A DNA stretch of 64,000 nucleotides from positions 64,097-128,096 of the IMG/VR virus record IMGVR_UViG_3300018080_000113. One strand, written 5' to 3'. How positions within the stretch are numbered: position 1 is the stretch's first letter; each line of letters opens with the position of its first letter. A program made the translations under genes and the position numbers. Below are positions 1 through 64,000 of the stretch, piece after piece. The notes below the pieces were generated by a model. It made no database searches. It was not told the DNA's origin and worked only from the letters and a program-made list of their open reading frames with translations. The stretch comes from a virus. Its lineage: Duplodnaviria; Heunggongvirae; Uroviricota; Caudoviricetes.

Positions 1-1739
1 CCTACCAGTGCAAGATGATCTTTCTTTGCAGCTGTTAGTTCTACTCCAAGATCTACATAACGATCTACTTGCGCCATATAATCAGACATTTGATTGCGTA
101 ATTCTTCACGTAAAACAGATAGTGTGTTCTCTAGTTTTGATACTTTATTTTCAGCATCACTAAGAGCTACCTTTGCGCTGTTAGCTTCATCTTCTGAAGC
201 CGCACACTTAGCACAAGGTCTATCAAGTTTCAAGTTGCGTGTAATCATTGCTGATTCCATAAGGTTAAATAATTCTCTGGCACTTTGATCGTCCAATGTT
301 GCAATCATATCACAAGTTGGAACTTCAAGCTTATCAGCCTGAACTTCTTCTTGTTTTGTTTCTACAACATCTTTGCCACAGCCAAGAGCTTTAGCCTTAC
401 GTGCTACACAAGCAAGAATAGTTGCTTTGTTGCCTGGGCCTTTGTAACGACCAATTAAACGTTGTGCTGCAGTTACATGCGCACAATCAGGAACAGGGAA
501 TGAACGATCTGGCCCACAGAATGTAGACTTAGACAGTTTGTTTCTCTTCTCTGTTGAAAGCTTTGCGTCTGTTACTTGTTCTTCATTAAAGAGGCCTTCG
601 TCCTTCATTAGATCGAATTCCTTCTCAAATTCAGCATAAGCAGCATCTTGGTCTACTTCTTGGTCAGTAACTTCAAGATTTTCTAATGCATACAAAAAAG
701 CTGTTTCGTCGTTTAGTTCAGCTTCTACTTGGTCTGGATATTTTCCATCGTCACCTTTAATGCTAACAAGTTGTTTTGCAAATTCAGTGGCTTTGTCGTC
801 GTCCAGCTCAGGGCGAAGTGTCTTAACGGCAGTCAGCATTTCTTTCTCAGCGTCAGAAAGAACTACTTCTTCTACTTTATCTGCCATGTTTTTATCCTCC
901 TTATAATCTCTAAATGAGAATGTAAATTTTGGATTCTCATCCATATTCTTCCAGTCTTTAACAGGAACTGTAAATTCTCTTTTGTTGTCATGGTGCCCAA
1001 TTGAAACCTGTGTTAAAGGATCTCCATCCATAACTACAAAGCTAACTTCGTCGTACTTATAAACTCCAGGCACCAATGCACAAACTACTTCTTCGTCTTC
1101 GTCTCCATATTCCTTACCAGGTTCATGTTCGCAAAATCCATCTTGTGCCCAGTTTTGCTGGCACTCAGAACAATATGCATGTCCAGGAGAGCGAAAAGAA
1201 GTAGAGACGGCATCAAAACGACCATCACTGACTTGTTCAATAGTCTTATTGTCTAAAACTGTACCGCTAAGTTTAATATAACCTAAGCCCCTCCATCCAT
1301 CTGAGAATGGAATGCCAGACTTCATAAATCTTTTAGCAGCACTAACTTGTTTTGCAATACTATTAGAACTATCCATTAGTATCTGTACGTCTCTATTATT
1401 CTCTAGTCCATCAGGAATAGTTGGAATATATTCAGCAGCAGTAATAATGCCGACAGGATCTTCATGTGTATTGTGATGTTTTAGGATCTTGGCAGGCTTG
1501 TTGCGCTTAATAAACGTAGCAGTTCCGTCCATCATACGTGATGGCAAATAGAATCTTAAATTATCATTAAGAAAACCGGAATGGGTGGCTTCAAACGTAA
1601 CATCTAAGCCTTGTTTTACTCCAGCCTGAGAATAACTATCAGACTGTACAGTAAGAGAATCCTTCCATTTAGAAACATCTTCTTCTGTTGGCTTTACCAA
1701 TTTAAAGTAATCTCTAAACAGAGCAATATCTTTTGGCAT
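1..1739 (-). CDS. virion morphogenesis protein, 5'-partial at window edge (possible prohead protease/scaffold; acidic coiled-coil C-terminal half)
   Basis: ATG at 1739 with GGAGTG SD 6 nt upstream. Hand translation reads without a stop to position 1, and the ORF track lists no complete minus ORF here, consistent with an ORF running off the edge. It sits directly after the portal/MuF gene. Confidence 0.4.
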   Translation of the reverse strand, partial: MPKDIALFRDYFKLVKPTEEDVSKWKDSLTVQSDSYSQAGVKQGLDVTFEATHSGFLNDNLRFYLPSRMMDGTATFIKRNKPAKILKHHNTHEDPVGIITAAEYIPTIPDGLENNRDVQILMDSSNSIAKQVSAAKRFMKSGIPFSDGWRGLGYIKLSGTVLDNKTIEQVSDGRFDAVSTSFRSPGHAYCSECQQNWAQDGFCEHEPGKEYGDEDEEVVCALVPGVYKYDEVSFVVMDGDPLTQVSIGHHDNKREFTVPVKDWKNMDENPKFTFSFRDYKEDKNMADKVEEVVLSDAEKEMLTAVKTLRPELDDDKATEFAKQLVSIKGDDGKYPDQVEAELNDETAFLYALENLEVTDQEVDQDAAYAEFEKEFDLMKDEGLFNEEQVTDAKLSTEKRNKLSKSTFCGPDRSFPVPDCAHVTAAQRLIGRYKGPGNKATILACVARKAKALGCGKDVVETKQEEVQADKLEVPTCDMIATLDDQSARELFNLMESAMITRNLKLDRPCAKCAASEDEANSAKVALSDAENKVSKLENTLSVLREELRNQMSDYMAQVDRYVDLGVELTAAKKDHLALV

Positions 1740-1757
1740 GCTTTTCACTCCTACTAA

Positions 1758-3998
1758 TTAGTTGCTTGTCCTCATGGTACACGTACAGTGTGGATGCAAC
1801 GGAGGTAATTCTTCATAAATTATAGCATCTGTGGATTTGTATTTCAAAAACTGGTTGTCACAAATCTCACAAGGCTGACTTCCACTTCTAGTAGAACGTA
1901 TTTCTTCAAAACCATTTAGGCGATGACCACTAGATAATCCATAATTGTATGCTCTCATTATTTCACTGTTGTCTATCATACGAGTCCTATGTTCTAATGC
2001 ATCAAAAATAAGCCCTACAAAAACAGCATCTTCTATACGAAGCACTGTTCTTTTGGTAGTGTGCGATTTAATACGACTAATTAAATTATCACGTAGCTTA
2101 TTGACATATTTTTCCACATGATCATGAATTTTTGCATCAATCTTATCAAGTCGCACTTCCCAAACCATTCTACCGGTTTCATTTAACCCAGCCCTATATG
2201 CCTGTTTGGCTTGGCCAATCAATGTATCTCTAGCTTCAGCAAACGACATGTTAATAGAAAGCTCAAGTTTTGACATGGACACGCCATCTCTACGAACTTG
2301 ATTAACTATATCGTTCTTAATGCTACCATAAATACCAGCTAAAGGTCCGCTTTGCTTATAGATAAAGTCCAGAGTATCTTTGTTTATTTTGGCAGATGAA
2401 CGACTTCCATGTTGATTAGACGGTTTGTTTTTATTAGAAACAGCACTGCCGCCAGCAGAAGCATTCTTGGTAGAGTTAGCCTTTATCATTGCTTTTGCTT
2501 CATCTGTGCCAGGCTCATCAATAGATTGTAGGATAATTTTGTCTCTTTCGAAAAGTCCATAGTTTGTATTAGCAAAATCACCATCGCCAGAAGTAAACAT
2601 TTTATTCTTATTGTTAGCAGTTGGCCATCCATCGCCCTGATATGGTTCTAAGCCAATCATTTGACGCATCTCGTCATGTGTAATAGCATTCTTCAGGAAG
2701 ATATCAACAGCATGATTTTCTTTGGCCTGACGAGACTCCATGTCAATTTCTTTGAACTTTAATTTAACCATATTCTCTTCTTCTAACAGTGTAGATTCAG
2801 GAAAAGTAGATTCCATTAAAAGTTCTTGGATGACTAGTGCATAAAACTGAGCACCAAACTCTTTTTGGTCTGCCTTGGTGTCGTCAATAAGATTACGAGA
2901 CATAGTTTGTGCAGTACTGCGATTTGCAGTTCCGCCTTCGCCCATATCAACAGATGACACGCCAAGGCCAGTAAAGATTCTTTGTTTAAAATGCTCAACT
3001 ACTTTGTCTACAGCAACAGGACCAGAAGACACTTGTAGAGGAACAATCTCATGTCTCTCAGGAGTAACCCAGCAACCGTCTGAGGGCATTTGAGATACTT
3101 CTGTCTTAACTATATCAATCTCAGTACTGCCATCTGGAAATACTGCAGCAGGAGCATCTTGTGTTCCAACCTTATAGTGAAACAAGGGGAAAAGATGTTG
3201 ATATACGAGAAGCTCAATATTCTCTTCAATACGACGTAGAGCACGAATATCATCTTTAACAGGAACTAAAGAAGGAGTACCAACAGAATACCCAGGGCGT
3301 TTGTCGAAATAAAAATGAATAACATCCTCAGGACGAAACTCTTTCTCTACTTTACCTTGTAGCTCTTGTTGATACTTAACAATCTTACCAAACTCGTCAC
3401 GTTTAAAACGTACTGTTTCGGCGGGGACTAAAAAGTAACCAGCAACTGGCTCTAATCTTTTGCCATCTGCTGAAACACGTGTCTTGCCGCCAGAAGCAAC
3501 TTGCTTACGAACCTTAACCCAAAAAGCATTGGATGTTCTAACAAGAGAAGCTACTGTTTCAGACATCAATATAGGGAATGGCATACCAGTAGCATGTTCC
3601 ATTTGCTGTAAACGTTTTTTGATATAGCGAATTCTAGGAAGATTTGAACCTACAAATTCATAACCTTCTTTAAGGAATAGGTTTTTCTTTACTCTAAATG
3701 CTCGTCTAACATAGGCTTCAGTATCAATAATTCTGCCAGTCTCAACTAGGTCCCATTCTGGAAACTCCCAGCGAAGAGTAGGCGCTCTGCCTCTACCGAT
3801 ATTTGATGTATATACTTTTGTTGGAGGAGGAAGATGCTTAGGAATGATACTTTTCTTATCAGGAGTACGAAATCCATTATTCTTTGTGTCAGGAGCGTTC
3901 TGGTCTTTCTTAGATATAGTTTTAGCCATTACCGCCAGTTCTCCTCTCGTATTCGGCAATCCAATCTCTAGCTTTTGATAATTCATCTGCTGCAACAT
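1758..3998 (-). CDS. portal-like / head morphogenesis protein; C-terminus carries the SPP1 gp7 / Mu F-family motif (PPLHPHCTCT)
   Basis: 747-aa ORF; first ATG at 3998 (track start 4001 is GTG). The C-terminal HPxCxC motif is typical of Phage_Mu_F minor head proteins. It lies downstream of terL in the morphogenesis operon. Confidence 0.5.
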   Translation of the reverse strand: MLQQMNYQKLEIGLPNTRGELAVMAKTISKKDQNAPDTKNNGFRTPDKKSIIPKHLPPPTKVYTSNIGRGRAPTLRWEFPEWDLVETGRIIDTEAYVRRAFRVKKNLFLKEGYEFVGSNLPRIRYIKKRLQQMEHATGMPFPILMSETVASLVRTSNAFWVKVRKQVASGGKTRVSADGKRLEPVAGYFLVPAETVRFKRDEFGKIVKYQQELQGKVEKEFRPEDVIHFYFDKRPGYSVGTPSLVPVKDDIRALRRIEENIELLVYQHLFPLFHYKVGTQDAPAAVFPDGSTEIDIVKTEVSQMPSDGCWVTPERHEIVPLQVSSGPVAVDKVVEHFKQRIFTGLGVSSVDMGEGGTANRSTAQTMSRNLIDDTKADQKEFGAQFYALVIQELLMESTFPESTLLEEENMVKLKFKEIDMESRQAKENHAVDIFLKNAITHDEMRQMIGLEPYQGDGWPTANNKNKMFTSGDGDFANTNYGLFERDKIILQSIDEPGTDEAKAMIKANSTKNASAGGSAVSNKNKPSNQHGSRSSAKINKDTLDFIYKQSGPLAGIYGSIKNDIVNQVRRDGVSMSKLELSINMSFAEARDTLIGQAKQAYRAGLNETGRMVWEVRLDKIDAKIHDHVEKYVNKLRDNLISRIKSHTTKRTVLRIEDAVFVGLIFDALEHRTRMIDNSEIMRAYNYGLSSGHRLNGFEEIRSTRSGSQPCEICDNQFLKYKSTDAIIYEELPPLHPHCTCTMRTSN

Positions 3999-5916
3999 CA
4001 CGCAGACAATTCTTGATTATAATACCTGATTCTGTAGTTTTTTGCTTAACTTCATCAGTCTTAGCTGTATCTGCAATTTTACCAATGCCAGTATCAATAG
4101 TGCCCTTGTTGGTTTCAGCAAATGCGTCAGAAACTTCACTAACAGTTGGAGGTATATTTGTACCAGGCGGAATCACCATAATAGACCCATCGTCAAGTAC
4201 CTTAAATTTTGTATCGCTAAATTTATTAAGACCATCTTCAAGGATAAACTTGAGCTGTCCTTCATCAAAATTACTATTAACGCCACACTTTAAACCATTT
4301 TTTGATACAGCTTCAAGAATAGCCTTAAGCATCATGATCAATTGAATAATTTTTGATTTGAGCTGTGTATTTCCTGTTTTCTTAATCATCCACCCTGCAT
4401 CTGTTCCCAAAAGATCATAAACCATCTGTGTGGCATAATCGAACCAATCTTGCACATAACGAATAGAGCCTTGCATTATATTACGCATTTGTACAATAGA
4501 ACTAACTAAAGGCTCTGGGTCGAAATATTCACGAGCTTCTTGTGGACGAGTTTGTTTCTCTGGAGGATGGTTCTCATTGCCAGCAGAAAATTCTTTTGAC
4601 CATTTTTCAGACTGAGGAATGTCGTCTTTGCTCCATCTAGTGCCGTCTTGTGAACTACCAGCACGAAGGGGAGGCGGAACTTTACGACGTTTCTTAGCTT
4701 CTTTGGCTCTAAGTTCTGCCCATTGTTGGTTTCTTTCTTCTCTTTCTGCCTCTGACAAAGTTGGAACCCAAGCTTCTTTCATTTCGTCTGCTGCTAACTC
4801 TGTCTCTTCTTGTGGCCATTCAGGTCTTTGTGGATTATATTTCTCGCTATCAGGAGTATCAAATCTTTCTGCTTCTCCTGCAACCCAGCCTCCTTGACCA
4901 GCCATTACGCTGTCAGCGTTAGTACCTGTACTAAAGGATGATGCAAAATTATTATGGCCTGGAGCGGCAACGCCAATATCTGCATCTATAGAGACAGTTG
5001 CTTCAGAAAGAGGAATCTTCATACTCTGCGCAGTAATAATGGTTTCATTGATGTGATCGACTACACATAGCATAGGACCTACCAATAGTTGCACAAGCTT
5101 GTCTAGCCACTGAGCAAGAGCATCCAAGAACGGACTAAGAATTGCACCGACAAGATTAATAATGAAGTTGATATTAAATCTTATATCTAAGTTAAGCTTG
5201 GCAAGATACTGTGTAAGTAAAGCTAGCATTGCCAGCAAGTCTTGTGGGCACAAATACGCTAAAAGCTTTAAAAGCTCACAGATATCTAAGTTCATTCCTG
5301 GATCTTTAAACAAGTTAACAATCTGCTCAATTAGATCTGTACGTAAGCTAATGTTTAAAAGATGCAGCTCTAATAAGTTTCCATCTGGCAATAAGTCTTC
5401 AAGCGATATACGACCAAAACAAGGAATACACTCAGTAAGCATTTTGCCAATATTCTTGGCTTTTGTTTTTGCAGATGTATCAGAACCAAAAATCTTAGTA
5501 TAGTCAAAGTCCTGTTGCCTAGAACGAAGACCGTTCATAAAGGCATCAGGATTATCCATTGCATTGTTCCAGAAAGACTGCCTGTCGTCAGACATTTCTT
5601 TTGCATTGGTATAAGCAGGGTCTTCGCCAGGCACATTGGAAGTTTGGTGCATTCCAGGGTAGTAGTCCATCTGTTCTCTTACGCGCTCAGAGAAGTTTCT
5701 TGTAGAATAAACATCTTTGTAGTGATAAGCGAGAGCATAGTCTTCTTCTGCCCAGTTAGAAGCCTCAAGTTCAAATGTATTAATAACAAGAGCGTAGTCG
5801 TGTTGAGAAAATGGATTTTTAAGATTAGGCGTAAGTTTTATTTCTTGTCCATCTAAAGAAGCAGCTACCTTCTTCTCGTTCGACAAAACATCATTTTTGT
5901 TATCAGTAAATCCCAT
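3922..5916 (-). CDS. virion structural protein, unknown function (possible portal); long disordered acidic/basic central region
   Basis: 664-aa ORF in the structural operon, tightly packed with neighbours (stop/start overlap at 5916). Confidence 0.5.
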   Translation of the reverse strand: MGFTDNKNDVLSNEKKVAASLDGQEIKLTPNLKNPFSQHDYALVINTFELEASNWAEEDYALAYHYKDVYSTRNFSERVREQMDYYPGMHQTSNVPGEDPAYTNAKEMSDDRQSFWNNAMDNPDAFMNGLRSRQQDFDYTKIFGSDTSAKTKAKNIGKMLTECIPCFGRISLEDLLPDGNLLELHLLNISLRTDLIEQIVNLFKDPGMNLDICELLKLLAYLCPQDLLAMLALLTQYLAKLNLDIRFNINFIINLVGAILSPFLDALAQWLDKLVQLLVGPMLCVVDHINETIITAQSMKIPLSEATVSIDADIGVAAPGHNNFASSFSTGTNADSVMAGQGGWVAGEAERFDTPDSEKYNPQRPEWPQEETELAADEMKEAWVPTLSEAEREERNQQWAELRAKEAKKRRKVPPPLRAGSSQDGTRWSKDDIPQSEKWSKEFSAGNENHPPEKQTRPQEAREYFDPEPLVSSIVQMRNIMQGSIRYVQDWFDYATQMVYDLLGTDAGWMIKKTGNTQLKSKIIQLIMMLKAILEAVSKNGLKCGVNSNFDEGQLKFILEDGLNKFSDTKFKVLDDGSIMVIPPGTNIPPTVSEVSDAFAETNKGTIDTGIGKIADTAKTDEVKQKTTESGIIIKNCLRDVAADELSKARDWIAEYERRTGGNG

Positions 5917-6284
5917 TATCCACCCGTAGCAGCAGAGACTACTTCAGTAAGTCCTGTAACAGCAGCTCCGCCTGCTTCTTTCTGAGCTTTAATTGCTTGT
6001 TCTAATACTTTACTTCCAGGAGAAGGAAAACTACCGTCATAAACAGGTAGCGCCAAACCAGTTCCAGGAGAAGTAGTAGAGCCAGCTTGAGCAGTAGGAC
6101 TACCTGTAGTAGCAACTACTTGTCCTGGGTCTACTTTTAGCACCAAGTTTGTTTTACTCATCATTTGCTTAGCATCTTCCCTTGTTGCAAAATCAGTCAT
6201 AATATAAGGGAATATTTTAGCATATGTAATAAAAGTTGCTACCGAATCATAGATTTCTTCACTAATTGGTTCAAATGCCATCAT
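5916..6284 (-). CDS. hypothetical virion-associated protein
   Basis: 122-aa ORF, translationally coupled (ATGA overlaps) within the minus-strand operon. Confidence 0.45.
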   Translation of the reverse strand: MMAFEPISEEIYDSVATFITYAKIFPYIMTDFATREDAKQMMSKTNLVLKVDPGQVVATTGSPTAQAGSTTSPGTGLALPVYDGSFPSPGSKVLEQAIKAQKEAGGAAVTGLTEVVSAATGG

Positions 6285-6691
6285 GGTGTTGGGGCTCCTG
6301 TGTCATTAGATATTTTTGCCAACTCACGAACACATACTTTATACATCTCAAAAGTTATTTCTTCTATTTCGCCAAGACCAAATATCCTCGCCAAAGCTTG
6401 CATAACAGTAAGATGCTGCGCCCTATTAAGAGGCACTGTAACATTTTTGCAACGTTCTTCTATCTGAGCTTCAGTCCTTTTGCATTCTTCAATAACTTTA
6501 GTATATCCATCTACTACTTCTTTTGCTTTTTCTCTTCGAGTATCAATGTCTGATTTTTCTTCTCTATTTGGAGTGTCAGACATATACGGAAGCAAAACTT
6601 CTCTAGGATCAGCAGGAACCCAAGACACACCAGCAGTTTCATTTAATAAAGTTGCATCATTAGGATCTAGAAGCTTTTTGATATCTTTCAT
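6281..6691 (-). CDS. hypothetical protein
   Basis: 136-aa ORF, coupled to its neighbours. Confidence 0.45.
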   Translation of the reverse strand: MKDIKKLLDPNDATLLNETAGVSWVPADPREVLLPYMSDTPNREEKSDIDTRREKAKEVVDGYTKVIEECKRTEAQIEERCKNVTVPLNRAQHLTVMQALARIFGLGEIEEITFEMYKVCVRELAKISNDTGAPTP

Positions 6692-7155
6692 TAAATTACC
6701 GTGTTCTCTGTATATTCTACCTTTAGTACAATATCTGTTTTATTTTGTGCATTGGTATTAGGTGGACAAGAAATGAAATACCAGAAAGGAAAATATGTAG
6801 CCGAATCTCCAACTCCATCAGAGCCAATGTCATCCATATCTATATATTCTCCCCAGTCAATATTATCCCATTCTGCTTCTGTAGGTTCTGTTCCGCCCTT
6901 ATTGAGTTTAATTCCCCAGCCAGTTTCAGTATATCCTACATCTCCATATGGATTTGCATCAACAAGATCAACAGGAGTAATTTTGATATTTGAATACCAC
7001 ACTGCACTATCGTCGTTACGCAAATAAAGAATAATAGGACTTTCGTCTCCTTCTTTGCCGTCATGTGTAGTAGTTATTGGATTAGTTAAGTCTGTGCCTG
7101 TTGTAGCCAAAGACAATAAACCATCAGAATCTCTAAAATATACCTCAAGAGCCAT
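6691..7155 (-). CDS. hypothetical protein
   Basis: 154-aa ORF immediately downstream of terL. Confidence 0.45.
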   Translation of the reverse strand: MALEVYFRDSDGLLSLATTGTDLTNPITTTHDGKEGDESPIILYLRNDDSAVWYSNIKITPVDLVDANPYGDVGYTETGWGIKLNKGGTEPTEAEWDNIDWGEYIDMDDIGSDGVGDSATYFPFWYFISCPPNTNAQNKTDIVLKVEYTENTVI

Positions 7156-7163
7156 TTTGCCTC

Positions 7164-10100
7164 CTAAAAGTTCGAGCGCGAGGGTCGGTCTCTTCTAATT
7201 GTTTGGCGACCTCGCCTGCGCTGCAAAAACTCTGCAATATGTCTATCTTCATCATCAGTATCCCACCCAGGTTTATTTGTGCGAATACCATTTAAGCCAT
7301 TATCCACTCTTGCTGGCAAAGATGCAAACAGTTGTTCTTCAACAACAGTCTTTTGGAACCCTCCATCTAGTCTTCGTTCTTGAGGAGTAGAAACTCTTTC
7401 TTTGGATAGATTTTTGTCTGGAGAACCTTGGTTTTTTAATGTTCTTGGATCTGGAACAGACGCAACCTGTGTATTAACATTTCTAACATGCAAACTATCA
7501 AACTCTAACTGAAATGCAACAACAGCAAGATTAAAAGCATCAAGCCTATGGTCTAGTGCCTTAGGATCGTCAAGACCATAAACAGGAACTTTAGTTGGTG
7601 TAATTCTTTCAATTATATAACTTCTAAGTTGTTTTTCAAGAATATGATCATGAGACGAAAGCCTAATAGAGTTTTGTTCAAACAATCGTACAGAGGCATT
7701 AACCATAAATGGTTTTGCAGGAGACTTCTTTCTTTGTGCACTTACAGGATCACGAGTCTCAATCGAAGCACCTGCATCGTATTTCTTTAATATTCTTAAC
7801 AAATTAGCAGTATCTCTGTCTCCCTCTTTCTTCATGTTCTCATAGGCAGTTTTACGAAGAATCTCATAGTTGGTACTGCCATTACCTGCGTCAATATATA
7901 CAAAATGCGGCTTCCATTTACGATTCATTTCAAGTAGCTTAGATACGCCTGTAAGCTGTGTAAACTCAGAACGCTCAACATGTAAAGAATCCACTACCTG
8001 GAACATGTTTGTAAATGGATTAAACCCTAATACAACAATTTCAGTACCATGTTTCTCATTCCAGTCAGTTCCAATTGTGTATTTCCATGATGGGTTTCTT
8101 TGAATAGTTTTATATTCATAGTCCACAAGAGATCGATCAATATAAGATGGTTTATAAACACCAGCTTCTGCAGTTCCCCATTCGGCCAAATATTCGTGTT
8201 TCCAGTCTTCTTCTGTAAACTGTGCTTTCTCAGCCTCAACCTGACGCCACCAAGGAAGAACTTTATAAGTAAAGTGGAATTCTTTATAGTGCGGGTTCTC
8301 CTCACATAATGTATAGTATGGAGTCTTAAATCCTGTTGGGGTCGAGAAGCCTACAAGAGATGTGTGAGGCGACGTGTGTAGAATCGGCAAGATACCACTT
8401 CGAAGAGCAGTCTCGTCGATATAATCCATTTCCTCACAATTGTGAGTAAACAAACCGCCAGCAAAAAACCTATTTGCTGCTCCAGATGTTAAATTGTAAA
8501 CATCAACTGGCTCGTTACAAAACCTAACATTCTCTCTGATAACCGGAAGAAGAACATAGCCGTCTTTCCATGTTAATTTTTCAACCAACTCATAAGGAGT
8601 TAATAGTCTTTCAGAATATAATTTATCATATAGTTTCTTATGATATTTTATCGTAGACTTAGGAATATTAAGACTTAAAGATATTTTACTTGAAGTTCCA
8701 ACCTGAAGTCTAATTAAACGATTTTTTATCCATCTTTCTGATTTCCAATTTGATTCGTAGTGCCTATATAGCTTCCATGAATTAGCAAGCCTGGTTTTCT
8801 CTGCACTATAACAAAAACCAATTTTCTCAACAAAAGAATCAATGTTTTCTTTTGAGTTATTGATAGAAAGATATCCAACCCATCGATCTTCGTCAGCAAG
8901 TTGTTTAAAAGAAATTGAATATTTTATGTCTATTTCATCTAGCAAAGCACAAATATCAGAGAACCAAAGCTCGATCCATTCTTTTTGTTGGCTTCTCATA
9001 TTTAAAGCTAATGCTCTTGGCGTTCTATTGTTCTTTTGATATTTGACGCCTGTAGATTCAGCAGAAAACAAACCAGACAAGAAAGATGTTTTTAGACATG
9101 ACTTCCCATGTTTAATAAAACCAGGGACTCGAATTGGTTGTAAAACTTTTTTACCATCAGGGTGTAAATCTTTAAAGAACTTATAGGCATAAGAAGATCT
9201 TATCTGTGCACCAAAACCATAAATTCCTCGATCAACATTATTCATCTCTCTAGCAGAAATCTTGTGTTTCTTATCGCCAAGAGACATTAGGTCTATTTGA
9301 ACCTGTTCCAGATCTTCTGGCTGGCCAGACCATCCTACAATATTGCTAGAGATCCAGCCATCTCCATACATAAATCCTAACAATCTAGCAATTACATTTT
9401 CATACCCAAAAGTTAACTCTTTATGATAGAGAGAGACTACGACCTCTCTTGCGTCTTTGGCTTCAATGTCTTCTTTACCATTAAACAAAGGATGATCTGG
9501 AGTGCATTTGATAGTATTTAGTGCAGTAGGAACTGTGACCAAAGTGCCTTTTCTTATTCCTAGGTTTTGTATATCTCCTACGTACACTCCTTTCTCGTCT
9601 CCACCTAAAACAGTATCTTGAAGAGTTAGATCTTCAATAGGCTTAACAGAAAACTTAGATGTATTTACTAGTGTTCCTTTTGGGAAGCAATAGATATCAT
9701 CAGCATCTTGTCCACGACCTGCCAAACCTTCTTTCTTACCTTTGGCGCCACCAGCAAACCCACGTGCACGAGAACCATTACGAAGTTTAATCTCATAGTA
9801 TGGAGCCGCAACATCTCTAATAACAGAATCTTTAAGAATAGGATTAGCAGCAATAAATGCACGAATACGAGTAAAGATTTCTTCAACATGAACTTTTTGA
9901 GGGCCAGTAACAAATATCTTACGATCTGTACTAGTAAAAAGCTTAAATAAGATTTCCATACACACAGAATCAGTTTTTCCCGTTCGTCGGCCAATACGTA
10001 AAACCTTACGTCGGGATGTACAGCGAAGAACTTGTTCTTGGTACCATCTGGCTACCCACGGAAGATTGCCAGGTAATTTAGCAAATTGTTTAGCAAATTC

Positions 10101-10352
10101 AACCTTATCTCTAACAGAACGAAGAATATCTAATTGAGTATCAGTTTTGGTAGCCTTCTCCATTGGAGATACAAGTTCGTTTGAAATACCAGTACAAGGA
10201 ACCATAAAGTTCTTACCAACTGCCTGGCCTTCATAGATATGTTTTTCGTACTTTTTAATCTGTGCACGAACACATTCATGGCATTGCGGAATGACCTTAT
10301 CTACATCAAATGGTAAATTAAGATCTCTTAAGTCAGCTAATTCATCTTTCAT
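7164..10352 (-). CDS. terL: terminase large subunit interrupted by an intein (extein ~645 aa)
   Basis: Walker A VLRIGRRTGKTD. After intein removal the junction reads ...DADDIY/CEEMDYIDE (Walker B-like). A C-terminal nuclease-like region (LDHRLDAFNLAVVAF) follows. Confidence 0.85.
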   Translation of the reverse strand: MKDELADLRDLNLPFDVDKVIPQCHECVRAQIKKYEKHIYEGQAVGKNFMVPCTGISNELVSPMEKATKTDTQLDILRSVRDKVEFAKQFAKLPGNLPWVARWYQEQVLRCTSRRKVLRIGRRTGKTDSVCMEILFKLFTSTDRKIFVTGPQKVHVEEIFTRIRAFIAANPILKDSVIRDVAAPYYEIKLRNGSRARGFAGGAKGKKEGLAGRGQDADDIYCFPKGTLVNTSKFSVKPIEDLTLQDTVLGGDEKGVYVGDIQNLGIRKGTLVTVPTALNTIKCTPDHPLFNGKEDIEAKDAREVVVSLYHKELTFGYENVIARLLGFMYGDGWISSNIVGWSGQPEDLEQVQIDLMSLGDKKHKISAREMNNVDRGIYGFGAQIRSSYAYKFFKDLHPDGKKVLQPIRVPGFIKHGKSCLKTSFLSGLFSAESTGVKYQKNNRTPRALALNMRSQQKEWIELWFSDICALLDEIDIKYSISFKQLADEDRWVGYLSINNSKENIDSFVEKIGFCYSAEKTRLANSWKLYRHYESNWKSERWIKNRLIRLQVGTSSKISLSLNIPKSTIKYHKKLYDKLYSERLLTPYELVEKLTWKDGYVLLPVIRENVRFCNEPVDVYNLTSGAANRFFAGGLFTHNCEEMDYIDETALRSGILPILHTSPHTSLVGFSTPTGFKTPYYTLCEENPHYKEFHFTYKVLPWWRQVEAEKAQFTEEDWKHEYLAEWGTAEAGVYKPSYIDRSLVDYEYKTIQRNPSWKYTIGTDWNEKHGTEIVVLGFNPFTNMFQVVDSLHVERSEFTQLTGVSKLLEMNRKWKPHFVYIDAGNGSTNYEILRKTAYENMKKEGDRDTANLLRILKKYDAGASIETRDPVSAQRKKSPAKPFMVNASVRLFEQNSIRLSSHDHILEKQLRSYIIERITPTKVPVYGLDDPKALDHRLDAFNLAVVAFQLEFDSLHVRNVNTQVASVPDPRTLKNQGSPDKNLSKERVSTPQERRLDGGFQKTVVEEQLFASLPARVDNGLNGIRTNKPGWDTDDEDRHIAEFLQRRRGRQTIRRDRPSRSNF
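8439..9689 (-). mobile_element. intein (~417 aa) with LAGLIDADG homing-endonuclease domain inside terL
   Basis: N-terminal splice block CFPKGTLV starts with Cys, codon at 9689-9687. LAGLIDADG motifs are LLGFMYGDGW and FLSGLFSAES. C-terminal block FTHN is followed by Cys+1, Asn codon 8441-8439. Boundaries were checked by reverse-complement translation. Confidence 0.75.
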
Positions 10353-10403
10353 ATTGTCACCTAAGACAGAATTGTATAGAAATATTATATATTTGTACAG
10401 TGC

Positions 10404-11150
10404 TTATTGATGTAGCATTACGCCTTCTCTACCAAGCATAGACCTAGAACTCATCTGTCCTCTATTCATGGCCTGCAAAGACTGTTGTCTCATGGTAGAT
10501 GCTTTGCGTGTTTGAAATGCAGACATATCATTTGTCCAGTTAAGATTTCTTTTAGATCTTTCTCTTTCAACCATTCTGTCTGGAATCCTGCTAAGAGCCT
10601 GGAATCCTTCGTCAGAACTAATGGCGCCCATAAGCCCACCAGCTATAGCTCCTATTGCAGTTCCTACACCAGGAAGAATCGCAGAGCCAATACTCATTCC
10701 TACTCGCGAACCAATTTCCCAACCAACCTGTCCAACTAAACCGCCAGTTGCTGCTCTAGCCTTCTCTTGTCCACTACCTGGCGTTAGTACGGCTGGCAGT
10801 CCAATAAGTGCAGCGCCGACACCAACTCTTGCAGCAGAGCGTAAAGCACTTACCTTTCCTGGGCCTTTTGATGCTTTTGCTATAGCATTCCTAATATTAA
10901 GATTGTGTGGATCTACTTTTTGCATTCGTCGAAGATTAGAAAGATGTTCTGGGCTTCCAAAGCCGACCTTTCTCCTCCATGGAGCCTTTATTGCTTCTCT
11001 GGTTGTTGGCGCAAACATACTGCTAGCAAAGCCACCACCGCGAGCCATAGCAGAAGGAAAAGAACTTTTAGCAAACTGATGCAGGTCCCAAGATAACTCT
11101 TGACGAATAGTAGAGTTAATCCCATGTGGATTTTGGGAAAACCATTTCAT
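10404..11150 (-). CDS. Gly/Ala-rich hydrophobic protein (possible internal virion/ejection protein)
   Basis: 248-aa ORF with GxxxG-rich segments; in the structural operon. Confidence 0.5.
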   Translation of the reverse strand: MKWFSQNPHGINSTIRQELSWDLHQFAKSSFPSAMARGGGFASSMFAPTTREAIKAPWRRKVGFGSPEHLSNLRRMQKVDPHNLNIRNAIAKASKGPGKVSALRSAARVGVGAALIGLPAVLTPGSGQEKARAATGGLVGQVGWEIGSRVGMSIGSAILPGVGTAIGAIAGGLMGAISSDEGFQALSRIPDRMVERERSKRNLNWTNDMSAFQTRKASTMRQQSLQAMNRGQMSSRSMLGREGVMLHQ

Positions 11151-11153
11151 AGA

Positions 11154-11642
11154 TTAATAGCCTCTATTTGAGGAAAGAACAGAAGAACCAATATGAGCCG
11201 CAGAAGCAGTGCCAATTGCGCCCATTGCCATGCCGCCATATTTATTAACAGCAGTAGCATTACGTCCTATAGCACTACGAGCGCCAGCCATACCCATGCC
11301 AACGCCTCTTGCCATATCTGCACCGTATCCAGCAGCAACTCCGCCAAGTCCAGTTCCGCCTACAAGAGATCTAGCTGCTGCGTTAGTAAGTTTACCTCTT
11401 CCCCATTTGGCTCCTCGAATGCCCATTCCTAAAGCACCACGAGACATTCCTGCAATGCCACCACGTCTACGCGCAAGATTCCCAGCCATCTTTACTCCTG
11501 CTCCACCCATAAGACCACCGCCAAGTGCTCCGCCTGCAGCGCCCATCCAGCCGCCGCCACCAGAACCGCCATAAATACCACCAGCAGCTGCTCCCCAAGC
11601 TGTTCTACCTAAAAGACTCATATCTTCACTCCCTTTGATCAA
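11154..11642 (-). CDS. glycine-rich protein (possible internal virion protein)
   Basis: 162-aa ORF, more than 40% Gly/Ala/Met. Plus-strand Pro/Ala-rich ORFs overlapping it are antisense artefacts. Confidence 0.5.
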   Translation of the reverse strand: MIKGSEDMSLLGRTAWGAAAGGIYGGSGGGGWMGAAGGALGGGLMGGAGVKMAGNLARRRGGIAGMSRGALGMGIRGAKWGRGKLTNAAARSLVGGTGLGGVAAGYGADMARGVGMGMAGARSAIGRNATAVNKYGGMAMGAIGTASAAHIGSSVLSSNRGY

Positions 11643-11665
11643 AGAAAAAGTTGTATACAGTTATA

Positions 11666-13033
11666 TTATACACCATTAGTTGGTTTGGTTGAACTAAACC
11701 CAGAATGCTTACGCCCAGCATTGTGTGCAGCTCTATGTCCAATTCCTACAGCGTCAGTGCTAACTTGTCTGAACTTAGCCATCCTTTTAGCTCTTGCTTG
11801 ATTTGATTGATAGCTACTTTGTTTTGCAGACATAACAGTTCCCCAATCATCAAAGAAATCATTTTCTTGAGAGACAGACGCAACTGAAGGCTGAATGGAA
11901 ATTGGCGTACTAATTTTATCTGCAATAGCAGATTCCATAACTCCTAATTGATTAGACTCAATCGGTTTATTTGATGTCTTGGCAAGACCAAAATCTAACC
12001 ACGAAACACGATTTGTTACCTCGTCGTATAGTACATTACCTCTATGAATATCAGGATTAAAAACACCACGCTGGCCAGCAATAACGGATTCTGCTTTAAT
12101 CTTGTTAACTATATTTTCTGGAACATTTTCCATGCTATTAAGTGTTTTGCCAGGCATATATTCCATATACAAAGAACTAGACTTTTGGTCAAACATATAT
12201 GGAGAAGGAGATATTCTGTCTGACACTTTACCAAGAGCAGCATATTCTGATTTCAATGCCTCTTGTCTTCTGCCAATACTTGGAGCCAAGTCGTCACCAA
12301 AACCAGCAAACTTCTCAGCAATCGAAGAATTAATATCTTTCTTAACATACTGGAAAGTATTTCCTCCTATTTGTGTTTCCATTAACGTAGCAGAACCATA
12401 AAGGCCCTCTCCAAGTTGTTTTATTTCTTTGCCGCTAGCAAGCGCCTCCCTAAAAGATGAACTAGCCTTTAATCGACGTACCGAGTCGTCTGTATTTCTG
12501 AACATTTGTTTGGCCAAAGATTTCATTGGGTCCCAGCCAGAACCAAATTCTGTTAAGGAATGACGCACATGTTGTTTTAGGCCAGAATCTGAAAGACCTT
12601 CAATAGTATTGTGCACATCGTCAAAACCAGAAAACCGCATTCCGTTGATAGCTTCTTTGGCAGCTACGTCATTTGAACCAGTCATTCCTGCGCCAGCAAA
12701 CCAAAGAGCATTGGTCGCTACAGAAGCACCTGTTGCAACACCCCATTGTTTCCAACCTCTCATCCCTGCTGATTTAGCACCAACACGAGCTGCCTCCCAT
12801 GCTGTAGAAGAAGCAGCATTTTGCCAAAAGCTTCCTGGAAAAAGCATATTAGTGCCAACAAAAGCAGCAGAGTAGCTTAATACATTTCCAGACTTTACTT
12901 TAGGTGCTATTTTGCTAAGTTGTTTTAATTTAGGCTTTGGAGTTTCTTTTATTTGTTTATTGCGGAGCCAATCATCATAACCCTTATCACGAAATGTATG
13001 AAGGCTTTCTTCTGGATTTATTAATTTGCTCAA
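11666..13033 (-). CDS. hypothetical virion protein
   Basis: 455-aa ORF. Confidence 0.5.
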   Translation of the reverse strand: MSKLINPEESLHTFRDKGYDDWLRNKQIKETPKPKLKQLSKIAPKVKSGNVLSYSAAFVGTNMLFPGSFWQNAASSTAWEAARVGAKSAGMRGWKQWGVATGASVATNALWFAGAGMTGSNDVAAKEAINGMRFSGFDDVHNTIEGLSDSGLKQHVRHSLTEFGSGWDPMKSLAKQMFRNTDDSVRRLKASSSFREALASGKEIKQLGEGLYGSATLMETQIGGNTFQYVKKDINSSIAEKFAGFGDDLAPSIGRRQEALKSEYAALGKVSDRISPSPYMFDQKSSSLYMEYMPGKTLNSMENVPENIVNKIKAESVIAGQRGVFNPDIHRGNVLYDEVTNRVSWLDFGLAKTSNKPIESNQLGVMESAIADKISTPISIQPSVASVSQENDFFDDWGTVMSAKQSSYQSNQARAKRMAKFRQVSTDAVGIGHRAAHNAGRKHSGFSSTKPTNGV

Positions 13034-13048
13034 AAATAATCACTACCT

Positions 13049-13846
13049 TTATTCAGATTCTTCCCAATCTGCATCTGTAACAAGATCTTCAGACACTTTC
13101 TTAGCGTCTTCTTTGATTTTATCAAGAGATGACAGTTGAGTGCTAGCGACATCGCCCGCAAAGGTAGATTTTAATTCTGCAAGGTAGGTTGAAGCGTCTG
13201 TATCATCAGACTTCTTAAGAGCAGCAGCCTTCTTGTATTTCTCTCTACGGGTAGTGGCCATTGAATCAAGAATCTGCATTCGTTCCTTATGTGCTCTTGA
13301 TTTAGCCTCTAGCAATGGATGAAGAGCAACTGACTCTGACATTGTTTTACCATTATCAACAACTGATGTAGAAAGTAGAGTTGCAGCTTCTTCATCTGCT
13401 CCGCCTGATAAACCAAGATTGGCCCTAAAATCAATAAGGTCACATTCTACTAGTTTATTGATTAGAACCATCTCTGTTGGACTCTCTGGGTCTACAGCAA
13501 GATCTTCCATATAGCTCTTAGTAAGAGACTGCACCATTCTTGTTTCTACAAGACATTGTTTTCCAAGAGGCCAGTTCTTATTATCATGGAAAGGACATAG
13601 TTTGTTAGGACACTTTTGTCCTCCGCAAATCATTGGAATTGCAGCAGAAACTCCATGTTTCATTCTAACAATAGTATTCTTGAACTTTAACGCCTGGTCG
13701 GGTGTCATTGTCGTATGGCTATAGTCAGACAAGTCTGTACCTAAGAAATCAAAGAACTTAGACTTCTCTAGTTTGCCATCAATAAGTGCATGGCCGTCTA
13801 ATACCATTAATTCGCCCTTAGGCTTGCCTGAACCTTCTCCGCCCAT
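13049..13846 (-). CDS. hypothetical protein with Cys cluster (CGGQKCPNKLCPFHD); possible terminase small subunit, unproven
   Basis: 265-aa ORF upstream of the virion proteins and terL. Confidence 0.45.
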   Translation of the reverse strand: MGGEGSGKPKGELMVLDGHALIDGKLEKSKFFDFLGTDLSDYSHTTMTPDQALKFKNTIVRMKHGVSAAIPMICGGQKCPNKLCPFHDNKNWPLGKQCLVETRMVQSLTKSYMEDLAVDPESPTEMVLINKLVECDLIDFRANLGLSGGADEEAATLLSTSVVDNGKTMSESVALHPLLEAKSRAHKERMQILDSMATTRREKYKKAAALKKSDDTDASTYLAELKSTFAGDVASTQLSSLDKIKEDAKKVSEDLVTDADWEESE

Positions 13847-13848
13847 GG

Positions 13849-14292
13849 TTATTTGCGCCCTTCTCCGGTAGTTGCAAATCCTAATGGTTCTCCAGTGTGG
13901 TCTGTTATAAAATCATGATATTCGAAACTTAACTGCGGATTCGCTTTTTTAGGCAACGTGGGCCTATAATCAAACGGAACTGCTCCATCCAACTCATCAG
14001 GAGTTGCAACACCTCTAATAAAAGCTTGTGCATCAAAATGACGTGCAAAGATATAGTATGGCATCTCCATGACGCCTGTAGAGCATCCTAAGGTGATCCA
14101 GCCATTATGAGGGTCATCGCCTAGGATTGTATATACAGTGGACTGTGTGAAGTCTAGGAAGCTATCAGTGCATACTGTTACAGCACCTGAAGGAACTTTG
14201 AATTCACACCTAGAAGTATTGGGATGTACGACCCACCAAGACTCTCCTTCTTTTAATGGATAGTCAATTGGGCTTAGTCTAATCTTTTTCAT
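13849..14292 (-). CDS. hypothetical protein
   Basis: 147-aa ORF. Confidence 0.45.
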   Translation of the reverse strand: MKKIRLSPIDYPLKEGESWWVVHPNTSRCEFKVPSGAVTVCTDSFLDFTQSTVYTILGDDPHNGWITLGCSTGVMEMPYYIFARHFDAQAFIRGVATPDELDGAVPFDYRPTLPKKANPQLSFEYHDFITDHTGEPLGFATTGEGRK

Positions 14293-14589
14293 TTAGTCCT
14301 TGCCTTGTGTTTCTTTAATGTCTTCCATTACGCAAAGGAAGTTTTTCTCTTTTGCGAACTCATATTCTGTATCTTCGTGTTCTGTCTTTAGTCCTGTATG
14401 AGTTGGGACCATTACAATGTCTCCTGCCTTCAATAGAGAATGTTTATTTGCCTCGGGACCAAAAGAAAGAATCTCAACATATTTAATTGTCTCTTCCTCT
14501 TTGGTGACTAGTAAGATGCCAGAGTCGGTAATCTTTTCTTCTTGTTTAATGGGTTTGGTTAGAATCCATTCATTGGTCGGTTTAAGCAT
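14293..14589 (-). CDS. groES: GroES-like co-chaperonin (T4 gp31-like)
   Basis: 98 aa. Pattern ILxKPI..EEKTxSGILL...GP......AGDIVM...G matches the Cpn10 fold. Confidence 0.65.
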   Translation of the reverse strand: MLKPTNEWILTKPIKQEEKITDSGILLVTKEEETIKYVEILSFGPEANKHSLLKAGDIVMVPTHTGLKTEHEDTEYEFAKEKNFLCVMEDIKETQGKD

Positions 14590-14595
14590 ATTGTT

Positions 14596-14883
14596 TTACT
14601 CCTCGTAGTGTTTGCTCCAACTATGATAGAGCCAATTGATCTCTTTGGCAACTGTTTTGGCCTGATCGTTTAAAAAGAATTGTTTGGCCATGGCGGCGTA
14701 GCGACAATCTTCACCATTCTTTTCTGACCAGAATTTAAACTGTTTAACAAACGAATTACGTTCGGTTCCGAGAGCTTCTGCTAAATCTATAAGTTTACTT
14801 AAGACTTTGGGCTTGGCGAATTCTATTAGGGACTCTCTAAGAGCTGCTAGTTTAAGGAGGGTTTCATTGCGTGGGTCATTCAT
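14596..14883 (-). CDS. hypothetical protein
   Basis: 95-aa ORF. Confidence 0.45.
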   Translation of the reverse strand: MNDPRNETLLKLAALRESLIEFAKPKVLSKLIDLAEALGTERNSFVKQFKFWSEKNGEDCRYAAMAKQFFLNDQAKTVAKEINWLYHSWSKHYEE

Positions 14884-14886
14884 GTA

Positions 14887-15261
14887 TCACCTATTGTTTC
14901 TAGTGTGAATAATTTCAAATATCTTATCTACTTTATCTTTAATCTCTTTTATATCCTCTTTTTGGTCACATAAACTCTGATCAAGTCTTGAGAAGTCTTC
15001 TTTTGGAACGTATTGCTTCTCAAAGGATTTTTGTAGTTCTTGTTTAGTAACATAGTCTTGATCAGCTGTCCAGGCTCTAATATCAGAATGTTCTGAACTT
15101 GCCCACACGACAGCTGCCACGGTTAACGAAAGAATTGTAAGAATCAATCCAATCCATTTAGGCCAATCAGGCTGTGACTTCTTAATGGCTATTGCGATCT
15201 TGTCGTCAGTTTCAGTCAAGTTGTTTCCTCCTTTAAAGCCCCAGTTTATAGTCACCCACAT
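14887..15261 (-). CDS. membrane protein (single TM helix)
   Basis: 124-aa ORF with a hydrophobic segment WIGLILTILSLTVAAVVWA. Confidence 0.45.
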   Translation of the reverse strand: MWVTINWGFKGGNNLTETDDKIAIAIKKSQPDWPKWIGLILTILSLTVAAVVWASSEHSDIRAWTADQDYVTKQELQKSFEKQYVPKEDFSRLDQSLCDQKEDIKEIKDKVDKIFEIIHTRNNR

Positions 15262-15321
15262 GACAAGTATATCACAAGAAGATATAAAGAATTAAAAGAA
15301 GGAAAAGAAAAGATAGGAGTC

Positions 15322-15714
15322 TTAGGAATTGCCAAATAGTAAAAGCTTTTTACTCTTTTTATCTTCTGCCAGCGGGATAAAAATTGTAAGTAGGCCATTA
15401 TCAAGAGAAACTTTAGTTTTTGTTAGATCAAGTTCTTTTGCAATTTGTAGCTTGTGATTAAAGCTACATTTAAACTTATCAGGAATTTCCTTTTCTGAAT
15501 TGTCTCCCTTGATATATAGAATCTGTCCATCTGACTCTACAAGTACATCTTTTTCTGAGAGTCCTGCAACTGCCATTGTGACAGTCCAACCAAGAAGTGA
15601 TGAATCATATTTGCCATCATATGCAGGAGATACATCCATTGGTGGTTTTGGCGCTGTTGGGAAGTTAAAAAATAGTTCATCGAACAGTTGAGGGAAATCA
15701 CGATTGAGTACCAT
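15322..15714 (-). CDS. hsp20: small heat-shock protein, Hsp20/alpha-crystallin family
   Basis: 130 aa. Alpha-crystallin core DVLVESDGQILYIKGD ... SLDNGLLTIFIPL. First gene of the minus-strand block. Confidence 0.7.
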   Translation of the reverse strand: MVLNRDFPQLFDELFFNFPTAPKPPMDVSPAYDGKYDSSLLGWTVTMAVAGLSEKDVLVESDGQILYIKGDNSEKEIPDKFKCSFNHKLQIAKELDLTKTKVSLDNGLLTIFIPLAEDKKSKKLLLFGNS

Positions 15715-15877
15715 TGTCTCATCCTCCTATTAGGTTCCCTAAAATATGTAGGGAAGTGTAGGGTCATTATTGACCACTGTCTCCTTATATAAGGAGTACA
15801 TATACATATATAGTCACGATTCTTATAGTGTCAAGATTTAGAATAAAAATATTTTAGAAATAATCAAAAACCTATGT

Positions 15878-15951
15878 GGAAACTGAAATGAAAAATTATG
15901 GTGATACCTTTTCTAGAGAGAAACTGAAAAGAAATATATTTTGGTAATACC
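15878..15951. repeat. two ~32-nt direct repeats (GAAACTGAAA...GGTGATACC / GGTAATACC) in the divergent intergenic region
   Basis: Seen directly at 15878-15908 and 15918-15951, upstream of the GC-rich plus-strand ORF and of the hsp20 operon start. Confidence 0.5.
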
Positions 15952-16041
15952 TAGTATGAAGTGTAGGGGTGGTAGGTGCCCCTCTGTGTTCGGAGCCCAC
16001 GGGGTCCACAACAGCTGCAAGGCGCAGCAGAAGGAGTCGTC

Positions 16042-16362
16042 ATGACTAATCAAAACAACACAACTAACAACAATAACAATACTCTGAGATTCAGTGATTT
16101 AAGTGTACAAGAGAATATTGAAGACACTATCAGGATGATGAGTCCTATTGTTAATGAAGAGGTGACTACTCCTGGTAGTACACCTGTGTACATGAGTGTG
16201 AGGGACGAGTGTACCGTCCCTGATGCTATCAGTGGAGAGGACAGACTAGCGTACGTGTGTACGTTGGTCGTACTTAACAATATGAGTAGCACTGACCTTA
16301 GTGCTGCTCTAGACGAGGCAGAGGAGAGAGTACTGTGGCTCTCACTGGTGAACGGTACGTAG
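16042..16362 (+). CDS. hypothetical protein, GC-rich foreign composition (N-terminus MTNQNNTTNNNNN)
   Basis: ATG 16042 preceded by AGGAGTC. Shares its SD+ATGAC start context and Asn/Thr-rich N-terminus with the 16672 gene. Confidence 0.4.
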   Translation: MTNQNNTTNNNNNTLRFSDLSVQENIEDTIRMMSPIVNEEVTTPGSTPVYMSVRDECTVPDAISGEDRLAYVCTLVVLNNMSSTDLSAALDEAEERVLWLSLVNGT

Positions 16363-16399
16363 ATAGCAGTAGTAGCGGTAGTAGGGCGTAGGTACTCAG

Positions 16400-16580
16400 G
16401 CCTACCTGTGTGTTCAAGTCACACTCACCCTGTATATGTACATGTGTGTACACTAAGGCCCAGTCTACATGGTAGATGGATGGGAGATACACTGGTGTGT
16501 GCATGTATGTACGTATGTGTATCTGTATGTGTATGCATACAGGTACATGCATGGGTATATGTGTATAGGTACGTATGGTA
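16400..16580. repeat. GT/AC-rich alternating purine-pyrimidine low-complexity tract (TGTATG/TGCATG-like units)
   Basis: Seen directly. ORFs across it on either strand are low-complexity artefacts. Confidence 0.6.
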
Positions 16581-16581
16581 T

Positions 16582-16660
16582 GTGCCTATATGTGTATACC
16601 CCTATATAAGGGTACCCCTATATGGAGGGGTGCCTATATGACATGCCCTATATGGGGCAA
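16582..16660. repeat. five iteron-like direct repeats G(Y)RCC(C)CTATAT(R)(R)
   Basis: Copies of CCTATAT at 16584, 16602, 16617, 16633 and 16646 with conserved flanks, immediately upstream of the 16672 gene. Confidence 0.55.
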
Positions 16661-16671
16661 AGGAGTCTATC

Positions 16672-17652
16672 ATGACAACTCTCAATAACAACACCCTCGT
16701 CGTCGCCATCGCCAACGCCCGCAACCTCAACGGTCTGACCCAAGAGGCCAAGGCTGTAGAGAACAAGTGGTGGGGTGACCTATCCCTGGCATGGGATGCC
16801 ATCAGGGAACTAAACCCTGTAGACGACACCACCGGTGAGAGGGATGAGGCTATCGTAGGGCGCTGCTATGGGGAGAGCCATGTGGCAGAGGCCTATGGTA
16901 TCAACTGGATCGAGATGCACTGTGATCGGGAGCTGTGGGACATGGAACAGAGAGATTTGGCCCTCAGGGACATGTATCCTGTAGCAAAGAAGTTGGCCAG
17001 AGAGGCCATCAGTGAGAAACAACAAGATGCAGCCAAACATCTTATGGTAGCCGTAATCAACATGGGCAGGTCCACTGTAGAGGACATGAATAAGTACGAT
17101 GGGGCCAAAAGGATGGATGATAGGGCCAATGAGCTGAAGAGCGACTACACCTCCAGGTGGGAGCGTAGCCGTATGCTCCTAGAGTATATCTCTGAAGGCA
17201 TCAATGACTGGGACGCTAAAACCGTCCTTAAGTATATCAACCTCTGTGACAGGAGGAACAAGCTCGACAAGAAAGATGAGTATCGGATGCTCTTCCCGTT
17301 CTACATTGCCAGCGGTGTACTACTGCATGCCGCTATGGCAGAAAGGGGCTACGGCAAACTCCAAAACAGAAGCAAGGGACTGCTCAATTGGTTCTTGGAG
17401 AAGTATGACCATCATGACGTAGAGGCACAGGTAGTACCCCAAGAGGATGATGAAGTAGTCAAGTTCGGGTTCGATGAGAACCGGGACAGTGACGAAGAGG
17501 CGACCGATAAGGTGGCAGGGAATGCCTTCTCTGTCAATGTGGATAGCATGATAGACCTTAAGGACTATTGTGTTCGAGAGGCAGGAAAGAGAGGTGTTAC
17601 TCCCATGGAGGTGCTAGAGGAGATAGATGAGAGTCAGGTCAACTGGCTCTAG
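16672..17652 (+). CDS. hypothetical protein, GC-rich (~55-60% GC versus ~37% background)
   Basis: 326-aa ORF with AGGAGTC SD; codon usage is clearly atypical for this genome. Confidence 0.55.
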   Translation: MTTLNNNTLVVAIANARNLNGLTQEAKAVENKWWGDLSLAWDAIRELNPVDDTTGERDEAIVGRCYGESHVAEAYGINWIEMHCDRELWDMEQRDLALRDMYPVAKKLAREAISEKQQDAAKHLMVAVINMGRSTVEDMNKYDGAKRMDDRANELKSDYTSRWERSRMLLEYISEGINDWDAKTVLKYINLCDRRNKLDKKDEYRMLFPFYIASGVLLHAAMAERGYGKLQNRSKGLLNWFLEKYDHHDVEAQVVPQEDDEVVKFGFDENRDSDEEATDKVAGNAFSVNVDSMIDLKDYCVREAGKRGVTPMEVLEEIDESQVNWL

Positions 17653-17659
17653 CCCTTAG

Positions 17660-18115
17660 GGCTGTAGGTATTTAGGCCTGCTTGCTGTTCGAGTCAGCAC
17701 AGCTCTATACCACGCTTCGCTCCGCTCCCTTCGGTCGCTTCGCTCAGCTACTCGCTGCAGCTCGCCTCTTGCTTGCGCAAGAGTCAAGCCTCCGCTCAAA
17801 CATCGTAGACAGAGCTTCGCTCCGTCTCAGGCACACCTCTTGCTGTCGCAAGAGTTGCGCCTTCAACTACGCTTCGCATTGAACTCGCTCACTTCGTTCG
17901 CTCAAACATCAATCATCAACTCCGCTTCGCTGCGGCACAGCTCTTGCTTACGCAAGACCTCTGCCTTCGCTTCACTTCATACGGAGCTGACAATTGGACG
18001 TTACCAACTGACGTCTTCGACATCAATTGGACAACTTGAACCCTTCAGGTTCTTCGACATCAGTCGTCGTTATCACTCCTCCTTTCGAGCACATGCGGAT
18101 ATAAGAGCGAGATAG
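17660..18115. repeat. GC-rich array of CGCTTCGC units and three hairpins with stems CTCTTGC / GCAAGAG
   Basis: CGCTTCGCT-like units occur at least 6 times. Hairpins lie at roughly 17768, 17838 and 17942. AGCCCTTAGGGCT hairpin at 17654. Confidence 0.6.
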
Positions 18116-18642
18116 TAGATGTACTTGTAGTCTCTATCCATAGAACTATTCGCTTTGCTTTATGTATTGAGTAGTTGTTATTTGATACCTACAGAGTGGG
18201 TGTTTCGCCCCAAGAAGAAGCTGGGTTGTTTGTCCCGAAACAAGCTCTAAATGCATACACATACAGACAGAGTTTTATCTCCCCCCGTGGAGCAATGTGA
18301 CTCTATTTGTCTAAGTGTTTGTAATCATTAGATAGTGAGTTTGATTGTTTATGCATAGTATTGTTTGATACATGCATGAATTATGTTGTTTTGCTGCGGC
18401 AAACACACTCACTGATGGCACAATCATATATTCCCATACAGTAATATATACTGTACTGCTTACAGAATAACACCGTAAGGGATAAGCCTTATGACTGTTA
18501 GGTAGTTAGGGAGTATTAGGGGAACTGTTTAGAATCATTGGGATTCTGTTCTCCTTAGGTGTTGTAGAAGGAAGGTATTTTACTGTACCTAGGTAGTTTT
18601 CAAGGTATAGTCTATTTGTTACAAACGAACAGGAGGTATCTA

Positions 18643-18789
18643 ATGCCTACAAGGAATGTGGTGAAAGAACTGGTTAAAGATTTCAACTGTCTTGAGTGTG
18701 GGTGTTATGAAACAGTCACAAAGGAAATAGGTGAGCAATTGGAATACAGTTTTGATACGCCCGAAGAGAAAGAATTCTGTTATGGATAA
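18643..18789 (+). CDS. small Cys-containing protein (48 aa)
   Basis: ACAGGAGG SD, ATG 18643; first gene of the plus-strand block. Confidence 0.4.
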   Translation: MPTRNVVKELVKDFNCLECGCYETVTKEIGEQLEYSFDTPEEKEFCYG

Positions 18790-19104
18790 GGAGAATGTCA
18801 TGAACAATGAAATGAAAGTAGTCGAAAGGAGTTCAACAAATGAGTGATGTAATCAAAGCAATCCGTGAAGTCATGGCAATCATCATGGGCTCTGAATCAG
18901 AGACAGCACTCAATCAGCTCAATGATGAGTTACAGGTACAACCAATCACACCATGGAGCGTAGAGTGATGTGGGGAATCGTAGCACTGGTAGTAATCCCT
19001 CTTGCAGTCATCGTATTGTTATGTGATTTGTTCGAAGGCAAGTTTTAATGTGGGCAATATTGTTGATAATTATCGTAATAGTAATGTGCACAAAGGAGTA
19101 ACTC

Positions 19105-19326
19105 ATGGACAACAAATGGACAGCAGAAATGAGTCATGAACGATTCCAAGCAATTCAAACCAGGATTACAGAACAATTCGACCAAGCAGTTGACCCAGTG
19201 TGGGTTGCAGCATTCATCGACCAGGTCGTTGACAATGAACTAGAACTCTACAGTCAAACTCCATGTGACACTTGTGAACACAACTACAGCAACTCGTGTA
19301 TTGAGGCTAACTGTCCTCACATCTAA
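19105..19326 (+). CDS. hypothetical protein with Cys-rich C-terminus
   Basis: 73-aa ORF. Confidence 0.45.
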   Translation: MDNKWTAEMSHERFQAIQTRITEQFDQAVDPVWVAAFIDQVVDNELELYSQTPCDTCEHNYSNSCIEANCPHI

Positions 19327-19338
19327 GGAGATACTGTC

Positions 19339-19575
19339 ATGAACTGGGCATCTATCAAAGAAGCAACAGTCAAAGCAGCAACCGCAACAACACAAATCGT
19401 CCAAGCAATCAACTTCAACATTGATGCCATAGAGTATAAGTGCTTCGGAGACTTAGATGCCAAGGCAGACGTACTCTTCGACGAGTGGGGCAATATCATC
19501 GCAACCAAATCAAGAAATGCCAAAGACTGGACCGTAAGCAAGTTCAAGGAGACTGACAATGACATTCAACGGTAG
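19339..19575 (+). CDS. hypothetical protein
   Basis: 78-aa ORF. Confidence 0.45.
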   Translation: MNWASIKEATVKAATATTQIVQAINFNIDAIEYKCFGDLDAKADVLFDEWGNIIATKSRNAKDWTVSKFKETDNDIQR

Positions 19576-19783
19576 AAAGCTAACCGCCAAAGAGATGCAA
19601 CTGTATATTCAAGGTAGATGTATCTGCTGTGGGCAAGAAAGAAAAACAAATTACTTCTGTAACCCAGATGTTGAGTGTATCAAATGCTACAAGACAAGAA
19701 CTCGCATCCACGACCAAGCATATGACCATCTCTATAAAAGCAAACAATCTCTTCAACAAACTGAAGAAAGTAGGCTTCAGTAA
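19559..19783 (+). CDS. Cys-rich small protein (CICCGQ...CNPDVECIKC)
   Basis: 74-aa ORF. Confidence 0.45.
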   Translation: MTFNGRKLTAKEMQLYIQGRCICCGQERKTNYFCNPDVECIKCYKTRTRIHDQAYDHLYKSKQSLQQTEESRLQ

Positions 19784-19794
19784 AGGATAAGACA

Positions 19795-20409
19795 ATGAGA
19801 TGGTTAATGATTGTAATACTGTTATGCACAGCATGTGAAATGCCAGACGCGAAAGAATCCTTTGCATTTATTACCATTATAGGAGAGGATGGCGAACTAA
19901 AAGCTGGCTCTGGCTTCATGTTAGAAACCGGCTATATTGCGACTGCACATCATGTCGCCAAACACAAAGGCACAATGTTCGTAAAAAACTTTGAAGGAGA
20001 AGAAACAACAGCAACAGTTGCATATGTTAACAGTACATCAGATATTGCACTTATAAAACCTAAAGAAGATGTATGGACACATGCATTAGAGACAGGAAAA
20101 GTAAGTTCAGGGGGACTAAGAAGAGGCTGTATTATTGGCCGAGCAAGCAACGACATATCTTCTCTGGACATAATGACACTTTGTGGAACTATGGGCCTAT
20201 CTGACGACCATGTAAGGATGATTGGGAGCACTGCTAAATCTGGTATGAGTGGAGGTCCATGCATAGTAGATGGCTATGCAGTAGGAGTCATGTCATTCTC
20301 AACAAGACGAAAAGGAAAAGACGAAATCGGTTTTGGATTTGCAACATGTGACACATTTGCACTGTCAACAGATTACATCGAAGTACTCCAACCAGGAGAA
20401 AACGAATGA
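19795..20409 (+). CDS. secreted trypsin-like (S1/chymotrypsin-fold) serine protease with N-terminal signal/lipobox
   Basis: Catalytic triad contexts TAHHV (His), DIALIK (Asp) and GMSGGP (Ser). N-terminus MRWLMIVILLCTAC. Confidence 0.7.
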   Translation: MRWLMIVILLCTACEMPDAKESFAFITIIGEDGELKAGSGFMLETGYIATAHHVAKHKGTMFVKNFEGEETTATVAYVNSTSDIALIKPKEDVWTHALETGKVSSGGLRRGCIIGRASNDISSLDIMTLCGTMGLSDDHVRMIGSTAKSGMSGGPCIVDGYAVGVMSFSTRRKGKDEIGFGFATCDTFALSTDYIEVLQPGENE

Positions 20410-20609
20410 CAATACGTAATAAAGAAACAAAAGAAACAACAGGCTTTTGTCATAATTGCAACGAAGAAGTTACTATCCAAATAGAAGAAGGTGAGGTGCT
20501 AGTATATTCAATCGACGACAAAAAGTTCTGGTCACACTACACACTGCGCTGCTGCAAAGCATGTAGTCAATGTCTCCATCAAACCAACACTGACTGCTAC
20601 ATAGAATAA
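20406..20609 (+). CDS. zinc-finger-like small protein
   Basis: CHNCNEE ... CCKACSQC. Confidence 0.45.
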   Translation: MTIRNKETKETTGFCHNCNEEVTIQIEEGEVLVYSIDDKKFWSHYTLRCCKACSQCLHQTNTDCYIE

Positions 20610-20619
20610 GACAAATACA

Positions 20620-20874
20620 ATGCTACCAAACATTCAAAACCAAATGTACCAACTAATGCAAAACGCCAAAAACAAAACAAACACCAAGTCAGACTCAAAG
20701 GCACTAAGGTACCTAAACGAAGCACTTGAAGGAAAAGAACCTAGCTTCAGAGAAGACCCTGAATTCTGGCTGAACAACCTAGACGCCACGCTAGAAGCCA
20801 TAAGGGACCATATGGACGAAGAAAGAATTAGGATGGTCATCGAAGAACTAGAAGGTTATCTCGAAACAATCTAA
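20620..20874 (+). CDS. hypothetical protein
   Basis: 84-aa ORF. Confidence 0.45.
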   Translation: MLPNIQNQMYQLMQNAKNKTNTKSDSKALRYLNEALEGKEPSFREDPEFWLNNLDATLEAIRDHMDEERIRMVIEELEGYLETI

Positions 20875-20894
20875 AAACACAAAAGGCAAACACA

Positions 20895-21083
20895 ATGAAA
20901 AGTTTAATTATAGTATGCTTATTCGCTCTTTTAGCCGGATGCAACAATGGGCTCGTCGTCCTTGAAGGCTATGAACATGCAACAGTCATCTGTGGCAATT
21001 CACTTATCATCAACGATGGTCATTACAATGACCCAGAAATCAAAGAGATTGTAAAACTCGCAGAAGAACGGTGCCCCAAGTAA
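20895..21083 (+). CDS. small lipoprotein
   Basis: Classic lipobox LLAGC after MKSLIIVCLFA. Confidence 0.5.
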   Translation: MKSLIIVCLFALLAGCNNGLVVLEGYEHATVICGNSLIINDGHYNDPEIKEIVKLAEERCPK

Positions 21084-21271
21084 ACAAGGTAAATACAATG
21101 CAAAAGAAAACGCTCGTCAAGAAAGCAAAGTGGGCTCTTAAACACAAATACTCATCTGTAACAAAAAGCGAAAAGGAAATGCTCGAAGAGTTTTTGACAG
21201 CTCCAACAGACCAAGAACAAATTGTACGAGCTGTTAAAGAAATCATCACAAATATTGCCAACGAGAAATAA
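21071..21271 (+). CDS. hypothetical protein
   Basis: 66-aa ORF. Confidence 0.4.
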   Translation: MPQVNKVNTMQKKTLVKKAKWALKHKYSSVTKSEKEMLEEFLTAPTDQEQIVRAVKEIITNIANEK

Positions 21272-21288
21272 AACAACAGGAGGCAGTC

Positions 21289-21435
21289 GTGCAAGAAGTA
21301 CCAAAGCCCGTTGAAACAACACCATGTGCTCTTTGCAGCAAAGAAACAGCAGTATGGTTTACAAACCAACATGGTAAGAAAGTAGGGCTCTGTGACGAAT
21401 GTGACAAGGTATTTGTACAGATGCTCACAGAATAG
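21289..21435 (+). CDS. zinc-ribbon protein, GTG start (48 aa)
   Basis: AGGAGG SD 5 nt upstream of GTG. CALC ... CDEC motif. Not in the ORF track because it is under 60 aa. Confidence 0.4.
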   Translation: MQEVPKPVETTPCALCSKETAVWFTNQHGKKVGLCDECDKVFVQMLTE

Positions 21436-21560
21436 GAATGCGAATCTAAACCACGCAAATGCGTGGCATAAGCACACACAAAACCGGAGAAAAGCAAATG
21501 AAAAGAACAAATCGTGTGTTTCTTTACAAGAACAACAGGAAAATAAAAAGGAACAAATCA

Positions 21561-21752
21561 ATGAAACTTAGCGTACTATCATTTTCAATACTACACCTAA
21601 TACAACTAGCAATCATTGCCATTATCTTCTCATTCTTCTTCTGGGTTGTCTATTCAGGTGTCTCATGGCTGACAAGTGGAGAAGTAGGCAAAGATGTTGG
21701 TGCCTTCGCAGGAGAGGTACAACAAGGCTTCCAGGAAGGACAGCAACGATGA
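21561..21752 (+). CDS. small membrane protein
   Basis: Internal ATG of ORF 21459..21752 at the start of the hydrophobic segment. Confidence 0.4.
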   Translation: MKLSVLSFSILHLIQLAIIAIIFSFFFWVVYSGVSWLTSGEVGKDVGAFAGEVQQGFQEGQQR

Positions 21753-22492
21753 AACATATCATCTGGTTAATGCTGCTAATGGCAGGATGTTGGCCAGAAT
21801 GCAATCAAGACGACCTTAAGTGGTGTCACTGTCAAAAGGATAGTCACCTACTTCAATGTGAAGCAGACGGATGGTGGGAAGACTGTGACTGTTATGATAA
21901 TGGCGGCACAGGAAGAAATCCTAACCTGCCATATGATTCAGACGAAGGAGGAACAAACTACAGCAGCTTCTTAGAATACTTCCCAAACTGTCAAGAGTCA
22001 TATATTGATGATTGCAACTGGGATGAAATCAAAATTCCTTGTACAAACTTATGTTGGAGACGTTGCCCGGCAGGTCAAGAATGGGACGGTGCAGCATGCA
22101 CAGGATACCCAGAATACCTTGCTCACGAAACAATTCAAGATATGTGCAAAGAATACAATCCTGATTATAGATTTCCAACATTAGAAGAGGTGACATCTCT
22201 AACAACTAAATGTTACCCAGGTACATTTGACTATACATCCGTTAACTATTGTTCTCCATATCAAGAGAGTGCATTAAGATTTGTAATCGACCCGCCATGG
22301 GAAACTGCATTCGATACATGGATAGGACAATTAGATTGGTGTATAGACAAATACGGATTTGAAAAGAAGTCATGTGCATGGATAGGCAAGTTTTATATTG
22401 ACATAAAGCTAGAAACCGAAATGAACTGGCTAGTTGGACATGGTGGTTATGGTTCAGCAATGTCAGGAGGCATGTGCGTAAGGAACAAATAA
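21749..22492 (+). CDS. Cys/Trp-rich secreted lipoprotein, possible DUF1566 (Lcl C-terminal-like) domain
   Basis: Start at internal ATG 21749 (MKHIIWLMLLMAGC lipobox). Motif EYNPDYRFPTLEEVTSL resembles the DWRLPTxxEL motif. Confidence 0.45.
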   Translation: MKHIIWLMLLMAGCWPECNQDDLKWCHCQKDSHLLQCEADGWWEDCDCYDNGGTGRNPNLPYDSDEGGTNYSSFLEYFPNCQESYIDDCNWDEIKIPCTNLCWRRCPAGQEWDGAACTGYPEYLAHETIQDMCKEYNPDYRFPTLEEVTSLTTKCYPGTFDYTSVNYCSPYQESALRFVIDPPWETAFDTWIGQLDWCIDKYGFEKKSCAWIGKFYIDIKLETEMNWLVGHGGYGSAMSGGMCVRNK

Positions 22493-22493
22493 A

Positions 22494-22724
22494 ATGAGCA
22501 GAATGAAATACATCATGGTTGATGGCAATCGACCAGTCATTTTCTTAGATACATGGTTTCATGATGACATGGCTCGCATGATAGGAGCAAAAAGAATTAC
22601 AGGAGCAGGATTCTTTACTATTGTAAATGGCCGTGCTCATTGTTATGGAGAAAGCGCAAGCCTTGGAATAAAAGCCCACAAAGATGATTCATATTGGGTA
22701 AACAATGCTCTTGAAATAGAGTAA
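22494..22724 (+). CDS. hypothetical protein
   Basis: 76-aa ORF. Confidence 0.45.
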   Translation: MSRMKYIMVDGNRPVIFLDTWFHDDMARMIGAKRITGAGFFTIVNGRAHCYGESASLGIKAHKDDSYWVNNALEIE

Positions 22725-22734
22725 AGGAAAAATA

Positions 22735-23115
22735 ATGGATTCTAACAAATTGATAAGTGAAGCAGAAGCAATGTCCAGGGTACTAGATTCACTGGTAGAC
22801 AGATATCTCACACATGCTGTCGTAGAAATGAGGAAAACAATTCACAAGGCAATAGGTTTTAATGACCTAGACCAAGAAGCAAACCAAAACTTAGATGGAG
22901 CAATTTGGTCAACAATTGCCAAAATTTCAGGAGAAGAAACAAAAAAACAAGGGAAAAGATTCATTCAAGAAATGAAGAAAAGGATTCTAGAGAATCCTAC
23001 TAATGTCCCAGATTTTCTGCGTAATTCAATTAATGAACTCAGTGAAACACCAGAGTTCAAAGACAAGAATGACAATACTCCCCCACTAACGACAACCAAG
23101 GTAGAGGAAGCGTAA
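22735..23115 (+). CDS. hypothetical protein
   Basis: 126-aa ORF. Confidence 0.45.
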   Translation: MDSNKLISEAEAMSRVLDSLVDRYLTHAVVEMRKTIHKAIGFNDLDQEANQNLDGAIWSTIAKISGEETKKQGKRFIQEMKKRILENPTNVPDFLRNSINELSETPEFKDKNDNTPPLTTTKVEEA

Positions 23116-23933
23116 TGAAGGTTCTGATTATGCGAGGCATATCAGGCTCAGGCAAGAGCACATATGCTAACAACATTGCCAAACAATCTGACAAAGCAAT
23201 CATTTGTTCTGCTGACAACTTCTGGATTGATGATGTAGGCAATTACAACTTTGACCGAAACAGACTCAGTGAAGCTCATGCATGGTGCTACGCTCACTTT
23301 GTAGGAACACTAACAACTAACTATCATGACATTGTAATTGTGGACAATACAAACACTCAACTATCTGAAATAGCTCCATACATTGCACATGCCAACTATC
23401 ACAATGCAGACATTGAAATTGTTAGGTGTGTATGCCCGCATGAAGAAGCAGCTAAACGTAACGTTCATGGCGTACCTGCAAAGACTGTTGAGTCAATGCA
23501 GAAACGTATGCAATCTCTACCAAGACATTGGCCGAAAGAAACAATTGTAGAAACAGACTTGCCATTTCTGCAAAGACTAACAAACGAGTGCGAGGTAATA
23601 CAACCACTGAAACTAACAAACAAATGTGACCAATGTGACCATTGGGATTGTTGTAGTGACTGTACAGAACTAACAGGAGAAGAAATAGTTCCAGCAGGAT
23701 TCGACAGTAAACTCTGTTGGGATATCCACAAAGAACTAGATAGACTCGAAACAGGTCTAAGTGCTCAATACAAAATTACAAAAGGAAAAATAGAAATAAG
23801 TAATTGCTGGAGTAGATTTGGACCATACGACGCAGTATTGTTACTTGAATGTTTAGAGTCAATTAAAGGTGACAAAACCGACGAAGACATCATAAGAACA
23901 ATCAAAATGAATTTTGGAGGAAGCCCATTCTAA
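23115..23933 (+). CDS. P-loop kinase (polynucleotide-kinase / AAA_33-like N-domain) with Cys-rich C-terminal domain
   Basis: GISGSGKST Walker A in the first 15 residues, followed by a downstream Asp (CSADNF). Confidence 0.55.
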   Translation: MKVLIMRGISGSGKSTYANNIAKQSDKAIICSADNFWIDDVGNYNFDRNRLSEAHAWCYAHFVGTLTTNYHDIVIVDNTNTQLSEIAPYIAHANYHNADIEIVRCVCPHEEAAKRNVHGVPAKTVESMQKRMQSLPRHWPKETIVETDLPFLQRLTNECEVIQPLKLTNKCDQCDHWDCCSDCTELTGEEIVPAGFDSKLCWDIHKELDRLETGLSAQYKITKGKIEISNCWSRFGPYDAVLLLECLESIKGDKTDEDIIRTIKMNFGGSPF

Positions 23934-24141
23934 AGGAGCAAACATGAGTCTACTTCTAATTGTTGGCAACTACTTCCTATGGTCTCTATTTACCTTGGTA
24001 AGTGGAGTCATAGGAGGATATGGTCTTGCAGCAGGCTTTGATGGTTTCAAGAGAACAAAGCTGTGGCTTAAGAACAACAAGAATTCTAACTATGTAAGTG
24101 GGCTAGAGGAAGAAATGCTCGCAGGAGGAGCAAAGACATAA
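23914..24141 (+). CDS. small membrane protein
   Basis: 75-aa ORF with a TM segment. Confidence 0.4.
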   Translation: MEEAHSKGANMSLLLIVGNYFLWSLFTLVSGVIGGYGLAAGFDGFKRTKLWLKNNKNSNYVSGLEEEMLAGGAKT

Positions 24142-24142
24142 C

Positions 24143-24562
24143 ATGACAGACCCAATCATCAGTCAGATGGATAGCCTAGACGAAGGCAACAGACCTACCG
24201 ACATGGATGATGAAGGAGGATTGGCAGAAGACTTAACGCTTCCACCAAAGAAATACGAGAAGCTTGATGTCAATGGTCAAGAGTATGACCTGCGTAAGAG
24301 AAATGAAGTACACGAGGCACAAGAAGCAACGGAGGACTATCGAGAAGACTTAAGATATGGCGAACTCGATGAGTACGAAGAAAAGTCAACTGAACCATTT
24401 GGAGGTGGCCGATCAAGATTGTTCTATGACGAACTAAGAACCAGAATGGCCTGTGACTATCATGATGGTAAACATGATTTATCATGGGAACAACAAGATG
24501 CTGAGTGTAAACGAATCATTAAGATTCGTATCGCAGAATTCAAAGCTGAAAGTAAAGGATAA
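24143..24562 (+). CDS. acidic protein
   Basis: 139-aa ORF. Confidence 0.45.
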   Translation: MTDPIISQMDSLDEGNRPTDMDDEGGLAEDLTLPPKKYEKLDVNGQEYDLRKRNEVHEAQEATEDYREDLRYGELDEYEEKSTEPFGGGRSRLFYDELRTRMACDYHDGKHDLSWEQQDAECKRIIKIRIAEFKAESKG

Positions 24563-24771
24563 TGAGTAACGACTGGGAAAAAGACAGAAGAAGACAACGT
24601 CGAGCACATAAGAAACGTGACAAACAAGGTGACAAAGGTCATAAGGCAGGACTAAAGCAACAACATGAAGAAGAGTACCTGTATGATCTCGAAGAGATTT
24701 ACCAGGAATGGGAGGAGGACGAAGAAGATGCAGAATATGTTGATATCCACCACTACGAAGAATCTAATTAA
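24562..24771 (+). CDS. small basic/acidic protein
   Basis: 69-aa ORF. Confidence 0.4.
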   Translation: MSNDWEKDRRRQRRAHKKRDKQGDKGHKAGLKQQHEEEYLYDLEEIYQEWEEDEEDAEYVDIHHYEESN

Positions 24772-24790
24772 TGACATCAACTTAGACCTT

Positions 24791-25087
24791 ATGCCAAATA
24801 TGCCAACACAAGTTGACTTTGGTATGATGCCATCTGCTGATTCAACAAAAGTCTTCGGTGCTCTACAGTATGGGTACCGGAGAGGACACTTTACTGCACA
24901 AGAGCTAAACAGTGCATTGGGTAATGGCAAAGCTCTTACCAAGCTAGTCGATAGGCCAGATAATGCATACGGTCACAATATAGTCATCAAGACTGCATGG
25001 GATAATGTGCACGAAGAAGAAGACGAGTACCATGTAGAGCGTGAGAGAACTCGGGAACAAGCAACAGCAGACCGAGAAGAACTGTAA
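24791..25087 (+). CDS. hypothetical protein (start uncertain)
   Basis: Internal ATG of ORF 24665..25087, downstream of the preceding gene's stop. Confidence 0.35.
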   Translation: MPNMPTQVDFGMMPSADSTKVFGALQYGYRRGHFTAQELNSALGNGKALTKLVDRPDNAYGHNIVIKTAWDNVHEEEDEYHVERERTREQATADREEL

Positions 25088-25115
25088 GACCAGCCTACAA
25101 AGGCAGGAGAGAACG

Positions 25116-25385
25116 ATGTCAAAGAAGAAAGTAAAGAAACAAAAGACAGAAAAGAAAAAGCCAAACATCTTCATGAGAGCTTCAAAGAGTATTAGCTCAA
25201 CAGTTAGCTCATGGAATGGAGAACGTAAGCATCGTAAGGTTAAGAAGCAAGAAATGAAAGAGTTGGCTATGTGTCTTGCCGATGACATAAAAGTACAGGC
25301 CGACAAGATAGCACTGCTTGAACTCGCAAAAAGACAAGAAAAGAGAGCAGCAGAACTTCGTCTGATGGCAGAGGAAATTGTCTGA
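25116..25385 (+). CDS. Lys-rich basic protein
   Basis: Internal ATG with GGAGAG SD (track ORF 25041..25385). Confidence 0.4.
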   Translation: MSKKKVKKQKTEKKKPNIFMRASKSISSTVSSWNGERKHRKVKKQEMKELAMCLADDIKVQADKIALLELAKRQEKRAAELRLMAEEIV

Positions 25386-25870
25386 TGATATTTCACATCT
25401 TTGGAGGGCAATGTTCAGGCAAGACATCAGTTGTAAACAAGTTAGACCCTGAACGGTTTGCACACTGGGATATTCTTGAAGACTTCTACATTCCCAAAGG
25501 CATTATCAAAGACAATCAGATGGATTGGGACAGTTGGAGAGAACATAAAGACGAAATTGGAAAAGACATTAAGGAATTTGCTGTACAAAACTCCAACAAA
25601 CACTTATTGATTGAGTCATCAGGGCTTAACAAGAAAATAAACGAAACAATTAAACAACTTGGAACTGTAACGCCAATAAACATGGGTGTTCCATCAGAGA
25701 AAGAGAGCATTAAGAGAGCTAAGGCTCGTGGGTTTAGCTCCAAGCAAGTCAAAGACTTCAATAGTGCTGCTCGCTTCAGATTTGCCAGACTCTCAGAAAT
25801 ACTACCAAGTATGTTGTCTATTGATGAAGCAGTAGCTCTTATCATAGAGAAAGAAGAGACCGACAAATGA
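25385..25870 (+). CDS. P-loop NTPase/kinase-like protein
   Basis: Walker A GGQCSGKTS at the N-terminus. Confidence 0.5.
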   Translation: MIFHIFGGQCSGKTSVVNKLDPERFAHWDILEDFYIPKGIIKDNQMDWDSWREHKDEIGKDIKEFAVQNSNKHLLIESSGLNKKINETIKQLGTVTPINMGVPSEKESIKRAKARGFSSKQVKDFNSAARFRFARLSEILPSMLSIDEAVALIIEKEETDK

Positions 25871-25948
25871 TTGCATTAATGGTAGCAGTATCGTTGGTAT
25901 CAACCATCATCATAATCTTGATAGTTAAGAATACAAAGGAAGAGACAG

Positions 25949-26518
25949 ATGTTAAAGAATTGGCAGCCGAAGAAAGCAGCCATCAGGATCAGGAAGACGT
26001 ATGACAGGGTAGACTTTCATGATACCTATGTCATAAAGACAGAAAAAGACATTCAGGATATTATTGCTCATATTCAAAGTCATCCAGATTCTTACTGTAG
26101 GAATATGGCTCGTGAAGATGGATTGACAGGTGTTCCAGACCTAGAAATTGACACAGAAACACAAGAAGCAGTTCCAAATGAACCTGACGTTCCAATCAAA
26201 GCAGTAGTTCACTATACATTCGTTACCAAGCAATACCAGAAGAAGAGCTATCCGATCATTCCAGCTGTATTAATCCTTATCGCAGCAATCATTCTTATCA
26301 ATGTGGTTATGCTATCAGACATAGCCAAAGCAGAGAGGCTTCGTGGCATGTGCAAGGTCTATTACCGACATGGTGAGGCTACTCACATTATGCTCGGAGA
26401 GAAAGAATTCGATCTCAACAACATGACACAAGAAGATATGGTGTTCCTCAATCCATGGGAAAGAGAAATACTACAAAACACTGACATATCTGAATGTCTT
26501 CGGATAGACAGGAGATAA
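25949..26518 (+). CDS. membrane protein
   Basis: 189-aa ORF with a central TM helix. Confidence 0.45.
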   Translation: MLKNWQPKKAAIRIRKTYDRVDFHDTYVIKTEKDIQDIIAHIQSHPDSYCRNMAREDGLTGVPDLEIDTETQEAVPNEPDVPIKAVVHYTFVTKQYQKKSYPIIPAVLILIAAIILINVVMLSDIAKAERLRGMCKVYYRHGEATHIMLGEKEFDLNNMTQEDMVFLNPWEREILQNTDISECLRIDRR

Positions 26519-26519
26519 C

Positions 26520-26876
26520 ATGGCCAACATCTTCTTCCTGTTGGTAATTGCATTTGGAGGAACATTCGGCTTAGTGTGGACTATCCACTATTTGCCTAAC
26601 TACAAGACACTGTTTGGATTTACATTCAGTCCAAGGCTAATGATTTGTAAGGCATTGGCTCCATTAGATGCAACACTAACACTAATCCTAACTGCTGGTG
26701 CATGGATTGGGGTAACTTCGGCAGTTACAGGAATTAACATGATGGTTTACAACGTTCTAACCGGTATTGGTATCAGTTGTGGTGTAGTGTTTGTCAAGAA
26801 AGTCATGATTCCCAAATGGGAAAGAGAATACAAACAAATGCGAAACGATTCAATAACAGTCAAAGAAGGATTCTAA
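26520..26876 (+). CDS. multi-pass membrane protein
   Basis: 118-aa ORF. Confidence 0.45.
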   Translation: MANIFFLLVIAFGGTFGLVWTIHYLPNYKTLFGFTFSPRLMICKALAPLDATLTLILTAGAWIGVTSAVTGINMMVYNVLTGIGISCGVVFVKKVMIPKWEREYKQMRNDSITVKEGF

Positions 26877-27092
26877 ATGTTCACCAAAGACGATTTGATT
26901 GCTATGCTTCTAATAATAGCTTTTTAGCTGCAGGGTCCATACTAGAAATACTAGCTGCCCAAAGCGAAGAGCACAAAAGAGAAGCTATTAAAAGGTGTGC
27001 GCCTTATCAAATGCAAATGTATGATGATCAAGTAACAGTATATGTTTAAGCCCAAAAGGACATAGTATAATCATAAACAAACAGGAGGAAGA

Positions 27093-27368
27093 ATGAGAAA
27101 CTTGTTGCACCAGTTTAAGCGTGCCGCAGGACACATGAAGAGCATCATCATGAAGCTCATGTCCAAGATGACAAAGGGAGCAACAGTATCAGCACGAGCC
27201 CTCGTAGAGGGTGTAACAGTTGCGGTGGCAGTACCGCTGGCAATTATACTGCTTGCTGTAAATGTTATTTGTCTTGTATTGTTTGCGGCATTTGGAGGTG
27301 TGCCTGCTGAAATTGCTCGTAACAAACGTAACAACGTAACAGTTCCAGTTGCAAGCACTGTTCATTAA
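27093..27368 (+). CDS. membrane protein
   Basis: 91-aa ORF with AGGAGG SD. Confidence 0.45.
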   Translation: MRNLLHQFKRAAGHMKSIIMKLMSKMTKGATVSARALVEGVTVAVAVPLAIILLAVNVICLVLFAAFGGVPAEIARNKRNNVTVPVASTVH

Positions 27369-27370
27369 AT

Positions 27371-27697
27371 ATGTCATACATTCGCAACTTAATATCACGT
27401 ACTTGTGACTTCTTTAGAGGAACACTTCATGTCGTAGGTACGTTGATAGGAATAAAATGGACAGGAGAATGGGGCGCACAAGGTCTTGTTATAGCCGGTT
27501 GGACATTCCTTATTGGTATACCAGTCGGCATGTTGTTGCTAGGCCCTACAACATTCTCTTTGGCAGGCTGGTTGTTTACAGTCTTAACAGTACTGATGAT
27601 TACAAACATGGACGATGCATTGATCATGATGAGTAATTATCTAACCTATGGTGTTGATGGCGAAGTCACAGACCCATATGAAGAAGAACAATGCTAG
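27371..27697 (+). CDS. membrane protein
   Basis: 108-aa ORF. Confidence 0.45.
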   Translation: MSYIRNLISRTCDFFRGTLHVVGTLIGIKWTGEWGAQGLVIAGWTFLIGIPVGMLLLGPTTFSLAGWLFTVLTVLMITNMDDALIMMSNYLTYGVDGEVTDPYEEEQC

Positions 27698-27867
27698 AAC
27701 TAATAATTCTCTATCTTGTTATTGGCATGATATTCAGCTTTTACCTAATCAACACAATTGAAGAAGCAGGCGGAGAAAAAGCATACAAAAGCGAAATGAT
27801 ATTTCCTGTGTTTTTTCTAGGTCTCGTGTGGCCAGTGTTGCTAGTGTTAAAAGTTACAGTCAAGTAA
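27694..27867 (+). CDS. small membrane protein (57 aa)
   Basis: ATGA overlap with the upstream gene; two hydrophobic segments. Confidence 0.3.
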   Translation, partial: LELIILYLVIGMIFSFYLINTIEEAGGEKAYKSEMIFPVFFLGLVWPVLLVLKVTVK

Positions 27868-28051
27868 ACATTCCGTTATTGTCACAGCATAATTTTACCT
27901 AGCAAACAAGTGAGTCTGTGAAGCTTATAAGTTATCACGAAAGCATTTTTTGTTAATTATTTCATTGTTTTACGAATAAATAGGAATGGTAATATACCGC
28001 AATAGACAGAGCGTGTAAGAATTTGCACGCAATTAGACAGAGGAGAAACAG

Positions 28052-28714
28052 ATGGCAGGAAGAGTAAAGGTCAAAGGCGTAATCGGAAACACACACTACA
28101 TGAAGCCTCACATGATTTGGGAAACAAAGGAACGTCAAGGCGAAAAGAAAAAAGTTCCGTTTATTACATTCAAGATGTGGGCAGATGATTACACTTTGCC
28201 ACTAATCCAAGGAAACAATGGCAAACAACGATATGACCGTTCTCCTATTCAGGTCATTCTTCCAGAAAGTCAACGTGGAATAAGTTTGTTCAAAAATCTT
28301 GCAGCGGGTCGTCATGTATTGATTTATGGCAAATTAACACACAGGCCTAACAGTGTTCTTGACCAAGAAAAGGCACAAGCAGCACTTGATGCATTTACCA
28401 AAGACAAAGACTACAAGAAATATGAAATTGCAACGAAAGAAGCAACAACAGTATATGCTAATCCAGTTATTTACATGGAAGACATTGAGTTCTTGGATGA
28501 ACAACCACTATATGTGGCAGAACGTGTAATAAACGTTCTTAAAGGAGAATGTAACGTTATTACTGACGAACAAGCGAATCAGTACTTCTCAGCATTTGAG
28601 AAATACTGGGAAGGTCTTCGCAAGACAACAGAAGAACGTATTGTCGAAGACAAGACTACCAAAACAGAACCAGTTCCCGAACCTACTGACCCAGACGATC
28701 TCGGACTTCAGTAG
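28052..28714 (+). CDS. single-stranded DNA-binding protein-like (OB fold with acidic C-terminal tail DPDDLGLQ)
   Basis: N-terminal MAGRVKVKGVIGN pattern, acidic tail, and GGAG SD after a 180-nt intergenic region. Confidence 0.45.
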   Translation: MAGRVKVKGVIGNTHYMKPHMIWETKERQGEKKKVPFITFKMWADDYTLPLIQGNNGKQRYDRSPIQVILPESQRGISLFKNLAAGRHVLIYGKLTHRPNSVLDQEKAQAALDAFTKDKDYKKYEIATKEATTVYANPVIYMEDIEFLDEQPLYVAERVINVLKGECNVITDEQANQYFSAFEKYWEGLRKTTEERIVEDKTTKTEPVPEPTDPDDLGLQ

Positions 28715-28891
28715 CACTCCTTCCTTCCTTAAACAGCTATTCCAATCAAGGATAAAGTTTATTTATACTAAACAGATAGACATATTACACATAGCATCGT
28801 GTCTAGAATCACTGTCTATCAAGCACAAGCTAGGTGACGCTGGAAGTCCTAGCATTCTACTAACAACATTACAAACAACATGGAGGTCTAG

Positions 28892-30844
28892 ATGAGGCAA
28901 TTGGCAACCAACAAAGTTCGCATCCATTCATGGTCTAAACAAGGATGGAAAGCTAAAACTGCCACAGAAGAACAACGTACACAAATGACAGTTGTACGTC
29001 ATAGGGCTCCATACCGGTCTAATGAACTTACAGGCTTCTACTCAAAGGGCAAAGACCTTGACCTGTTAGATGAAGTACAGGCACAAATTCAAATAGGCTT
29101 AGCGTCTGATGCAATGGATGCTCTTCCAGATCCTTTAAGACAAATGCTTCAGGCTCCTGACGTATGGCATATTGCCAATGGCAAAATAATGAAGATTGTA
29201 GATCCTATCACACAAGCTCAAGATGGCGAGTGGGGTGCCGACAGTAATGAGGCTGACATCGATGTACTTGGAGAAGGAAGAAGTGCAATTCGTATGCTGC
29301 TGGAAGACACACAGGTCATTCAAGCAGATGCGTCTGAAGAAGACTACCAAGACGCAATGGGAGAGCTTCTTGAAACTAACAACGGAGAAATAATCCCAAG
29401 CTCACCAATGGTACGAGTTAACATGGCAGTCCAGTTTATAGGTGACAATGGAGAAGACGACAGCGAAGGAGATTATGACGGAGACGACGTCGTAACCCAA
29501 TTTCAAGAGCCTACTCCAGTTGTACCTCATATCTCTGACGAGATAGCTGACCAAATCAAAGCAATTCGAGATGAATACATTGACAAGATTGAGAATGCAT
29601 CTACTGATGCCGAACGTGAAATTCTCTTGCTTACTATGGACCAAAAGATTGACCAAGTAGCTAGCAGAGAACTATGCAACAAACTTGATAGTCCATATTG
29701 TGGATACAAATACAGTCCACCGAGACGTAAACATGAGTTCATTGTTACAGGACAAGAATCTCATCTGACTGAAGCAGCACAAGAACGTGAAAAGTTCTTT
29801 TACACACTGCTGGCAGAAGCATCTTCCTGTAAGAGCATGGAAGCTATGCATGGTCCTATTGTAGAAGAGACTTATATCGATAAACTGAATGGAGAAGAAA
29901 AGGTCAAGAGAGGGCGTCCTGGAGGCTTTGCAGGGCATGTTCGTGGCATGTATCAACATGATCGTGATCTAGCACGTGAATGGAGCATAACAGGAGACGA
30001 CAGTGCTTTTGAAAAGCAACGTACTGAACTGATACGTAAACTTCGTGAGGAAGGAAAAGACGAAGAGACTGTTCGTAGAAGTGTATTCGCATGGTTTGAC
30101 AGAATAGCTGGAGTAATTCCTGCCGAATACAAAGACGGCAAGCTTACCAAAGAGGGCAAAAAGTGGAAAGATTCTATCTGGAGACAGAAAAGAACTGACG
30201 CACTGAAGGACCTCTTTCTAACCAAGGCACAATGGAATGGTGTCTACAAGATGATGGGACTACAGAAGGAACGCATCAAGCTCAACGTTAACACTAACGA
30301 CAATGAGCGTAAGGCTATTGCCATATTGCAAAAGTACTTTGAGCGTATCACCAATCTTCAAGATTTAAAGGCATACCGTCAATGGGCCGAGAAGAGAAAG
30401 TTTATCTATAAGACAGAAGAGAAGACATGGACTGATGATAATGGTCGAGAGCGTACCAAAACAGTCCGCAAGTGGAACACTTATGACTTCAATATGTCGA
30501 TGGTTGATTATCTCTCCACAAACAATGCTGCCAGATGGTGGAAAGGGTTGATGAAGAAAGAACATTACCTACAAGACAGAATTTCATTGTTTAACAAGTT
30601 AGACGATAACATTATTACAGCTCAAGACACAGAGCTTGATGAAGTATCTGTCTCTTGTCCTTATCCTAAATGTGAGGGCATGGCCATTAACAAGCCAAAG
30701 TTTGCAGAACTAAAAGATGGCAAAGGTCATTTGTTTGTTGAATGTGAATGTGGACGTAACGTATGGCTGCTGGGCCACAAAGAATCTGGCTCTGACATTA
30801 AAACCATGGAGGAAGCAGTAAATGCATATAGCAATATGGAATAA
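28892..30844 (+). CDS. large hypothetical protein with C-terminal zinc ribbon (possible replication-associated)
   Basis: 650-aa ORF; C-terminus CPYPKC ... CECGRN. Confidence 0.55.
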   Translation: MRQLATNKVRIHSWSKQGWKAKTATEEQRTQMTVVRHRAPYRSNELTGFYSKGKDLDLLDEVQAQIQIGLASDAMDALPDPLRQMLQAPDVWHIANGKIMKIVDPITQAQDGEWGADSNEADIDVLGEGRSAIRMLLEDTQVIQADASEEDYQDAMGELLETNNGEIIPSSPMVRVNMAVQFIGDNGEDDSEGDYDGDDVVTQFQEPTPVVPHISDEIADQIKAIRDEYIDKIENASTDAEREILLLTMDQKIDQVASRELCNKLDSPYCGYKYSPPRRKHEFIVTGQESHLTEAAQEREKFFYTLLAEASSCKSMEAMHGPIVEETYIDKLNGEEKVKRGRPGGFAGHVRGMYQHDRDLAREWSITGDDSAFEKQRTELIRKLREEGKDEETVRRSVFAWFDRIAGVIPAEYKDGKLTKEGKKWKDSIWRQKRTDALKDLFLTKAQWNGVYKMMGLQKERIKLNVNTNDNERKAIAILQKYFERITNLQDLKAYRQWAEKRKFIYKTEEKTWTDDNGRERTKTVRKWNTYDFNMSMVDYLSTNNAARWWKGLMKKEHYLQDRISLFNKLDDNIITAQDTELDEVSVSCPYPKCEGMAINKPKFAELKDGKGHLFVECECGRNVWLLGHKESGSDIKTMEEAVNAYSNME

Positions 30845-31304
30845 TCAAAAGTTCTATGAAGCTGGAGATACTGTTCCTGAATCACTCATTGTTTCTACAG
30901 TTCCTTGTGGAGACGTTATATTGTCTACAGGAGAATACAACCCCGAAGGGGAAGAGGTTCTTGTGTCGGCCGAGGCATATCTGATTGATAGAAAAAGATA
31001 TGATCTCGGGAATGACTACACTTTAAAGGCTGTAGTTCGTGACAACATGTTGATTCCTAAGCTTAGGAGGTCAAAGGGCCAAGAACAATATGTAACAACA
31101 AGATTGATTAAACCATCACAACGACATCAGCCTGTTCGTGTTGGTGACATGTTAGAGCATTGGCCTATGCTAGAAAAGATGTGGACTGACAAAGAAGAGG
31201 CTGTTGAAGAGATTGTTGAAGAAGCCCTTTGTGCAATTGAAGAAGCAAGCGAAATCACAGAAGATTTTGCACTAACAAATAATGTCGAAGAAATCGACGA
31301 ATAA
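30822..31304 (+). CDS. hypothetical protein with acidic C-terminus
   Basis: 160-aa ORF with GGAGGA SD. Confidence 0.45.
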   Translation: MHIAIWNNQKFYEAGDTVPESLIVSTVPCGDVILSTGEYNPEGEEVLVSAEAYLIDRKRYDLGNDYTLKAVVRDNMLIPKLRRSKGQEQYVTTRLIKPSQRHQPVRVGDMLEHWPMLEKMWTDKEEAVEEIVEEALCAIEEASEITEDFALTNNVEEIDE

Positions 31305-31322
31305 ACAAGGAGAAAAGAAAAA

Positions 31323-32699
31323 ATGAAATTACTTATTGTCTTGATCGGATTGTTCTTGATCATTGGATTTGCGGTATTGAAGTTCGTTATCATGCCGCTG
31401 CAAAAGAAGAAACTTAGTTGGAAAACATGGGCTGCAGGTACATGTGCAGGTCTTATCTCGTTGGTTCTTAGTGGCTCATTTTTCTATGCCGAACCAGGAT
31501 ACAGTTATCTAGTTCAGTACCCAACAGGTACTCAAATTGCAGTGACAACACCAGGTTATCATATGTATTGGTACGGTACTGTTTTGGACTTTAAGAAAGT
31601 TGTAACGGTTCGGCTTACCAATGAAAAGGATAATGATTCAGAAACTGCAACAGTCAATGATAACAGTGTAGTTGTTCGGTTTAATGATGCTGTTGTAGCA
31701 CAGATTAGTTCAAGTACTAGGTTTAGGATTCCTGAGGACCCTGCTTTGTTTAAGAAACTTGCTGTTGACTACAGGTCATTGAATAATTTGGTTCAGAGTT
31801 CATTGGTTCCAGTAACGAAAGAAGTTATTCGAAATTCAGCACGTGAGTTGTCGGCACAAGACTATGTAACAGGGCAAGGCGGTCAATTTGAACAGAATGT
31901 TCTTGATCAACTTGAGAATGGTATTGTTGTTTTGCGCATTGAAGATGAGAAGGTTCCAATTAAGGTCACTGATGCTGATGTGCCTCGTGATGTACAACTT
32001 GAAGCAGAAAATATTAAAGCTGCCATTGTACAGAAAAATACTGATCGTGGTGTAGATGAATCTAGCAGGACTTATCGTCGAGTAATTAGAGTAAAGAATG
32101 CTGACGGTTCGCTGAAACGTAAGAAGCATCCTTTGGTTCAGTATGGCATTCAAGTAACTCAATCTACTATCGAAGGAGTTGTTCCTGAGAAGAAGTTCCA
32201 AGAGATGTTGGCACACCAACGAGACGCAGCAGCACGTTCAGCAGTTGCAAGGCAAGAAGCCAAACAAGCTGAATATGAGAAACAAAAGGTTATTGCTCGT
32301 GGTGAGACTGAGAAAGCTCGTGTAAAGATGGAGCAAGAGAAAAATCAGGTTGAGAAGCTTGTGTCAGCTGAGACTCAGAAGAAGCAAGAAGAAATTCTGC
32401 TTGATCAAGCTCGTATCAATAAAGAGAGAGTTGAAGTTGAGGCCAAGGCATTGTTGACAATGGCAACTGCCGAAGCAGATGCACGTAAGGCAAAGATGCT
32501 TGCGGACGGTGCTCTTGAACAAAAACTTGATAGTTGGGTCAAGATTAATCAAGCATGGGCAGCAGCTGCCGCAAACCATCAGATGGTTCCAACCACAGTT
32601 ATTGGTGGCGATGGTGACAATCCAAGTTCTAATGATTTCATTAACTTGATGACTGCAATGTCTGCACAACAGTTGAATCTTAAACCTGTTGTGAAGTAA
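31323..32699 (+). CDS. SPFH/band-7 (HflC/prohibitin-like) membrane protein
   Basis: N-terminal TM helix, an SPFH-like core, then a long Ala/Glu/Lys/Gln coiled-coil tail (QEAKQAEYEKQKVIARGETEKARV...). Confidence 0.55.
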   Translation: MKLLIVLIGLFLIIGFAVLKFVIMPLQKKKLSWKTWAAGTCAGLISLVLSGSFFYAEPGYSYLVQYPTGTQIAVTTPGYHMYWYGTVLDFKKVVTVRLTNEKDNDSETATVNDNSVVVRFNDAVVAQISSSTRFRIPEDPALFKKLAVDYRSLNNLVQSSLVPVTKEVIRNSARELSAQDYVTGQGGQFEQNVLDQLENGIVVLRIEDEKVPIKVTDADVPRDVQLEAENIKAAIVQKNTDRGVDESSRTYRRVIRVKNADGSLKRKKHPLVQYGIQVTQSTIEGVVPEKKFQEMLAHQRDAAARSAVARQEAKQAEYEKQKVIARGETEKARVKMEQEKNQVEKLVSAETQKKQEEILLDQARINKERVEVEAKALLTMATAEADARKAKMLADGALEQKLDSWVKINQAWAAAAANHQMVPTTVIGGDGDNPSSNDFINLMTAMSAQQLNLKPVVK

Positions 32700-32771
32700 A
32701 GTTAAAGCATGGCGAGACTCCTGGGTATGAGTTTATAAACTGCCCCATTTTATATCAAAGGAGGGAAACAG

Positions 32772-32954
32772 ATGAAAATAACAGCGAGGAAAAGGACTCG
32801 TTGTAAGTGTGGATGCTGGGTAAATCCAGGTGATATTATTACATGGAGTTCAGAAACAAAAAGAACTACTGGCTGTAAACATTGCGGACAAACCGGCTAT
32901 CCTCCAGACTGTCCTGATTCTGATGATATAAGGTGGGATAGATTGGGCAATTAA
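32772..32954 (+). CDS. zinc-ribbon small protein
   Basis: CKCGC ... CKHCGQ; GGAGGG SD. Confidence 0.45.
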   Translation: MKITARKRTRCKCGCWVNPGDIITWSSETKRTTGCKHCGQTGYPPDCPDSDDIRWDRLGN

Positions 32955-32966
32955 CTATTCATTTTC

Positions 32967-33339
32967 GGGTCTGACACGGTTTAGACTTTATTGTGACGGG
33001 TGACAATGCATGTCTCGGGGTGGGTATCACCGAGTTAAAAAGATAACCAAAACAGTAATTGGCGAAGATTACTACCCAATGCAGGCTGCTGCTTAAGCAC
33101 CTGCCGTCAACGCTAGCAAGTGTTACATAACTAGTTGAGGCGTCATTTTATGTAATTGCTCTCAAGGAGTTACCGGATGTACTTGAGAAAAGACTAAATA
33201 TCCTGTCCCTAGAATATGATTGTTTTGTTTGTTTTATCAATTATATGAGAGGGTGGCTCGGTAAAGAAAACATTCTAAACATGTGAATGATTTGCATTTA
33301 GATCAATGAAGGACCTCGGTTCGACTCCGAGCAGATCCA
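32967..33339 (+). ncRNA. ssrA: tmRNA (SsrA), one-piece; predicted tag GEDYYPMQAAA-stop
   Basis: 5' GGGTCTG pairs with 3' CAGATCC, giving a G3:U70 alanine identity pair. The 3' end is GGAC + T-arm (CTCGG TTCGACT CCGAG) + acceptor + discriminator A. GTGACGGG lies near the 5' end. An A-rich run precedes the tag frame 33061-33096, which ends GCT GCT GCT TAA. Confidence 0.7.
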
Positions 33340-33523
33340 AAATCAATGTTTTGTATTAGTTTCCAGTTTCTCTATAAGAACTGGTGGTGGAGGCGATGGG
33401 AAACCTGAGCCCTTGTCGTGAACTGGGTGCGACATAAAACAATACGGTGCGAAACCAGAGGCGAACGTCTTAATCCTCGACAGTAAAATCAGGCGTGACT
33501 ACTAGGAGAGACTAGTTCTTTAT

Positions 33524-33624
33524 ATCCAAGTAGCTCAATTGTCCCGGAATACGGATTTGGCAGAGCAACAGCAGCCTAAAAATGGCTGTTGTATGGGTTA
33601 CAGGTTCAAGTCCTGTCTTGGATA
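33524..33624 (+). ncRNA. extended tRNA-like RNA (101 nt), unresolved
   Basis: Acceptor ATCCAAG/CTTGGAT. D-arm GCTC...GAGC with a 17-nt D-loop insertion. 9-bp anticodon-like stem. T-arm ACAGG TTCAAGT CCTGT. Confidence 0.35.
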
Positions 33625-33841
33625 CGATGTCATACTCTAGTATGCTGGAGACTCTTGATAAATACGCATACTTTCTCATGATTGCTTGGTGAAGCAACTT
33701 AGACATAAAGAAGCAGGACCTATACAAGCCACTACTTATAAAAAGCGACTGAGGACCAGTAGATTTTGTCAGTGGGTTCAGACAAAGTTGGCTAACCACC
33801 TTCTAGCTTAAGCTTCTTTATGTCTGTGAGATTTTAATTTA

Positions 33842-34013
33842 GTCAGAGTAGTGGAATGGTATACATGGCGAGTTAGCTACTCGTGAGCGGAACCAACTAG
33901 TCATTATTAAAGTTGTTTATATTATTGTATGTGCATGCTAGCTAGACACATACAACTTTTAAAATACATTGATTAGGAAGCTAACGTTGCAGGTTCGAAT
34001 CCTGCCTCTGACA
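33842..34013 (+). ncRNA. 172-nt tRNA-like RNA (class II-type D-arm), paralogue of the 38381 locus
   Basis: Acceptor GTCAGAG/CTCTGAC. D-arm GTGGAATGGTA. T-arm GCAGG TTCGAAT CCTGC. About 100 nt of internal insert. Confidence 0.4.
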
Positions 34014-34026
34014 CAAAGGAGAGAAC

Positions 34027-34401
34027 ATGTGGTGTGAAGTATACTTTAAGGTGATAGTAGCAGGAGGTAGAGACTTTAAGAATTATAACCTTTTAGAAAA
34101 GAAACTTGATGTGTTATTGTCCAACAAGGTGTCAGATCATACTATTGTTATTGTGAGTGGCGGTGCGAATGGTGCCGATAAGCTTGGGGAAAGATATGCC
34201 AAAAAGAGGAACTATAAGGTAGATAAGTTTCCAGCTGATTGGGATAAATATGGAAAACGTGCTGGGTATCTTAGAAATGAAGAAATGGCTAAGCATGGTG
34301 ATGTTCTTGTAGCATTTTGGGATGGCGTGTCTCGTGGAACTGGCCACATGATTAACATTATGAAAAGGCTTAATAAGCCTGTAAAGATTGTAAGATATTG
34401 A
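34027..34401 (+). CDS. DUF2493-like SLOG-family (DprA/LOG-like Rossmann) protein
   Basis: Pattern VIVAGGRDF ... IVSGGANGADKLGERYA ... PADWDKYGKRAGYLRN ... VAFWDG.SRGT. Confidence 0.5.
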   Translation: MWCEVYFKVIVAGGRDFKNYNLLEKKLDVLLSNKVSDHTIVIVSGGANGADKLGERYAKKRNYKVDKFPADWDKYGKRAGYLRNEEMAKHGDVLVAFWDGVSRGTGHMINIMKRLNKPVKIVRY

Positions 34402-34402
34402 T

Positions 34403-35113
34403 ATGACATTTGAAATTGGACAAGAAGTAAAAACAACAGGCATTGGTGGCATATTCCCCAACTATAAGGCTTGGGCAGAAAACTTTGGGCTTAAAAATTA
34501 TCGCCCAAACAAATATCCTAATCAGGCTAATGTAGTTGTGATAGCAACTGGTAAACATTTAAAAGAAGATAAGTACGGAACTATTTATGGCATTACTCAA
34601 AATGGAATCGATTATATTATAGATGGTCGCTTTCTTCGAGCATTGACTGAAGAAGAAATGCTTGTCAGTACAAAAATAACATTACCTTCTCCAAATCCTT
34701 CTTGTCCTTCTACAAAAATTGATTCATCTCTTTGGTTTAAAAAGTCTATCTGTCATGCTATGACATTTGAGTTTCCTAATGGAGATGTTATTAGTGTGCC
34801 TGGTCCAAAAGAGGAAATTAGAGAAGAATATAAAGTTGAGAAACTAGAATACAGAGACCGTACTGATTCTTTTGTTTTGTTTGATTATTTTATGCCGCGC
34901 GCACAGATGATGAAGCTATCTAATGGTGAAACTCTAAGGTTTTTAAATATACAAGCACGACAGATTATTAAAGAATATAGAGTAAGAATTAATTTAGAAA
35001 CTCCTCGTATTCTTTCATATACTGTCTACAGAGTGACTGTCCTTCGACAAGAAAACAATAAAGAAAACTCATATAAAACTAGTTTTCCAGTACTAAAAGA
35101 ATTTCTTGGATAA
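34403..35113 (+). CDS. hypothetical protein
   Basis: 236-aa ORF. Confidence 0.5.
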   Translation: MTFEIGQEVKTTGIGGIFPNYKAWAENFGLKNYRPNKYPNQANVVVIATGKHLKEDKYGTIYGITQNGIDYIIDGRFLRALTEEEMLVSTKITLPSPNPSCPSTKIDSSLWFKKSICHAMTFEFPNGDVISVPGPKEEIREEYKVEKLEYRDRTDSFVLFDYFMPRAQMMKLSNGETLRFLNIQARQIIKEYRVRINLETPRILSYTVYRVTVLRQENNKENSYKTSFPVLKEFLG

Positions 35114-35504
35114 AGGAGAAAAAACAATGATAGGAACATTATTTTTGATCGCACTAGTAATTGTGATAACTATTGCAGTAGCAGTAAGAACAAAGACAAC
35201 AGAATATAGTGGAATTAGAGGAATTTGCGAGATTGCTATTCTACTGGGAGGCATAGTTTTAACAGTTATGATTATCATGATTCCATTAATGAGATGCGAG
35301 AGCGATCAAGACATTGTAGGCTTTAAAGAAATACGCAGAACAATCAACGAAGCAAGACTGAATTCTACTTATGAAATAGAAGGCAAAGGACTTGCTATTC
35401 TTATTGCAGAACAAAATGGAATGCTTGCAAGGGCAAAAGAAGCAAACAGAACATGGGATCTGTGGTGTTCAGATGAAGTTGACAATATTCAACCTTTGAA
35501 ATGA
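35106..35504 (+). CDS. membrane protein
   Basis: 132-aa ORF with two TM helices. Confidence 0.45.
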   Translation: MDKGEKTMIGTLFLIALVIVITIAVAVRTKTTEYSGIRGICEIAILLGGIVLTVMIIMIPLMRCESDQDIVGFKEIRRTINEARLNSTYEIEGKGLAILIAEQNGMLARAKEANRTWDLWCSDEVDNIQPLK

Positions 35505-35631
35505 GGTAGCAGTATGGACAAAGTAATCTGCGAAGAGTGCAAGTACGTATATATTGGAGACTGCTACAAATTCATCAGAAAGATAGAGGAACCGGGGGAG
35601 GTAAGCTGATGGAATTTTTGAGGAGAACAAA

Positions 35632-35958
35632 ATGATTTATGTGTTATTGATAATTTGGTTTGTTTGTATATTTATTATGATTCAAAACTATTTTGTTTCT
35701 ACAATTGAAAGAAAATGGATAGAGTGTATTCTAGATCTTAATTTAGAAATAATTGATAAGTGTTTCGAAAAAGAACTTTATCCACATAGAATATTTGGTT
35801 CAAATTGGTCAAATGACAATCATAAAATGATGCCTAGCTCTAGGCGTATGTTCTTTTTGCCAAACTATTGGTTTAAAACAAGAATAGAAGATACCAAAGA
35901 TTTTCAAGAATTTGAGAGACAGGCCAAAGTTATCCTTGATACAATAGATGAAATATAA
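35632..35958 (+). CDS. hypothetical protein with N-terminal TM helix
   Basis: 108-aa ORF. Confidence 0.45.
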   Translation: MIYVLLIIWFVCIFIMIQNYFVSTIERKWIECILDLNLEIIDKCFEKELYPHRIFGSNWSNDNHKMMPSSRRMFFLPNYWFKTRIEDTKDFQEFERQAKVILDTIDEI

Positions 35959-35983
35959 AACAACCAACAGCAGGAGGGTGTCG

Positions 35984-38011
35984 ATGAAAAGAATTATTGT
36001 GTTTCTAGTTTTAATGACAATGCCAACAATTGTGTTTGCGCAGCAAGATCCTGATGACGATGGAATTGTAACAGAAGTATGTACTCCTGTAGACAACTGT
36101 CCAGAGATTGCTAACGCAGAACAAGAAGATTGGGATTCTGACGGTGTAGGAGATGCTTGTGCAGATGTGGATGATGATGGAATTTTCGACGATGTAGACA
36201 ACTGTCTTGAGACTCCTAACATGACTCAATCAGATTGTGATTTAGATGGTATTGGAGATGAGTGCGATAGCACTCCAGGTTGTGATACTGAAACTGAAGA
36301 TACTGATGTAGATACAGATACAGAAACGCCTGTAGGAGACTGCACAACAGTAGACAGTAATGTCTTTGAGCCTATTACAGATAATGTCAGAGATCATATA
36401 CTCTCAATCATCAATAATCCTGATTTTGATAGAGATCTTAACGCTTTCATGACGACTGGAGATTCTCTTTCAGAAGGTGGCGGGGAATATGCCGGGTTCC
36501 TCGGCAATTGTTCTTTTCCTCATTGGCCAATAACTAATGGAATTCCAGACGAGCTGCAAACGTGGGACAAAGCAAAAGATTTGAGCTGTTTTCCAGATCT
36601 TGTAAATTCTGTGGACTTTTTCAATGAGGGTGTTTTTACAGATGGAGACAACTCATACACTCGTGAGAGTATTGCTGACTATCCGTCAATGACTGCTACA
36701 TGGCCATTGACAGGCGATCCTACATACCTCCAACAAGAGATTGATTATACTAATGCTCAATTTGCATTAGTGACGTTTGGTACCAACAATGCTTCTTTGA
36801 TTGATGTGGGCAACCAAGCTGCTGTGGACGGTGTTGTAGATGACATTATGATATTGTCTGAGGAGCTTATTGCACAGGGTGTTGTTCCCGTATTGATCTC
36901 ATTGCCCCCAAGAGCTGATGGTTATTTTTGGCAGAGTGAAGCTATTTCAGAAACTTTGAGAGAAGCTGCTGCAATCTATGAATTACCTTTTGCAGACTGG
37001 CACATGGCTGCTTTGCCTCTCGATAATTATGGAGCTGGAAGTGATGGCGTACACCCTCTTTCATATACTTATAGCAGGACATGTACATTTGATTCGACTG
37101 CAATGGAAAATGGAATGGTAATGCACAATTATGTAGCATTGCAGGTATTGGACAATGTTTATGAAGCTGTCATTGGTTCTGTGGATGGAGATGCGGATAC
37201 CGATGCAGATGCAGATTCAGATGCGGACAGCGACGTTGATAGTGATACGGATACAGATACGGACACAGACACGGATACGGATACGGATACCGACACAGAC
37301 ACGGACACGGACACGGATAGCGGTTCTGGTGATATTTGTGACCAACCTTGGGAGCCAATGGTAACACTTTCATTTAATGATGGTTGGGGTGGGCATTTTC
37401 ATCTTGCCAGACCTGAAATGAACTCTAGAGGAATGGTTGGAACCTTCTATCCGCCTATTTACAATCTGCTGAAAAACAATTCACCAGCCCTTTTAGTAGA
37501 CGATGATTTGATTACATTGGTAGCTGAGGGGCATGAGATTGGCTCTCATACGTGGTCACACCCATCTGACACTGGAATCAGCGAAGAGGATCTCCATTAC
37601 GAACTGGGAGACTCTAAGAGCTATCTTGAAGATCTGCTGGGGGTGGAGATTGTAAGCTTTAATGCTTCTATGTGGGGAATGTCAGACCTTACAAAGAGCA
37701 TTATTCCAATGTATTATGAGAACAATAGGAATTACAGCACTGCATTGAATTTCCAAAATGGTGATGTTTACGATCTTCATGGAACCATGGTAAGTGCTTC
37801 CAATGAAGTTGAGTTTCTGACTGACAAAGTTGACAATGCGATCAACCAAGAAGGTTGGTTGATTCTGTACTGGCACAATATCACAGCAGGATATACAGGC
37901 TGGACATATGAGATTGATAAGTTTGTTGGCGTTCTCGATCATATTGAAGCCAGTGGTATCAATGTGGTTACCGTCAAAGAGGGCGTTGCTAGAATGAACT
38001 GCCCTGAGTAG
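35984..38011 (+). CDS. secreted multi-domain carbohydrate esterase: signal peptide, thrombospondin type-3-like Ca-binding repeats, SGNH/GDSL hydrolase, (TD)n linker, polysaccharide deacetylase (CE4/NodB)
   Basis: ATG 35984 after AGGAGGGTG (MKRIIVFLVLMTMPTIVFAQQ). Repeats of DNCPxxxNxxQxDxDxDGxGDxCD. GDSLSEGG motif. NodB motifs LSFNDGWGG and GHEIGSHTWSHP. Confidence 0.65.
   Translation: MKRIIVFLVLMTMPTIVFAQQDPDDDGIVTEVCTPVDNCPEIANAEQEDWDSDGVGDACADVDDDGIFDDVDNCLETPNMTQSDCDLDGIGDECDSTPGCDTETEDTDVDTDTETPVGDCTTVDSNVFEPITDNVRDHILSIINNPDFDRDLNAFMTTGDSLSEGGGEYAGFLGNCSFPHWPITNGIPDELQTWDKAKDLSCFPDLVNSVDFFNEGVFTDGDNSYTRESIADYPSMTATWPLTGDPTYLQQEIDYTNAQFALVTFGTNNASLIDVGNQAAVDGVVDDIMILSEELIAQGVVPVLISLPPRADGYFWQSEAISETLREAAAIYELPFADWHMAALPLDNYGAGSDGVHPLSYTYSRTCTFDSTAMENGMVMHNYVALQVLDNVYEAVIGSVDGDADTDADADSDADSDVDSDTDTDTDTDTDTDTDTDTDTDTDTDSGSGDICDQPWEPMVTLSFNDGWGGHFHLARPEMNSRGMVGTFYPPIYNLLKNNSPALLVDDDLITLVAEGHEIGSHTWSHPSDTGISEEDLHYELGDSKSYLEDLLGVEIVSFNASMWGMSDLTKSIIPMYYENNRNYSTALNFQNGDVYDLHGTMVSASNEVEFLTDKVDNAINQEGWLILYWHNITAGYTGWTYEIDKFVGVLDHIEASGINVVTVKEGVARMNCPE
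37189..37322 (+). repeat. Asp-rich hexanucleotide microsatellite (GATACG/GACACA)n encoding (TD/DA/DS)n linker inside the esterase gene
   Basis: About 20 near-perfect 6-nt units seen directly. Confidence 0.8.
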
Positions 38012-38380
38012 TATGCAAAGAATCTGTTAGGAGCTAGGCTTAGAAGCAGCCATGCTTTAAAGAGTTTCAGTTAAGCTAAGGCCTGTTACCCGATACTGTT
38101 GCTACAGTGGGTCTCTCATAAATATGCAGGATAAGAGCTGAAGAGTTATAACTTGTCTCAGTATGGGTGAGGAGAGCAACTACCATATGTTAAGCAGAGA
38201 ATCTGCGGAGTAAATAACTCGATTGAATTTGGCGTGACAGCACACTATCAGATCGGTCCTGAGTATGACCTAATAACTGCTCTGTTTTCCTAGGTGAGGG
38301 ACGCTGAGAACAGAGCTGAGCCTGCGGGCGATGACGCGAATTCGGACGCGAAAGACCCAAGCTGGATGTACCAGACAGGC

Positions 38381-38552
38381 GGGTGGAATGCCCGTTATTT
38401 ATCCAGGTGGCGGAATGGTAGACGCTAAATGGTTAGGACATCCAAATTCATGAGCAACCAATAAATAGGCCGAGTCATGAAGGAGGACCGTCGCAGGGCC
38501 TTGATTAATTACCAAGGTGTCGCTCGAAATGGTCCGTGCAGGTTCGAGTCCT
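38381..38552 (+). ncRNA. 172-nt tRNA-like RNA with class II-type D-arm and an internal Y-RNA-like module (GGCCGAGTCATGAAGG)
   Basis: Acceptor ATCCAGG/CCTGGAT. D-arm GCGGAATGGTAGACGC. T-arm GCAGG TTCGAGT CCTGC. About 80 nt inserted between the D-arm and a CCTTG-ATTAATTAC-CAAGG hairpin. Confidence 0.45.
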
Positions 38553-38748
38553 GCCCTGGATATTATTCTCTAAGATAAGGATTAGATTATGAATATGTTA
38601 TTTTTGGTGCCTACAATTGTAATGGTTATTCTAAAGCTTGCTAGTCTGGTTACGTGGTCGTGGCCTTTTTGTTTATTTCCAGCTATGATTTATATTGTAA
38701 TTATTGCTCTTGTAGTAATATTTGATGGTTCAAACATAGGATAAAGAA

Positions 38749-39213
38749 ATGTACAATCCAGACGAAGATGGAATAACTCATATCAATGCTTACTCAAAAG
38801 GCAAAACACAAACAGGTAGATTTTTAAGCAATTTTGCTCATTTTGAGTTTGAATGTAAAGATGGTAAGTTTGCTTCCATTGAAGGGTATTGGTATTGGCT
38901 TGGTGCTGACCATCCTGACAAAGATAAACTGCGTATAGTATCTGGATATACGGCTAAAAAGATTGGAAGAGAATTAAAAAGTAAAGATTGGCCAACAGAC
39001 CCAGATTTTAAAGAGAAAATTCTTAAGGCTTGTTGGCAAAAGGTAAAACAGAATTTTATTGTTAGTCATCGGCTTAGAGAATCTACTCTTCCTATTGTTC
39101 ATTATTATAGTTATGGTTCGCCACCAAAGGTTGTTGTTCCTAAAGAAGGAAAATGGATTTGGGACTGGTATGAGAAAGCTCGTGAATATCTAAAGAAACA
39201 TCCTGAGGTATAG
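38749..39213 (+). CDS. hypothetical protein
   Basis: 154-aa ORF. Confidence 0.5.
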   Translation: MYNPDEDGITHINAYSKGKTQTGRFLSNFAHFEFECKDGKFASIEGYWYWLGADHPDKDKLRIVSGYTAKKIGRELKSKDWPTDPDFKEKILKACWQKVKQNFIVSHRLRESTLPIVHYYSYGSPPKVVVPKEGKWIWDWYEKAREYLKKHPEV

Positions 39214-39215
39214 CA

Positions 39216-39518
39216 ATGGCACATCATTATCTTGAAGAAGGAGAAGCTATGGGAGCAAACATGCATTTAGAAGGAGTCAAAACTTTTGGCGATAAAGAAA
39301 AAGCAATGAAACGTATTTATGATACATGCAAGGAATATGGCATAGATATGCCGGACGAAGTACGCTGTTTCTTTAAAGATGAAGATGGATTTACTACTCC
39401 ATTAGAACAACATGGCTGTTGTACAAAACTTAATGAAGAATACAGAGATGGTTTTGAAGTTGATGTTGCTAAAATACCACTAAGTATTAAAACTATTCGA
39501 TTCTTTATTTCCTATTAA
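39216..39518 (+). CDS. hypothetical protein
   Basis: 100-aa ORF. Confidence 0.45.
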   Translation: MAHHYLEEGEAMGANMHLEGVKTFGDKEKAMKRIYDTCKEYGIDMPDEVRCFFKDEDGFTTPLEQHGCCTKLNEEYRDGFEVDVAKIPLSIKTIRFFISY

Positions 39519-39536
39519 AACTGAAAGCGAGAAGAA

Positions 39537-39806
39537 ATGAGAAATACACCAGACGATTGGGATCAATACTATTATCTTTGTCCTGACTGTGGAAAGAAAT
39601 ATCATGCTTCAGGAGAAACAGTGTGTGATTGTGTTCTTTGTGATGTTTGTGGACAATGGTTTCCTCCATTAGATATGGCCAATGAAGAATGTTGTAAATC
39701 TTGTCAAGAAGAATATGATCAAGCAAACACTACGAAAAAACAATATGTCGTTATTGGGGGAATCCTTTTCGAGGGTATACAGGAACTACAACCTTTACTA
39801 GTTTGA
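39537..39806 (+). CDS. zinc-finger protein
   Basis: CPDCGKK ... CDCVLCDVCG. Confidence 0.45.
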   Translation: MRNTPDDWDQYYYLCPDCGKKYHASGETVCDCVLCDVCGQWFPPLDMANEECCKSCQEEYDQANTTKKQYVVIGGILFEGIQELQPLLV

Positions 39807-39947
39807 AAATTGTAGGCCATTTTGACAATGAAGTAGACTTAAAGCTCTGCATAGAAGAGAAATGGGATGAACATGGAGGGCTTCTCCAGATCTTTGAGAT
39901 TGTAGGTGGCAAACTGGTAGAAAGTATTATTTAAAGGAGTAAATAAA

Positions 39948-40268
39948 ATGGACTATCTGTGTATTAGCTTGATTCATTTCTTATTCTATCTTATCTTTAT
40001 TATTCTTTTCTGTATGTATGAGCTAATTAGATATAGTTATTATTTTATTACTGATCAAGAAAGACCAGAATCAATTGTATGTAAAATTGGCAAATATGTT
40101 GATAACAATCTTTTAGACTTATACGGTTCTTATACAAGTGCCGTGGTACTATTTGTAATTATACTTTTAGTTTCTTCATTAGTAATCTGGCCTGTAGTAG
40201 ATCTATTTGTTATTTGGATATCAACTGTAGCTAGTCTTAGGTATTGGTATAAAAATAGAGACGTATAA
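39948..40268 (+). CDS. membrane protein
   Basis: 106-aa ORF with two TM helices. Confidence 0.45.
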   Translation: MDYLCISLIHFLFYLIFIILFCMYELIRYSYYFITDQERPESIVCKIGKYVDNNLLDLYGSYTSAVVLFVIILLVSSLVIWPVVDLFVIWISTVASLRYWYKNRDV

Positions 40269-40306
40269 ATTTAACAGTTTGGCGCGAGCAAATTTAAGGA
40301 GAAAAT

Positions 40307-40798
40307 ATGTCTGAAATTAAGTATCTTATTGGAGATGCAACAGAGCCTGTAGGATCTGGACCTCGTATGATTTTACATGTTTGTAATGATATTGGAGGAT
40401 GGGGAAGAGGATTTGTTTTAGCGCTTAGTAATAAGTGGGAAGGCCCAGAAAGAGAATATCGTATTTGGGCAACGGGCCAAAATCCAGAATATCCTAAGTT
40501 TCAACTTGGAGAAATTCAAGCAGTAGAAGTAAAACAAGATCTTTTTGTTGTTAACATGATTGGCCAACATGGAGTAACTTGGGTTGGAGATATTCCTCCT
40601 GTAAGATATGACAGAATTCGTCAGTGTCTTAATAAAGTTGTTAAGATGGCGAAATATATATCAGAAGATACCGTTATTCATATGCCTCGCATTGGATCAG
40701 GCTTGGCAGGCGGAACATGGCAAGTGATTGAAGGCCTAATCAAAGAAACACTCATTGGGGCAGGGATTGATGTTTTTGTTTATGATTTGCCGGAATAA
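40307..40798 (+). CDS. macro-domain protein (ADP-ribose binding / processing)
   Basis: LIGDATEP ... VCNDIGGWGRGF ... IGSGLAGG matches the macro-fold signature. Confidence 0.65.
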   Translation: MSEIKYLIGDATEPVGSGPRMILHVCNDIGGWGRGFVLALSNKWEGPEREYRIWATGQNPEYPKFQLGEIQAVEVKQDLFVVNMIGQHGVTWVGDIPPVRYDRIRQCLNKVVKMAKYISEDTVIHMPRIGSGLAGGTWQVIEGLIKETLIGAGIDVFVYDLPE

Positions 40799-40844
40799 TA
40801 GAATTGAATAGAATTAAACTGAACAGAACCGAAAGGAAAAGAAC

Positions 40845-41285
40845 ATGACAGAAATTACTTTTTATGACCTCGTAAAGATCTTTGGTGTAGCTCAAGCAAC
40901 AGATGCAGTAGAAAGCCATGTCGACAGACAATATGCAAAGCTTTGCCAAGAATCACCTAGAACAGAAGATACAGAAACTCGTATTCGTATCTTCAAAGAA
41001 GACCCTTTTACTTTTGTGCAAGCTATGGCACTGGACGATAGTGGATTTAACAAGACTAGACCCGTTCAGCCTATTTATGGAGACACGGGACCTATGAAAG
41101 ATCCTCAGGGCAAATACAACGTTAAGTGTTCGAACGGAAGTTTTGAAATTAATGTTGGAGACTATCTTATCTTGTCTACTGACAATAAAAACAATCATCA
41201 AAACATTGAAGTCATGTCTCAAAATCAATTCAAGACTTCGTATGTTAGAAGCGAAAATGTGTCTAGTTTCAAAATGCCACTTTAA
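40845..41285 (+). CDS. hypothetical protein
   Basis: 146-aa ORF. Confidence 0.45.
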   Translation: MTEITFYDLVKIFGVAQATDAVESHVDRQYAKLCQESPRTEDTETRIRIFKEDPFTFVQAMALDDSGFNKTRPVQPIYGDTGPMKDPQGKYNVKCSNGSFEINVGDYLILSTDNKNNHQNIEVMSQNQFKTSYVRSENVSSFKMPL

Positions 41286-41287
41286 AA

Positions 41288-41514
41288 TGGCTACTTATAG
41301 ACTTGCAGAACATCATCCTGCAATGAAAGCTCTTAATGAGTTGTGGCAGAAAGCAGACGAACTTGGCATTAATATATGCGTCATTAGTGAATGCGCTATA
41401 GTCACAATAAATGGAAAAGATTTTAAATTACAGGATATAGAAAATAGTGATTATCCTATGACTGAATTTCCTCCTAGTTGTGAATTTAAACTTACATACG
41501 AAAAAGAGGAGTAG
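41288..41514 (+). CDS. hypothetical protein
   Basis: Internal ATG of ORF 41143..41514, just after the upstream stop. Confidence 0.35.
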
Positions 41515-41517
41515 ATA

Positions 41518-42384
41518 ATGTTTGATAGTCTTGGCGACCGCATGAAGAAATATGAGAAGACTGAAACAGGCAGAAAATTTATGCCTTTGCTTCCTGTAGT
41601 AGCAAGAATAGACGGAAAGGCTTTTCATACTTGGACCAAAGGACTTGATAGACCATTTGATGCTGACATGATTCAAATCATGCAGAATACTACCAAAAAA
41701 CTTGTTGAAGAAACTAGTGCTAAGGTTGGTTATACACAAAGTGACGAGATCTCTCTTGTGTTCTATTCAGATGATATTGAAAGTCAAATATTCTTTGATG
41801 GCAAAATCTTTAAGATGACTAGTGTACTTGCTAGTATGACTACTGCTATTTTCAACGAAAAAATTCTTAGTTTAGCAGGTAATTTGTACAATGATTCTAC
41901 TTGTTACGAAACAGAGACAACAAGAAGACTTAATAAAATAGTTACAAAACCAATGGCATTATTTGATTGTAGAGTGTGGCAAATGCCTACAAAGGAAGAA
42001 GTTTGTAACTATCTAGTTTGGCGCGAGCAAGACGCAGTAAGAAATAGTATTCAATCTGTAGGCCAAGCCAATTTTTCTCAGAAACAATTGCATGGTAAAA
42101 GCCAAAAAGAAATTCAAGAAATGTTGTTTCAAGAAAAAGACATCAACTGGAATGACTGCTTAATAGCTGAGAAGAGAGGAACTTACTTTCAGAAGCGTCA
42201 AGTAGAAAGGATGTTCTCTGTGAATGAACTTACAAAGCTTCCTGAGAAACATGAGGCTAAAAAGAATCCTTATCTTAAAGTTCTTCGAAATGACATTGTT
42301 ACTTTAAACATGCCTAGACTTGCTTCTATTGATAATAGGATAGAGGTTGTTTTTGATGGAGCTGAGCCAGTTATAAAAAGGTAA
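41518..42384 (+). CDS. Thg1-like tRNA-His guanylyltransferase / 3'-5' polymerase (TLP)
   Basis: N-terminal RIDGKAFHTWTK and metal-binding YTQSDEISLVF are the Thg1 hallmark blocks. Confidence 0.65.
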   Translation: MFDSLGDRMKKYEKTETGRKFMPLLPVVARIDGKAFHTWTKGLDRPFDADMIQIMQNTTKKLVEETSAKVGYTQSDEISLVFYSDDIESQIFFDGKIFKMTSVLASMTTAIFNEKILSLAGNLYNDSTCYETETTRRLNKIVTKPMALFDCRVWQMPTKEEVCNYLVWREQDAVRNSIQSVGQANFSQKQLHGKSQKEIQEMLFQEKDINWNDCLIAEKRGTYFQKRQVERMFSVNELTKLPEKHEAKKNPYLKVLRNDIVTLNMPRLASIDNRIEVVFDGAEPVIKR

Positions 42385-42388
42385 GTCA

Positions 42389-42574
42389 ATGTTAAATAAA
42401 GATTGTGAAGACTGCATGTCTTACGAACTAAAGATAACAAAAGAAATATGTCCTAAATCACAAAAAGAATGTGGGCATCATTGTGATCATTCTTGGACGC
42501 ATGATATATGTTGCTGGTGTGGCAAAGAATGGGGAGAACAATCAGATGTGCTTGATAATAACCGAAGAGTCTAA
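42389..42574 (+). CDS. Cys/His-rich small protein
   Basis: 61-aa ORF (CEDC ... CGHHCDH ... CCWC). Confidence 0.4.
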   Translation: MLNKDCEDCMSYELKITKEICPKSQKECGHHCDHSWTHDICCWCGKEWGEQSDVLDNNRRV

Positions 42575-42956
42575 GATTAAAACCACACGAATCAAACGCA
42601 AACGAGAAGATATTGTCGCGTACAAAGTAGTTACAGTAGATTATGAAAGTCCGTTTTATCGTGACTTCGTGTGGTCCAAGAATGGCACCGTGTTGTCTGG
42701 GCGGAAAAGCGCTAGAAGAACAAATCGCGAAAACAGAGCGATGGAAATCCATAGCGGCGTGCACTTGATCACGGAAAGACCTGAAGTTGTGAACGGCAAA
42801 CTAGCGTGTCCGTGTCCGTATCCGTGTCTGTGTCCATATTATATTGTGTTAAAAATACGAGTTCGTGCTGAAGATTTGATTGCAGTTGGCATGTGGAACG
42901 TTGAAAGATCTATGGTTGTTACAAAATGTGAAGTTTTAGGTGTTGTAAATGAATAA
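42552..42956 (+). CDS. hypothetical protein (start uncertain)
   Basis: Internal ATG of ORF 42471..42956; contains the inverted microsatellite copy. Confidence 0.4.
   Translation: MIITEESKIKTTRIKRKREDIVAYKVVTVDYESPFYRDFVWSKNGTVLSGRKSARRTNRENRAMEIHSGVHLITERPEVVNGKLACPCPYPCLCPYYIVLKIRVRAEDLIAVGMWNVERSMVVTKCEVLGVVNE
42806..42835. repeat. inverted partial copy (~30 nt) of the 37260-37320 (GACACG/GATACG) microsatellite
   Basis: GTGTCCGTGTCCGTATCCGTGTCTGTGTCC is the reverse complement of units in the esterase-gene repeat. Confidence 0.6.
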
Positions 42957-43251
42957 CATTCTAAAAGACAGAGAATGTACAGGATGTGGATGTCTATTTG
43001 TTCCTTATGACAACCGTATTAACAATATAACAGACAAAAGATGTCCATATTGTGGTGGTGGCAGAGGACATGTAGTTAAGATTCCTGCTCAACGTATCAA
43101 AGAACTTCAAGATAAGGTTGAATCACTAGAAGGAGACTTAGAGACTTTTGCAGCTAACGCTTTAGAACGGATGAACGATCTTCAAAGAGAAATTGACAAG
43201 TTAAGACAAAGAGATGCAGATGGGCCAGACTGGAAAGATTGTAGCTACTAA
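42949..43251 (+). CDS. zinc-ribbon plus coiled-coil protein
   Basis: CTGCGC ... CPYCGGG. Confidence 0.45.
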   Translation: MNNILKDRECTGCGCLFVPYDNRINNITDKRCPYCGGGRGHVVKIPAQRIKELQDKVESLEGDLETFAANALERMNDLQREIDKLRQRDADGPDWKDCSY

Positions 43252-43265
43252 AGGAGCAAACTAAA

Positions 43266-43493
43266 ATGGGATATTGGCAAAAAGAACCTGATCTTCTATT
43301 TAGAAAAGGCATGGATATGTTTGGCAAGTTTGACTGGGAAAACTATACATACATGGGCAAAGATAAAGAAGATGCTGTTGTGACAGCATTCCTAGATGAC
43401 AATAATCTAGTAGAAATGACAATAACTTCTGCATGTGTTGGATTCTCATATACTTTTCAGAAAAGACCAAGAGTAAAAACCAATGATAATTAA
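43266..43493 (+). CDS. hypothetical protein
   Basis: 75-aa ORF. Confidence 0.45.
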   Translation: MGYWQKEPDLLFRKGMDMFGKFDWENYTYMGKDKEDAVVTAFLDDNNLVEMTITSACVGFSYTFQKRPRVKTNDN

Positions 43494-44679
43494 ATCAATC
43501 TTAGATACAGATTTATATAAACTTACGATGGGCCAAGCTATTGCCCAAAAGTTTCCTCATGCCAAAGCTCAATATAAATTCATTAATCGTGGCGGAACCA
43601 AATTTCTCCGTAGCACTGCAAGAGAGCTTAAGCAAGAAATTCAAAATATGGCAAGTCTTAAGCTTAGTGCAAATGAAAAGGACTGGCTTAGAGCAAACTG
43701 TTCATACTTCAATCCTGTTTATCTAGATTTCTTGGCAGGGTATAAATATGACCCTTCTGAAGTAGATGTTAGATTCTATAGTACATCATCAGAAGACGAT
43801 GGGTCTGATATGGCATTAGGAGATATTGATATTACAATTACAGGGCCTTGGTATCGCACTGTTTATTGGGAAGTTCCATTGATGGCAATTGTCTCTGAGC
43901 TATACAACAGGAACAGTAAACAACCTAGTTATTGTGACATTGAAACTGTTGTAGAGAAAAGCAAAACATTGACTAGCAACGAATGTTTCTTTGCTGACTT
44001 TGGTACGAGAAGAAGATTTAGCCAACAACACCATGACAAAGTAGTAAAAACTTTAGACAAACAGATGGGTACATTTGTCGGTACAAGCAATGTTCATTTG
44101 GCAATGCAATATCAAGTTAAACCAATTGGGACTCAGGCACATGAATGGTTTATGTTCCATGGTGCAAAATATGGTTATCGCGAAGCTAATAGAATAGCAC
44201 TTAAGAACTGGGTTGACGTTTATCATGGTAGTCTTGGTATTGCATTAACAGATACTTTTGGTACTGATGATTTCTTTAAGAGCTTTGGCTCAAAATATTC
44301 AAAACTATTTGATGGCATTCGTCACGATAGTGGCGACTGGAATACATTTGCAAAAACTACTATTGCACATTATTTGAAAAAAAACATTAACCCTAATACT
44401 AAAACGATTGTATTTTCAGATGGTCTTAATGTAAAAAAAGTTCTTGAAATAAATAAAGCTTATGACAGAAGAATCAAATGTTCTTATGGTATTGGCACAA
44501 ACCTTACTAACGATATTAAAGATGGAGCAAAACCACTTAATATGGTTATCAAAATGACAAGCTGTAAGCCTTATGAAGAACATAATTGGTTGCCGGTTGT
44601 TAAGTTGTCTGACGACAAGGGCAAACATACAGGCGCTTCTGAAGAGATTGAATTGTGTAAAAAAACATTGAGGCTATAA
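43483..44679 (+). CDS. pncB: nicotinate phosphoribosyltransferase
   Basis: Blocks match E. coli PncB: ILDTDLYKLTM, GPWYRTVYWEVPLMAIVSE, DFGTRRRFS, GTSN, IGTQAHEWF, GIALTD, RHDSGD, FSDGLN, YGIGT, KLSDDKGK. Confidence 0.85.
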   Translation: MIIKSILDTDLYKLTMGQAIAQKFPHAKAQYKFINRGGTKFLRSTARELKQEIQNMASLKLSANEKDWLRANCSYFNPVYLDFLAGYKYDPSEVDVRFYSTSSEDDGSDMALGDIDITITGPWYRTVYWEVPLMAIVSELYNRNSKQPSYCDIETVVEKSKTLTSNECFFADFGTRRRFSQQHHDKVVKTLDKQMGTFVGTSNVHLAMQYQVKPIGTQAHEWFMFHGAKYGYREANRIALKNWVDVYHGSLGIALTDTFGTDDFFKSFGSKYSKLFDGIRHDSGDWNTFAKTTIAHYLKKNINPNTKTIVFSDGLNVKKVLEINKAYDRRIKCSYGIGTNLTNDIKDGAKPLNMVIKMTSCKPYEEHNWLPVVKLSDDKGKHTGASEEIELCKKTLRL

Positions 44680-44946
44680 ATGAAATCTACTGATATTTTA
44701 ATGAAGTCACCAGGTTATATAGTAACTGGATTTACACGAAACACAAACGCAAGAGGATATAAAGAATTAGAAATAGACGATATTATTCAATTCTCTATTA
44801 GAGTAAGAACAAATTCACGTTATTCTTCAGATGTAATTATATCTTGTCTTAACAAAGGTATTAGTTGGGCAAACAATCAGGGTTTATTTGCATTAAATAT
44901 TGGAATATTGGAACTTAAGGAGATTGATGATGGAATATTGCTATAA
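44680..44946 (+). CDS. hypothetical protein
   Basis: 88-aa ORF between pncB and nadE. Confidence 0.4.
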   Translation: MKSTDILMKSPGYIVTGFTRNTNARGYKELEIDDIIQFSIRVRTNSRYSSDVIISCLNKGISWANNQGLFALNIGILELKEIDDGILL

Positions 44947-45715
44947 GATTGCAGAATGGATTAAAGATTATTTTCAAGAAACAGGGAAAACAAAAGCTAT
45001 TGTTGGTATTTCAGGTGGAATTGATTCAGCAGTTGTGGCTTCTCTTTGTGTAAAAGCTTTAGGCAAAGAAAATGTTCTTGGTGTAATTATTCCTATTGAA
45101 TCATCAATTTATGATGGCTTAGATGCTATGAAAGTAATAGAAAAGCTTGGTATTGATCATATTGAAGTTCATGGTGATTCTCCATTTTATAAAACGTGGC
45201 AAAAGATTATTGATTCTACAATCGGTCTTGCTAGAGAAAATAAACTTATAAAGAATCACAAACTAGTCAAAGGAAATGTTAAAGCACGCATAAGAATGAC
45301 AACTCTATATGCTATTTCTGAAATGACTAACGGGTTGGTTGTTGGCACTACAAACAAGACAGAAGCTCTTATTGGATATGCCACCAAATATGGTGACGGC
45401 GGTGTTGATATTGAACCAATCATGGATTATTACAAAACAGAAGTTTTTGAAATGGCACGTTATCTTGATGTTCCTGTGAGTATTATCAATAAGAAACCAT
45501 CGGCAGGACTGTGGGACGGACAAACTGATGAAGATGAGCTTGGAATGTCATATGCAGAAATTGATATGGCCCTTAAGCTTATCAAAGGCGAACCTTTCTA
45601 TGGCGTACAAAAAACACAGTCTTGGTCTTTGTTTAAAGAAACAGTTGCTAAAGTTGAGAAACTTATCCAAACAACAGAACATAAAAGAAATCTTCCTCCG
45701 TATTATAAGAGGTAA
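44927..45715 (+). CDS. nadE: NH3-dependent NAD+ synthetase
   Basis: PP-loop SGGIDSAV, TTNKTEALIGYATKYGDGGVDIEPI and AGLWDGQTDEDELG. Track start 44900 is TTG; first ATG is 44927 after AAGGAG. Confidence 0.85.
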   Translation: MMEYCYKIAEWIKDYFQETGKTKAIVGISGGIDSAVVASLCVKALGKENVLGVIIPIESSIYDGLDAMKVIEKLGIDHIEVHGDSPFYKTWQKIIDSTIGLARENKLIKNHKLVKGNVKARIRMTTLYAISEMTNGLVVGTTNKTEALIGYATKYGDGGVDIEPIMDYYKTEVFEMARYLDVPVSIINKKPSAGLWDGQTDEDELGMSYAEIDMALKLIKGEPFYGVQKTQSWSLFKETVAKVEKLIQTTEHKRNLPPYYKR

Positions 45716-45730
45716 CAATAAGGATTCAAA

Positions 45731-46270
45731 ATGAAAACTCTAATCGTAGTAGACGCACAAAAAGATTTTATGCCTGGTGGAAACTTAGCAGTCCCAAATG
45801 GTGATGAAATTGTTCCATATATTAATAACATTAAAAAGAACTATGATTTAGTTATTTGGACAAAAGATTGGCATCCACAGAATCATTGTTCTTTCTTGGC
45901 ACAAGGTGGTATTTGGCCTGAACATTGTGTTCAAATGAGTCAAAATGCTGCATTGCATGGCAATCTAGAAGTTCTTGGTGAAGACTATGTTGTTACTAAA
46001 GGATGCAATCAAAAGTTTGATAGCTATAGTGCATTCTTTGACGATGGCGGAACCGATACGGGCTTAGAATCTTTACTCGTTAGCAGAGGAATAACAGAGA
46101 TTGACATCTGTGGCTTGGCACTTGAATATTGCGTAAAATTTACTGTATTAGATGCGTTGAAACTTGGACACAAGGTAAATCTACTTACGTCTGGTTGTCG
46201 TGGAATTGACAACAATGATGTTGCTTCTGCTTTAACAGAAATGAAAACTAAAGGTGCAAACATTATCTAG
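45731..46270 (+). CDS. pncA: nicotinamidase (isochorismatase family)
   Basis: LIVVDAQKDF (catalytic Asp), DWHPQNHCSF (metal site), VVTKG (Lys), DICGLALEYCV (Cys). Confidence 0.8.
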   Translation: MKTLIVVDAQKDFMPGGNLAVPNGDEIVPYINNIKKNYDLVIWTKDWHPQNHCSFLAQGGIWPEHCVQMSQNAALHGNLEVLGEDYVVTKGCNQKFDSYSAFFDDGGTDTGLESLLVSRGITEIDICGLALEYCVKFTVLDALKLGHKVNLLTSGCRGIDNNDVASALTEMKTKGANII

Positions 46271-46279
46271 GAGTACAAA

Positions 46280-46822
46280 ATGACAATAATAGGTTTGCTG
46301 GGCGGTACGTTTGATCCTCCTCATCTTGGTCATCTTGCAGTAGCAAGAATAGCATTGTGGACTGGCGATATTGATGCAGTATGGATGCTTCCTTGTTGGG
46401 AACATGCTTTTGGCAAAAAACCAAAAGACTTTCATCATAGAGCAAGTATGTGTCAACAGATGGTAGAAGAAGAGAAAGATGTTCTTGTTTGTACCGATGA
46501 GGCAGAAATTAAATCAAAATGCGCAATGGACATTCTGACCTATATTATAAAGAAAAATCCTGACAAAGAATTTAGATTGATTCTTGGTACTGATAATTAC
46601 TGGAAAATGGATCAATGGGAAGATAGGCCTGGAGTTTATAAACTAGCAAGGCCTCTTTGGGTCGAACGCTCTGGCGAGTCTAGAATTCCTGAAAGGGTTT
46701 GTTTTCTTAGTAATGACATTAGTTCTACAAAGGCAAGACAAGCTCTTACTGATGGAGAGCCAGTAAATGAAATGCTGCACGATAAAGTAATTAAATATAT
46801 TGTGCAAAATAAGGTTTATTAA
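46280..46822 (+). CDS. nadD: nicotinate/nicotinamide mononucleotide adenylyltransferase
   Basis: GGTFDPPHLGHL nucleotidyltransferase motif and C-terminal ISSTKAR. Confidence 0.8.
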   Translation: MTIIGLLGGTFDPPHLGHLAVARIALWTGDIDAVWMLPCWEHAFGKKPKDFHHRASMCQQMVEEEKDVLVCTDEAEIKSKCAMDILTYIIKKNPDKEFRLILGTDNYWKMDQWEDRPGVYKLARPLWVERSGESRIPERVCFLSNDISSTKARQALTDGEPVNEMLHDKVIKYIVQNKVY

Positions 46823-46823
46823 A

Positions 46824-47048
46824 ATGGTATATGCAGTTAATGCTAACCAAACAGCTAGAGCGGCATTATCTGAAGAGATGAAGCCTGTCTTTGGCCAAAT
46901 TGCTGAAGTTGCTTCAGAGGGGTTGTTTGCTACTCAAATAAGAGTAGAACCAAAAAACTTTCTTCGTTTTAAAAGAGAGTTAGAAAGAAGAAGATTTGAA
47001 GTTGAAGGACACATGAACGTTTTATATATTGAATGGCATACAGTATGA
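46824..47048 (+). CDS. hypothetical protein
   Basis: Internal ATG of ORF 46800..47048, right after the nadD stop. Confidence 0.4.
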   Translation: MVYAVNANQTARAALSEEMKPVFGQIAEVASEGLFATQIRVEPKNFLRFKRELERRRFEVEGHMNVLYIEWHTV

Positions 47049-47053
47049 GCTAA

Positions 47054-47126
47054 GGGCGTATGGTGAAATTGGATATCATAAAAGATTTCTACTTTTTTGT
47101 TCTGGGTTCAAATCCTAGTGCGCCTG
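47054..47126 (+). tRNA. tRNA, anticodon TTC (Glu-like); weak D-stem and U37
   Basis: Acceptor GGGCGTA/TGCGCCT. Anticodon arm AAAAG-ATTTCTA-CTTTT. T-arm CTGGG TTCAAAT CCTAG. Confidence 0.45.
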
Positions 47127-47131
47127 CTGAA

Positions 47132-47204
47132 GTCTGCGTGGCCAAATTGGTACGGCATCTGACTGCAAATCAGAAGATTGTGGGTTCAACTCCCTCCGCA
47201 GACT
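47132..47204 (+). tRNA. tRNA-Cys (GCA)
   Basis: Acceptor GTCTGCG/CGCAGAC. Anticodon arm TCTGA-CTGCAAA-TCAGA. T-loop TTCAACT. Confidence 0.75.
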
Positions 47205-47224
47205 CTAAAAGATAAGGAGTTGGC

Positions 47225-48007
47225 ATGTATGAAGACAGGAAAAGACAAAATAAACGTTGGCATCAAGCACTATTAACAAGTAGACTTAATGATCAACGTG
47301 TGTTAAATCCTAAACTGAATCATGGTTCTATTTTAGTTTTGTCAGGACCTAATCCAGAAGAAGCTATTAAGTACTATGCCAAGTACAAAATGTATAGAAA
47401 CTGTATTCTTGTAGAGAGCAATAGAAAAACATTTGCTGAAGCTTATTTTAACTTCGACCCACTAGGTCGCCACATAGAGCTGATACGTGACGACATTTTT
47501 GTTGCAGCCAAAAGACATTCAAATGAGTTAAGAGGCATAGATTTTGATTTTTGTACTACGTTAAAAGAAGAATTAGTTAAAAAGATAGCAATTACAGTAG
47601 CAAGGTTAGAAAAACCTTGTATTTGGTTTAGAGTTACTAGTTGTCATAGAGGAATCAAAGGAGAAAAACTTAGAGAGAAACAAAATTCGATAGTTGAAGC
47701 TATTAAGAAACTTTCTGATTATCAACTAGTAGATGAAGCATTTGTAAACTATAGGGACAAGATCCCAATGAATACATGGCAAGTAGTCATGCGAAACAAC
47801 AGAAAGATGGAGGACGGAACAATGCGTACACTTAGAGAAATGACACATGCAGAGAAAGACATGGCTCGTGCACTCGTAGACCGAAAATACGACCAAAAAC
47901 AAAACACTAACTATAGCGATGACGACATTGCTCGTGTACTTCAAATGAGCCCTTACTCTGTATCGGCACTGAAAGCACATGTGACAATGCGTGACCAAAA
48001 TAACTAG
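47225..48007 (+). CDS. hypothetical protein with C-terminal helix-turn-helix (sigma region-4 / LuxR-like)
   Basis: 260-aa ORF ending ...DDDIARVLQMSPYSVSALKAHV. Confidence 0.5.
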   Translation: MYEDRKRQNKRWHQALLTSRLNDQRVLNPKLNHGSILVLSGPNPEEAIKYYAKYKMYRNCILVESNRKTFAEAYFNFDPLGRHIELIRDDIFVAAKRHSNELRGIDFDFCTTLKEELVKKIAITVARLEKPCIWFRVTSCHRGIKGEKLREKQNSIVEAIKKLSDYQLVDEAFVNYRDKIPMNTWQVVMRNNRKMEDGTMRTLREMTHAEKDMARALVDRKYDQKQNTNYSDDDIARVLQMSPYSVSALKAHVTMRDQNN

Positions 48008-48014
48008 TGAGAGT

Positions 48015-56675: not shown

Positions 56676-56863
56676 AACTTATTAATTATAAATGTAATAA
56701 ATGTGGTCGTGAAATTGAACGTATATGCCAAGATAGCGAATGGAAAAATATGGTAGATAATGAGGAATATGTTGATCTTGGTTTTTGTGAATGTGGTGGT
56801 ACCTTAAAGAGATTTAACTTTAAGAACAACAAACAAAACTGGAAATTTTTCGATGAGCGCTAA
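56672..56863 (+). CDS. zinc-ribbon small protein
   Basis: CNKCGR ... CECGG. Confidence 0.4.
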   Translation: MKLINYKCNKCGREIERICQDSEWKNMVDNEEYVDLGFCECGGTLKRFNFKNNKQNWKFFDER

Positions 56864-57113
56864 AGAAAAACCAGTCAATTATGAAAAAATATATCAGCAT
56901 CTAGAAGACAATGGATGGGAAAACAATTGGTCAGACTGTCGAGGCAGACAATATATAAAAGAATCTATTGTGATTGATGTAGATAAAACAATTCAAAAAG
57001 TTAGTTTTAGTACAGGTTGGTCCTGGGAAGAAGAAAAACTTAATGTAAATTTTTCAGTACCATTCAAGGATTTTAAAAAAAACTTTACAAAAAATAGATT
57101 TACTTTTTGCTGA
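56853..57113 (+). CDS. hypothetical protein
   Basis: 86-aa ORF. Confidence 0.4.
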   Translation: MSAKEKPVNYEKIYQHLEDNGWENNWSDCRGRQYIKESIVIDVDKTIQKVSFSTGWSWEEEKLNVNFSVPFKDFKKNFTKNRFTFC

Positions 57114-57148
57114 TTTGTTAAGAACATATAGCGAAAGTGATATCTAAA

Positions 57149-57222
57149 GGGCCTGTAACTCAGCTGGTCAGAGTACCCGATTCATAACCGGGTAGTCCTT
57201 GGTTCAAGTCCAAGCGGGCTCA
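57149..57222 (+). tRNA. tRNA-Met/Ile2 (CAT)
   Basis: Acceptor GGGCCTG/CGGGCTC. D-stem ACTC/GAGT. Loop TTCATAA. T-arm CTTGG TTCAAGT CCAAG. Confidence 0.8.
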
Positions 57223-57234
57223 ATAAGGAACAAA

Positions 57235-57432
57235 ATGAGCAATATTCTTAATGTAGTAACAAAATCTTTAGGAGATCCTGGTATCAGCCAAGCAAGACTT
57301 ATATCTATACTTGAAGATGCCAAAAGAGAAGATAAAGAAGGGCTTAGTAAGCTTTTAAAAAACTTTTATGCAATTGAACTTTCTAAAGGTGTACCGTCAA
57401 GTAGATATGATTTACTTAAGGGATATATGTAA
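57235..57432 (+). CDS. hypothetical protein
   Basis: Internal ATG of ORF 57199..57432, placed after the tRNA. Confidence 0.4.
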   Translation: MSNILNVVTKSLGDPGISQARLISILEDAKREDKEGLSKLLKNFYAIELSKGVPSSRYDLLKGYM

Positions 57433-57435
57433 TGA

Positions 57436-57509
57436 GGCCACATAGCCCAATTGGCAGAGGCAAGGGACTTAAAATCCCTAAAGTAAGAGTTCGAATCTCT
57501 TTGTGGCTA
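57436..57509 (+). tRNA. tRNA with anticodon TAA on a short-variable-arm (class I) scaffold
   Basis: Acceptor GGCCACA/TGTGGCT. Anticodon arm AGGGA-CTTAAAA-TCCCT. T-arm AAGAG TTCGAAT CTCTT. Confidence 0.65.
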
Positions 57510-57525
57510 TAAAGGAGTAAAACTA

Positions 57526-57708
57526 ATGGCAAGAGATAATTGTATAGCTAGTTTCATATTGAGATATGGAAGTATTGATGGCGCTCATCATAAGCAATGG
57601 GTTTTGGATCAAGTCTTAAAGGTTTTGCTTGAAGACAAATACGAAGAAACGATTAAAGAATATGAATCTGATGGAGAATACGAGTGGAACAAAGGAATTG
57701 CACCATAA
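57526..57708 (+). CDS. hypothetical protein
   Basis: 60-aa ORF. Confidence 0.35.
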   Translation: MARDNCIASFILRYGSIDGAHHKQWVLDQVLKVLLEDKYEETIKEYESDGEYEWNKGIAP

Positions 57709-57719
57709 AGGAGAATAGC

Positions 57720-58415
57720 ATGAGAGAAAACGAAGACCTAAAAGAAACTGAAGCTAAAACGGAAGAAGAAAAACCTAAAAGTGCAGTCGAAGCTCTAAAA
57801 GAAGCTTTCGATGACTATGTAGTTGAGTCTAGTCATCTTGTTTCGTACCCTTCAGCAATGCTTAGAACAAAATGTAAAGAAGTAAATATTGAGAAAGATG
57901 ATTCTGATTATTCTTATCATGAAGTTATTGATGATATGACAAAATTTCTTTTTGATTTTAATGCTCTTGGTCTTGCTGCTAACCAAGTTGGACATGATAT
58001 GCGTATTGTTGGTATTTGGGCCGACCAAAAGAAACTTCCTCTCTTTATGATTAATCCTAAAATCACAGACAAGGGCGGAACAATGATTGGTCCAGAGGCT
58101 TGTTTGAGTTTTCCTGGTGTTTTAGTTGATGTTAAGCGTTCAGCATCAATTACAGTAGAATATTACGATACTGACGGCGAGAAACATACTGAAGATTACT
58201 TCGGCAAAGAAGCAATCGTTATTCAACATGAAATTGATCATCTTGAAGGTATTACTCTTGTCCAAAGTGCCTCTAGGGTTTATCGAAGTAAAATCATGAA
58301 AGACCTAAAAGCTGGTAAGCGAAAGATGGTTAAATACGCAAAACTTCAAAAGAAAACAAGAAAACTTGAAGAATTTCTCAAAGAAGCTGACCGGCCAGCA
58401 GCAGAGGCTACATAG
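57720..58415 (+). CDS. def: peptide deformylase
   Basis: GLAANQVG, EACLSFPG and QHEIDHLEG are the three PDF motifs. ATG 57720 after AAGGAG. Confidence 0.75.
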   Translation: MRENEDLKETEAKTEEEKPKSAVEALKEAFDDYVVESSHLVSYPSAMLRTKCKEVNIEKDDSDYSYHEVIDDMTKFLFDFNALGLAANQVGHDMRIVGIWADQKKLPLFMINPKITDKGGTMIGPEACLSFPGVLVDVKRSASITVEYYDTDGEKHTEDYFGKEAIVIQHEIDHLEGITLVQSASRVYRSKIMKDLKAGKRKMVKYAKLQKKTRKLEEFLKEADRPAAEAT

Positions 58416-58440
58416 ACCTGTGATAGAATTACCATAGGAG

Positions 58441-58713
58441 GTGATTCGTGTGGCATTTGAAAAAACCCCATTAGCAAGTAAAAAGTTTATTGCATTTTTC
58501 TTCTCTCTATTAGTGCTAGCAGGTGTTTTAGTAACAGCATTGCTTACTCAAACATTCGGTTGGGCAATGGTTGCTTTTATGAGTGTAGGAATCCTTGGTG
58601 TATGCACCTTGGCAATTGGATACATTCTGCCTCAGGCAGCATTAGATAAGTTTATAAGAGGAGTAGCTGGATTGAAAGGGACATTTGATGATTCTAGAGA
58701 ACATACTGAATAA
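58441..58713 (+). CDS. membrane protein (GTG start; the true start may be the GTG at 58450)
   Basis: AGGAGG at 58435-58440; two TM helices. Confidence 0.4.
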   Translation: MIRVAFEKTPLASKKFIAFFFSLLVLAGVLVTALLTQTFGWAMVAFMSVGILGVCTLAIGYILPQAALDKFIRGVAGLKGTFDDSREHTE

Positions 58714-59071
58714 GTTTAAAACTTATCCTTGGTGGAAGAAAGCTTTGTTATTTGTTCCTTTTCTTCTTGCTGTAATTGTTGTGGCATTATTCGTAACAAA
58801 TAAAGATTCTGTTAGTAACGACAAGCTAGTTAGTCATAGTAAAGGAAAAACTGATAAAGAGATTGATGATTTTGCTAAATCTATGAAAAGCTTGAAAAAG
58901 CAACGTAAAGAAATAGCTAAGAAACGAGAAGAAATTAGAAAGGAACTGACAGATGCAAAAGATGATTATATTTCTGTTGCTAATGACATTGACAATGCTG
59001 ATTCCAACAATCTCGATGTCGTCGCCCAAAAACTTAGAGCTGACGCCGCCAATAACAGACACGGATCTTGA
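58685..59071 (+). CDS. membrane protein with coiled coil
   Basis: 128-aa ORF. Confidence 0.4.
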   Translation: MMILENILNKFKTYPWWKKALLFVPFLLAVIVVALFVTNKDSVSNDKLVSHSKGKTDKEIDDFAKSMKSLKKQRKEIAKKREEIRKELTDAKDDYISVANDIDNADSNNLDVVAQKLRADAANNRHGS

Positions 59072-59453
59072 TTTAGATATTGTTTTACCGCTGGAAATCA
59101 AACATACAGTAGACGGACAGCTTCTGTATTCTTATATTCCTGACAGTTTTAGACTGGTCCTTAAGATCTATAAAAACTACACAGTATTAGCAGAAGCACA
59201 TGTTCTTCTAATGAATGATTTAGACACTCTTGAAAAAGATAATGCTTTGCTTCTTAATGGATTGAGTAAGTGTATTGTGGTCTTAGAGAAAACAGATGAA
59301 GACAGAGAGTTTATTTACGATCTTAGAGAATCTGATCTTGCACAAATGGAAAACAATAAACGGAAACAAACAATCAAAACAGTTTTGTTTACTAGCGGTG
59401 GAGTAGCCGTAGGAGTTGGTATTGGTATTTTAATTGGTATTTTTGCTATATAA
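58953..59453 (+). CDS. membrane protein (start uncertain; overlaps upstream ORF)
   Basis: 166-aa ORF with N- and C-terminal hydrophobic segments. Confidence 0.35.
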   Translation: MQKMIIFLLLMTLTMLIPTISMSSPKNLELTPPITDTDLDLDIVLPLEIKHTVDGQLLYSYIPDSFRLVLKIYKNYTVLAEAHVLLMNDLDTLEKDNALLLNGLSKCIVVLEKTDEDREFIYDLRESDLAQMENNKRKQTIKTVLFTSGGVAVGVGIGILIGIFAI

Positions 59454-59468
59454 AAACGAGGTATAAAA

Positions 59469-59648
59469 ATGAAAAATGGCGATACGGTTTTGGTAATGTT
59501 GTCTGATGGCAAATGGCAAAAAGGAGTAGTTAGTATAGTACTTAAAAAATTGGTAGATGGCATTAATCTAATGACACTAGACCAATTTGACGGTGCTCTT
59601 ACGATCAATTGGAATAATATTGTATGTGTTAAAGAAGTAAAGAAATAA
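59469..59648 (+). CDS. small hypothetical protein (59 aa)
   Basis: ATG 59469; not in the ORF track because it is under 60 aa. Confidence 0.3.
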   Translation: MKNGDTVLVMLSDGKWQKGVVSIVLKKLVDGINLMTLDQFDGALTINWNNIVCVKEVKK

Positions 59649-59743
59649 ACAAAATCATGTTATCTGTTGTTATGTGCTTGTTATTATTGTTTATTTCTAT
59701 TATCATTTTTATTATGACATGTTCATTGAAAAAATAAATTTCT

Positions 59744-59815
59744 AGCGGAGTCGACGAGTGGTTCAGTCGGGGGTCTCATAAGCCCCATACGTGGGTTCGA
59801 ATCCCACCTCCGCTA
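59744..59815 (+). tRNA. tRNA-Met (CAT), second copy
   Basis: Acceptor AGCGGAG/CTCCGCT. Anticodon arm GGGGT-CTCATAA-GCCCC. T-arm GTGGG TTCGAAT CCCAC. Confidence 0.75.
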
Positions 59816-60015
59816 CTTGAGTTGTTATAGTAGCAATCATCATATAGTAGGCCTAAAATGTATGATGCCCATAAACTATAATAGTTTCGGTGTTTTCACG
59901 ACTCACGAAAAGATTTGTAAGAACCTAGGAATCTTACAATGAATTCAAAACACCATCTAGGGAAGGTATACCGTAACTGGTAGCGGGCGGGGCTGATATC
60001 TGATATAATACCTAT

Positions 60016-60501
60016 ATGAGAAAACGTACAGGAATTATATCTACAATATCAACTGAGAAACTAGAACAAATAGTTTTAAGTTCTTTGTCGTTAAAAGACG
60101 TACTAAGAAAACTTGGTTATGGTCCTAATTCAGGATCAATGTTTTATAGGCTTAAAGAGAGACTAGAGAAAGAAAATATTTCGACAATTCATTTCTCAAA
60201 GTGTCTATCTATAAAAGCTCAGAAATATAAGCTTTGTGATATCTTAGTAAAAGACTCCAAATATACTAATATATGGAGACTAAAGAAACGGTTAATAAGC
60301 GAAAAGATTCTTGAAGAAGTTTGTTCTATCTGTGGACTAAAACCATGGTGGAATGGTAAAGAATTAAAACTTCAACTAGATCACATTAATGGTATTTCAA
60401 ATGACCACAGATTAGAAAATATTCGACTTGTTTGTCCAAATTGCCACTCTCAAACAGAAACATTTTGTGGTAAAAACAACAGTCGATACTTGGCGGATTA
60501 G
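60016..60501 (+). CDS. HNH homing endonuclease
   Basis: QLDHINGISNDHRLENIRLVCPNCHS HNH motif; its 3' end abuts tRNA-Tyr. Confidence 0.65.
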   Translation: MRKRTGIISTISTEKLEQIVLSSLSLKDVLRKLGYGPNSGSMFYRLKERLEKENISTIHFSKCLSIKAQKYKLCDILVKDSKYTNIWRLKKRLISEKILEEVCSICGLKPWWNGKELKLQLDHINGISNDHRLENIRLVCPNCHSQTETFCGKNNSRYLAD

Positions 60502-60576
60502 CCCGTTAAGGAGACGGAGCAGACTGTAAATCTGCTTGGCCTATGCCACTGGTAGGTTCGATTCCTACATCCGCCA
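60492..60576 (+). tRNA. tRNA-Tyr (GTA), class II with long variable arm
   Basis: Acceptor GGCGGAT/ATCCGCC. Loop CTGTAAA. Variable hairpin GGC-CTAT-GCC. T-arm GTAGG TTCGATT CCTAC. Confidence 0.8.
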
Positions 60577-60720
60577 CTTCTCAGCAACTCTGTGCCTTCG
60601 GGCTCTGTAGGTTCAAGTCCTACCCTTCCCACAAGTAATGATATATGGTTTAGGTGGTCTATAACGCCGCCACTCCTGGCGGAAACATGGGTTCGAGCCC
60701 AACCATGAAGCATAAAGGTT
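60577..60720 (+). other. tRNA-like fragments (orphan T-arm GTAGG TTCAAGT CCTAC; degenerate tRNA-like with TTCGAGC loop), unresolved
   Basis: T-arm consensus is present but no complete cloverleaf could be built by eye. Confidence 0.3.
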
Positions 60721-60735
60721 TTATATCTGTATTAT

Positions 60736-60818
60736 GGGAGCGTAGCCGAACTGGTATAGGCACAGGGTTTAGGCCCCTGGGTGGCAACACCGTGAGAGTT
60801 CGAGTCTCTCCGCTCCTA
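60736..60818 (+). tRNA. tRNA-Leu (TAG), class II
   Basis: Acceptor GGGAGCG/CGCTCCT. Anticodon arm CAGGG-TTTAGGC-CCCTG. Variable hairpin GGTG-GCAA-CACC. T-arm GAGAG TTCGAGT CTCTC. Confidence 0.8.
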
Positions 60819-61016
60819 CTAGATAGATTCATAAATAAGGTCAATGCAGAACGCCTGATGCATAAGGTCAATTCTGGGAAGGGATAGACACAACAGCTTG
60901 CACGCTGGGGCAATTCGAAACTGTAAAGCAGCTTCTGGCCAATCTAGCTTTACGTACCTAAAGTGTCGGAATCTATCTTATAAAACCATTTTTCCCAAGT
61001 GGTGAAAATGGTTTTT

Positions 61017-61088
61017 GGGGCCTTAGTTTAATTGGGAAAACACAACCCTTGCACGGTTGAGTAGAGAGTTCAAATCTCTCAGGCTCCA
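61017..61088 (+). tRNA. tRNA-Ala (TGC)
   Basis: Acceptor GGGGCCT/AGGCTCC with G3:U70. D-stem GTTT/AAAC. Anticodon arm CAACC-CTTGCAC-GGTTG. T-arm GAGAG TTCAAAT CTCTC. Confidence 0.8.
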
Positions 61089-61127
61089 CAATTGTCGGTT
61101 CGAACCCGACTGGAGACTCAAAATGTT
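61089..61127 (+). other. orphan T-arm/acceptor fragment (GTCGG TTCGAAC CCGAC TGGAGAC) directly after tRNA-Ala
   Basis: Mini-helix-like duplicate of a tRNA 3' half. Confidence 0.3.
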
Positions 61128-61133
61128 TTGTAT

Positions 61134-61205
61134 GGGCAACTAGCTCAATGGTAGAGCATTCGCTTGATAAGCGAAAGGTTCCTGGTTCGATCCCAGGGTT
61201 GCCCA
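61134..61205 (+). tRNA. tRNA-Ile (GAT)
   Basis: Acceptor GGGCAAC/GTTGCCC. D-arm GCTCAATGGTAGAGC. Anticodon arm TTCGC-TTGATAA-GCGAA. T-arm CCTGG TTCGATC CCAGG. Confidence 0.85.
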
Positions 61206-61217
61206 CAAGGAGAACCA

Positions 61218-61445
61218 ATGTCTAGATCAAGGAAAAAGATTTCTATTTGTGGAGCTACTACTGGTCGTTCTGAAAAACATGACAAGAGAATAGCAAATAG
61301 AATATTTCGAAGAAAAGAAAAAGCAGCAATTCATCACGAAAAAGACCCACCTGAAAATATAAATGAAGTATCTGATATTTGGCTATTTGATAAAGATGGT
61401 AAATTTTATTTTGACGAAGAATGGCCGAAAAGAATGAGAAAGTAA
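61218..61445 (+). CDS. hypothetical basic protein
   Basis: Internal ATG of ORF 61164..61445, with AAGGAG SD, after tRNA-Ile. Confidence 0.45.
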   Translation: MSRSRKKISICGATTGRSEKHDKRIANRIFRRKEKAAIHHEKDPPENINEVSDIWLFDKDGKFYFDEEWPKRMRK

Positions 61446-61559
61446 AATTCCTTTATAGAAACGAAATTCAAGAAAAATTTTTGTGCGGAAAAACAGTTTT
61501 GTAGTATAGTATAGAGTGCTTGCGTAGAATTAGAAAAGAAATAGGAAGGTATAATTACT

Positions 61560-63761
61560 ATGAAAATGAGAGAAAGCGACAGAGAAGTTCAACGTGGCGG
61601 AGATCTTACTGAAACAATGTTTGGAATCTCCAACAAAGATTCAGCACATATCCTAACTATTCTTAGAGATAAACTATATTCAAACAAAATATTAGCAGTA
61701 GTACGAGAATACTGTACTAATGCTCAAGATGCTCATGCAGAGATCGGTATTACAGAACCAATCGTTGTTTCGCTTCCAAATACTCTTAATTCTACATTTA
61801 GAGTAAGAGATTACGGCCCAGGCCTGTCAGAAGATGATATTAGAAATATTTATGTTATGTATGGCGCAAGCACAAAAAGACAAAGCAACAAAGTTGTTGG
61901 TCAGCTTGGTTTAGGCTGTAAGGCTGCTTTTGCGTATACTGACAAATTTAATATTACCTCTTGGCAAAATGGCGAAAAGAAAGTCTATTGTGCCTATATT
62001 GATGAAACTGGTGTTGGTAAGATTGCATTGTTGGCATCAGACACTAGCAATGAACGAGATGGCATTGAAATTCAAATTCCTGTTAAACAAGTTGACTATT
62101 ATTCTTTTGGGCAAGAAACAAGAGAATTATTGAAGTTTTTTGAACCTATTCCAAGATTGTATGGAGGAAACCAAGAACCTCTAGAAAAAACTAAGTATAG
62201 TCTTGAAGGCCAAGTAGATTCGATAAAGTTTGGCATGGTTGATAGCAACAACCAGAATGCTTATAATTCTCGTTCTTATTTTCATACAACTGTAATTATG
62301 GGTGGCGTACCGTATAAAGTAAACAGTAACGAAATTAGATCAACAATAGAACAAGATAACAATCAAAACTACTATGACTATGAAAAATTCTTTCGTTTGG
62401 GAGTACATTTTTTCGTAAACATTGGAGATGTAGATGTAGCTGCTCATAGAGAGGCACTTGAATATACAGATAGAACAAAGAAAGTACTTCTGTCGTATTT
62501 TATGAAAGCAAGAGATGAAGCTTTAAAAATAAAAGCAAAACAGGTTTCTGCTGTCAAAACATACAAAGAAGCAAATGAACTTTATTGTTCTATTCAATGT
62601 GATGGAGTATTCTGGAGAGATATTGTTATCAACCATTCTTGGAACAATAAAAAACTAGATGGAAAGATTATTCCTGACAATGATGTCCTTACTATTTGGT
62701 ATCCAATTAAGAAAAGCAATGGACACCGATGGGTAAAAATAAATAGTATACCTTGTGGTTCTGTAAATTTGTTCATGGTTGACAATGTAAAAGGATGGAA
62801 ACAAAAGATGGGAAATTGGCTAGAATATAAGCCAAATTTATCTTTTTCTAAAGTCTTTATTTTAGAACGCACAACTGAAGATGACAAAGAATGGAATGAT
62901 TTTTATGAAGAAAGATGTATTGATGAGTATGAAATAACACCTATCTCTAAATGCATCGTACCAAAAGAAGAATTAGATAAAATTAGAGGCACAAAAAGAA
63001 TTGCTAAGCGAATATCTTTTAGTCATGTTGGCAATGTTTTTGTATTGAAAGATAGGCAGAACAGAGAATATTCTACAACCAAATCAAAAGACTGGGAAAG
63101 AATCAAAGAAATACCGGACTCTGAAAAACACTATGTGGTATTAGATAGATTTTTTGTTATGTGTAATGGTACAGAAATAACTATTAGACAATTTGAGAAA
63201 ATGTTAGCCATAGCAGAAAGCCTTAATTTCAAAATTGATAAAGTTTATGGAGTAAAAGCAAGCCAAGAAGAAAAGCTAGACGATACTTGGAAGCCATTGA
63301 TTCCAGAAATAAAAGCTGTTATTCAAAAATCAAATATGTTACAAAGTTATATAAACATTGATAATTTTGAGAAAGAAACTCCATTGCAGCTTTTTTCGTT
63401 TATAGGTTTAAAAGCAGAATTTCCAAAAGGATCTATTGCAGATAAGCTAATTAAAAAAACAACTAAGCTAGTAGAAGATATACGAGCAAACAACAGTATC
63501 GAACGTAACAAAGATATTTTTGTGTTGCTTGGTCTATGGGACCAATTAACCAGAATAAAACCAGACTATAGCTTAAAGGAATTAATTCAGGATGCAAAAA
63601 ACACCTATCCATTAACTGCAAAACTTGGTATTTTCCCTGGTGCTAAAGGAGGATATGGCTATAGTCTTAATTATCGTTTAAGCAAAGTTGCAGCACCTGA
63701 TATGCAGATAAGAGATGTAGCACCAAGCATTGTTGATTATGTAACATTAATTGGAAAATAA
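61560..63761 (+). CDS. rIIA: rIIA-like protein with N-terminal GHKL-type ATPase fold
   Basis: 733 aa, the same size as T4 rIIA. N-box-like REYCTNAQDAH, G1-like VRDYGPGLS, G2-like GQLGLGCKAAF. Confidence 0.5.
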   Translation: MKMRESDREVQRGGDLTETMFGISNKDSAHILTILRDKLYSNKILAVVREYCTNAQDAHAEIGITEPIVVSLPNTLNSTFRVRDYGPGLSEDDIRNIYVMYGASTKRQSNKVVGQLGLGCKAAFAYTDKFNITSWQNGEKKVYCAYIDETGVGKIALLASDTSNERDGIEIQIPVKQVDYYSFGQETRELLKFFEPIPRLYGGNQEPLEKTKYSLEGQVDSIKFGMVDSNNQNAYNSRSYFHTTVIMGGVPYKVNSNEIRSTIEQDNNQNYYDYEKFFRLGVHFFVNIGDVDVAAHREALEYTDRTKKVLLSYFMKARDEALKIKAKQVSAVKTYKEANELYCSIQCDGVFWRDIVINHSWNNKKLDGKIIPDNDVLTIWYPIKKSNGHRWVKINSIPCGSVNLFMVDNVKGWKQKMGNWLEYKPNLSFSKVFILERTTEDDKEWNDFYEERCIDEYEITPISKCIVPKEELDKIRGTKRIAKRISFSHVGNVFVLKDRQNREYSTTKSKDWERIKEIPDSEKHYVVLDRFFVMCNGTEITIRQFEKMLAIAESLNFKIDKVYGVKASQEEKLDDTWKPLIPEIKAVIQKSNMLQSYINIDNFEKETPLQLFSFIGLKAEFPKGSIADKLIKKTTKLVEDIRANNSIERNKDIFVLLGLWDQLTRIKPDYSLKELIQDAKNTYPLTAKLGIFPGAKGGYGYSLNYRLSKVAAPDMQIRDVAPSIVDYVTLIGK

Positions 63762-63771
63762 GGAGAGAAAA

Positions 63772-64000
63772 ATGAGTTATCCATACATTATGACAGACAC
63801 ATCAGTAACAGTAATTATTGATTTAAAACCATCAACAATTTTGCCAGAAGAAAATGGCTATACAGAAATTCGCAATGCTATTATTGGTCAAGACTGGGAT
63901 ACTGTTGCCAAGCTTGTCGATAAAGAAAAACTAATCTCTAACTTTTCAATAGGTAATATTGAAGTAAAAGATGGTTGTGTATATTTTCATGGAGAAGAAA
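63772..64000 (+). CDS. rIIB: rIIB-like protein, 3'-partial at window edge
   Basis: ATG 63772 after AAGGAGAG; immediately follows the rIIA-like gene as in T4. Confidence 0.35.
   Translation, partial: MSYPYIMTDTSVTVIIDLKPSTILPEENGYTEIRNAIIGQDWDTVAKLVDKEKLISNFSIGNIEVKDGCVYFHGEE

Follow-up and report, generated by a model that had tools for sequence, protein, structure and literature searches.

In T4-type phages, small early ORFs are carried as exchangeable PeSL cassettes, with repeated regulatory stem-loops on either side. In the early region of T7, RNase III cuts the long hairpins that lie between cistrons, which yields stable early mRNAs. The early promoters of phage N4 are mini-hairpin DNA motifs with GGA or GAA loops, located on the template strand. 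Primase start sites on single-stranded DNA, including the complementary-strand origins of phages G4, St-1 and alpha3 and the ssiA site of RSF1010, carry GCGNNAGC or GCGNAGC within larger hairpins on one strand. RNase P and RNase Z recognize the t-elements of plant mitochondria, as well as tRNA-like elements of the mascRNA type, and thereby make mRNA ends (PMC1920247). Self-cleaving hammerhead ribozymes flank cistrons in the polycistronic RNAs of phages and prophages, where they lie among the small genes of mobile-element transcripts (Perreault et al. 2011, PMC3088659).

The locus described here lies in a window of 64,000 nucleotides (64 kb) from a phage genome of about 140 kb, at the switch from leftward packaging genes to a rightward block of small genes. 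The relatives used for comparison (L001, L002, L006, L008, L009, L011 and L014) are all metagenomic phages. Homologous flanks enclose the same module in L001, L002 and L008, the three phages covered by the synteny comparison; L011 and L014 share with it no more than a conserved leader and an architecture of small ORFs. The reading tentatively favored here is that positions 15950-18060 quite possibly represent the conserved first rightward gene module, or transcription unit, of large tailed phages that form a rare, uncultured lineage.

The module differs in composition from its surroundings. GC content is 0.503 over 15950-18050 versus 0.383 in the remaining window, and no other 2.1-kb stretch of the 64 kb is as GC-rich (the runner-up reaches 0.443). 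The rise reported in the earlier note, from about 37% to 55-60%, is real, but its upper figure describes a local peak rather than a level, because values of 0.56-0.595 appear only with 200-nt windows. The excess is kept in relatives, including L001 (0.476 versus 0.35), L008 (0.444 versus 0.344) and L011 (0.45 versus 0.364). Codon usage is similarly unusual: GC3 is 0.64 in ORF2 and 0.47 in ORF1, compared with 0.23-0.37 in 15 other genes, and homologs of ORF2 have values of 0.45-0.64 compared with 0.22-0.45 for their neighbor genes. The high GC reflects stem density and the unusual codon usage of ORF2, conserved across relatives. Such a conserved excess of both GC and GC3 indicates that odd composition need not imply recent transfer. 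The possibility that this is ordinary diverged sequence, carried by related phages with matching codon usage and unconserved repeats, is borne out only in that relatives do carry the segment; codon usage stays anomalous in them, and the repeats are conserved.

Upstream of the module is an AT-rich divergent spacer (15715..15949; GC 0.29; no strand assigned), with a leftward Hsp20 gene on one side and the rightward module on the other. It contains the palindrome CTCCTTATATAAGGAG (15783-15798), which is conserved in L008, as is the TAGTCACGA box, and a conserved box, ATACCTAGTAT (15946-15956). The ACCTAGTAT box is present in five of six leaders. A plus-strand leader hairpin (15964..15986) keeps a constant position in six phages, although its stem sequence is different in each, and individual folds of the six sequences range from -7.4 to -11.8 kcal/mol. 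The module then starts with a 19-mer, CGTTCGGAGCCCACGGGGT (15987..16005, plus strand), which occurs once in the window and is identical across six loci, apart from one base in L001. A search for a sigma-70-type promoter serving the module or the array described below found none.

The two ORFs of the module are both on the plus strand. ORF1 (16042..16362; 106 amino acids) has a homolog in L002 only. ORF2 (16672..17652; 326 amino acids) is predicted to be all-helical. Its family is rare: a set of 1.84 billion proteins contains 13 representatives. Identity of ORF2 is 48% with its L001 counterpart and 39% with that of L008, and for the flanking genes identity ranges from 38% to 66%. The two had been taken for paralogs, but they are unrelated (BLASTP E = 6.7). 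The Shine-Dalgarno and ATGAC start context that they share does exist; however, AAGGAG followed by ATGAC is found at every ORF of the module in all relatives and thus is no indicator of paralogy. Two distant members of the ORF2 family contain a Fis-type DNA-binding helix-turn-helix. In ORF2 itself, the recognition helix of this motif is absent, and no replication or initiator family was matched. Small-ORF content is different in every relative.

Gene starts in the module are also preceded by hairpins that end 2-6 nt 5ʹ of AAGGAG. The hairpin of ORF1 (16014..16028, plus strand) has the stem CTGC..GCAG, which in the L002 copy is ATGC..GCAT. Across 21 gene starts at seven loci, the hairpins before ribosome-binding sites average -12.0 kcal/mol, whereas 36 other gene starts of the window average -4.7 kcal/mol (p = 3.5e-9).

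A 50-nt repeat, absent from the earlier note, follows each stop codon on the plus strand. Element B (16382..16435) begins 20 nt past the ORF1 stop codon, and element C (17657..17710) begins 5 nt past that of ORF2; across elements, the distance is 5-20 nt. Element B comprises an acceptor-like stem, a 6-bp hairpin and the T arm GUGUG-UUCAAGU-CACAC; element C comprises the 7-bp acceptor AGGGCUG/CAGCUCU, a hairpin and the T arm UGCUG-UUCGAGU-CAGCA; both are without a D arm. As in a canonical tRNA, a 7-bp acceptor is directly stacked on a 5-bp T stem with a 7-nt TTCRANN loop (17659-17705 and five relatives), but the D arm is missing and the anticodon-like loop has 6 or 8 nt rather than 7. No adjacent CCA end was found, and neither ARAGORN nor the Rfam tRNA model called the elements, even at E <= 10. 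One element of L014 scores 31 bits against the Rfam mascRNA model (E 0.009), below the threshold of 42.5.

A covariance model, R1, was built from four copies, with 16382-16435 left out of the seed. R1 recovers this unseeded copy at 41.3 bits (E 4.5e-10), and its weaker matches in the window include real tRNA genes. In the five copies, which come from only three phages and include the four used for R1, 95% of cells pair, six pairs are changed on both sides and four of five T-stem pairs covary. These values were reached by none of 500 shuffles, and slid controls pair at just 32-46%. Judging by its G-U pairs, the structure forms on the plus strand. Furthermore, when both an acceptor stem and a T arm with a TTCRANN loop were strictly required, a search returned six elements in 13.9 kb of modules versus 0.04 in shuffles, and in the rest of the window it returned real tRNAs and the tmRNA only. 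The phage has at least 11 tRNA genes in addition to the tmRNA.

Between element B and ORF2, the spacer is filled with hairpins, and folding of the whole spacer (16363-16671) favors the plus strand (z -3.6 versus -1.8 for the minus strand). All features here are on the plus strand. A long hairpin (16436..16515) encloses a conserved element of about 55 nt (16448-16508; AAGGCCCAGU..AUGGAUGGGAG..ACUGG), which is also present in L002 and L008 and has two compensatory pairs and four changes to G-U. The GT-rich tract of TGTATG type described in the earlier note is indeed present (about 16430-16600); it is made up of two long hairpins with almost perfect pairing, one at 16516-16549 and one of 23 bp at 16554-16600. 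The five CCTATAT repeats were also found as described (16585..16659), starting at 16585, 16601, 16617, 16633 and 16647 with spacings of 16, 16, 16 and 14; this cluster accounts for 5 of the 11 copies in the 64-kb window. Each unit lies within a short palindrome, CCC-TATAT-GGG, and the last of these (16644-16659) is the hairpin just 5ʹ of the ORF2 ribosome-binding site. These repeats, called iteron-like in the earlier note, are short tandem palindromes and look unlike initiator-binding repeats. An Rfam search of the window for ribozymes gave no match at E <= 10. In L011, a type II hammerhead candidate (10936-11003) between two small ORFs scores 36.3 bits against an Rfam threshold of 37 and has the full CGAAAC / GUC / CUGAUGA core. 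By eye, its sequence can be read as forming a 5-bp pseudoknot from loop I to the tail (UAGCC:GGCUA), which fits the description of type II hammerheads (PMC3088659).

Downstream of ORF2 and element C is a minus-strand array of mini-hairpins (17712..18060) with five GCGAAGC, one GCGGAGC and three GCGNNAGC motifs. The array minus strand is the template strand for rightward genes. Of the 19 minus-strand GCGNAGC/GCGNNAGC motifs in the 64 kb, 9 are packed into 234 nt of the array, where the plus strand has none. The GCTTCGC boxes, five copies at 17714-17930, occur nowhere else on their strand in the window. The mini-hairpin motifs of L001, L002, L006 and L009 are likewise all inside arrays and on the same strand, as are eight of nine in L008. 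The GCGNNAGC motifs cap three hairpins of the form CTCTTGC-N4-GCAAGAG, which had been pointed out before (17766-17783, 17837-17854 and 17941-17957, the third one pair shorter); hairpins with a GAA triloop are located at 17806-17826 (9 bp) and 17998-18024 (12 bp). The array stems covary (CTC/GAG, GAT/ATC, TCA/TGA and TTC/GAA). The strand asymmetry of the CGCTTCGC array, which had not been reported earlier, is evident by its folding, with z of -9.2/-9.4 on the minus strand and -3.2/-3.7 on the plus strand. The minus strand is the more stable in 10 of 10 array hairpins because its G-T pairs become A-C mismatches on the plus strand. In L001, L002 and L011, the arrays show little or none of this asymmetry. 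An array follows the ORF2-family gene in the window, L001, L006 and L008 and flanks it in L009; L011 has an array without ORF2.

Non-coding DNA continues to the right. A block at 17866..18222 (no strand assigned) is about 97% identical to L006 683-1003, except for a 37-nt duplication, and the L006 copy stops at a ribosome-binding site whose gene is missing from the window. About 320 nt thus align at about 97%, while the ORF2 proteins are about 50% identical. Together with the small ORFs that differ from one relative to the next, this supports the proposal of a hypervariable region or recombination hotspot. The distal segment (18223..18643, no strand assigned) contained no significant fold, relative or ORF, and GC is at background there (0.39 for 18051-18643). 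The inverted repeat TGTTTCG/CGAAACA, to which attention had been drawn, exists (18201-18207 and 18236-18242), but at 7 nt it is no better than its neighbors. Two further assemblies break on both sides of the island.

The earlier note also suggested a horizontally acquired module, and the GC and GC3 of the island are indeed far off the genome norm, as is expected of atypical foreign DNA. On such an explanation, the island would be a moron, a foreign cassette taken up recently from a donor of higher GC, and its repeats would be decaying remains; the differences in small-ORF content among relatives, the near-identical non-coding block common to the window and the divergent phage L006, and the breaks that flank the island in two other assemblies are in keeping with this. 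However, close relatives should lack a moron, and its divergence should be below that of its flanks, whereas the module has the same position in relatives, the divergence of ORF2 equals or exceeds that of the flanking genes, and the compositional excess is conserved in relatives instead of fading. Moreover, no integrase, transposase or target duplication was found with the island, and covariation and invariant blocks in the non-coding elements indicate that these are under selection. Recent acquisition is considered very unlikely. Less probable still, and scarcely credible, is that the tRNA-like elements are dead tRNA-gene remnants or former integration sites with no present function. The phage itself carries tRNA and tmRNA genes, and the elements lack D arms and proper anticodon loops; nevertheless, their stems are held intact by compensatory changes, the truncated architecture recurs directly after stop codons in several phages, and in the window they are found in the module alone, 30 kb from the tRNA cluster.

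The repeats on both sides of the conserved ORF2 could instead belong to a phage replication origin, in which ORF2 would be the initiator and would bind the five CCTATAT units upstream and the five to six ACGCTTCGC copies downstream, primase would enter at the mini-hairpins and unwinding would take place in the AT-richer 18051-18643. This is improbable but worth weighing, given that an array accompanies ORF2-family genes in five loci, that two distant family members have a Fis-type helix-turn-helix and that mini-hairpin motifs mark the primase start sites of phages G4, St-1 and alpha3 and of ssiA. A cumulative GC-skew minimum lies nearby as well, although it is uninformative because it falls at the same place as the switch in transcription direction. 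An iteron-type origin would have helically phased direct repeats of about 17-22 bp, an initiator gene, an AT-rich region and DnaA boxes. Here, the repeat cores measure merely 7-9 nt, with spacings of 16 nt and 23-77 nt that are out of phase; ORF2 has neither the recognition helix nor a replication-family match; the proposed unwinding region is at background GC; a DnaA-box cluster was looked for and none is present; and L011 has an array but lacks ORF2. Additionally, the array and tRNA-like stems covary, which points to structure and not to sequence-specific binding of duplex DNA. It is about equally doubtful that the array is the gene for a leftward structured non-coding RNA of about 350 nt, built of repeated GNRA-capped modules, which would run toward the end of the ORF2 transcript and might work together with the ORF2 protein; an array follows or flanks ORF2-family genes in five loci. 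The minus-strand loops GUAA and GCAA would suit RNA equally well as GNRA tetraloops, at least seven G-U pairs, including those of a 16-bp closing stem, form on the minus strand only, the folding difference (z -9.4 versus -3.7) has the expected direction, and the minus strand is purine-rich, as are sense strands elsewhere in the genome. Yet the search found no leftward promoter or terminator and no Rfam family match, L001, L002 and L011 do not show the strand asymmetry, the second hairpin has a GACA loop, which fits the DNA motif GCGNNAGC and not GNRA, and GCGAAGC, with its GAA triloop and 2-bp stem, is a stability motif of DNA that is not known as such for RNA.

As a first rightward transcription unit, the module may operate as follows. 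The rightward transcript would begin with a hairpin, followed by the invariant 19-mer, and every cistron would have its own hairpin ending 2-6 nt before the AAGGAG ribosome-binding site. The D-arm-less tRNA-like elements after the stops, each an acceptor stem stacked on a canonical T arm, and the 14-23-bp hairpins between cistrons would be cleavage and stability signals, with RNase P, RNase Z and RNase III as the proposed cutters. Such cuts would split the polycistronic RNA into stable single-gene mRNAs, and the type II hammerhead candidate between two small ORFs of L011 would serve the same role. The GCGNAGC/GCGNNAGC mini-hairpin cluster, with stems fully paired on the minus strand only, would be an initiation region, supplying the DNA to its right with hairpin promoters of the type used by the N4 virion polymerase, with start sites for primase or replication, or with both. 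The early timing, the enzymes and initiation at the array are predictions that build on the observed conservation, synteny, covariation, strand asymmetry and motif enrichment. It is possible, though on balance unlikely, that a lineage of large phages unrelated to N4 begins infection with two such devices: immediate-early mRNAs punctuated by D-arm-less tRNA-like elements and matured by tRNA-processing enzymes of the host, with a hammerhead between cistrons in their place in some members, and initiation at a set of extruded template-strand mini-hairpins.

These two devices are not known from bacteriophages beyond their original settings. If RNase P or RNase Z cuts the elements, "tRNA punctuation" in mRNA maturation, known from mitochondria and mascRNA, would extend to bacteriophages, and tRNA-like elements and a self-cleaving ribozyme would both stand between cistrons of homologous modules. 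If the array is an initiation region, recognition of hairpin DNA would reach past N4-like phages and small single-stranded replicons; initiation at extruded mini-hairpins would imply an injected or very early polymerase or primase that recognizes such DNA. The 50-nt tRNA-like fold and the mini-hairpin array are also possible parts for RNA-processing or DNA-structure studies, and the invariant 19-mer and the covariance model are handles for spotting this rare phage group in metagenomes.

Among known systems, t-elements and mascRNA share with the window elements a non-canonical tRNA-like fold, a conserved T arm and acceptor stem, and a place beside coding regions in longer transcripts, which for the phage are predicted. 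Unlike them, the window elements belong to a bacteriophage operon, lack a D arm, are about 50 nt long with a 6-nt loop in the anticodon-like arm and are systematically placed after stop codons, and their cleavage is a prediction. The hammerheads of phage RNAs have a possible counterpart in the L011 candidate, which lies between two small ORFs of the homologous module and reads as type II with the typical pseudoknot, 0.7 bits under threshold, whereas the window spacers hold tRNA-like elements and long hairpins and no ribozyme.

The array resembles N4 early promoters in its GC-rich heptamer GCG(G/A)AGC on the template strand, present as five GCGAAGC and one GCGGAGC (17714-17930), in a GNA triloop of three purines closed by C-G, in the clustering of several copies upstream of putatively early rightward genes and in pairing that favors the template strand. 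It departs from them in having nine motifs rather than three and stems that are mostly 2 bp (of six triloop copies, four have this length and the others have 4 bp and 9 bp) instead of 5-7 bp, and in place of the conserved -17 to +1 block, with its A-tract before the start, the other flank, GTGGT, is conserved. The phage, with its genome of about 140 kb, is also not N4-like, and no gene for a virion-type RNA polymerase or primase was found among the ORFs screened in 64 kb of that genome, several large ORFs of which are without a family match. Like primase sites on single-stranded DNA, the array has GCGNNAGC/GCGNAGC motifs inside larger hairpins on one strand, but those sites belong to single-stranded replicons with one or two hairpins, whereas the array is a cluster in a double-stranded phage genome, with a putative link to primase. 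Finally, the module is similar to the PeSL cassettes of T4-type phages and the RNase III sites of the T7 early region in its small exchangeable ORFs bracketed by stem-loops and its long inter-cistron hairpins; unlike them, it has no sigma-70 early promoter detected by the stem-loops, and its punctuation elements are tRNA-like.

The island at 15950-18060, a GC-rich and repeat-dense module between a leftward and a rightward gene block, is real, conserved and unusual. From 15950 to 18050 its GC content is 0.503, versus 0.383 in the remaining window, and every other 2.1-kb stretch stays at or below 0.443. The GC jump put at about 55-60% in an earlier note therefore exists at a smaller size, values of 0.56-0.595 being reached only within 200-nt windows. 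GC3 is raised in ORF2 (16672-17652, plus strand, 326 aa; 0.64) and in ORF1 (16042-16362, plus strand, 106 aa; 0.47) relative to 15 other genes (0.23-0.37). A second GC peak (11250-11650, up to 0.595) was considered as another island and dismissed, since it is explained by a Gly/Ala-rich ORF of 162 aa on the minus strand (11154-11642). The repeats described earlier are all present, including five CCTATAT copies (spacing 16, 16, 16 and 14), a GT-rich tract of the TGTATG type, and three CTCTTGC-N4-GCAAGAG hairpins together with GCTTCGC boxes; the TGTTTCG/CGAAACA inverted repeat also exists and is small and unremarkable. The proposal that ORF1 and ORF2 are paralogs is rejected; the start context that they share is common to every module ORF in all relatives.

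Relatives of the module were traced through ORF2-family proteins and an invariant 19-mer of the leader (15987-16005), giving eight metagenomic loci (L001, L002, L006, L008, L009, L011, L014 and L143). Scanning a viral collection for the hairpin sequence produced L143 as the sole new relative, while pattern scans and an ORF2 profile scan of that collection found nothing, and a scan of a genome collection for 16 leader-block bases (GTTCGGAGCCCACGGG) was swamped by chance matches in GC-rich genomes. In L001, L002 and L008, homologs of the window's flanking genes flank the module. The relatives' modules also exceed their surroundings in GC, and GC3 in the ORF2 homologs is 0.45-0.64 versus 0.22-0.45 in neighbouring genes. 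ORF2 shares 48% identity with its L001 counterpart and 39% with that of L008, against 38-66% for the flanking genes. Judged from these comparisons, the island is old, has diverged along with its genomic surroundings and is not a recent import, and its earlier description as foreign is abandoned.

Small-ORF content varies from phage to phage, and a non-coding stretch of approximately 320 nt (17866-18222) matches L006 at about 97% identity, whereas the ORF2 proteins of the two are only about 50% identical. By these alignments the locus is plastic and recombining. The conserved non-coding block ends in L006 (967-1003; window 18186-18222) at a ribosome-binding site and start codon (GAAGGAGGGTTCATG), where the window reads GAAGCTGGGTTGTTTG and has no gene, which suggests that a downstream cassette has been lost from the window phage. 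Separately, a perfect 17-nt inverted repeat (TCTGTATGTGTATGCAT at 16522-16538 and ATGCATACACATACAGA at 18251-18267, 1712 nt apart) encloses ORF2, a tRNA-like element and the hairpin array; a repeat of this length is far beyond chance, although it is made of low-complexity sequence. Two short contigs from other assemblies, L004 (window 15444-18402) and L005 (15481-18346), are 100% identical to the window and span just the island plus approximately 300-500 nt on each side. That independent assemblies end at almost identical positions may stem from uneven coverage or from strains that differ at the island borders. As read from a sequence record with few independent relatives, the island is a plastic, structure-dense module, and its repeats are signals that fold on one defined strand or the other.

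The source is a large tailed phage without a DNA-level relative in the annotated phage collection, and DNA and protein searches of that collection matched neither the island nor its left flank nor ORF2. Among the genes of the leftward block are those for portal, large terminase, GroES-like and Hsp20-like proteins. The rightward block, which from gene layout would be the early one, starts at the island and contains many small ORFs, a tmRNA, at least 11 tRNAs, a Ro60 ortholog, a Thg1-like enzyme, an RNA ligase and rIIA. The island thus lies at the divergent switch between the two blocks. In the divergent spacer lies a perfect 16-nt palindrome (CTCCTTATATAAGGAG, 15783-15798), a candidate operator for divergent promoters, which L008 keeps together with the neighbouring boxes TAGTCACGA and TGTCAAGA. 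CCTATAT, TACCTATATG, TACCTAS and ACGCTTCGC are unenriched outside the island and are thus not general promoters within these 64 kb; scans for sigma-70 promoters and intrinsic terminators gave chance-level matches only.

Several other features of the window merit mention. The Ro60 ortholog, with TROVE and vWA domains, lies within the tRNA cluster (48129-49742); a search of 46000-52200 gave no match to a Y-RNA family, so a partner RNA, if there is one, would belong to an undescribed type. An RNA-repair and translation-rescue set comprises the Thg1-like enzyme, the RNA ligase, an AAA_33 kinase-like protein and the phage's own tmRNA (41518-42384, 52168-53478, 23115-23933 and 32967-33342), and NAMPT and rIIA are encoded at 43483-44679 and 61560-63761. 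At 50245-50370 lies a 126-nt Rfam tRNA match (52.6 bits) missed by ARAGORN, possibly a tRNA gene interrupted by an insertion or intron. The large-terminase ORF (7164-10352, 1062 aa) matches terminase only over residues 639-956; its N-terminal part may be a long extension, or an element may have been inserted.

The ORF2 family is very rare, with 4 clusters in a collection of 5.8 billion proteins and 13 representatives among 1.84 billion. Neither ORF1 nor ORF2 has a match in Pfam or PHROGs, and a profile search of solved structures returned chance matches only. ORF2 is predicted to be all-helical, with a poor AlphaFold model (pLDDT 52). Two distant family members have an added Fis-type helix-turn-helix; at that position ORF2 has only a short tail that, as judged by eye, lacks the recognition helix. 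ORF2 repeatedly accompanies the array, but L011 has an array without ORF2, and the ORF preceding the L143 array has no detectable relation to it.

The array itself (17712-18060) is pyrimidine-rich on the plus strand, unlike sense strands elsewhere in the genome, and folds far more strongly on the minus strand (z of -9.2 to -9.4) than on the plus strand (z of -3.2 to -3.7). In all ten CTCTTGC-type hairpins from six phages, the minus-strand form is more stable, by 1.5-8.7 kcal/mol, because its G-T pairs correspond to A-C mismatches in the plus-strand form. Covariation is seen in the stems (CTC/GAG, GAT/ATC, TCA/TGA and TTC/GAA). The CGCTTCGC units read GCGAAGC on the minus strand, where the hairpin tips are GCGCAAGC, GCGACAGC and GCGTAAGC; these match GCGNAGC and GCGNNAGC, the two forms of extraordinarily stable mini-hairpin DNA. 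Nine such motifs fall within 234 nt on the minus strand and none on the plus strand there. The whole window holds 35 on both strands, the 26 outside the array being scattered, and in relatives nearly all sit in arrays, on the same strand.

Such mini-hairpins are documented as promoters for the N4 virion polymerase, where they lie on the template strand and have GGA or GAA loops, and as sites of primase initiation in small single-stranded phages. Of three readings of the array, an initiation region on the template strand is ranked first. The likeness to N4 promoters is partial: the stem is only 2 bp long in most array copies, an A-tract is absent, and the ORFs screened in these 64 kb showed no gene for a virion polymerase. 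A leftward structured RNA would also be compatible with the GUAA and GCAA loops, and an antisense RNA ranks second. A classical iteron origin comes last, as helical phasing and an initiator family match are lacking and DnaA boxes occur at chance level only. The fifth CCTATAT "iteron" is the hairpin preceding the ribosome-binding site of ORF2, and the other four are similar CCC-TATAT-GGG palindromes.

At 21 of 21 gene starts from seven loci, a stable fold lies just upstream of the AAGGAG site, usually a hairpin that stops a few nucleotides short of it, with a mean of -12.0 kcal/mol versus -4.7 at 36 other window starts (p = 3.5e-9). All six leaders contain a hairpin, with a different stem sequence in each, followed by invariant CGTTCGGAGCCCACGGGGT; folds were computed per sequence, the leader hairpins being out of register in the MAFFT alignment. 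In L011 (10096-10748) and L014 (2586-3463), 650-880 nt without an ORF separate the invariant 19-mer from the first small gene, and these stretches, which have one 40-nt block in common, could be a large non-coding RNA.

A tRNA-like element of approximately 50 nt follows the stop codons of both ORF1 and ORF2, with a 7-bp acceptor-like stem, a 5-6-bp hairpin and a T arm whose loop reads UUCRAGU, but no D arm. A covariance model (R1) built from four copies recovered 16382-16435, which was not in the seed, at 41.3 bits; weaker window matches include real tRNA genes. In the five copies taken together, pairing holds in 95% of cells, both partners have changed at six pairs, and covariation is seen in four of the five T-stem pairs; 0 of 500 shuffles did as well, and slid controls paired at 32-46%. 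A strict acceptor-plus-T-arm search found six elements in 13.9 kb of modules versus 0.04 by chance, and in the rest of the window tRNAs and tmRNA only; ARAGORN's mitochondrial mode was too permissive to be useful. An element in L014 gives a sub-threshold match to the mascRNA model. The ORF1-ORF2 spacer (z of -3.6 to -3.7 on the plus strand versus -1.8 on the minus strand) folds into the tRNA-like element and a run of 14-23-bp hairpins, the former "GT-rich tract". A 55-nt element within one of these hairpins is also kept by L002 and L008, and shows compensatory as well as G-U changes. Rfam at E <= 10 gave only low-complexity microRNA-like matches within the island, on these hairpins.

In L011, the spacer between two small module ORFs carries a putative type II hammerhead with a full catalytic core (36.3 bits, threshold 37) and, as read by eye, the characteristic pseudoknot. 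L001 (955-1040) and L002 (700-790) share an element, downstream of their first small ORF, that contains CUGAUGAG and two hairpins; it was rejected as a canonical hammerhead since the GAAA core is missing, and is hammerhead-like only. Taken together, the plus-strand elements would signal where a polycistronic RNA is processed and stabilised, by presumed enzymes, and so read they are analogous to the t-elements of plant mitochondria and to hammerhead-flanked cistrons.

Follow-up and report, generated by a model that had tools for sequence, protein, structure and literature searches.

Phage-encoded tmRNAs are already well documented (PMC4131195, PMC7162821, PMC9004378), and the one described here belongs to an expected type of gene. 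Complete tmRNAs are known from eight Bxz1-like mycobacteriophages and from Bacillus phage G, while phage DS6A carries a form reduced to the tRNA-like domain (Hudson et al. 2014, PMC4131195). The tmRNA of phage Wildcat is very highly expressed (PMC7474061). Both tmRNAs and SmpB occur in metagenomic huge phages (Al-Shayeb et al. 2020, PMC7162821). Of 18,146 phage genomes, 402 (2.3%) were found to carry a tmRNA, some of these being marine phages with a two-piece form (Buchholz et al. 2022, PMC9004378). We found no functional study of a phage tmRNA in the literature.

We analysed a 64-kb stretch of viral DNA, hereafter the window, which is part of a metagenomic contig of 126-140 kb. On its plus strand, at 32967-33339, ARAGORN recognizes a one-piece tmRNA (ssrA) gene that runs from G1 to the discriminator A; its tag, GEDYYPMQAAA*, is encoded by gene positions 95-130. 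The Rfam model RF00023 matches 32967-33342 over its whole length (model positions 1-374 of 374). Its score of 97.3 bits is well above the gathering score of 47, with E = 9.5e-37 for the whole window searched against all families. The gene is complete, full length and far beyond a chance match; posterior probabilities are moderate over the first ~60% of the alignment. The first-pass annotation had proposed a one-piece tmRNA, to be checked with ARAGORN and the Rfam covariance model, and both now accept it at the same coordinates and with the same tag. In contrast, the permuted model (two-piece tmRNA, RF04321 and relatives) scores only 19.1 bits over a partial stretch, where the gathering score is 47. 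The gene order is the standard one-piece order with a full RF00023 match, and the permuted arrangement that begins with the 3' half of the acceptor is not found. The gene lacks a 3' CCA, its 3' end reading ...CAGAUCC-A-AAA.

Related tmRNAs come from metagenomic and viral collections. A search with the SPFH protein encoded upstream of the window gene led to a first locus, L071 (protein 75% identical), whose tmRNA at 4556-4904 scores 104 bits and carries the tag ATNYTPMQAAA; L072 holds a version of the same tmRNA that is truncated at its 5' end. Searching with a pattern for the tag (TAY NNN CCN ATG CAR GCN GCN GCN TAA), we retrieved from JGI metagenomes two full-length tmRNAs, L088 and L092, and one fragment (L085), whose 1.6-kb contig matches the 5' part of the window gene without a difference. 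The sole tmRNA that this pattern returned from IMG/VR, L081, lies on a viral contig of 124,752 bp. L088 scores 112 bits, within the range of 104-112 bits spanned by L071, L072 and L088, and shares the gene order of L071. L092 lies on a contig of 183,681 bp; it and L081 score 117 bits and carry the tag VENYEPMQAAA. Three lineages can therefore be compared; L071/L088 share 65% identity with the window tmRNA, and L092 shares 58%. Twelve further matches to the pattern, seven from metagenomes and five from the viral collection, are not tmRNAs.

The neighbourhood is partly shared as well. L071 and L088 are flanked by homologues of a 650-aa protein of the window (53% identical) and of its SPFH protein (72-76%), and in both the tmRNA directly follows a tRNA that itself adjoins a gene for a CCA-adding enzyme (PolyA_pol + HD). 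Their discriminator is U, not A, which we counted as a point against a functional reading. Other searches added no new member. Neither the T-arm/acceptor string nor a motif of the first pseudoknot had an exact match in IMG/VR, and a tag-independent family pattern (Ala-Ala-stop, UGCCGU and GGCGUCAU) returned from IMG/VR only the known L081. SPFH-based locus searches of IMG/VR and of species genomes produced no confirmed relatives; three phage-like loci and one bacterial locus with SPFH relatives hold no tmRNA within 10 kb. The two loci related through the NAPRTase module hold none in the 17-21 kb fetched. Finally, 68 YspA/SLOG loci were fetched, of which the 60 scanned with ARAGORN contain no tmRNA; they are not syntenic relatives.

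The ends of the RNA form a tRNA-like domain, and all elements described below lie on the plus strand. The acceptor stem pairs GGGUCUG (32967-32973) with CAGAUCC (33332-33338), placing G3 (G32969) opposite U70 (U33336) at the alanine-identity position, as the first-pass annotation had read it. Among relatives this G3:U70 is invariant in the RNAalifold consensus, while acceptor positions 4-6 covary. The GGAC and the T arm, CUCGG-UUCGACU-CCGAG with a loop of the GUUCGAnUC type, follow at 33311-33331 at the 3' end, also as annotated, and are recovered by the Rfam model and by RNAalifold. All five T-stem pairs covary among the lineages. Even L071 and L088, which are 98% identical, differ mainly here: eight positions separate them, and six of these make up three compensatory double changes in the T stem.

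The D-loop-like motif required a correction. The octamer GTGACGGG (32993-33000), previously taken for the conserved motif near the 5' end, sits in helix 2 and is not conserved in relatives. The covariance model instead places the counterpart of the conserved GGAUUCGAC(GGG) motif at 32978-32986 (GGUUUAGAC), where GGUUU-GAC is invariant across four homologues. Helix 2 itself is long, its 5' strand (32986-33013) pairing in RNAalifold with a 3' strand at 33275-33311 (CUAAACAUGU...CAAUGAAG) that is also placed there by the Rfam model, and it contains several compensatory pairs.

Between the strands of helix 2 lie the four pseudoknots, the tag frame and helix 5. Pseudoknot 1 (33014-33048) combines CUCGG/CCGAG with GGUAUC/GAU(A)ACC and is supported by covariation in RNAalifold: its first stem changes from CUCGG/CCGAG to UCCGG/CCGGA in L092, while the second has a different sequence in each lineage and, in the window alone, is no better than shuffles. 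After an A-rich run comes GUAAUU (33055-33060), directly 5' of the resume codon and invariant in all homologues. We take the U at -5 and the A at -4 of this motif to be the equivalents of E. coli U85 and A86, with their presumed role in setting the frame. The tag frame that the annotation had placed behind the A-rich run, GGC GAA GAT TAC TAC CCA ATG CAG GCT GCT GCT TAA, occupies 33061-33096 in the ARAGORN output and is thus borne out. It runs into the hairpin of helix 5 (33081-33104; RNAalifold columns 116-144, with two compensatory pairs), whose loop contains the UAA stop (33094-33096).

The remaining pseudoknots were located by a script search. Pseudoknot 2 (33112-33156) is formed by GCUAG/CUAGU and GUUACAUAA/UUAUGUAAU; the latter, a second stem of 9 bp, is matched by 25 of 2000 shuffles and covaries, reading AUUACAU/AUGUGAU in L071 and UUCUCAU/AUGAGGA in L092. 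In pseudoknot 3 (33160-33203), UCUCAAG/CUUGAGA provides a first stem of seven perfect pairs and GGAUGU/AUAUCC a second one that 465 of 2000 shuffles also reach; the same architecture is present in L071 and L092 with other sequences. Pseudoknot 4 (33214-33272; AUAUGAUUG/CAAUUAUAU and UGUUUU/AAAACA) holds a U-rich insertion of ~29 nt relative to the relatives, and shuffles make its second stem indistinguishable from chance in this A/U-rich stretch. The same script draws all four pseudoknots in the window, L071 and L092, at equivalent places and with different sequences, so that the folding of pseudoknots and resume context, on which the annotation had staked its proposal, succeeds in the window and in two homologous phage tmRNAs. 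The first stem of pseudoknot 1 and the second stem of pseudoknot 2 are well supported. For the second stems of pseudoknots 1, 3 and 4 the support comes from the conserved architecture, because taken alone in the window copy they are no better than shuffles.

Applied to the four full-length sequences, RNAalifold predicts the acceptor stem, the T arm, helices 2 and 5 and, of pseudoknot 1, the first stem. Compensatory double changes occur in 26 of the 70 consensus pairs, and G3:U70 never varies. The RNA structure thus appears to be under selection.

Altogether, the RNA resembles bacterial SsrA (RF00023) in its G3:U70 acceptor, T arm, D-loop-like GGNUUNGAC and long helix 2, in a pseudoknot that precedes the resume codon, in the U-A at -5/-4 and in a UAA stop held in the loop of helix 5. 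It also shares a short tag, read from a frame that has no start codon and ending in Ala-Ala, three further pseudoknots, a length of ~370 nt and the lack of an anticodon arm. Unlike the usual bacterial SsrA, it is encoded by a phage, does not encode its CCA and resumes on a glycine codon (GGC). The tag departs as well: instead of the usual ending Ala-Leu-Ala-Ala (more generally A-L/V-A-A), that of the window ends in Gln-Ala-Ala-Ala after a conserved Pro-Met.

In all three lineages the tag has 11 codons and follows the invariant GUAAUU: GEDYYPMQAAA in the window, ATNYTPMQAAA in L071/L088 and VENYEPMQAAA in L092. The first five residues vary (G/A/V, E/T, D/N, Y, Y/T/E), with Tyr4 alone kept, while PMQAAA is invariant across tmRNAs that are 58-65% identical. 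This hexapeptide persists despite at least five synonymous codon changes (CCA/CCU, CAG/CAA, GCU/GCA/GCG, GCU/GCG), some of these third-position changes being matched by compensatory changes in the opposite strand of helix 5. The tag peptide appears to be under selection, since PMQAAA is kept through synonymous changes and the first five codons vary in amino acids. An alternative frame starting from GCG (AKITTQ...) was rejected, being long and not conserved in L071. The window resumes on GGC (Gly) and L092 on GUC (Val), both of them rarer in this place than GCN, which we counted against a functional reading.

What happens to a tagged protein would depend on how this C-terminus is read. The terminal Ala-Ala-COO- is the main determinant for ClpXP, and other degrons that end in Ala-Ala are also ClpXP substrates (PMC7652416). 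Because the tag still ends in Ala-Ala-COO-, the simplest reading is that it works as a ClpXP-type degron of the ordinary kind, in which just the upstream part is unusual. A different reading, which we hold to be unlikely, is that a working tmRNA appends a phage-specific degron, giving its products a fate other than the one set by host SsrA and so reprogramming quality control. The change of fate could involve another protease or adaptor, slower degradation, or avoidance of queueing at ClpXP that spares its capacity, proposals to which we give an equally low probability. Several observations speak for it. The pattern Y-x-P-M-Q-A-A-A-stop has 0 matches in one genome each for 185,579 bacterial and archaeal species, as counted with a strict pattern that demands the Tyr, the TAA and the exact PMQAAA and would miss a near-identical host tag. 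Every match that proved to be a tmRNA, in metagenome and viral collections alike, lies in phage context or is a fragment of the window phage. The tag string and PMQAAA do not occur in the searchable literature, and the C-terminal hexapeptide holds constant at the sequence divergence given above. Against it stand the strictness of the pattern, the retained Ala-Ala-COO- as the dominant ClpXP determinant (PMC7652416), and the lack of a candidate phage protease or adaptor near the gene. Whatever protease reads it, the PMQAAA-ending tag appears to be restricted to phages and shared by a small group of phage lineages, which is moderately new.

The same conservation bears on the idea that the RNA is a decoy that titrates SmpB, AlaRS or stalled ribosomes, its tag not being meaningfully translated. 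This idea draws on the tRNA-like-domain form of DS6A and on similar molecules that strongly inhibit tmRNA, perhaps by titrating SmpB (PMC4131195). It also agrees with the absence of a phage SmpB from the 64-kb window, where Pfam models on ~70 further ORFs and tblastn with SmpB sequences found none. We consider it very improbable. The RNA is full length and has kept helix 5, all four pseudoknots, the resume context and the stop, and only selection on a translated peptide explains why the last six tag residues are preserved through synonymous substitutions.

The genome around the gene is that of a phage. Among the minus-strand genes of the window are those for a portal protein (1758-4001; phrog_9232, E = 4e-51) and a large terminase (7164-10352). 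The portal shares ~30% identity with its counterparts in the jumbo phages Bacillus 0305phi8-36, Moorella MTATph1 and Acinetobacter ME3. No nucleotide similarity to deposited phages was found for the tmRNA (blastn) or for the 12 kb around it (megablast). The tmRNA starts 12 nt after a 60-codon ORF and ~270 nt after the SPFH/Band-7 gene (31323-32699). On its 3' side, ~680 nt without ORFs precede a YspA/SLOG gene, and a scan found no recognizable sigma-70 promoter or intrinsic terminator near the tmRNA. Phage genes lie on both sides, and the same gene neighbourhood recurs in independent assemblies.

The annotation had set the tmRNA beside tRNA-like RNAs and RNA-repair genes. The first half holds for a single directly adjacent tRNA-like element (33524-33624), separated from the tmRNA by 181 nt whose structure is not unusual (z = +0.39); the RNA-repair genes lie 8-19 kb away. 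A Pfam scan of the window identified Thg1-like, AAA_33 kinase, RNA ligase and Ro60/TROVE genes, the Ro60 gene being accompanied by a Y-RNA-like tRNA mimic. The window further contains peptide deformylase, GroES, Hsp20, a four-gene nicotinamide-to-NAD salvage set and at least 11 tRNA genes, with no encoded CCA in 11 of 11. The GC content of the tmRNA follows that of its genome, 0.416 against 0.387 in the window and 0.544 against 0.543 in L092, which argues for long residence in phage genomes.

The tmRNA is thus a complete gene in a bona fide phage genome, not a prophage junction, and it belongs to the phage-encoded class because portal and terminase lie on the same contig and phage genes flank it. 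The RNA passes every sequence-level membership test for a one-piece tmRNA and for this class. That it is instead a passenger with no role for the phage, be it a host ssrA acquired not long ago, the remnant of an attachment site or a chimeric assembly, is the least probable account of all: ssrA is a frequent integration site of temperate phages, whose genomes often contain pieces of it (discussed in PMC9004378), and the first part of the Rfam alignment has only moderate posterior probabilities, but the gene is complete and not a 3' fragment, no integrase was found among the ~70 ORFs scanned with Pfam, the gene sits between phage genes in independent assemblies and has homologues in the same neighbourhood in a related lineage, its GC is adjusted to each phage genome, its compensatory evolution implies long-term selection, and its tag pattern matches no bacterial genome in the one-per-species set. 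Taken together, these observations indicate that the region is probably a working ssrA gene carried by a large, uncultivated tailed phage.

The host is probably bacterial. The first-pass annotation had argued this from the tmRNA, and the phage gene for peptide deformylase adds independent support, both features pointing the same way. The named best matches of the NAPRTase and SPFH proteins are in Bacteroidota, at 42-53% identity. The closest bacterial SPFH homologue is 61% identical, and two others occur in Planctomycetota and Polyangiales MAGs. Tags starting with GE may be typical of Bacteroidota. A Shine-Dalgarno motif lies before 20 of 63 genes (background 3.5%), a usage that is atypical for Bacteroidota, so that the protein matches and the Shine-Dalgarno motifs point in different directions.

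Compared with the tmRNAs of cultured phages (Bxz1, Catera, Wildcat, phage G), ours is likewise a complete ssrA in a large genome of lytic type with many tRNAs and presumably relies on host factors. It differs in its virus lineage, in the lack of nucleotide similarity and in its tag family. With the tmRNAs of huge phages (PMC7162821) it shares an uncultivated large phage genome, a load of translation genes and detection by ARAGORN; unlike that set, the 64-kb window holds no SmpB, and tag conservation was not analysed in PMC7162821. The two-piece tmRNAs of Melnitz and the pelagimyophages are also phage-encoded and were proposed to maintain hijacked translation or to tag proteins (PMC9004378), but they are circularly permuted and linked to a glutamine riboswitch, whereas the window RNA is a standard one-piece molecule. 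The form in DS6A is, like the window gene, phage-borne and derived from tmRNA (PMC4131195). It has no mRNA-like domain and is a candidate inhibitor, while the window gene keeps a conserved tag frame.

We now propose how the RNA may act during infection. Expression, charging, use of SmpB, tagging, proteolysis and benefit to the phage are all steps that we infer from established knowledge of trans-translation. The RNA would be made during infection, trimmed at both ends, with RNase P acting on the 5' side, and completed at its 3' end by a CCA-adding enzyme, either that of the host or a phage one encoded outside the window. Host AlaRS would charge it with alanine through G3:U70, and together with host SmpB and EF-Tu it would be delivered to ribosomes stalled on broken or stop-less mRNAs. 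Translation would then resume at GGC and add (A)GEDYYPMQAAA, freeing the ribosome at UAA. A protease that recognizes the conserved PMQAAA end would then take over the tagged fragment; ClpXP, acting through the terminal Ala-Ala, is the simplest candidate.

Since CCA is encoded in no copy and the window has no SmpB, the RNA is likely to need the SmpB, the AlaRS and a CCA-adding enzyme of the host. A Pfam scan of the same ~70 further ORFs also found no CCA-adding enzyme in the 64-kb window, which covers at most half of the genome, and because neither this enzyme nor SmpB is there, function would depend on compatibility with the SmpB and AlaRS of the host. The benefit would probably consist in extra ribosome-rescue capacity as damage to mRNA and tRNA rises, be it from RNA decay induced by phage or host or from defence nucleases. 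Such a benefit would fit the other translation-maintenance and RNA-repair genes of the same genome. That the phage manipulates rescue or tagging, as the annotation had suggested, is a hypothesis.

The three lineages form a small, clean comparative set in which both the RNA structure and the C-terminus of the tag are visibly under selection. A conserved tag that is apparently absent from bacterial genomes argues that the peptide itself matters to the phage, beyond the release of ribosomes. The company of the gene agrees with the idea that large phages are equipped with sets of genes that sustain translation under defences targeting RNA or NAD. Were the tag indeed a phage-specific degron, this phage clade would run its own branch of trans-translation, and its tmRNA would represent an active reprogramming of bacterial protein quality control, not a top-up.

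Downstream of the tmRNA gene, its start lying 185 nt from the tmRNA 3' end, we found a tRNA-like element (33524-33624, plus strand) that scores 39.5 bits against the Rfam tRNA model and is absent from the ARAGORN calls. It folds into a cloverleaf (MFE -38 kcal/mol, z = -4.3) in which the T arm is normal and the acceptor stem has 7 bp. An additional hairpin sits in the D arm, and the 9-bp anticodon stem is closed by the loop CCUAAAA. The element may be an unusual tRNA or may mimic one.

Further tRNA-like RNAs are found near a Ro60/TROVE gene (48129-49742, plus strand). Roughly 500 nt 3' of that gene, a tRNA-like RNA on the same strand (50245-50370; 52.6 bits with Rfam tRNA) has its anticodon loop replaced by a 58-nt insertion. 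A second, weak match (50789-50857, plus strand; 29.6 bits) is placed downstream of the Ro60/TROVE gene as well. The layout appears to resemble that of bacterial and phage Ro60 with YrlA-type Y RNAs, which are tRNA mimics.

None of the 11 tRNA genes of the window (47054-61206) encodes the 3' CCA, and no CCA-adding enzyme was found in this phage within its 64 kb. In the sister phage lineage, a CCA-adding enzyme, a tRNA and the tmRNA are contiguous on one strand (L071, 3101-4904; L088, 2784-4587), which suggests a co-transcribed maturation unit. The enzyme has 443 aa and combines PolyA_pol and HD domains; in L088, the tRNA lodged between it and the tmRNA is tRNA-Arg UCU.

The window also encodes an RNA-repair style set of genes on the plus strand (41518-42384, 52168-53478, 23115-23933 and 54847-56197), comprising a Thg1-like tRNA 5'-nucleotidyltransferase, an RNA ligase carrying a PHA02142 OB domain, an AAA_33 kinase and two metallophosphatases. 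RtcB is additionally present in two relatives, L095 and the 3300042731 contig. Other genes include a peptide deformylase (57684-58415, plus strand; E = 6e-38) and GroES/Cpn10 (14293-14589, minus strand; E = 1e-9). The ORFs from 3.9 to 42.4 kb also include genes for an Hsp20 and a trypsin-like peptidase. The profile match of the large terminase (7164-10352, minus strand) covers only residues ~640-957 of its 1062 aa; the protein may be greatly extended at its N-terminus, or the ORF may contain an insertion such as an intein. In the window, 32% of genes are preceded by a Shine-Dalgarno motif (AGGAG/GGAGG), against a background of 3.5%.

Samples of a single JGI project series hold the window phage, the lineage with the VENYEPMQAAA tag and a third relative, which has the NAD/RNA-repair module in common with the window phage. 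The loci concerned are L085 (Ga0180434), L092 (Ga0180430), L094 (Ga0180437) and L081 (IMG 3300017990). In the window, the NAD part of this module constitutes a complete nicotinamide-to-NAD salvage route of four adjacent plus-strand genes (43483-46822): NAPRTase (43483-44679), NAD synthase (44900-45715), an isochorismatase/nicotinamidase-like protein (45731-46270) and a nucleotidyltransferase of the NMNAT type (46280-46822). The same four-gene block is kept in L094 and L095, contigs of related large phages, and may serve these phages as a counter to NAD-depleting defence.

What the first reader, a model, noticed from the sequence alone, without database searches (positions are those of the whole stretch)
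33842..38552. Two paralogous 172-nt tRNA-like RNAs with class II-type D-arms and ~100-nt internal inserts
The locus at 33842-34013 and the locus at 38381-38552 are both exactly 172 nt. They share the D-arm G(T/C)GGAATGGTA(T/G)AC and T-arm GCAGG TTCGA(A/G)T CCTGC, and both have large internal inserts. The second contains a Y-like module GGCCGAGTCATGAAGG. The first contains ACTAGTC, which resembles the 3' strand of Y RNA stems. Length identity between diverged paralogues suggests a functional structured RNA rather than decay products. The 33340-34026 region also holds a 101-nt tRNA-like locus (33524) with a 9-bp anticodon-like stem.
Basis: seen in the sequence. Interest (0 to 1): 0.6.

Follow-up and report, generated by a model that had tools for sequence, protein, structure and literature searches.

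The report
Leucine-type tRNA scaffolds carrying large inserts

Summary
Both loci are real tRNA-shaped genes, but the description needs correcting. Locus 1 is 33842-34012 (171 nt, A73 at 34013). Locus 2 is 38401-38561 (161 nt, A73 at 38562), not 38381-38552, so the "identical 172-nt length" is an artefact.

They share only the tRNA frame: a 7-bp acceptor stem, U8, a Leu-type D arm, U48 and the T arm. The ~100-nt inserts are no more alike than shuffled sequence.

Neither insert contains a Ro60-binding Y module by three tests: a structure descriptor, a profile of this phage lineage's own 18 modules, and Rfam YrlA. The phage does encode Ro60 (48129-49742). Its Y RNAs sit beside that gene, four of them embedded inside tRNAs, with strong covariation.

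Pattern scans found 24 further Leu-type frames with 70-123-nt unrelated inserts in viral contigs and MAGs. Across all 26, U48 is invariant, A73 occurs in 20, and 25 have a perfect acceptor stem. None becomes a canonical tRNA after a single deletion.

Best reading: non-decoding tRNA-scaffold RNAs, released by tRNA processing enzymes, that display a lineage-specific cargo domain. No orthologues of either locus were found, so neither insert has covariation evidence. I rate this a new variant of a known kind, of moderate interest.

The parts
33842..34013 (+). Locus 1: tRNA-shaped RNA gene, 171 nt plus discriminator A
   Evidence: Acceptor 33842-33848 pairs with 34006-34012 (7/7). The strict scanner finds it; coordinates. 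There is no Rfam tRNA hit and no ARAGORN call.
33851..33866 (+). Locus 1 D arm, Leu type (GUGG AAUGGUAUAC AU) with G18G19, A14 and A15
   Evidence: Sequence. It matches the locus 2 D arm at 12 of 16 positions, with a compensatory 11-24 pair.
33868..33884 (+). Locus 1 hairpin at the canonical anticodon-arm position: stem GCGAG/CUCGU, loop UUAGCUA (U33 present, position 37 is U)
   Evidence: Folds alone at -6.3 kcal/mol, z=-2.75. Position 37 is not a purine and the 'anticodon' AGC does not fit a Leu-type body.
33885..33988 (+). Locus 1 insert in the variable-arm position (104 nt, AU-rich). It contains a long irregular hairpin, 33897-33976, closed by CUAGUCA/UGAUUAG. U48 is at 33988.
   Evidence: Folds. 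The folding energy is not better than shuffles (z=-0.51). There is no repeat elsewhere in the window.
33989..34005 (+). Locus 1 T arm GCAGG UUCGAAU CCUGC
38401..38562 (+). Locus 2: tRNA-shaped RNA gene, 161 nt plus discriminator A
   Evidence: Rfam tRNA 31.1 bits (gathering score 29), E=1.8e-4. The model skips its 17 anticodon-arm positions over an 88-nt insert and adds 21 nt of insertion in the variable region. Acceptor 38401-38407 pairs with 38555-38561, 7/7.
38410..38425 (+). Locus 2 D arm GCGG AAUGGUAGAC GC (typical bacterial tRNA-Leu D arm)
38427..38443 (+). Locus 2 remnant of an anticodon arm: AAAUG GUUAGGA CAUCC. The loop fits Leu(UAG) with U33 and G37, but the stem has only 3 pairs plus two A.C mismatches.
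   Evidence: Sequence. It does not fold on its own, 0 kcal/mol.
38447..38481 (+).
   Evidence: Folds. GGCCGAG fits GNCGA but has no pairing partner for a bulged helix and gives no profile hit.
38485..38535 (+). Locus 2 insert, hairpin 2: outer stem GGACC/GGUCC, internal loop with GCUCGAAAU, inner stem GCCUUG/CAAGGU. U48 is at 38537.
   Evidence: Folds. The whole insert has z=-2.13; 7 of 200 shuffles fold as well.
38538..38554 (+). Locus 2 T arm GCAGG UUCGAGU CCUGC
33524..33624 (+). 101-nt tRNA-like RNA with a hairpin insert in the D loop and a 9-bp anticodon-like stem (loop UAAAAAU, no U33)
   Evidence: Rfam tRNA 39.5 bits. MFE -38 kcal/mol, z=-4.49.

Best explanation
Each locus encodes a non-decoding, tRNA-shaped RNA built on a class-II, leucine-type tRNA frame. 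The frame comprises a 7-bp acceptor stem, U8, a Leu-type D arm with G18G19, an A15/U48 pair, a canonical T arm and A73, with no encoded CCA. About 100 nt of lineage-specific sequence sit between the anticodon-arm position and U48.

The two are independent members of a widespread set of phage 'Leu-type tRNA scaffolds with a cargo domain' that I found no description of. They do not share a functional insert, and they are not Y RNAs.

**Proposed mechanism (inferred, not shown)**
1. The genes lie inside long noncoding or polycistronic stretches, with no promoter or terminator of their own.
2. Host RNase P, 3' trimming and CCA addition recognise the acceptor/T/D elbow and cut the RNA out.
3. This cutting also sets the 3' end of the structured RNA upstream. 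Upstream of locus 2 that RNA contains the 23S GTPase-centre look-alike.
4. It also sets the 5' end of the mRNA downstream. The ORFs start 14 nt after locus 1's discriminator and 27 nt after locus 2's.
5. The released L-shaped RNA is stable and displays the insert as a binding or decoy domain.
6. The frame keeps the features I recall as LeuRS identity elements (A73, A14, A15-U48, D-loop geometry; the anticodon is not among them). The RNAs may therefore be leucylated without being able to decode.
For: **Frame under selection**
- The two acceptor stems differ completely yet both pair 7/7.
- The D stem carries a compensatory change.
- The T arm is identical at 16 of 17 positions.
- Locus 2 passes the Rfam tRNA threshold with the whole anticodon branch treated as an insertion.

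**A family exists**
- Pattern scans of IMG/VR and GTDB genomes gave 24 further distinct single-acceptor elements, with 70-123 nt between the D and T arms.
- Over all 26 elements, the base before the T stem is U in 26 of 26, although the search pattern did not require it.
- The discriminator is A in 20 of 26. There are 23 different acceptor stems, and 25 of 26 pair perfectly.
- Rfam tRNA aligns five of them (35.6-47.2 bits) with the anticodon arm largely skipped or interrupted by long inserts.

**Not decoders**
- No element, loci 1 and 2 included, yields a canonical anticodon arm after any single contiguous deletion. The test required a 5-bp stem, a 7-nt loop, U33 and R37.

**Inserts are lineage-specific**
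- No shared k-mer exceeds shuffles. There is no Y module, no shared neighbouring gene and no Ro60 nearby.

**Context**
- No sigma-70-like promoter or terminator signal stands out around either locus.
- In this phage lineage, tRNAs carrying extra RNA modules are common: the four tRNAs with Y modules and the D-loop insert of 33524-33624.
Against: - No orthologue of either locus was found in a related phage. The neighbouring ORF 34403-35113 is an orphan, and contigs of relatives are short or not syntenic. Neither insert therefore has covariation evidence.
- The locus 1 insert folds no better than shuffled sequence (z=-0.51). The locus 2 insert is only modestly better (z=-2.13).
- Locus 1 does have a stable hairpin exactly where an anticodon arm belongs, and locus 2 has a Leu(UAG)-like loop there. 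A decoding role is therefore not excluded.
- The 26-element set was collected with one exact D-arm and T-arm pattern. It could be a convergent collection of independently interrupted tRNA-Leu genes rather than one family.
- Expression, processing and charging are all untested.
Confidence: 0.5

Rival explanations
1. They are working tRNAs. One version is decoders with a giant variable arm. The other is pre-tRNAs whose insert is an intron, removed by a nuclease and resealed by the phage's own RNA-repair enzymes (RNA ligase 52168-53478, Thg1-like 41518-42384).
For: - Locus 1 has a stable 5-bp/7-nt hairpin at the canonical anticodon position.
- The locus 2 loop GUUAGGA has U33, UAG and G37, as in tRNA-Leu(UAG).
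- The insert lies where class-II tRNAs carry their long arm.
- In the same window, removing the ~52-nt module from tRNAs 50374-50496 and 50505-50630 restores Asn(GUU) and Ile(UAU) anticodon arms.
- Lak megaphages were reported to have tRNAs with 'enigmatic introns' (PMC6784885).
- An RNA ligase and a Thg1-like enzyme are encoded nearby.
Against: - The locus 2 stem has only 3 pairs and does not fold.
- The locus 1 loop has U at position 37, and its anticodon AGC is at odds with a Leu-type body.
- The strict single-deletion test finds no canonical tRNA for either locus or for any of the other 24 elements.
- The phage already has tRNA-Leu(UAG) at 60736-60819 and tRNA-Leu(UAA) at 57436-57509.
- No splicing endonuclease was identified.
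Confidence: 0.15
2. One reading: they are Y-RNA-like (YrlA-type) partners of the phage Ro60 protein. The tRNA-like part would serve as the effector module, and GGCCGAG / ACUAGUC as the Ro60-binding site.
For: - The phage encodes Ro60 (TROVE 4.8e-45, Ro60 vWA 2.2e-58).
- Bacterial YrlA RNAs are tRNA mimics with a GNCGAA(N)G motif thought to contact Ro60, and helix formation may not be required (PMC4201824).
- GGCCGAG fits GNCGA.
- The loop of locus 2 hairpin 1 (GCAACCAAUAAAUA-GGCCGAG) loosely resembles the J1 + motif part of this phage's own modules (UAACAAUAACUU...GGGUCGAA). This is my reading.
Against: - Neither locus has a bulged helix.
- The profile of 18 modules gives no hit in either locus, and Rfam YrlA gives none.
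- Locus 1 has no CGA motif in a comparable position.
- The loci lie 10-14 kb from Ro60. At least eight clear Y elements cluster within 2 kb of it.
- None of the 24 related scaffolds elsewhere has a Y module or a Ro60 gene nearby.
Confidence: 0.1
3. They are tRNA-Leu pseudogenes broken by insertions of junk or mobile DNA, with no function of their own. At most they would serve as leftover RNase P sites.
For: - The inserts are unrelated to each other.
- The locus 1 insert is AU-rich and folds no better than random.
- No orthologues were found.
- Locus 1 fails Rfam tRNA.
Against: - Both frames are intact in every tertiary-contact position: U8, A14, A15-U48, G18G19 and the T loop.
- Both have perfect, mutually different acceptor stems.
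- Across 26 such elements U48 is invariant, and 25 have perfect acceptor stems. Decay would not preserve this.
- There are no extra copies of either insert in the window, as a mobile element would leave.
Confidence: 0.15

Closest known systems
Phage T4 RNA C and RNA D (species 1 and 2 stable RNAs of the tRNA cluster)
   Same: - They are stable ~120-140-nt RNAs encoded among phage tRNA genes, with no known role (PMC3014915; annotation).
- The 3' part of RNA C has a T arm and an acceptor-like stem. It gives a weak tRNA-Sec-like hit of 17.5 bits.
- This window comes from a distantly T4-like phage (rIIA; weak, sub-threshold gp30.3 match).
   Different: - No sequence similarity was seen.
- T4 RNA C lacks the Leu-type D arm, and its acceptor-like stem is imperfect.
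- The loci here have a complete acceptor/D/T frame.
YrlA / bacterial and phage Y RNAs (Rfam RF02553)
   Same: They are tRNA mimics encoded by genomes that also encode Ro60. The elbow, made of T and D arms, is conserved (PMC4201824).
   Different: - In YrlA the termini lie in the Ro60-binding stem and the acceptor-like stem is closed by a loop.
- Here the termini form the acceptor stem, and no Ro60-binding helix is present.
- This phage's actual Y elements are at 48093-51050.
tRNAs with 'enigmatic introns' in Lak megaphages (Devoto et al. 2019, PMC6784885)
   Same: They are over-long phage tRNA genes that standard bacterial tRNA finders miss, with conserved inserts of unknown function and unknown removal.
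   Different: The Lak cases were read as intron-containing decoders with assignable anticodons. For the two loci here, and for the 24 related scaffolds, no single deletion restores a canonical tRNA.
tmRNA
   Same: It combines a tRNA-like acceptor/T domain with a large non-tRNA domain. It relies on a synthetase (AlaRS) that ignores the anticodon, as LeuRS does (my knowledge of the field).
   Different: - There is no G3.U70 pair.
- A full D arm is present.
- There are no pseudoknot-rich domains or tag reading frame, and no Rfam tmRNA hit.
- A genuine tmRNA lies at 32967-33342.
mascRNA / MALAT1-type tRNA-like 3' processing signals
   Same: A tRNA-like element directly downstream of a structured noncoding RNA would let RNase P define that RNA's 3' end. 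This fits locus 2, which follows the GTPase-centre look-alike RNA, and locus 1, which follows the 33699-33828 stem structure.
   Different: This is a eukaryotic system. mascRNA is ~60 nt with no large insert. The resemblance is functional analogy only.

Membership tests
tRNA (Rfam RF00005) | 7-bp acceptor stem with the T arm stacked on it | tested here: met
   Both loci pair 7/7, directly 3' of a 5-bp T stem with loop UUCGARU.
tRNA (Rfam RF00005) | D arm with G18G19, plus U8, A14 and a 15-48 pair | tested here: met
   GYGG AAUGGUAKAC RY, U8, A14, and A15 with U48 in both loci.
tRNA (Rfam RF00005) | Anticodon arm: 5-bp stem, 7-nt loop, U33, purine 37 | tested here: not met
   Locus 1 has the stem and U33 but U at position 37. 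Locus 2 has only 3 pairs and is not stable.
tRNA (Rfam RF00005) | Score at or above the curated gathering threshold (29 bits) | tested here: inconclusive
   Locus 2 scores 31.1 bits. Locus 1 has no hit at E<=10. ARAGORN calls neither.
Y RNA / YrlA (RF02553) | Ro60-binding bulged helix (GGUC-C-GA paired with UUGACC) or the GNCGAA(N)G motif at the base of a terminal stem | tested here: not met
   The descriptor finds the helix at 48093, 50299, 50422, 50553 and 50777 but not in either locus. Locus 2 has only an unpaired GGCCGAG.
Y RNA / YrlA (RF02553) | Similarity to known Y RNAs by model | tested here: not met
   Rfam YrlA gives no hit at E<=10. The nhmmer profile of 18 lineage-specific modules gives no hit at E<=1000.
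Y RNA / YrlA (RF02553) | Encoded adjacent to the Ro60 gene | tested here: not met
   Ro60 is at 48129-49742. The loci lie 14.1 and 9.6 kb upstream of it.
Y RNA / YrlA (RF02553) | Physical binding to Ro60 | not testable with these tools
   Needs RIP or gel-shift.
tRNA gene with a group I intron (bacterial tRNA-Leu type) | Intron of roughly 200 nt or more with a group I catalytic core, inserted in the anticodon loop | tested here: not met
   The inserts are ~100 nt and lie 3' of the anticodon-arm position. There is no Rfam group I hit at E<=10.
Intron-containing pre-tRNA (protein-spliced) | Removal of one contiguous segment restores a canonical cloverleaf | tested here: not met
   The strict enumeration of all deletions finds no solution for either locus. 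The looser ARAGORN enumeration gives many mutually inconsistent calls.
tmRNA | G3.U70 alanine identity, no D stem, pseudoknots and a tag reading frame | tested here: not met
   Position 3 is C paired with G in both loci. A full D stem is present. There is no Rfam tmRNA hit on either locus.
Leu-type tRNA scaffold with cargo domain (set defined here) | Leu-type D arm, T arm GCAGGUUCGARUCCUGC, 7-bp acceptor stem, U48, and 70-125 nt in place of or after the anticodon arm | tested here: met
   Both loci fit, and 24 further distinct elements were found. The set was defined by my own search pattern, so membership is partly circular.
Leu-type tRNA scaffold with cargo domain (set defined here) | Aminoacylation by LeuRS | not testable with these tools
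   Inferred only, from A73, A14 and A15-U48.

The most novel reading that the evidence does not exclude
The Leu-type frames are genuinely charged by host LeuRS, which does not read the anticodon. They would form a phage-encoded class of aminoacylated, non-decoding tRNA-like RNAs. Possible roles are sponges for LeuRS, EF-Tu or tRNA-targeting defence enzymes, or carriers that bring a cargo domain to the translation apparatus, much as tmRNA exploits AlaRS. In this window, locus 2 would work together with the 23S GTPase-centre look-alike encoded just upstream.
Probability: 0.12. Interest if true: 0.85.

Novelty: new variant of a known kind. Interest (0 to 1): 0.5.

Why it matters
Phage tRNA regions have long been known to hold stable RNAs of unknown function; the roles of T4 RNA C and D are still unknown. 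Over-long phage 'tRNAs' are usually dismissed as intron-containing genes or pseudogenes.

The frame of a leucine tRNA recurs with invariant U48, mostly A73 and perfect but unrelated acceptor stems, around unrelated 70-125-nt inserts, in at least 26 phage and MAG contigs. That pattern points to a general design: a tRNA scaffold that guarantees processing, stability and perhaps charging for an arbitrary RNA domain. Biotechnologists use the same trick to express recombinant RNAs, so a natural version would be of practical interest.

The same window also gives a concrete system for studying how Ro60 and Y modules relate to real tRNAs. Y modules sit inside tRNAs, the inverse topology of YrlA. The window also holds a widespread phage look-alike of the ribosomal GTPase-associated centre.

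Tried and rejected
1. **Shared insert homology.** Pairwise MAFFT and global/local alignment against 500 shuffles showed none.
2. **Y module in the loci.** The structure descriptor, the nhmmer profile and Rfam YrlA were all negative.
3. **Known ribozyme, riboswitch, group I intron, ROOL or GOLLD in the inserts or flanks.** There were no Rfam hits at E<=10 apart from tRNA, tmRNA and the LSU fragment. Five of 16 related loci searched at gathering threshold gave only tRNA hits on their elements.
4. **Orthologues in relatives.**
   - Megablast and blastn against INPHARED found nothing.
   - 68 loci fetched through YspA homologues are not syntenic.
   - Neighbouring ORF 34403-35113 is an orphan.
   - A homologue of the 687-aa neighbour led to a non-syntenic contig.
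   - Exact-protein look-ups returned only the same phage, which is 100% identical to ENA ERZ27256796 k141_1934064.
5. **Single-intron hypothesis.** The ARAGORN enumeration was too permissive to be useful. The strict enumeration was negative.
6. **Mobile-element hypothesis.** There are no further copies of either insert in the window.
7. **A dedicated protein partner in cis.** No gene family recurs next to the 26 elements.
8. **A covarying long-range helix in the L005/L136 pair.** RNAalifold did not support it.
9. **A covariance model of the Y module.** I could not build one because MAFFT mis-registers the variable P1 stem. I used a hand-segmented alignment with hmmbuild instead.

Full report
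**1. What is in the sequence**

Locus 1 is as described. It runs 33842-34012, with discriminator A at 34013. Its elements are:
- a perfect 7-bp acceptor stem (GTCAGAG/CTCTGAC);
- U8;
- a D arm GUGG-AAUGGUAUAC-AU;
- a T arm GCAGG-UUCGAAU-CCUGC.

Locus 2 is mis-bounded in the finding. The acceptor strands are 38401-38407 (ATCCAGG) and 38555-38561 (CCTGGAT), with A73 at 38562.

The true lengths are 171 and 161 nt. The 'exactly 172 nt each' argument therefore falls.

The tRNA finders give mixed results:
- ARAGORN calls neither locus.
- Rfam tRNA gives locus 2 31.1 bits against a threshold of 29. It skips the 17 anticodon-arm positions over an 88-nt insert and adds 21 nt of insertion in the variable region.
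- Rfam tRNA gives locus 1 no hit at E<=10.
- The 101-nt locus 33524-33624 scores 39.5 bits. It has a hairpin insert in the D loop and a 9-bp anticodon-like stem.

**2. Anatomy**

In both loci the extra sequence lies 3' of the position where the anticodon arm belongs.
- Locus 1 has a stable hairpin there: GCGAG-UUAGCUA-CUCGU, -6.3 kcal/mol, z=-2.75. Its loop has U at position 37, and its 'anticodon' AGC does not fit a Leu-type body.
- Locus 2 has AAAUG-GUUAGGA-CAUCC. The loop looks like Leu(UAG), but the stem has three pairs plus two A.C mismatches and does not fold by itself.

Then follow 104 nt in locus 1 and 94 nt in locus 2, each ending in U48 just before the T stem.
- The locus 1 insert is AU-rich and folds no better than shuffles (z=-0.51).
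- The locus 2 insert forms two hairpins and is modestly better than shuffles (z=-2.13).

**3. Are the two loci paralogues with a shared functional insert?**

Only the frame is shared.
- The D arms match at 12 of 16 positions. One compensatory pair is present: U11-A24 in locus 1 against C11-G24 in locus 2.
- The T arms match at 16 of 17 positions.
- The acceptor stems are unrelated in sequence but both pair perfectly.

The inserts are not related. In a global alignment, 491 of 500 shuffles score at least as high as the real pair. In a local alignment, 384 of 500 do.

**4. The Y-RNA idea**

The window does encode a Ro60 orthologue at 48129-49742 (TROVE 4.8e-45; Ro60 vWA 2.2e-58).

Immediately downstream lie four ~125-nt tRNAs: 50245-50369, 50374-50496, 50505-50630 and 50733-50857. 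Each carries a ~50-nt module with this architecture:
- an outer stem P1;
- an A/C-rich strand ending in CUU;
- a short hairpin whose 3' strand runs into C-GA(A);
- a tail GGUUAUC.

The hairpin plus UU/GA reproduces the conserved Ro60-binding bulged helix of Y RNAs (GGUC-C-GA paired with UUGACC). It also reproduces the YrlA motif GNCGAA(N)G (PMC4201824).

The same arrangement, Ro60 followed by one to four such tRNAs, occurs in six distinct related contigs found through Ro60 homologues of 53-76% identity. The second-ranked 76% homologue, P0003, was not fetched.

On 19 modules, 8 of the 10 tested pairs show changes on both sides. 98.4% of cells are paired, and 0 of 500 shuffles reach the observed covariation score. 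One caveat applies: the helices were chosen by complementarity.

Free-standing Y RNAs in the usual topology lie at about 49784-49849, 49877-49934, 49942-50127 and 50861-51050. A Ro-type hairpin sits at 48093-48111, just before the Ro60 start codon.

Against this background, loci 1 and 2 are negative on every test:
- no bulged helix;
- no hit with an nhmmer profile of 18 modules, even at E<=1000 in a 1.3-kb target;
- no Rfam YrlA hit.

The GGCCGAG of locus 2 sits unpaired in a 21-nt loop. The ACUAGUC of locus 1 pairs with UGAUUAG without a bulge or a CGA motif.

**5. A wider family**

I scanned for the exact pattern GGAATGGTAKAC-N-GCAGGTTCGARTCCTGC, with gaps of 70-100 or 100-130 nt in IMG/VR and 100-130 nt in GTDB genomes. 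This returned 35 distinct hits. Of these, 26, including the two window loci, have a single acceptor stem flanking the whole unit. The other nine are two adjacent tRNAs.

Over the 26:
- The base before the T stem is U in all 26. The pattern did not impose this.
- The discriminator is A in 20.
- There are 23 different acceptor stems, and 25 elements pair 7/7.
- Only locus 1 has a proper hairpin at the anticodon position.
- No element becomes a canonical tRNA after any single deletion under strict rules.
- The inserts share no k-mer beyond chance, no Y module, no Ro60 gene nearby and no recurring neighbouring gene.
- Rfam aligns several of them as tRNA, with the anticodon arm skipped or interrupted by long inserts.

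I found no description of such a set in the searchable literature. The nearest reports are:
- the 'enigmatic introns' of Lak megaphage tRNAs (PMC6784885);
- the function-less T4 RNAs C and D (PMC3014915). The 3' part of T4 RNA C is weakly tRNA-like.

**6. Most likely mechanism**

*Shown:* an intact, selected Leu-type tRNA frame; no canonical decoding arm; unrelated inserts; no own promoter or terminator signal. Each locus is also immediately followed by an ORF: the ATG is at 34027, 14 nt after A73 of locus 1, and at 38589, 27 nt after A73 of locus 2.

*Inferred:*
- The frame makes the RNA a substrate for RNase P, 3' trimming and CCA addition.
- Excision punctuates the long transcript and yields a stable L-shaped RNA that displays the insert.
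- LeuRS does not use the anticodon (established knowledge of tRNA identity, recalled rather than tested here), and A73, A14 and A15-U48 are kept. Leucylation is therefore possible.

What the inserts bind is unknown.

**7. Rivals**

| Reading | Confidence | Main obstacle |
|---|---|---|
| Functional decoder or spliced pre-tRNA | 0.15 | Favoured by the anticodon-position hairpins and by the restorable Asn and Ile tRNAs in the same window, but fails the deletion test, and both Leu isoacceptors already exist |
| Y-RNA-like Ro60 partner | 0.10 | Fails all membership tests that could be run |
| Pseudogene | 0.15 | Hard to reconcile with the frame conservation across 26 elements |

**8. Limits**

No orthologue of either locus was found. 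The phage is known only from one ENA/JGI/Logan assembly, and contigs of its relatives are short. Neither insert therefore has comparative support, and there are no expression data. The 26-element set depends on one exact search pattern.

**9. Verdict**

The loci are best filed as non-decoding tRNA-scaffold RNAs, a new variant of the known kind 'stable tRNA-like RNAs of phage tRNA regions'. Interest is moderate.

The side observations may be the more valuable leads: Y modules inside tRNAs next to Ro60, and a GTPase-centre look-alike shared by 75 viral contigs.

Noticed in passing
window 48129-49742 and 50245-50857; relatives L082 5143-6455, L084 2974-3096, L086 5116-5241, L087 3704-4300, L088 12455-13042, L089 7716-8325: A Ro60 (TROVE + vWA) gene is followed by four ~125-nt tRNAs, each interrupted by a ~50-nt module that carries the Ro60-binding bulged helix of Y RNAs. 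This is the inverse topology of YrlA. The module sits at different tRNA positions: the D stem, the anticodon stem at 28/29, and the anticodon loop. Removing it restores Asn(GUU) and Ile(UAU) arms in two units. The arrangement is conserved in six distinct related contigs, with 8 of 10 tested pairs covarying.
   Followed up: partly
window ~49784-49849, ~49877-49934, ~49942-50127, ~50861-51050; hairpin 48093-48111: Four free-standing Y-RNA-like genes in the usual topology flank the tRNA-Y chimeras. Each has a terminal stem GGGC-C-GA paired with UU-GCCC, or a variant of it. A Ro-type hairpin (UUGCCC-AAUU-UGGGC-C-GA) lies between tRNA-Gln and the Ro60 start codon and could be an autoregulatory site.
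   Followed up: partly
window 38027-38079 (core 38037-38063); 75 IMG/VR loci L139-L213: A 53-nt look-alike of 23S rRNA helices 43/44 (the GTPase-associated centre, the L11 site) lies 320 nt upstream of locus 2. In the core, 25 of 27 bases match E. coli. The exact core occurs in 75 viral contigs (53 distinct contexts, only one of them a real 23S gene). It is usually embedded in tRNA arrays, with a tRNA-like unit starting within 1.5 kb downstream in 33 of 53 contexts, most often at 120-400 nt. No Rfam family other than LSU rRNA matches it, and I found no description of it.
   Followed up: partly
window 32967-33342: A phage-encoded tmRNA (Rfam 97.3 bits; tag peptide GEDYYPMQAAA) opens a ~1.06-kb gene-free stretch (32967-34026). 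That stretch also holds the 101-nt tRNA-like RNA and locus 1.
   Followed up: no
window 33699-33828: A 14-bp perfect inverted repeat (33701-33714 with 33812-33825) encloses ~97 nt. It ends 13 nt before locus 1 and is probably another structured RNA. The stretch 33343-33523 is also gene-free and unexplained.
   Followed up: no
window 51054-51138 and 57436-57509: Two tRNAs have unusual architecture: a tRNA-Thr(UGU) of 85 nt with a long, class-II-like variable arm, and a tRNA-Leu(UAA) of only 74 nt without one.
   Followed up: no
window 41518-42384, 43483-45715, 51254-51919, 52168-53478, 55409-56197: RNA-repair and NAD-salvage genes surround the Ro60/Y cluster: a Thg1-like enzyme, NAPRTase, NAD synthase, a VWA protein, an Rnl-type RNA ligase and a metallophosphoesterase. 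The order Ro60, RNAs, VWA, RNA ligase is conserved in L082/L083.
   Followed up: no
L088 6264-8900 (NCBI GCA_024449685.1, JAANST012210380.1): In a related phage contig, an 878-aa protein with a major-vault-protein shoulder domain lies ~1.1 kb upstream of the Ro60 gene. In the window, a 458-aa SPFH/Band-7 protein (31323-32699) lies just upstream of the tmRNA/tRNA-like cluster.
   Followed up: no
L123 11687-11809; L110 element: Some Leu-type scaffolds elsewhere look more intricate. In L123 a stretch inserted in the anticodon loop (GGGUGUUAU) is complementary to the long variable arm (AUAACACCC). The L110 insert contains a second T-arm-like hairpin.
   Followed up: no

Follow-up and report, generated by a model that had tools for sequence, protein, structure and literature searches.

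The macrodomain protein SCO6735 of Streptomyces coelicolor frees DNA thymine, RNA uracil and the Glu/Asp residues of proteins from attached ADP-ribose (PMC9411070, PMC13036486, PMC5087735). Hydrolysis of T-ADPr in DNA, rescue from DarT toxicity and an essential role for Q85 have been reported for this enzyme (PMC9411070), as has hydrolysis of U-ADPr in RNA (PMC13036486). Among phage proteins, the PhiKZ macrodomain AdfM counters DarTG2 (PMC13309987), and T4 gp30.3/AdfN, a NADAR protein, removes G-ADPr and defeats DarTG1 (PMC11825919); in the phage-type class of NADARs, a His replaces Glu/Asp in the last strand (PMC11125620). NAD+ reconstitution by phages is defined as NARP1 (Adps and Namat), NARP2 (NAMPT and NMNAT) or NARP3 (PnuC and NadR) (10.1101/2024.02.11.579819, PMC13464706), and the macrodomain Adpp, found in 15% of NARP1 operons, is a proven ADPR-1''-phosphate phosphatase (10.64898/2026.01.28.702374). 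Processing of soluble ADPR derivatives by phage Macro, NADAR and SLOG proteins has also already been proposed (Iyer et al. 2022, PMC9503650). Counter-defence of such kinds is known; the combination of macro, NADAR and SLOG genes upstream of genes that rebuild NAD+ is undescribed. Judged by analogy with these systems, the three genes of the locus presented here, which belongs to a large uncultured phage, most likely undo damage from NAD+-consuming bacterial defences.

The locus lies in a 64-kb window, the whole stretch of viral DNA that was analyzed. All of its genes are on the plus strand, and the gene order recurs across independent assemblies of the same phage. The SLOG and macro open reading frames (34027-34401 and 40307-40798) end exactly where the earlier note had placed them, and the 6.8-kb interval that they delimit consists mostly of genes unrelated by Pfam, including membrane proteins and a TSP3/SGNH/polysaccharide-deacetylase protein of 687 aa. 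Within this interval, the earlier note had overlooked a NADAR gene at 38749-39213. The interval holds three separate single-domain genes (macro, NADAR and SLOG) of the kind that large phages use to handle NAD+ and ADP-ribose. They belong to an extended run of accessory genes, all read in one direction, in which RNA repair and NAD+ resynthesis are encoded as well. The whole stretch around these genes and the NAD+ cassette is an RNA-repair and tRNA island, encoding a Thg1-like tRNA 3'-5' nucleotidyltransferase (41518-42384; Pfam Thg1, E 1.6e-27), Ro60, an RNA ligase, an AAA_33 kinase, at least 12 tRNAs and a tmRNA.

Downstream, Pfam confirmed four NAD+ salvage genes: NaPRT/PncB (43483-44679; NAPRTase_N and NAPRTase), the NAD synthetase NadE (44900-45715; NAD_synthase), the isochorismatase-family nicotinamidase PncA (45731-46270; Isochorismatase) and a NadD-like adenylyltransferase (46280-46822; CTP_transf_like). 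As read from these domains, the cassette at 43483-46822, in the order PncB-NadE-PncA-NadD, is a predicted Preiss-Handler-type NAD+ salvage pathway, and it is syntenic in the related loci L001/L088 and L009. It falls outside NARP1, NARP2 and NARP3: its phosphoribosyltransferase carries NAPRTase_N, not NAMPT_N, and neither a PRPS-like Adps nor Namat was seen by Pfam among the macro neighbours. The description of the macro and SLOG genes as co-located with these salvage genes held in part. Both lie upstream, the macro 2,685 bp and the SLOG gene 9.1 kb from pncB, but the arrangement is loose, with about 7 and about 17 open reading frames, respectively, in between.

The stand-alone SLOG protein (34027-34401; 124 aa) was confirmed by Pfam PF10686 YAcAr ('YspA, cpYpsA-related SLOG', formerly DUF2493; E 1.3e-18, 66.9 bits, cut-off 28.2) and matched phrog_289 (E 9e-36). 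Most of its 1,854 homologues likewise stand alone and are about 120 aa long; the invariant motifs are G45-x-A47-x-G49-A50-D51 and D99...S102-x-G104(-T105). Foldseek searches with the AlphaFold (AF2) model (pLDDT 95) returned as best matches ShosA (8zva), DprA (4ljl/3uqz), the LOG-like TM1055 and the SLOG domain of ThsA (7uxs), placing the fold closest to the ssDNA-binding DprA and ShosA. In viral genomes, its recurrent partner is mainly NADAR, including gene fusions, and not NaPRT: SLOG was fused to the clade of the window NADAR at 4 of 80 viral NADAR loci and lay within 10 kb at 10 of 80, phrog_11222 is itself a NADAR-SLOG fusion, and NaPRT/PncB was found at 0 of 68 SLOG loci. This partnership, together with the 9-kb distance, speaks against the tie between SLOG and the NAD+ cassette that had been suggested. 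The protein probably serves the NADAR branch, and not the cassette, as an accessory that binds nucleotides, ADPR or ssDNA. As a separate observation, SLOG genes of some phages adjoin Nudix or NAPRTase-family genes.

The NADAR protein (154 aa) was recognized from its AF2 model (pLDDT 95.7), for which the only confident Foldseek matches in the PDB were YbiA (2b3w), a Phytophthora NADAR (8bau) and a Geobacter DarG1-type NADAR (8bat). A profile of its family also matched 8bau best among PDB sequences (E 1.4e-3), and its homologues carry the JGI label 'YbiA (DUF1768)'. Pfam PF08719 NADAR gave no match and PF08010 Phage_30_3 reached 16.7 bits, under its curated cut-off of 36; the clade has diverged too far to be caught by these Pfam models. 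Across 30 homologues, S27-N28-F29, E45, K70, R74 and H118 are invariant. E45 is the presumptive conserved catalytic Glu, paired with E36 of T4 by inference and not from an alignment, and H118 sits in the strand that bears the characteristic His of phage gp30.3-type NADARs. By this analogy, the protein is a predicted ADP-ribosylglycohydrolase of the gp30.3/AdfN type.

The product of 40307-40798 (163 aa) is, from its sequence, clearly a single-domain macrodomain even though the Pfam Macro models gave no significant E-value. The macro call in the earlier note was borne out by phmmer searches of the PDB, with matches to Bacteroides thetaiotaomicron BT1257 (2afc/2fg1, E 7e-51), SCO6735 (5e3b, E 7.6e-43) and the ALC1 macrodomain (E 4e-10), which place the protein in the SCO6735/BT1257 subfamily of the ALC1/TARG1 class. 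Full-length identity was 54% to BT1257 and 49% to SCO6735. On a 32-sequence profile of its own family, in which it is itself included, the window macro scored 258 bits, while BT1257 and SCO6735, neither of them in the profile, scored 242 and 225 bits. Residues H24, V25, N27, R34, Q87 and the G-x-G loop align with H24, V25, N27, K34, Q85 and G126/G128 of SCO6735; the window macro and 87-89 of 89 family members share the SCO6735 residues H24, N27, Q85, G126 and G128, and the phosphate loop reads IGSGLAGG. Catalytic and binding residues, whose absence had been set beforehand as refuting, are thus present, and the protein is predicted to be a catalytically competent ADP-ribosylhydrolase of the SCO6735 type. 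Two related identities were rejected. With 27-28% identity to Adpp and 55 bits (E 5e-18) on the Adpp profile, on which Adpp members score 181-233, the macro belongs to a sister family and not to an Adpp/Poa1p-like one. DarG was the only defence-system model matched (PADLOC, E 6.6e-6; NCBIfam); however, the NCBIfam antitoxin_DarG score was 19 bits against a cut-off of 250, Gln replaces the catalytic Lys80, and the single domain comes with no DarT-binding C-terminal domain, no adjacent DarT and no ART among the neighbouring open reading frames, so that a DarTG2 antitoxin was dismissed.

We tentatively favour, at a probability of roughly 45%, a reading in which the macro and NADAR proteins erase ADP-ribose adducts set by host NAD+-consuming defences while the separate cassette rebuilds NAD+. 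Domain identities, conserved residues and gene contexts were observed here; from them, we infer substrates, targeted defence systems and cooperation between the parts. Host defences would mark phage nucleic acids with ADP-ribose. The macro would cut it from thymine in ssDNA and uracil in RNA, as SCO6735, DarG and AdfM suggest, and the NADAR would cut it from guanine, as AdfN and DarG1 suggest. Both cleavages would yield free ADPR and restore replication and translation. Independently, PncA, PncB, NadD and NadE would convert nicotinamide to NAD+, and jointly the genes could answer NAD+-based immunity both where it ADP-ribosylates and where it depletes NAD+. This reading is favoured because of the identity of the macro to SCO6735 and BT1257, its retained residues and DarG as the sole defence model matched, and because of the confident NADAR fold with invariant Glu45 and phage-type His118. 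The phage precedents AdfM and AdfN, the association of SLOG with NADAR and the RNA-repair genes that surround the macro here and in relatives also fit it.

Several observations weaken the eraser reading. The DNA-positioning lysines of SCO6735, K34 and K89, which accompany an electropositive groove, are replaced in the window macro by Arg and Thr (T91), and its pI is 5.4 against 9.5 for SCO6735, although AdfM, which is proven to erase ADP-ribose from DNA, has an acidic pI as well (5.1). Within the macro family, acidity is greater among NAD-linked members than among the others (p = 0.01). SLOG, NADAR and macro do not adjoin one another in the window, and in the two closest relatives the 10 kb on either side of the macro showed no SLOG and no NADAR. 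Further, NAMPT or PncB lies within 10 kb of the macro at 18 of 86 viral loci, as compared with 2 of 80 NADAR loci (Fisher p = 2e-4). Because these 18 loci represent 14 of 75 sequence clusters, the link between macro and NAD+ salvage recurs, often as an operon: at nine loci, fewer than 800 bp separate the end of NAMPT from the macro downstream of it, and the genes run NadM-Nudix, NAMPT, macro. Such an operon link in other phages makes a soluble ADPR derivative a more natural substrate than DNA repair would offer. The proposal that the macro complements NAD+ resynthesis gained from these neighbourhoods and from the precedent of Adpp (10.64898/2026.01.28.702374).

The main rival follows from the same observations and, though doubtful, is possible: the macro would dephosphorylate ADPR-1''-phosphate as Adpp does, or hydrolyse some other soluble ADPR-X, in concert with the NAD+ cassette. 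RES-type defences cleave NAD+ to nicotinamide and ADPR-1''P; the macro would turn the latter into ADPR, which can pass through AMP and ribose-5-P to PRPP, after which PncA, PncB, NadD and NadE would rebuild NAD+, extending the 'associated phosphatase' to a PRPP-dependent salvage route. This activity is consistent with the acidity of NAD-linked members, with Arg at the K34 position in 9 of 10 NAMPT-linked ones, and with full-length homology between the macro and the Adpp of Vibrio phage Gary, which have the motifs H-x-x-N, G-x-G, G-Q and IGxGLAGGxW in common. An N-terminal match to yeast Poa1p (E 2.8e-6) and the 'phosphatase' annotation of the matched phrog_335 also fit. However, the macro scores 258 bits on its own-family profile and just 55 on that of Adpp, and no published test of SCO6735 on ADPR-1''P was found. 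In addition, the PRPP-based NARP2 already defeats aRES without a macro (10.64898/2026.01.28.702374), the 64-kb window yielded no Nudix ADPR pyrophosphatase, and the macro family was absent from six PncB-anchored viral loci, close relatives left out.

The two activities could also coexist. It is conceivable, although somewhat unlikely, that SCO6735-type macros are a second, independently recruited set of 'associated hydrolases' of phage NAD+ reconstitution that also keep DNA/RNA de-ADP-ribosylase activity. Their coupling may be to PRPP-dependent routes (NadM-Nudix/NAMPT operons, known from many uncultured phages, and PncA/PncB/NadD/NadE here) and not to NARP1. If so, a defence-made ADPR adduct, ADPR-1''P or other, would be turned into free ADPR, either closing a full recycling loop or removing a toxic product, and one protein would cover both arms of NAD+-based immunity.

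The setting of the macro in an RNA-repair island suggests a housekeeping role, which we consider improbable. Here the macro would dispose of ADPR-1''P or Appr>p, by-products of repair by an NAD+-dependent 2'-phosphotransferase, or would remove ADP-ribose from damaged tRNA or mRNA, and its tie to the NAD+ cassette would be only indirect. Consistent with such a role are the repair and tRNA genes of the window, the hydrolysis of U-ADPr RNA by SCO6735 (PMC13036486) and the order RNA ligase - macro - Thg1 - RtcB - NAD cassette - Ro60 kept in relatives. Thg1 follows the macro in L001/L088 and L009 and lies within 10 kb of it in L013, L015 and L051, and in Streptomyces phage Annadreamy the macro homologue sits among RNA ligase, PNK and tRNA genes. 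However, Pfam found no Tpt1/KptA, 2H or cREC enzyme among the window open reading frames tested, RtcB and Rnl-type ligases leave no 2'-phosphate, and synteny among related phages may reflect descent and not function.

The earlier note had emphasized Thoeris: the macro, the SLOG protein or both would bind or degrade 2'cADPR/3'cADPR or related TIR-made signals while NAD+ is rebuilt. ThsA senses 3'cADPR through a SLOG domain (7uxs) that was among the structures matched by the model of the window SLOG protein (E 1e-3, prob 1.0), some Thoeris effectors have a macro sensor (ThsA_Macro matched the window macro weakly, E 0.28), and Iyer et al. proposed such a role from context (PMC9503650), to which the Nudix and NAPRTase-family neighbours of some phage SLOG genes can be added. 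However, the nearest characterized macros act on base- or protein-linked ADPr and not on cyclic ADPR, and ThsA ranked under ShosA, DprA and LOG. In a 72-phage lysate screen, 2'/3'cADPR was cleaved only by the RyR-domain enzyme RyDEP, before which no 2'/3'cADPR-degrading enzyme was known (PMC13232231). The anti-Thoeris proteins known so far, Tad1-7, are unrelated, and the SLOG gene is remote from the cassette, with PncB missing from SLOG loci as described above. Nothing was found in support of degradation of Thoeris cyclic-ADPR signals, and the emphasis is very probably misplaced. Least probable of all is a writer-eraser pair, in which a transferase or sirtuin of the phage itself would attach ADP-ribose and the macro would take it off again or adjust its level. 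No ART or Sir2 gene was found in the 64-kb window, which is part of the genome, even though in Annadreamy the end of a Sir2 gene is the start of the macro homologue, recalling known sirtuin-macro operons.

In comparison with known systems, the window macro has in common with SCO6735 and BT1257 its single-domain size and the catalytic set of His24, Asn27, the G-x-G phosphate loop and a Gln in place of the TARG1/DarG lysine, Q87 occupying the position of TARG1 K84 and DarG K80. It differs from SCO6735, a DNA-damage-induced chromosomal gene product, in being acidic, in lacking both DNA-positioning lysines and in being encoded by a phage within an RNA-repair and NAD+ salvage island. Like Adpp of the NARP1-AP operons (Osterman et al. 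2026, preprint), the macro is phage-encoded near NAD+ reconstitution genes, with full-length homology and shared motifs; unlike Adpp, it lies outside any Adps-Namat operon, and its partner pathway is PncA/PncB/NadD/NadE. AdfM (PhiKZ gp104) and DarG belong to the same broad macro class, and removal of thymine-linked ADP-ribose would be the expected shared chemistry, although the macro can hardly be recognized as similar to AdfM (7.8 bits).

The window NADAR resembles AdfN (T4 gp30.3) in its fold, conserved Glu, phage-type His, small stand-alone form and early or accessory gene setting, while the frequent fusion or adjacency of its clade to YAcAr SLOG is undescribed for T4 AdfN. The closest precedent for the whole is the Macro-NADAR-SLOG-Nudix network of Iyer, Burroughs, Anantharaman and Aravind, in which the same three families occur near NAD+ synthesis and RNA-repair genes; that network is predictive, favours soluble ADPR signals and draws on NadV/NadM/NadR salvage, not on the PncA/PncB/NadD/NadE route encoded here (PMC9503650).

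NAD+ is a central battleground between phages and bacteria, in which host defences either deplete NAD+ or spend it to ADP-ribosylate phage DNA and RNA. Both modes of defence appear to be answered by one accessory block of this phage, which contains two ADP-ribose erasers of different kinds, together with a SLOG partner and NAD+ salvage. In the proposed model, a macro-domain protein and a NADAR protein would strip the ADP-ribose adducts that host defences make from NAD+, a downstream cassette would rebuild NAD+ from nicotinamide, and the SLOG protein would be accessory to the NADAR branch.

The macro gene (40307-40798, + strand; 163 aa) was not detected by the Pfam Macro models even at E values up to 10, the sole Pfam match being ThsA_Macro at 0.28. 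The question was therefore settled by a search of PDB sequences, in which the protein matched Bacteroides BT1257 (E 7e-51), Streptomyces SCO6735 (E 7.6e-43) and the ALC1 macrodomain (E 4e-10), and its first 51 residues matched yeast Poa1p (E 2.8e-6). By BLASTP, identity was 54% to BT1257, 49% to SCO6735, 27-28% to the Adpp enzyme of Vibrio phage Gary and almost nil to AdfM of phage PhiKZ. Thus, the macro domain called from sequence in the earlier note is real. Equivalents of SCO6735 H24, V25, N27, Q85 (= Q87) and the G126/G128 loop were all present, with K34 replaced by Arg and K89 by Thr, and H24, N27, Q85, G126 and G128 were kept in 87 to 89 of 89 macro-family sequences. The earlier note had made its proposal depend on catalytic and binding residues in this protein, and these are in place.

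SCO6735 lacks the catalytic lysine of TARG1 and DarG and has Gln85 instead; the Q85A variant is inactive towards DNA and protein substrates alike (PMC9411070). The enzyme cleaves thymine-linked ADP-ribose on ssDNA and shields cells from DarT (PMC9411070), and also cleaves uracil-linked ADP-ribose on RNA (PMC13036486) and Glu/Asp-linked ADP-ribose on protein (PMC5087735). DarG models were the only defence-system models to match the phage macro protein (PADLOC, E 6.6e-6; NCBIfam, 19 bits against a cut-off of 250). Assignment as DarG was rejected: the C-terminal domain and the catalytic lysine are both missing from the protein, and no darT lies beside its gene.

A second candidate eraser, absent from the earlier note, is encoded at 38749-39213 (+ strand; 154 aa). 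This ORF matched two PHROGs of no assigned function, one of which (phrog_11222) consists of the same domain fused to a SLOG domain; its match to Pfam Phage_30_3 fell below threshold, and several homologues are labelled "YbiA (DUF1768)" by JGI. NCBIfam returned nothing for this protein, for the SLOG protein or for the small neighbouring ORFs. An AlphaFold model built from a 30-sequence alignment (pLDDT 95.7) had as its only confident PDB matches E. coli YbiA, an ADP-ribose-bound NADAR from Phytophthora and a DarT1-associated NADAR from Geobacter; the same Phytophthora protein was the best PDB sequence match of the family profile. Invariant residues of the family include S27-N28-F29, E45 and H118, and a histidine in the last strand is the mark of phage gp30.3-type NADARs (PMC11125620). 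T4 gp30.3 is AdfN, which strips guanine-linked ADP-ribose from DNA and defeats DarTG1 (PMC11825919). Collectively, the fold matches, the invariant residues and the gp30.3 histidine rule identify the ORF as a predicted AdfN-type NADAR, too divergent for curated models. The nearest homologue on a long contig had no NAD+ salvage or macro genes around it.

The NAD+ genes lie downstream of the macro gene on the + strand and encode NaPRT/PncB (43483-44679), the NAD synthetase NadE (44900-45715), the nicotinamidase PncA (45731-46270) and NadD (46280-46822), which constitute the Preiss-Handler route from nicotinamide. PncB homologues are rare: only 14 of 50,697 phage records contain one. The co-location of macro and SLOG genes with NAD+ genes, as described in the earlier note, was confirmed for the genes themselves and needs qualification as to distance: the macro gene is 2.7 kb and the SLOG gene 9.1 kb from pncB, with many unrelated ORFs between.

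The recurrence of this arrangement was assessed in viral-contig loci anchored on the macro family (86 loci; 75 clusters at 80% identity), PncB (8), SLOG (68) and the NADAR clade (80), with gene context scanned 10 kb to each side of the anchor. Two 198-kb relatives, whose macro proteins are 57-60% identical to that of the window, share the order RNA ligase - macro - Thg1 - RtcB - ... - PncB - NadE - (PncA) - NadD - ... - Ro60. Outside this lineage, PncB was found within 10 kb of the macro gene in three more clusters (L013, L016/17 and L068), and NadM-Nudix and/or NAMPT accompanied the macro gene in 13 loci (10 clusters, GC 33-64%), with NAMPT ending less than 800 bp upstream of it in nine. The NUDIX plus adenylyltransferase and NAMPT_N plus NAPRTase assignments were confirmed by Pfam. 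A phosphoribosyltransferase of NAD+ salvage was present within 10 kb in 18 of 86 macro loci versus 2 of 80 NADAR loci (Fisher p = 2e-4), or 14 of 75 macro clusters when counted by cluster (p = 1e-3). Thus, the link between the macro family and NAD+ salvage is recurrent and often operonic. Seen from the PncB side it is not universal, since the macro gene was missing from six PncB-anchored loci other than that of the close relative; of these six, L091 and L092 are near-identical, leaving five distinct.

Tight, co-directional operons of NadM-Nudix, NAMPT and an SCO6735-type macro were observed in IMG/VR at L031 (7239-10501), L024 (6766-10507), L039/L041, L042/L049 and L060. The uncultured phages that bear them differ widely in GC content (33-64%), and in L031 only 4 nt separate the end of the NAMPT ORF from the start of the macro ORF. 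In cultured Streptomyces phages, the macro homologue overlaps a Sir2 gene and has RNA ligase, PNK and tRNA genes around it. In Streptomyces phage Annadreamy (NC_048719, 5321-6465), the end of a Sir2-family gene coincides with the start of the macro homologue; this sirtuin-macro pair is flanked by RNA ligase, polynucleotide kinase and tRNA genes, and the macro carries no annotation beyond that of a hypothetical protein.

The best-supported reading of the window macro, to which we assign a tentative probability of about 45%, is that of an eraser of ADP-ribose adducts. By analogy with SCO6735, the substrate with biochemical precedent would be base-linked ADP-ribose, on T in ssDNA and U in RNA, and AdfM of PhiKZ provides a phage precedent for a macro protein that counters DarTG2 (PMC13309987). 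The RNA-repair surroundings (Thg1, Ro60, RNA ligase, tRNAs and tmRNA) agree with the macro acting on RNA as well. The main rival, which we regard as rather unlikely, is a role like that of Adpp, a macro ADPR-1''P phosphatase found in 15% of NARP1 operons that lets NARP1 beat the RES-type defence aRES (10.64898/2026.01.28.702374). Such a soluble substrate is favoured by the operon link to NadM-Nudix and NAMPT in other phages, by the more acidic character of NAD-linked macros (median pI 6.1 vs 7.2, p = 0.01) and by the Arg that 9 of 10 NAMPT-linked macros carry where SCO6735 has K34. The window macro is homologous to Adpp over its full length but belongs to a sister family, whose profile it matches with 258 bits, compared with 55 bits for the Adpp profile. 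Eraser and Adpp-like activities are not mutually exclusive. The emphasis of the earlier note on Thoeris and cyclic ADPR found no specific support; in addition, when lysates of 72 phages were screened, an enzyme with an unrelated RyR domain was the only one found to cleave such molecules (PMC13232231). The interpretation in that note is supported in part.

The SLOG/DUF2493 assignment made in the earlier note was upheld. The gene (34027-34401, + strand; 124 aa) matched Pfam PF10686 (YAcAr, of the YspA/DUF2493 SLOG family) with E 1.3e-18, well over the curated cut-off, and encodes an ordinary, stand-alone member (~120 aa) of a very large and well-conserved family. Its model (pLDDT 95) has the SLOG fold, with ShosA and DprA ranked first, followed by a LOG-like protein and then the 3'cADPR-bound SLOG domain of ThsA. 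ShosA and DprA bind ssDNA. SLOG neighbourhoods were weakly conserved: among 68 loci, a Nudix gene followed in 6, an NAPRTase-family gene was near in 7 and PncB in none. The clearest recurrent partner was the NADAR clade of the window: 10 of 80 NADAR loci had a SLOG gene no further than 10 kb away, and in four the two domains share one ORF. These fusions lie at ~9.3-10.5 kb in L182, L193, L225 and L238, and in L238 a macro gene is directly upstream. In the window, a 236-aa ORF (34403-35113) tightly follows the SLOG gene and is translationally coupled to it; it belongs to no detectable family and is not conserved beside SLOG genes. A close SLOG homologue on another large phage contig (L250, 10001-13150) lies two genes upstream of the NAD+-dependent DNA ligase LigA and had no NAD+ salvage or macro genes around it. 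No experimental work on phage YAcAr, YspA or DUF2493 proteins was found in the literature.

The window belongs to a large, uncultured tailed phage without a close relative among 50,697 phage records, against which 12.8 kb gave no megablast match. Independent assemblies from JGI, ENA and Logan data contain the same sequence, in contigs of up to 140 kb. The accessory block is long, extending on the + strand from ~16 kb to the window end. A promoter and terminator scan of 32.7-48.2 kb was similar to shuffled sequence (54 vs 52 promoters, 9 vs 7 terminators), so operon boundaries could not be drawn there. A Tpt1/KptA-linked role on Appr-1''-p was also considered; none of the window ORFs scanned matched Tpt1, 2H, Sir2, ART or Nudix.

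At least 12 tRNA genes lie in the window, together with a tmRNA a short way upstream of the SLOG gene (32967-33342; Rfam, 97 bits; predicted tag peptide GEDYYPMQAAA). Beyond extra tRNA-like matches, Rfam found nothing in the intergenic gaps. Three such matches were uncalled by ARAGORN (33524-33624, 50245-50370 and 50789-50857), of which two, 101 and 126 nt long, imply an insertion, and the latter two sites lie directly downstream of the gene for a Ro60/TROVE protein with a vWA domain (48129-49742). Possible identities are tRNAs with introns or the tRNA-like module of a Ro60 partner resembling Y RNA. The position of Ro60 downstream of the NAD+ cassette is also kept in the two related phages; a separate VWA protein is encoded at 51254-51919. 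A Thg1-like 3'-5' nucleotidyltransferase (41518-42384) is also present. Thg1-like genes recur near macro, NADAR, SLOG and NAD+ genes on several unrelated viral contigs (L013, L015, L051, L139, L158, L179-181, L194 and L229), and in L158, NAMPT, NadE, NadM, Thg1 and SLOG all fall within 6 kb. Further RNA and translation accessory genes (52168-53478, 54847-56197, 57684-58415 and 23115-23933) encode an RNA ligase of the Rnl type that carries an OB domain, a pair of adjacent calcineurin-like phosphoesterases, a peptide deformylase and an AAA_33 kinase, possibly a polynucleotide kinase. A 687-aa protein (35948-38011) combines a signal-like N-terminal segment, thrombospondin type-3 repeats, an SGNH/GDSL hydrolase region and a polysaccharide deacetylase domain, with a long Asp-Thr/Asp-Ser dipeptide repeat encoded at ~37155-37364. 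The large terminase (7164-10352, - strand; 1,062 aa) can be aligned to its counterparts in other phages over just two separate segments, together ~41% of its length, a pattern suggestive of a large insertion, for example an intein or a homing endonuclease.

The Pfam Macro models miss SCO6735-type macros (window 40307-40798; L031 9986-10501), and the Pfam NADAR and Phage_30_3 models miss the NADAR clade of the window (38749-39213); surveys built on these models therefore undercount both enzymes in phages. Relative to the literature consulted, three observations are new leads: SCO6735-type macros in NadM-Nudix/NAMPT operons and near PncB cassettes, the recurrent fusion of this NADAR clade to YAcAr SLOG, and a PncA/PncB/NadD/NadE cassette outside NARP1, NARP2 and NARP3. 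The first offers a testable lead on a macro-assisted extension of PRPP-dependent NAD+ reconstitution, and the second a handle on the YAcAr SLOG family. AdfN, AdfM and Adpp were established by experiments after the study of Iyer et al. 2022. According to that study (PMC9503650), the Macro, NADAR and SLOG domains of phages would act on ADPR derivatives, and they cluster with genes for NAD+ synthesis and RNA repair. The cassette itself is unlike NARP1 (Adps and Namat), NARP2 (NAMPT and NMNAT) and NARP3 (PnuC and NadR) as defined previously (10.1101/2024.02.11.579819, PMC13464706). Given the idea of Iyer et al. and the experiments on AdfN, AdfM and Adpp, the locus adds members to kinds already known, and extends rather than overturns current thinking.
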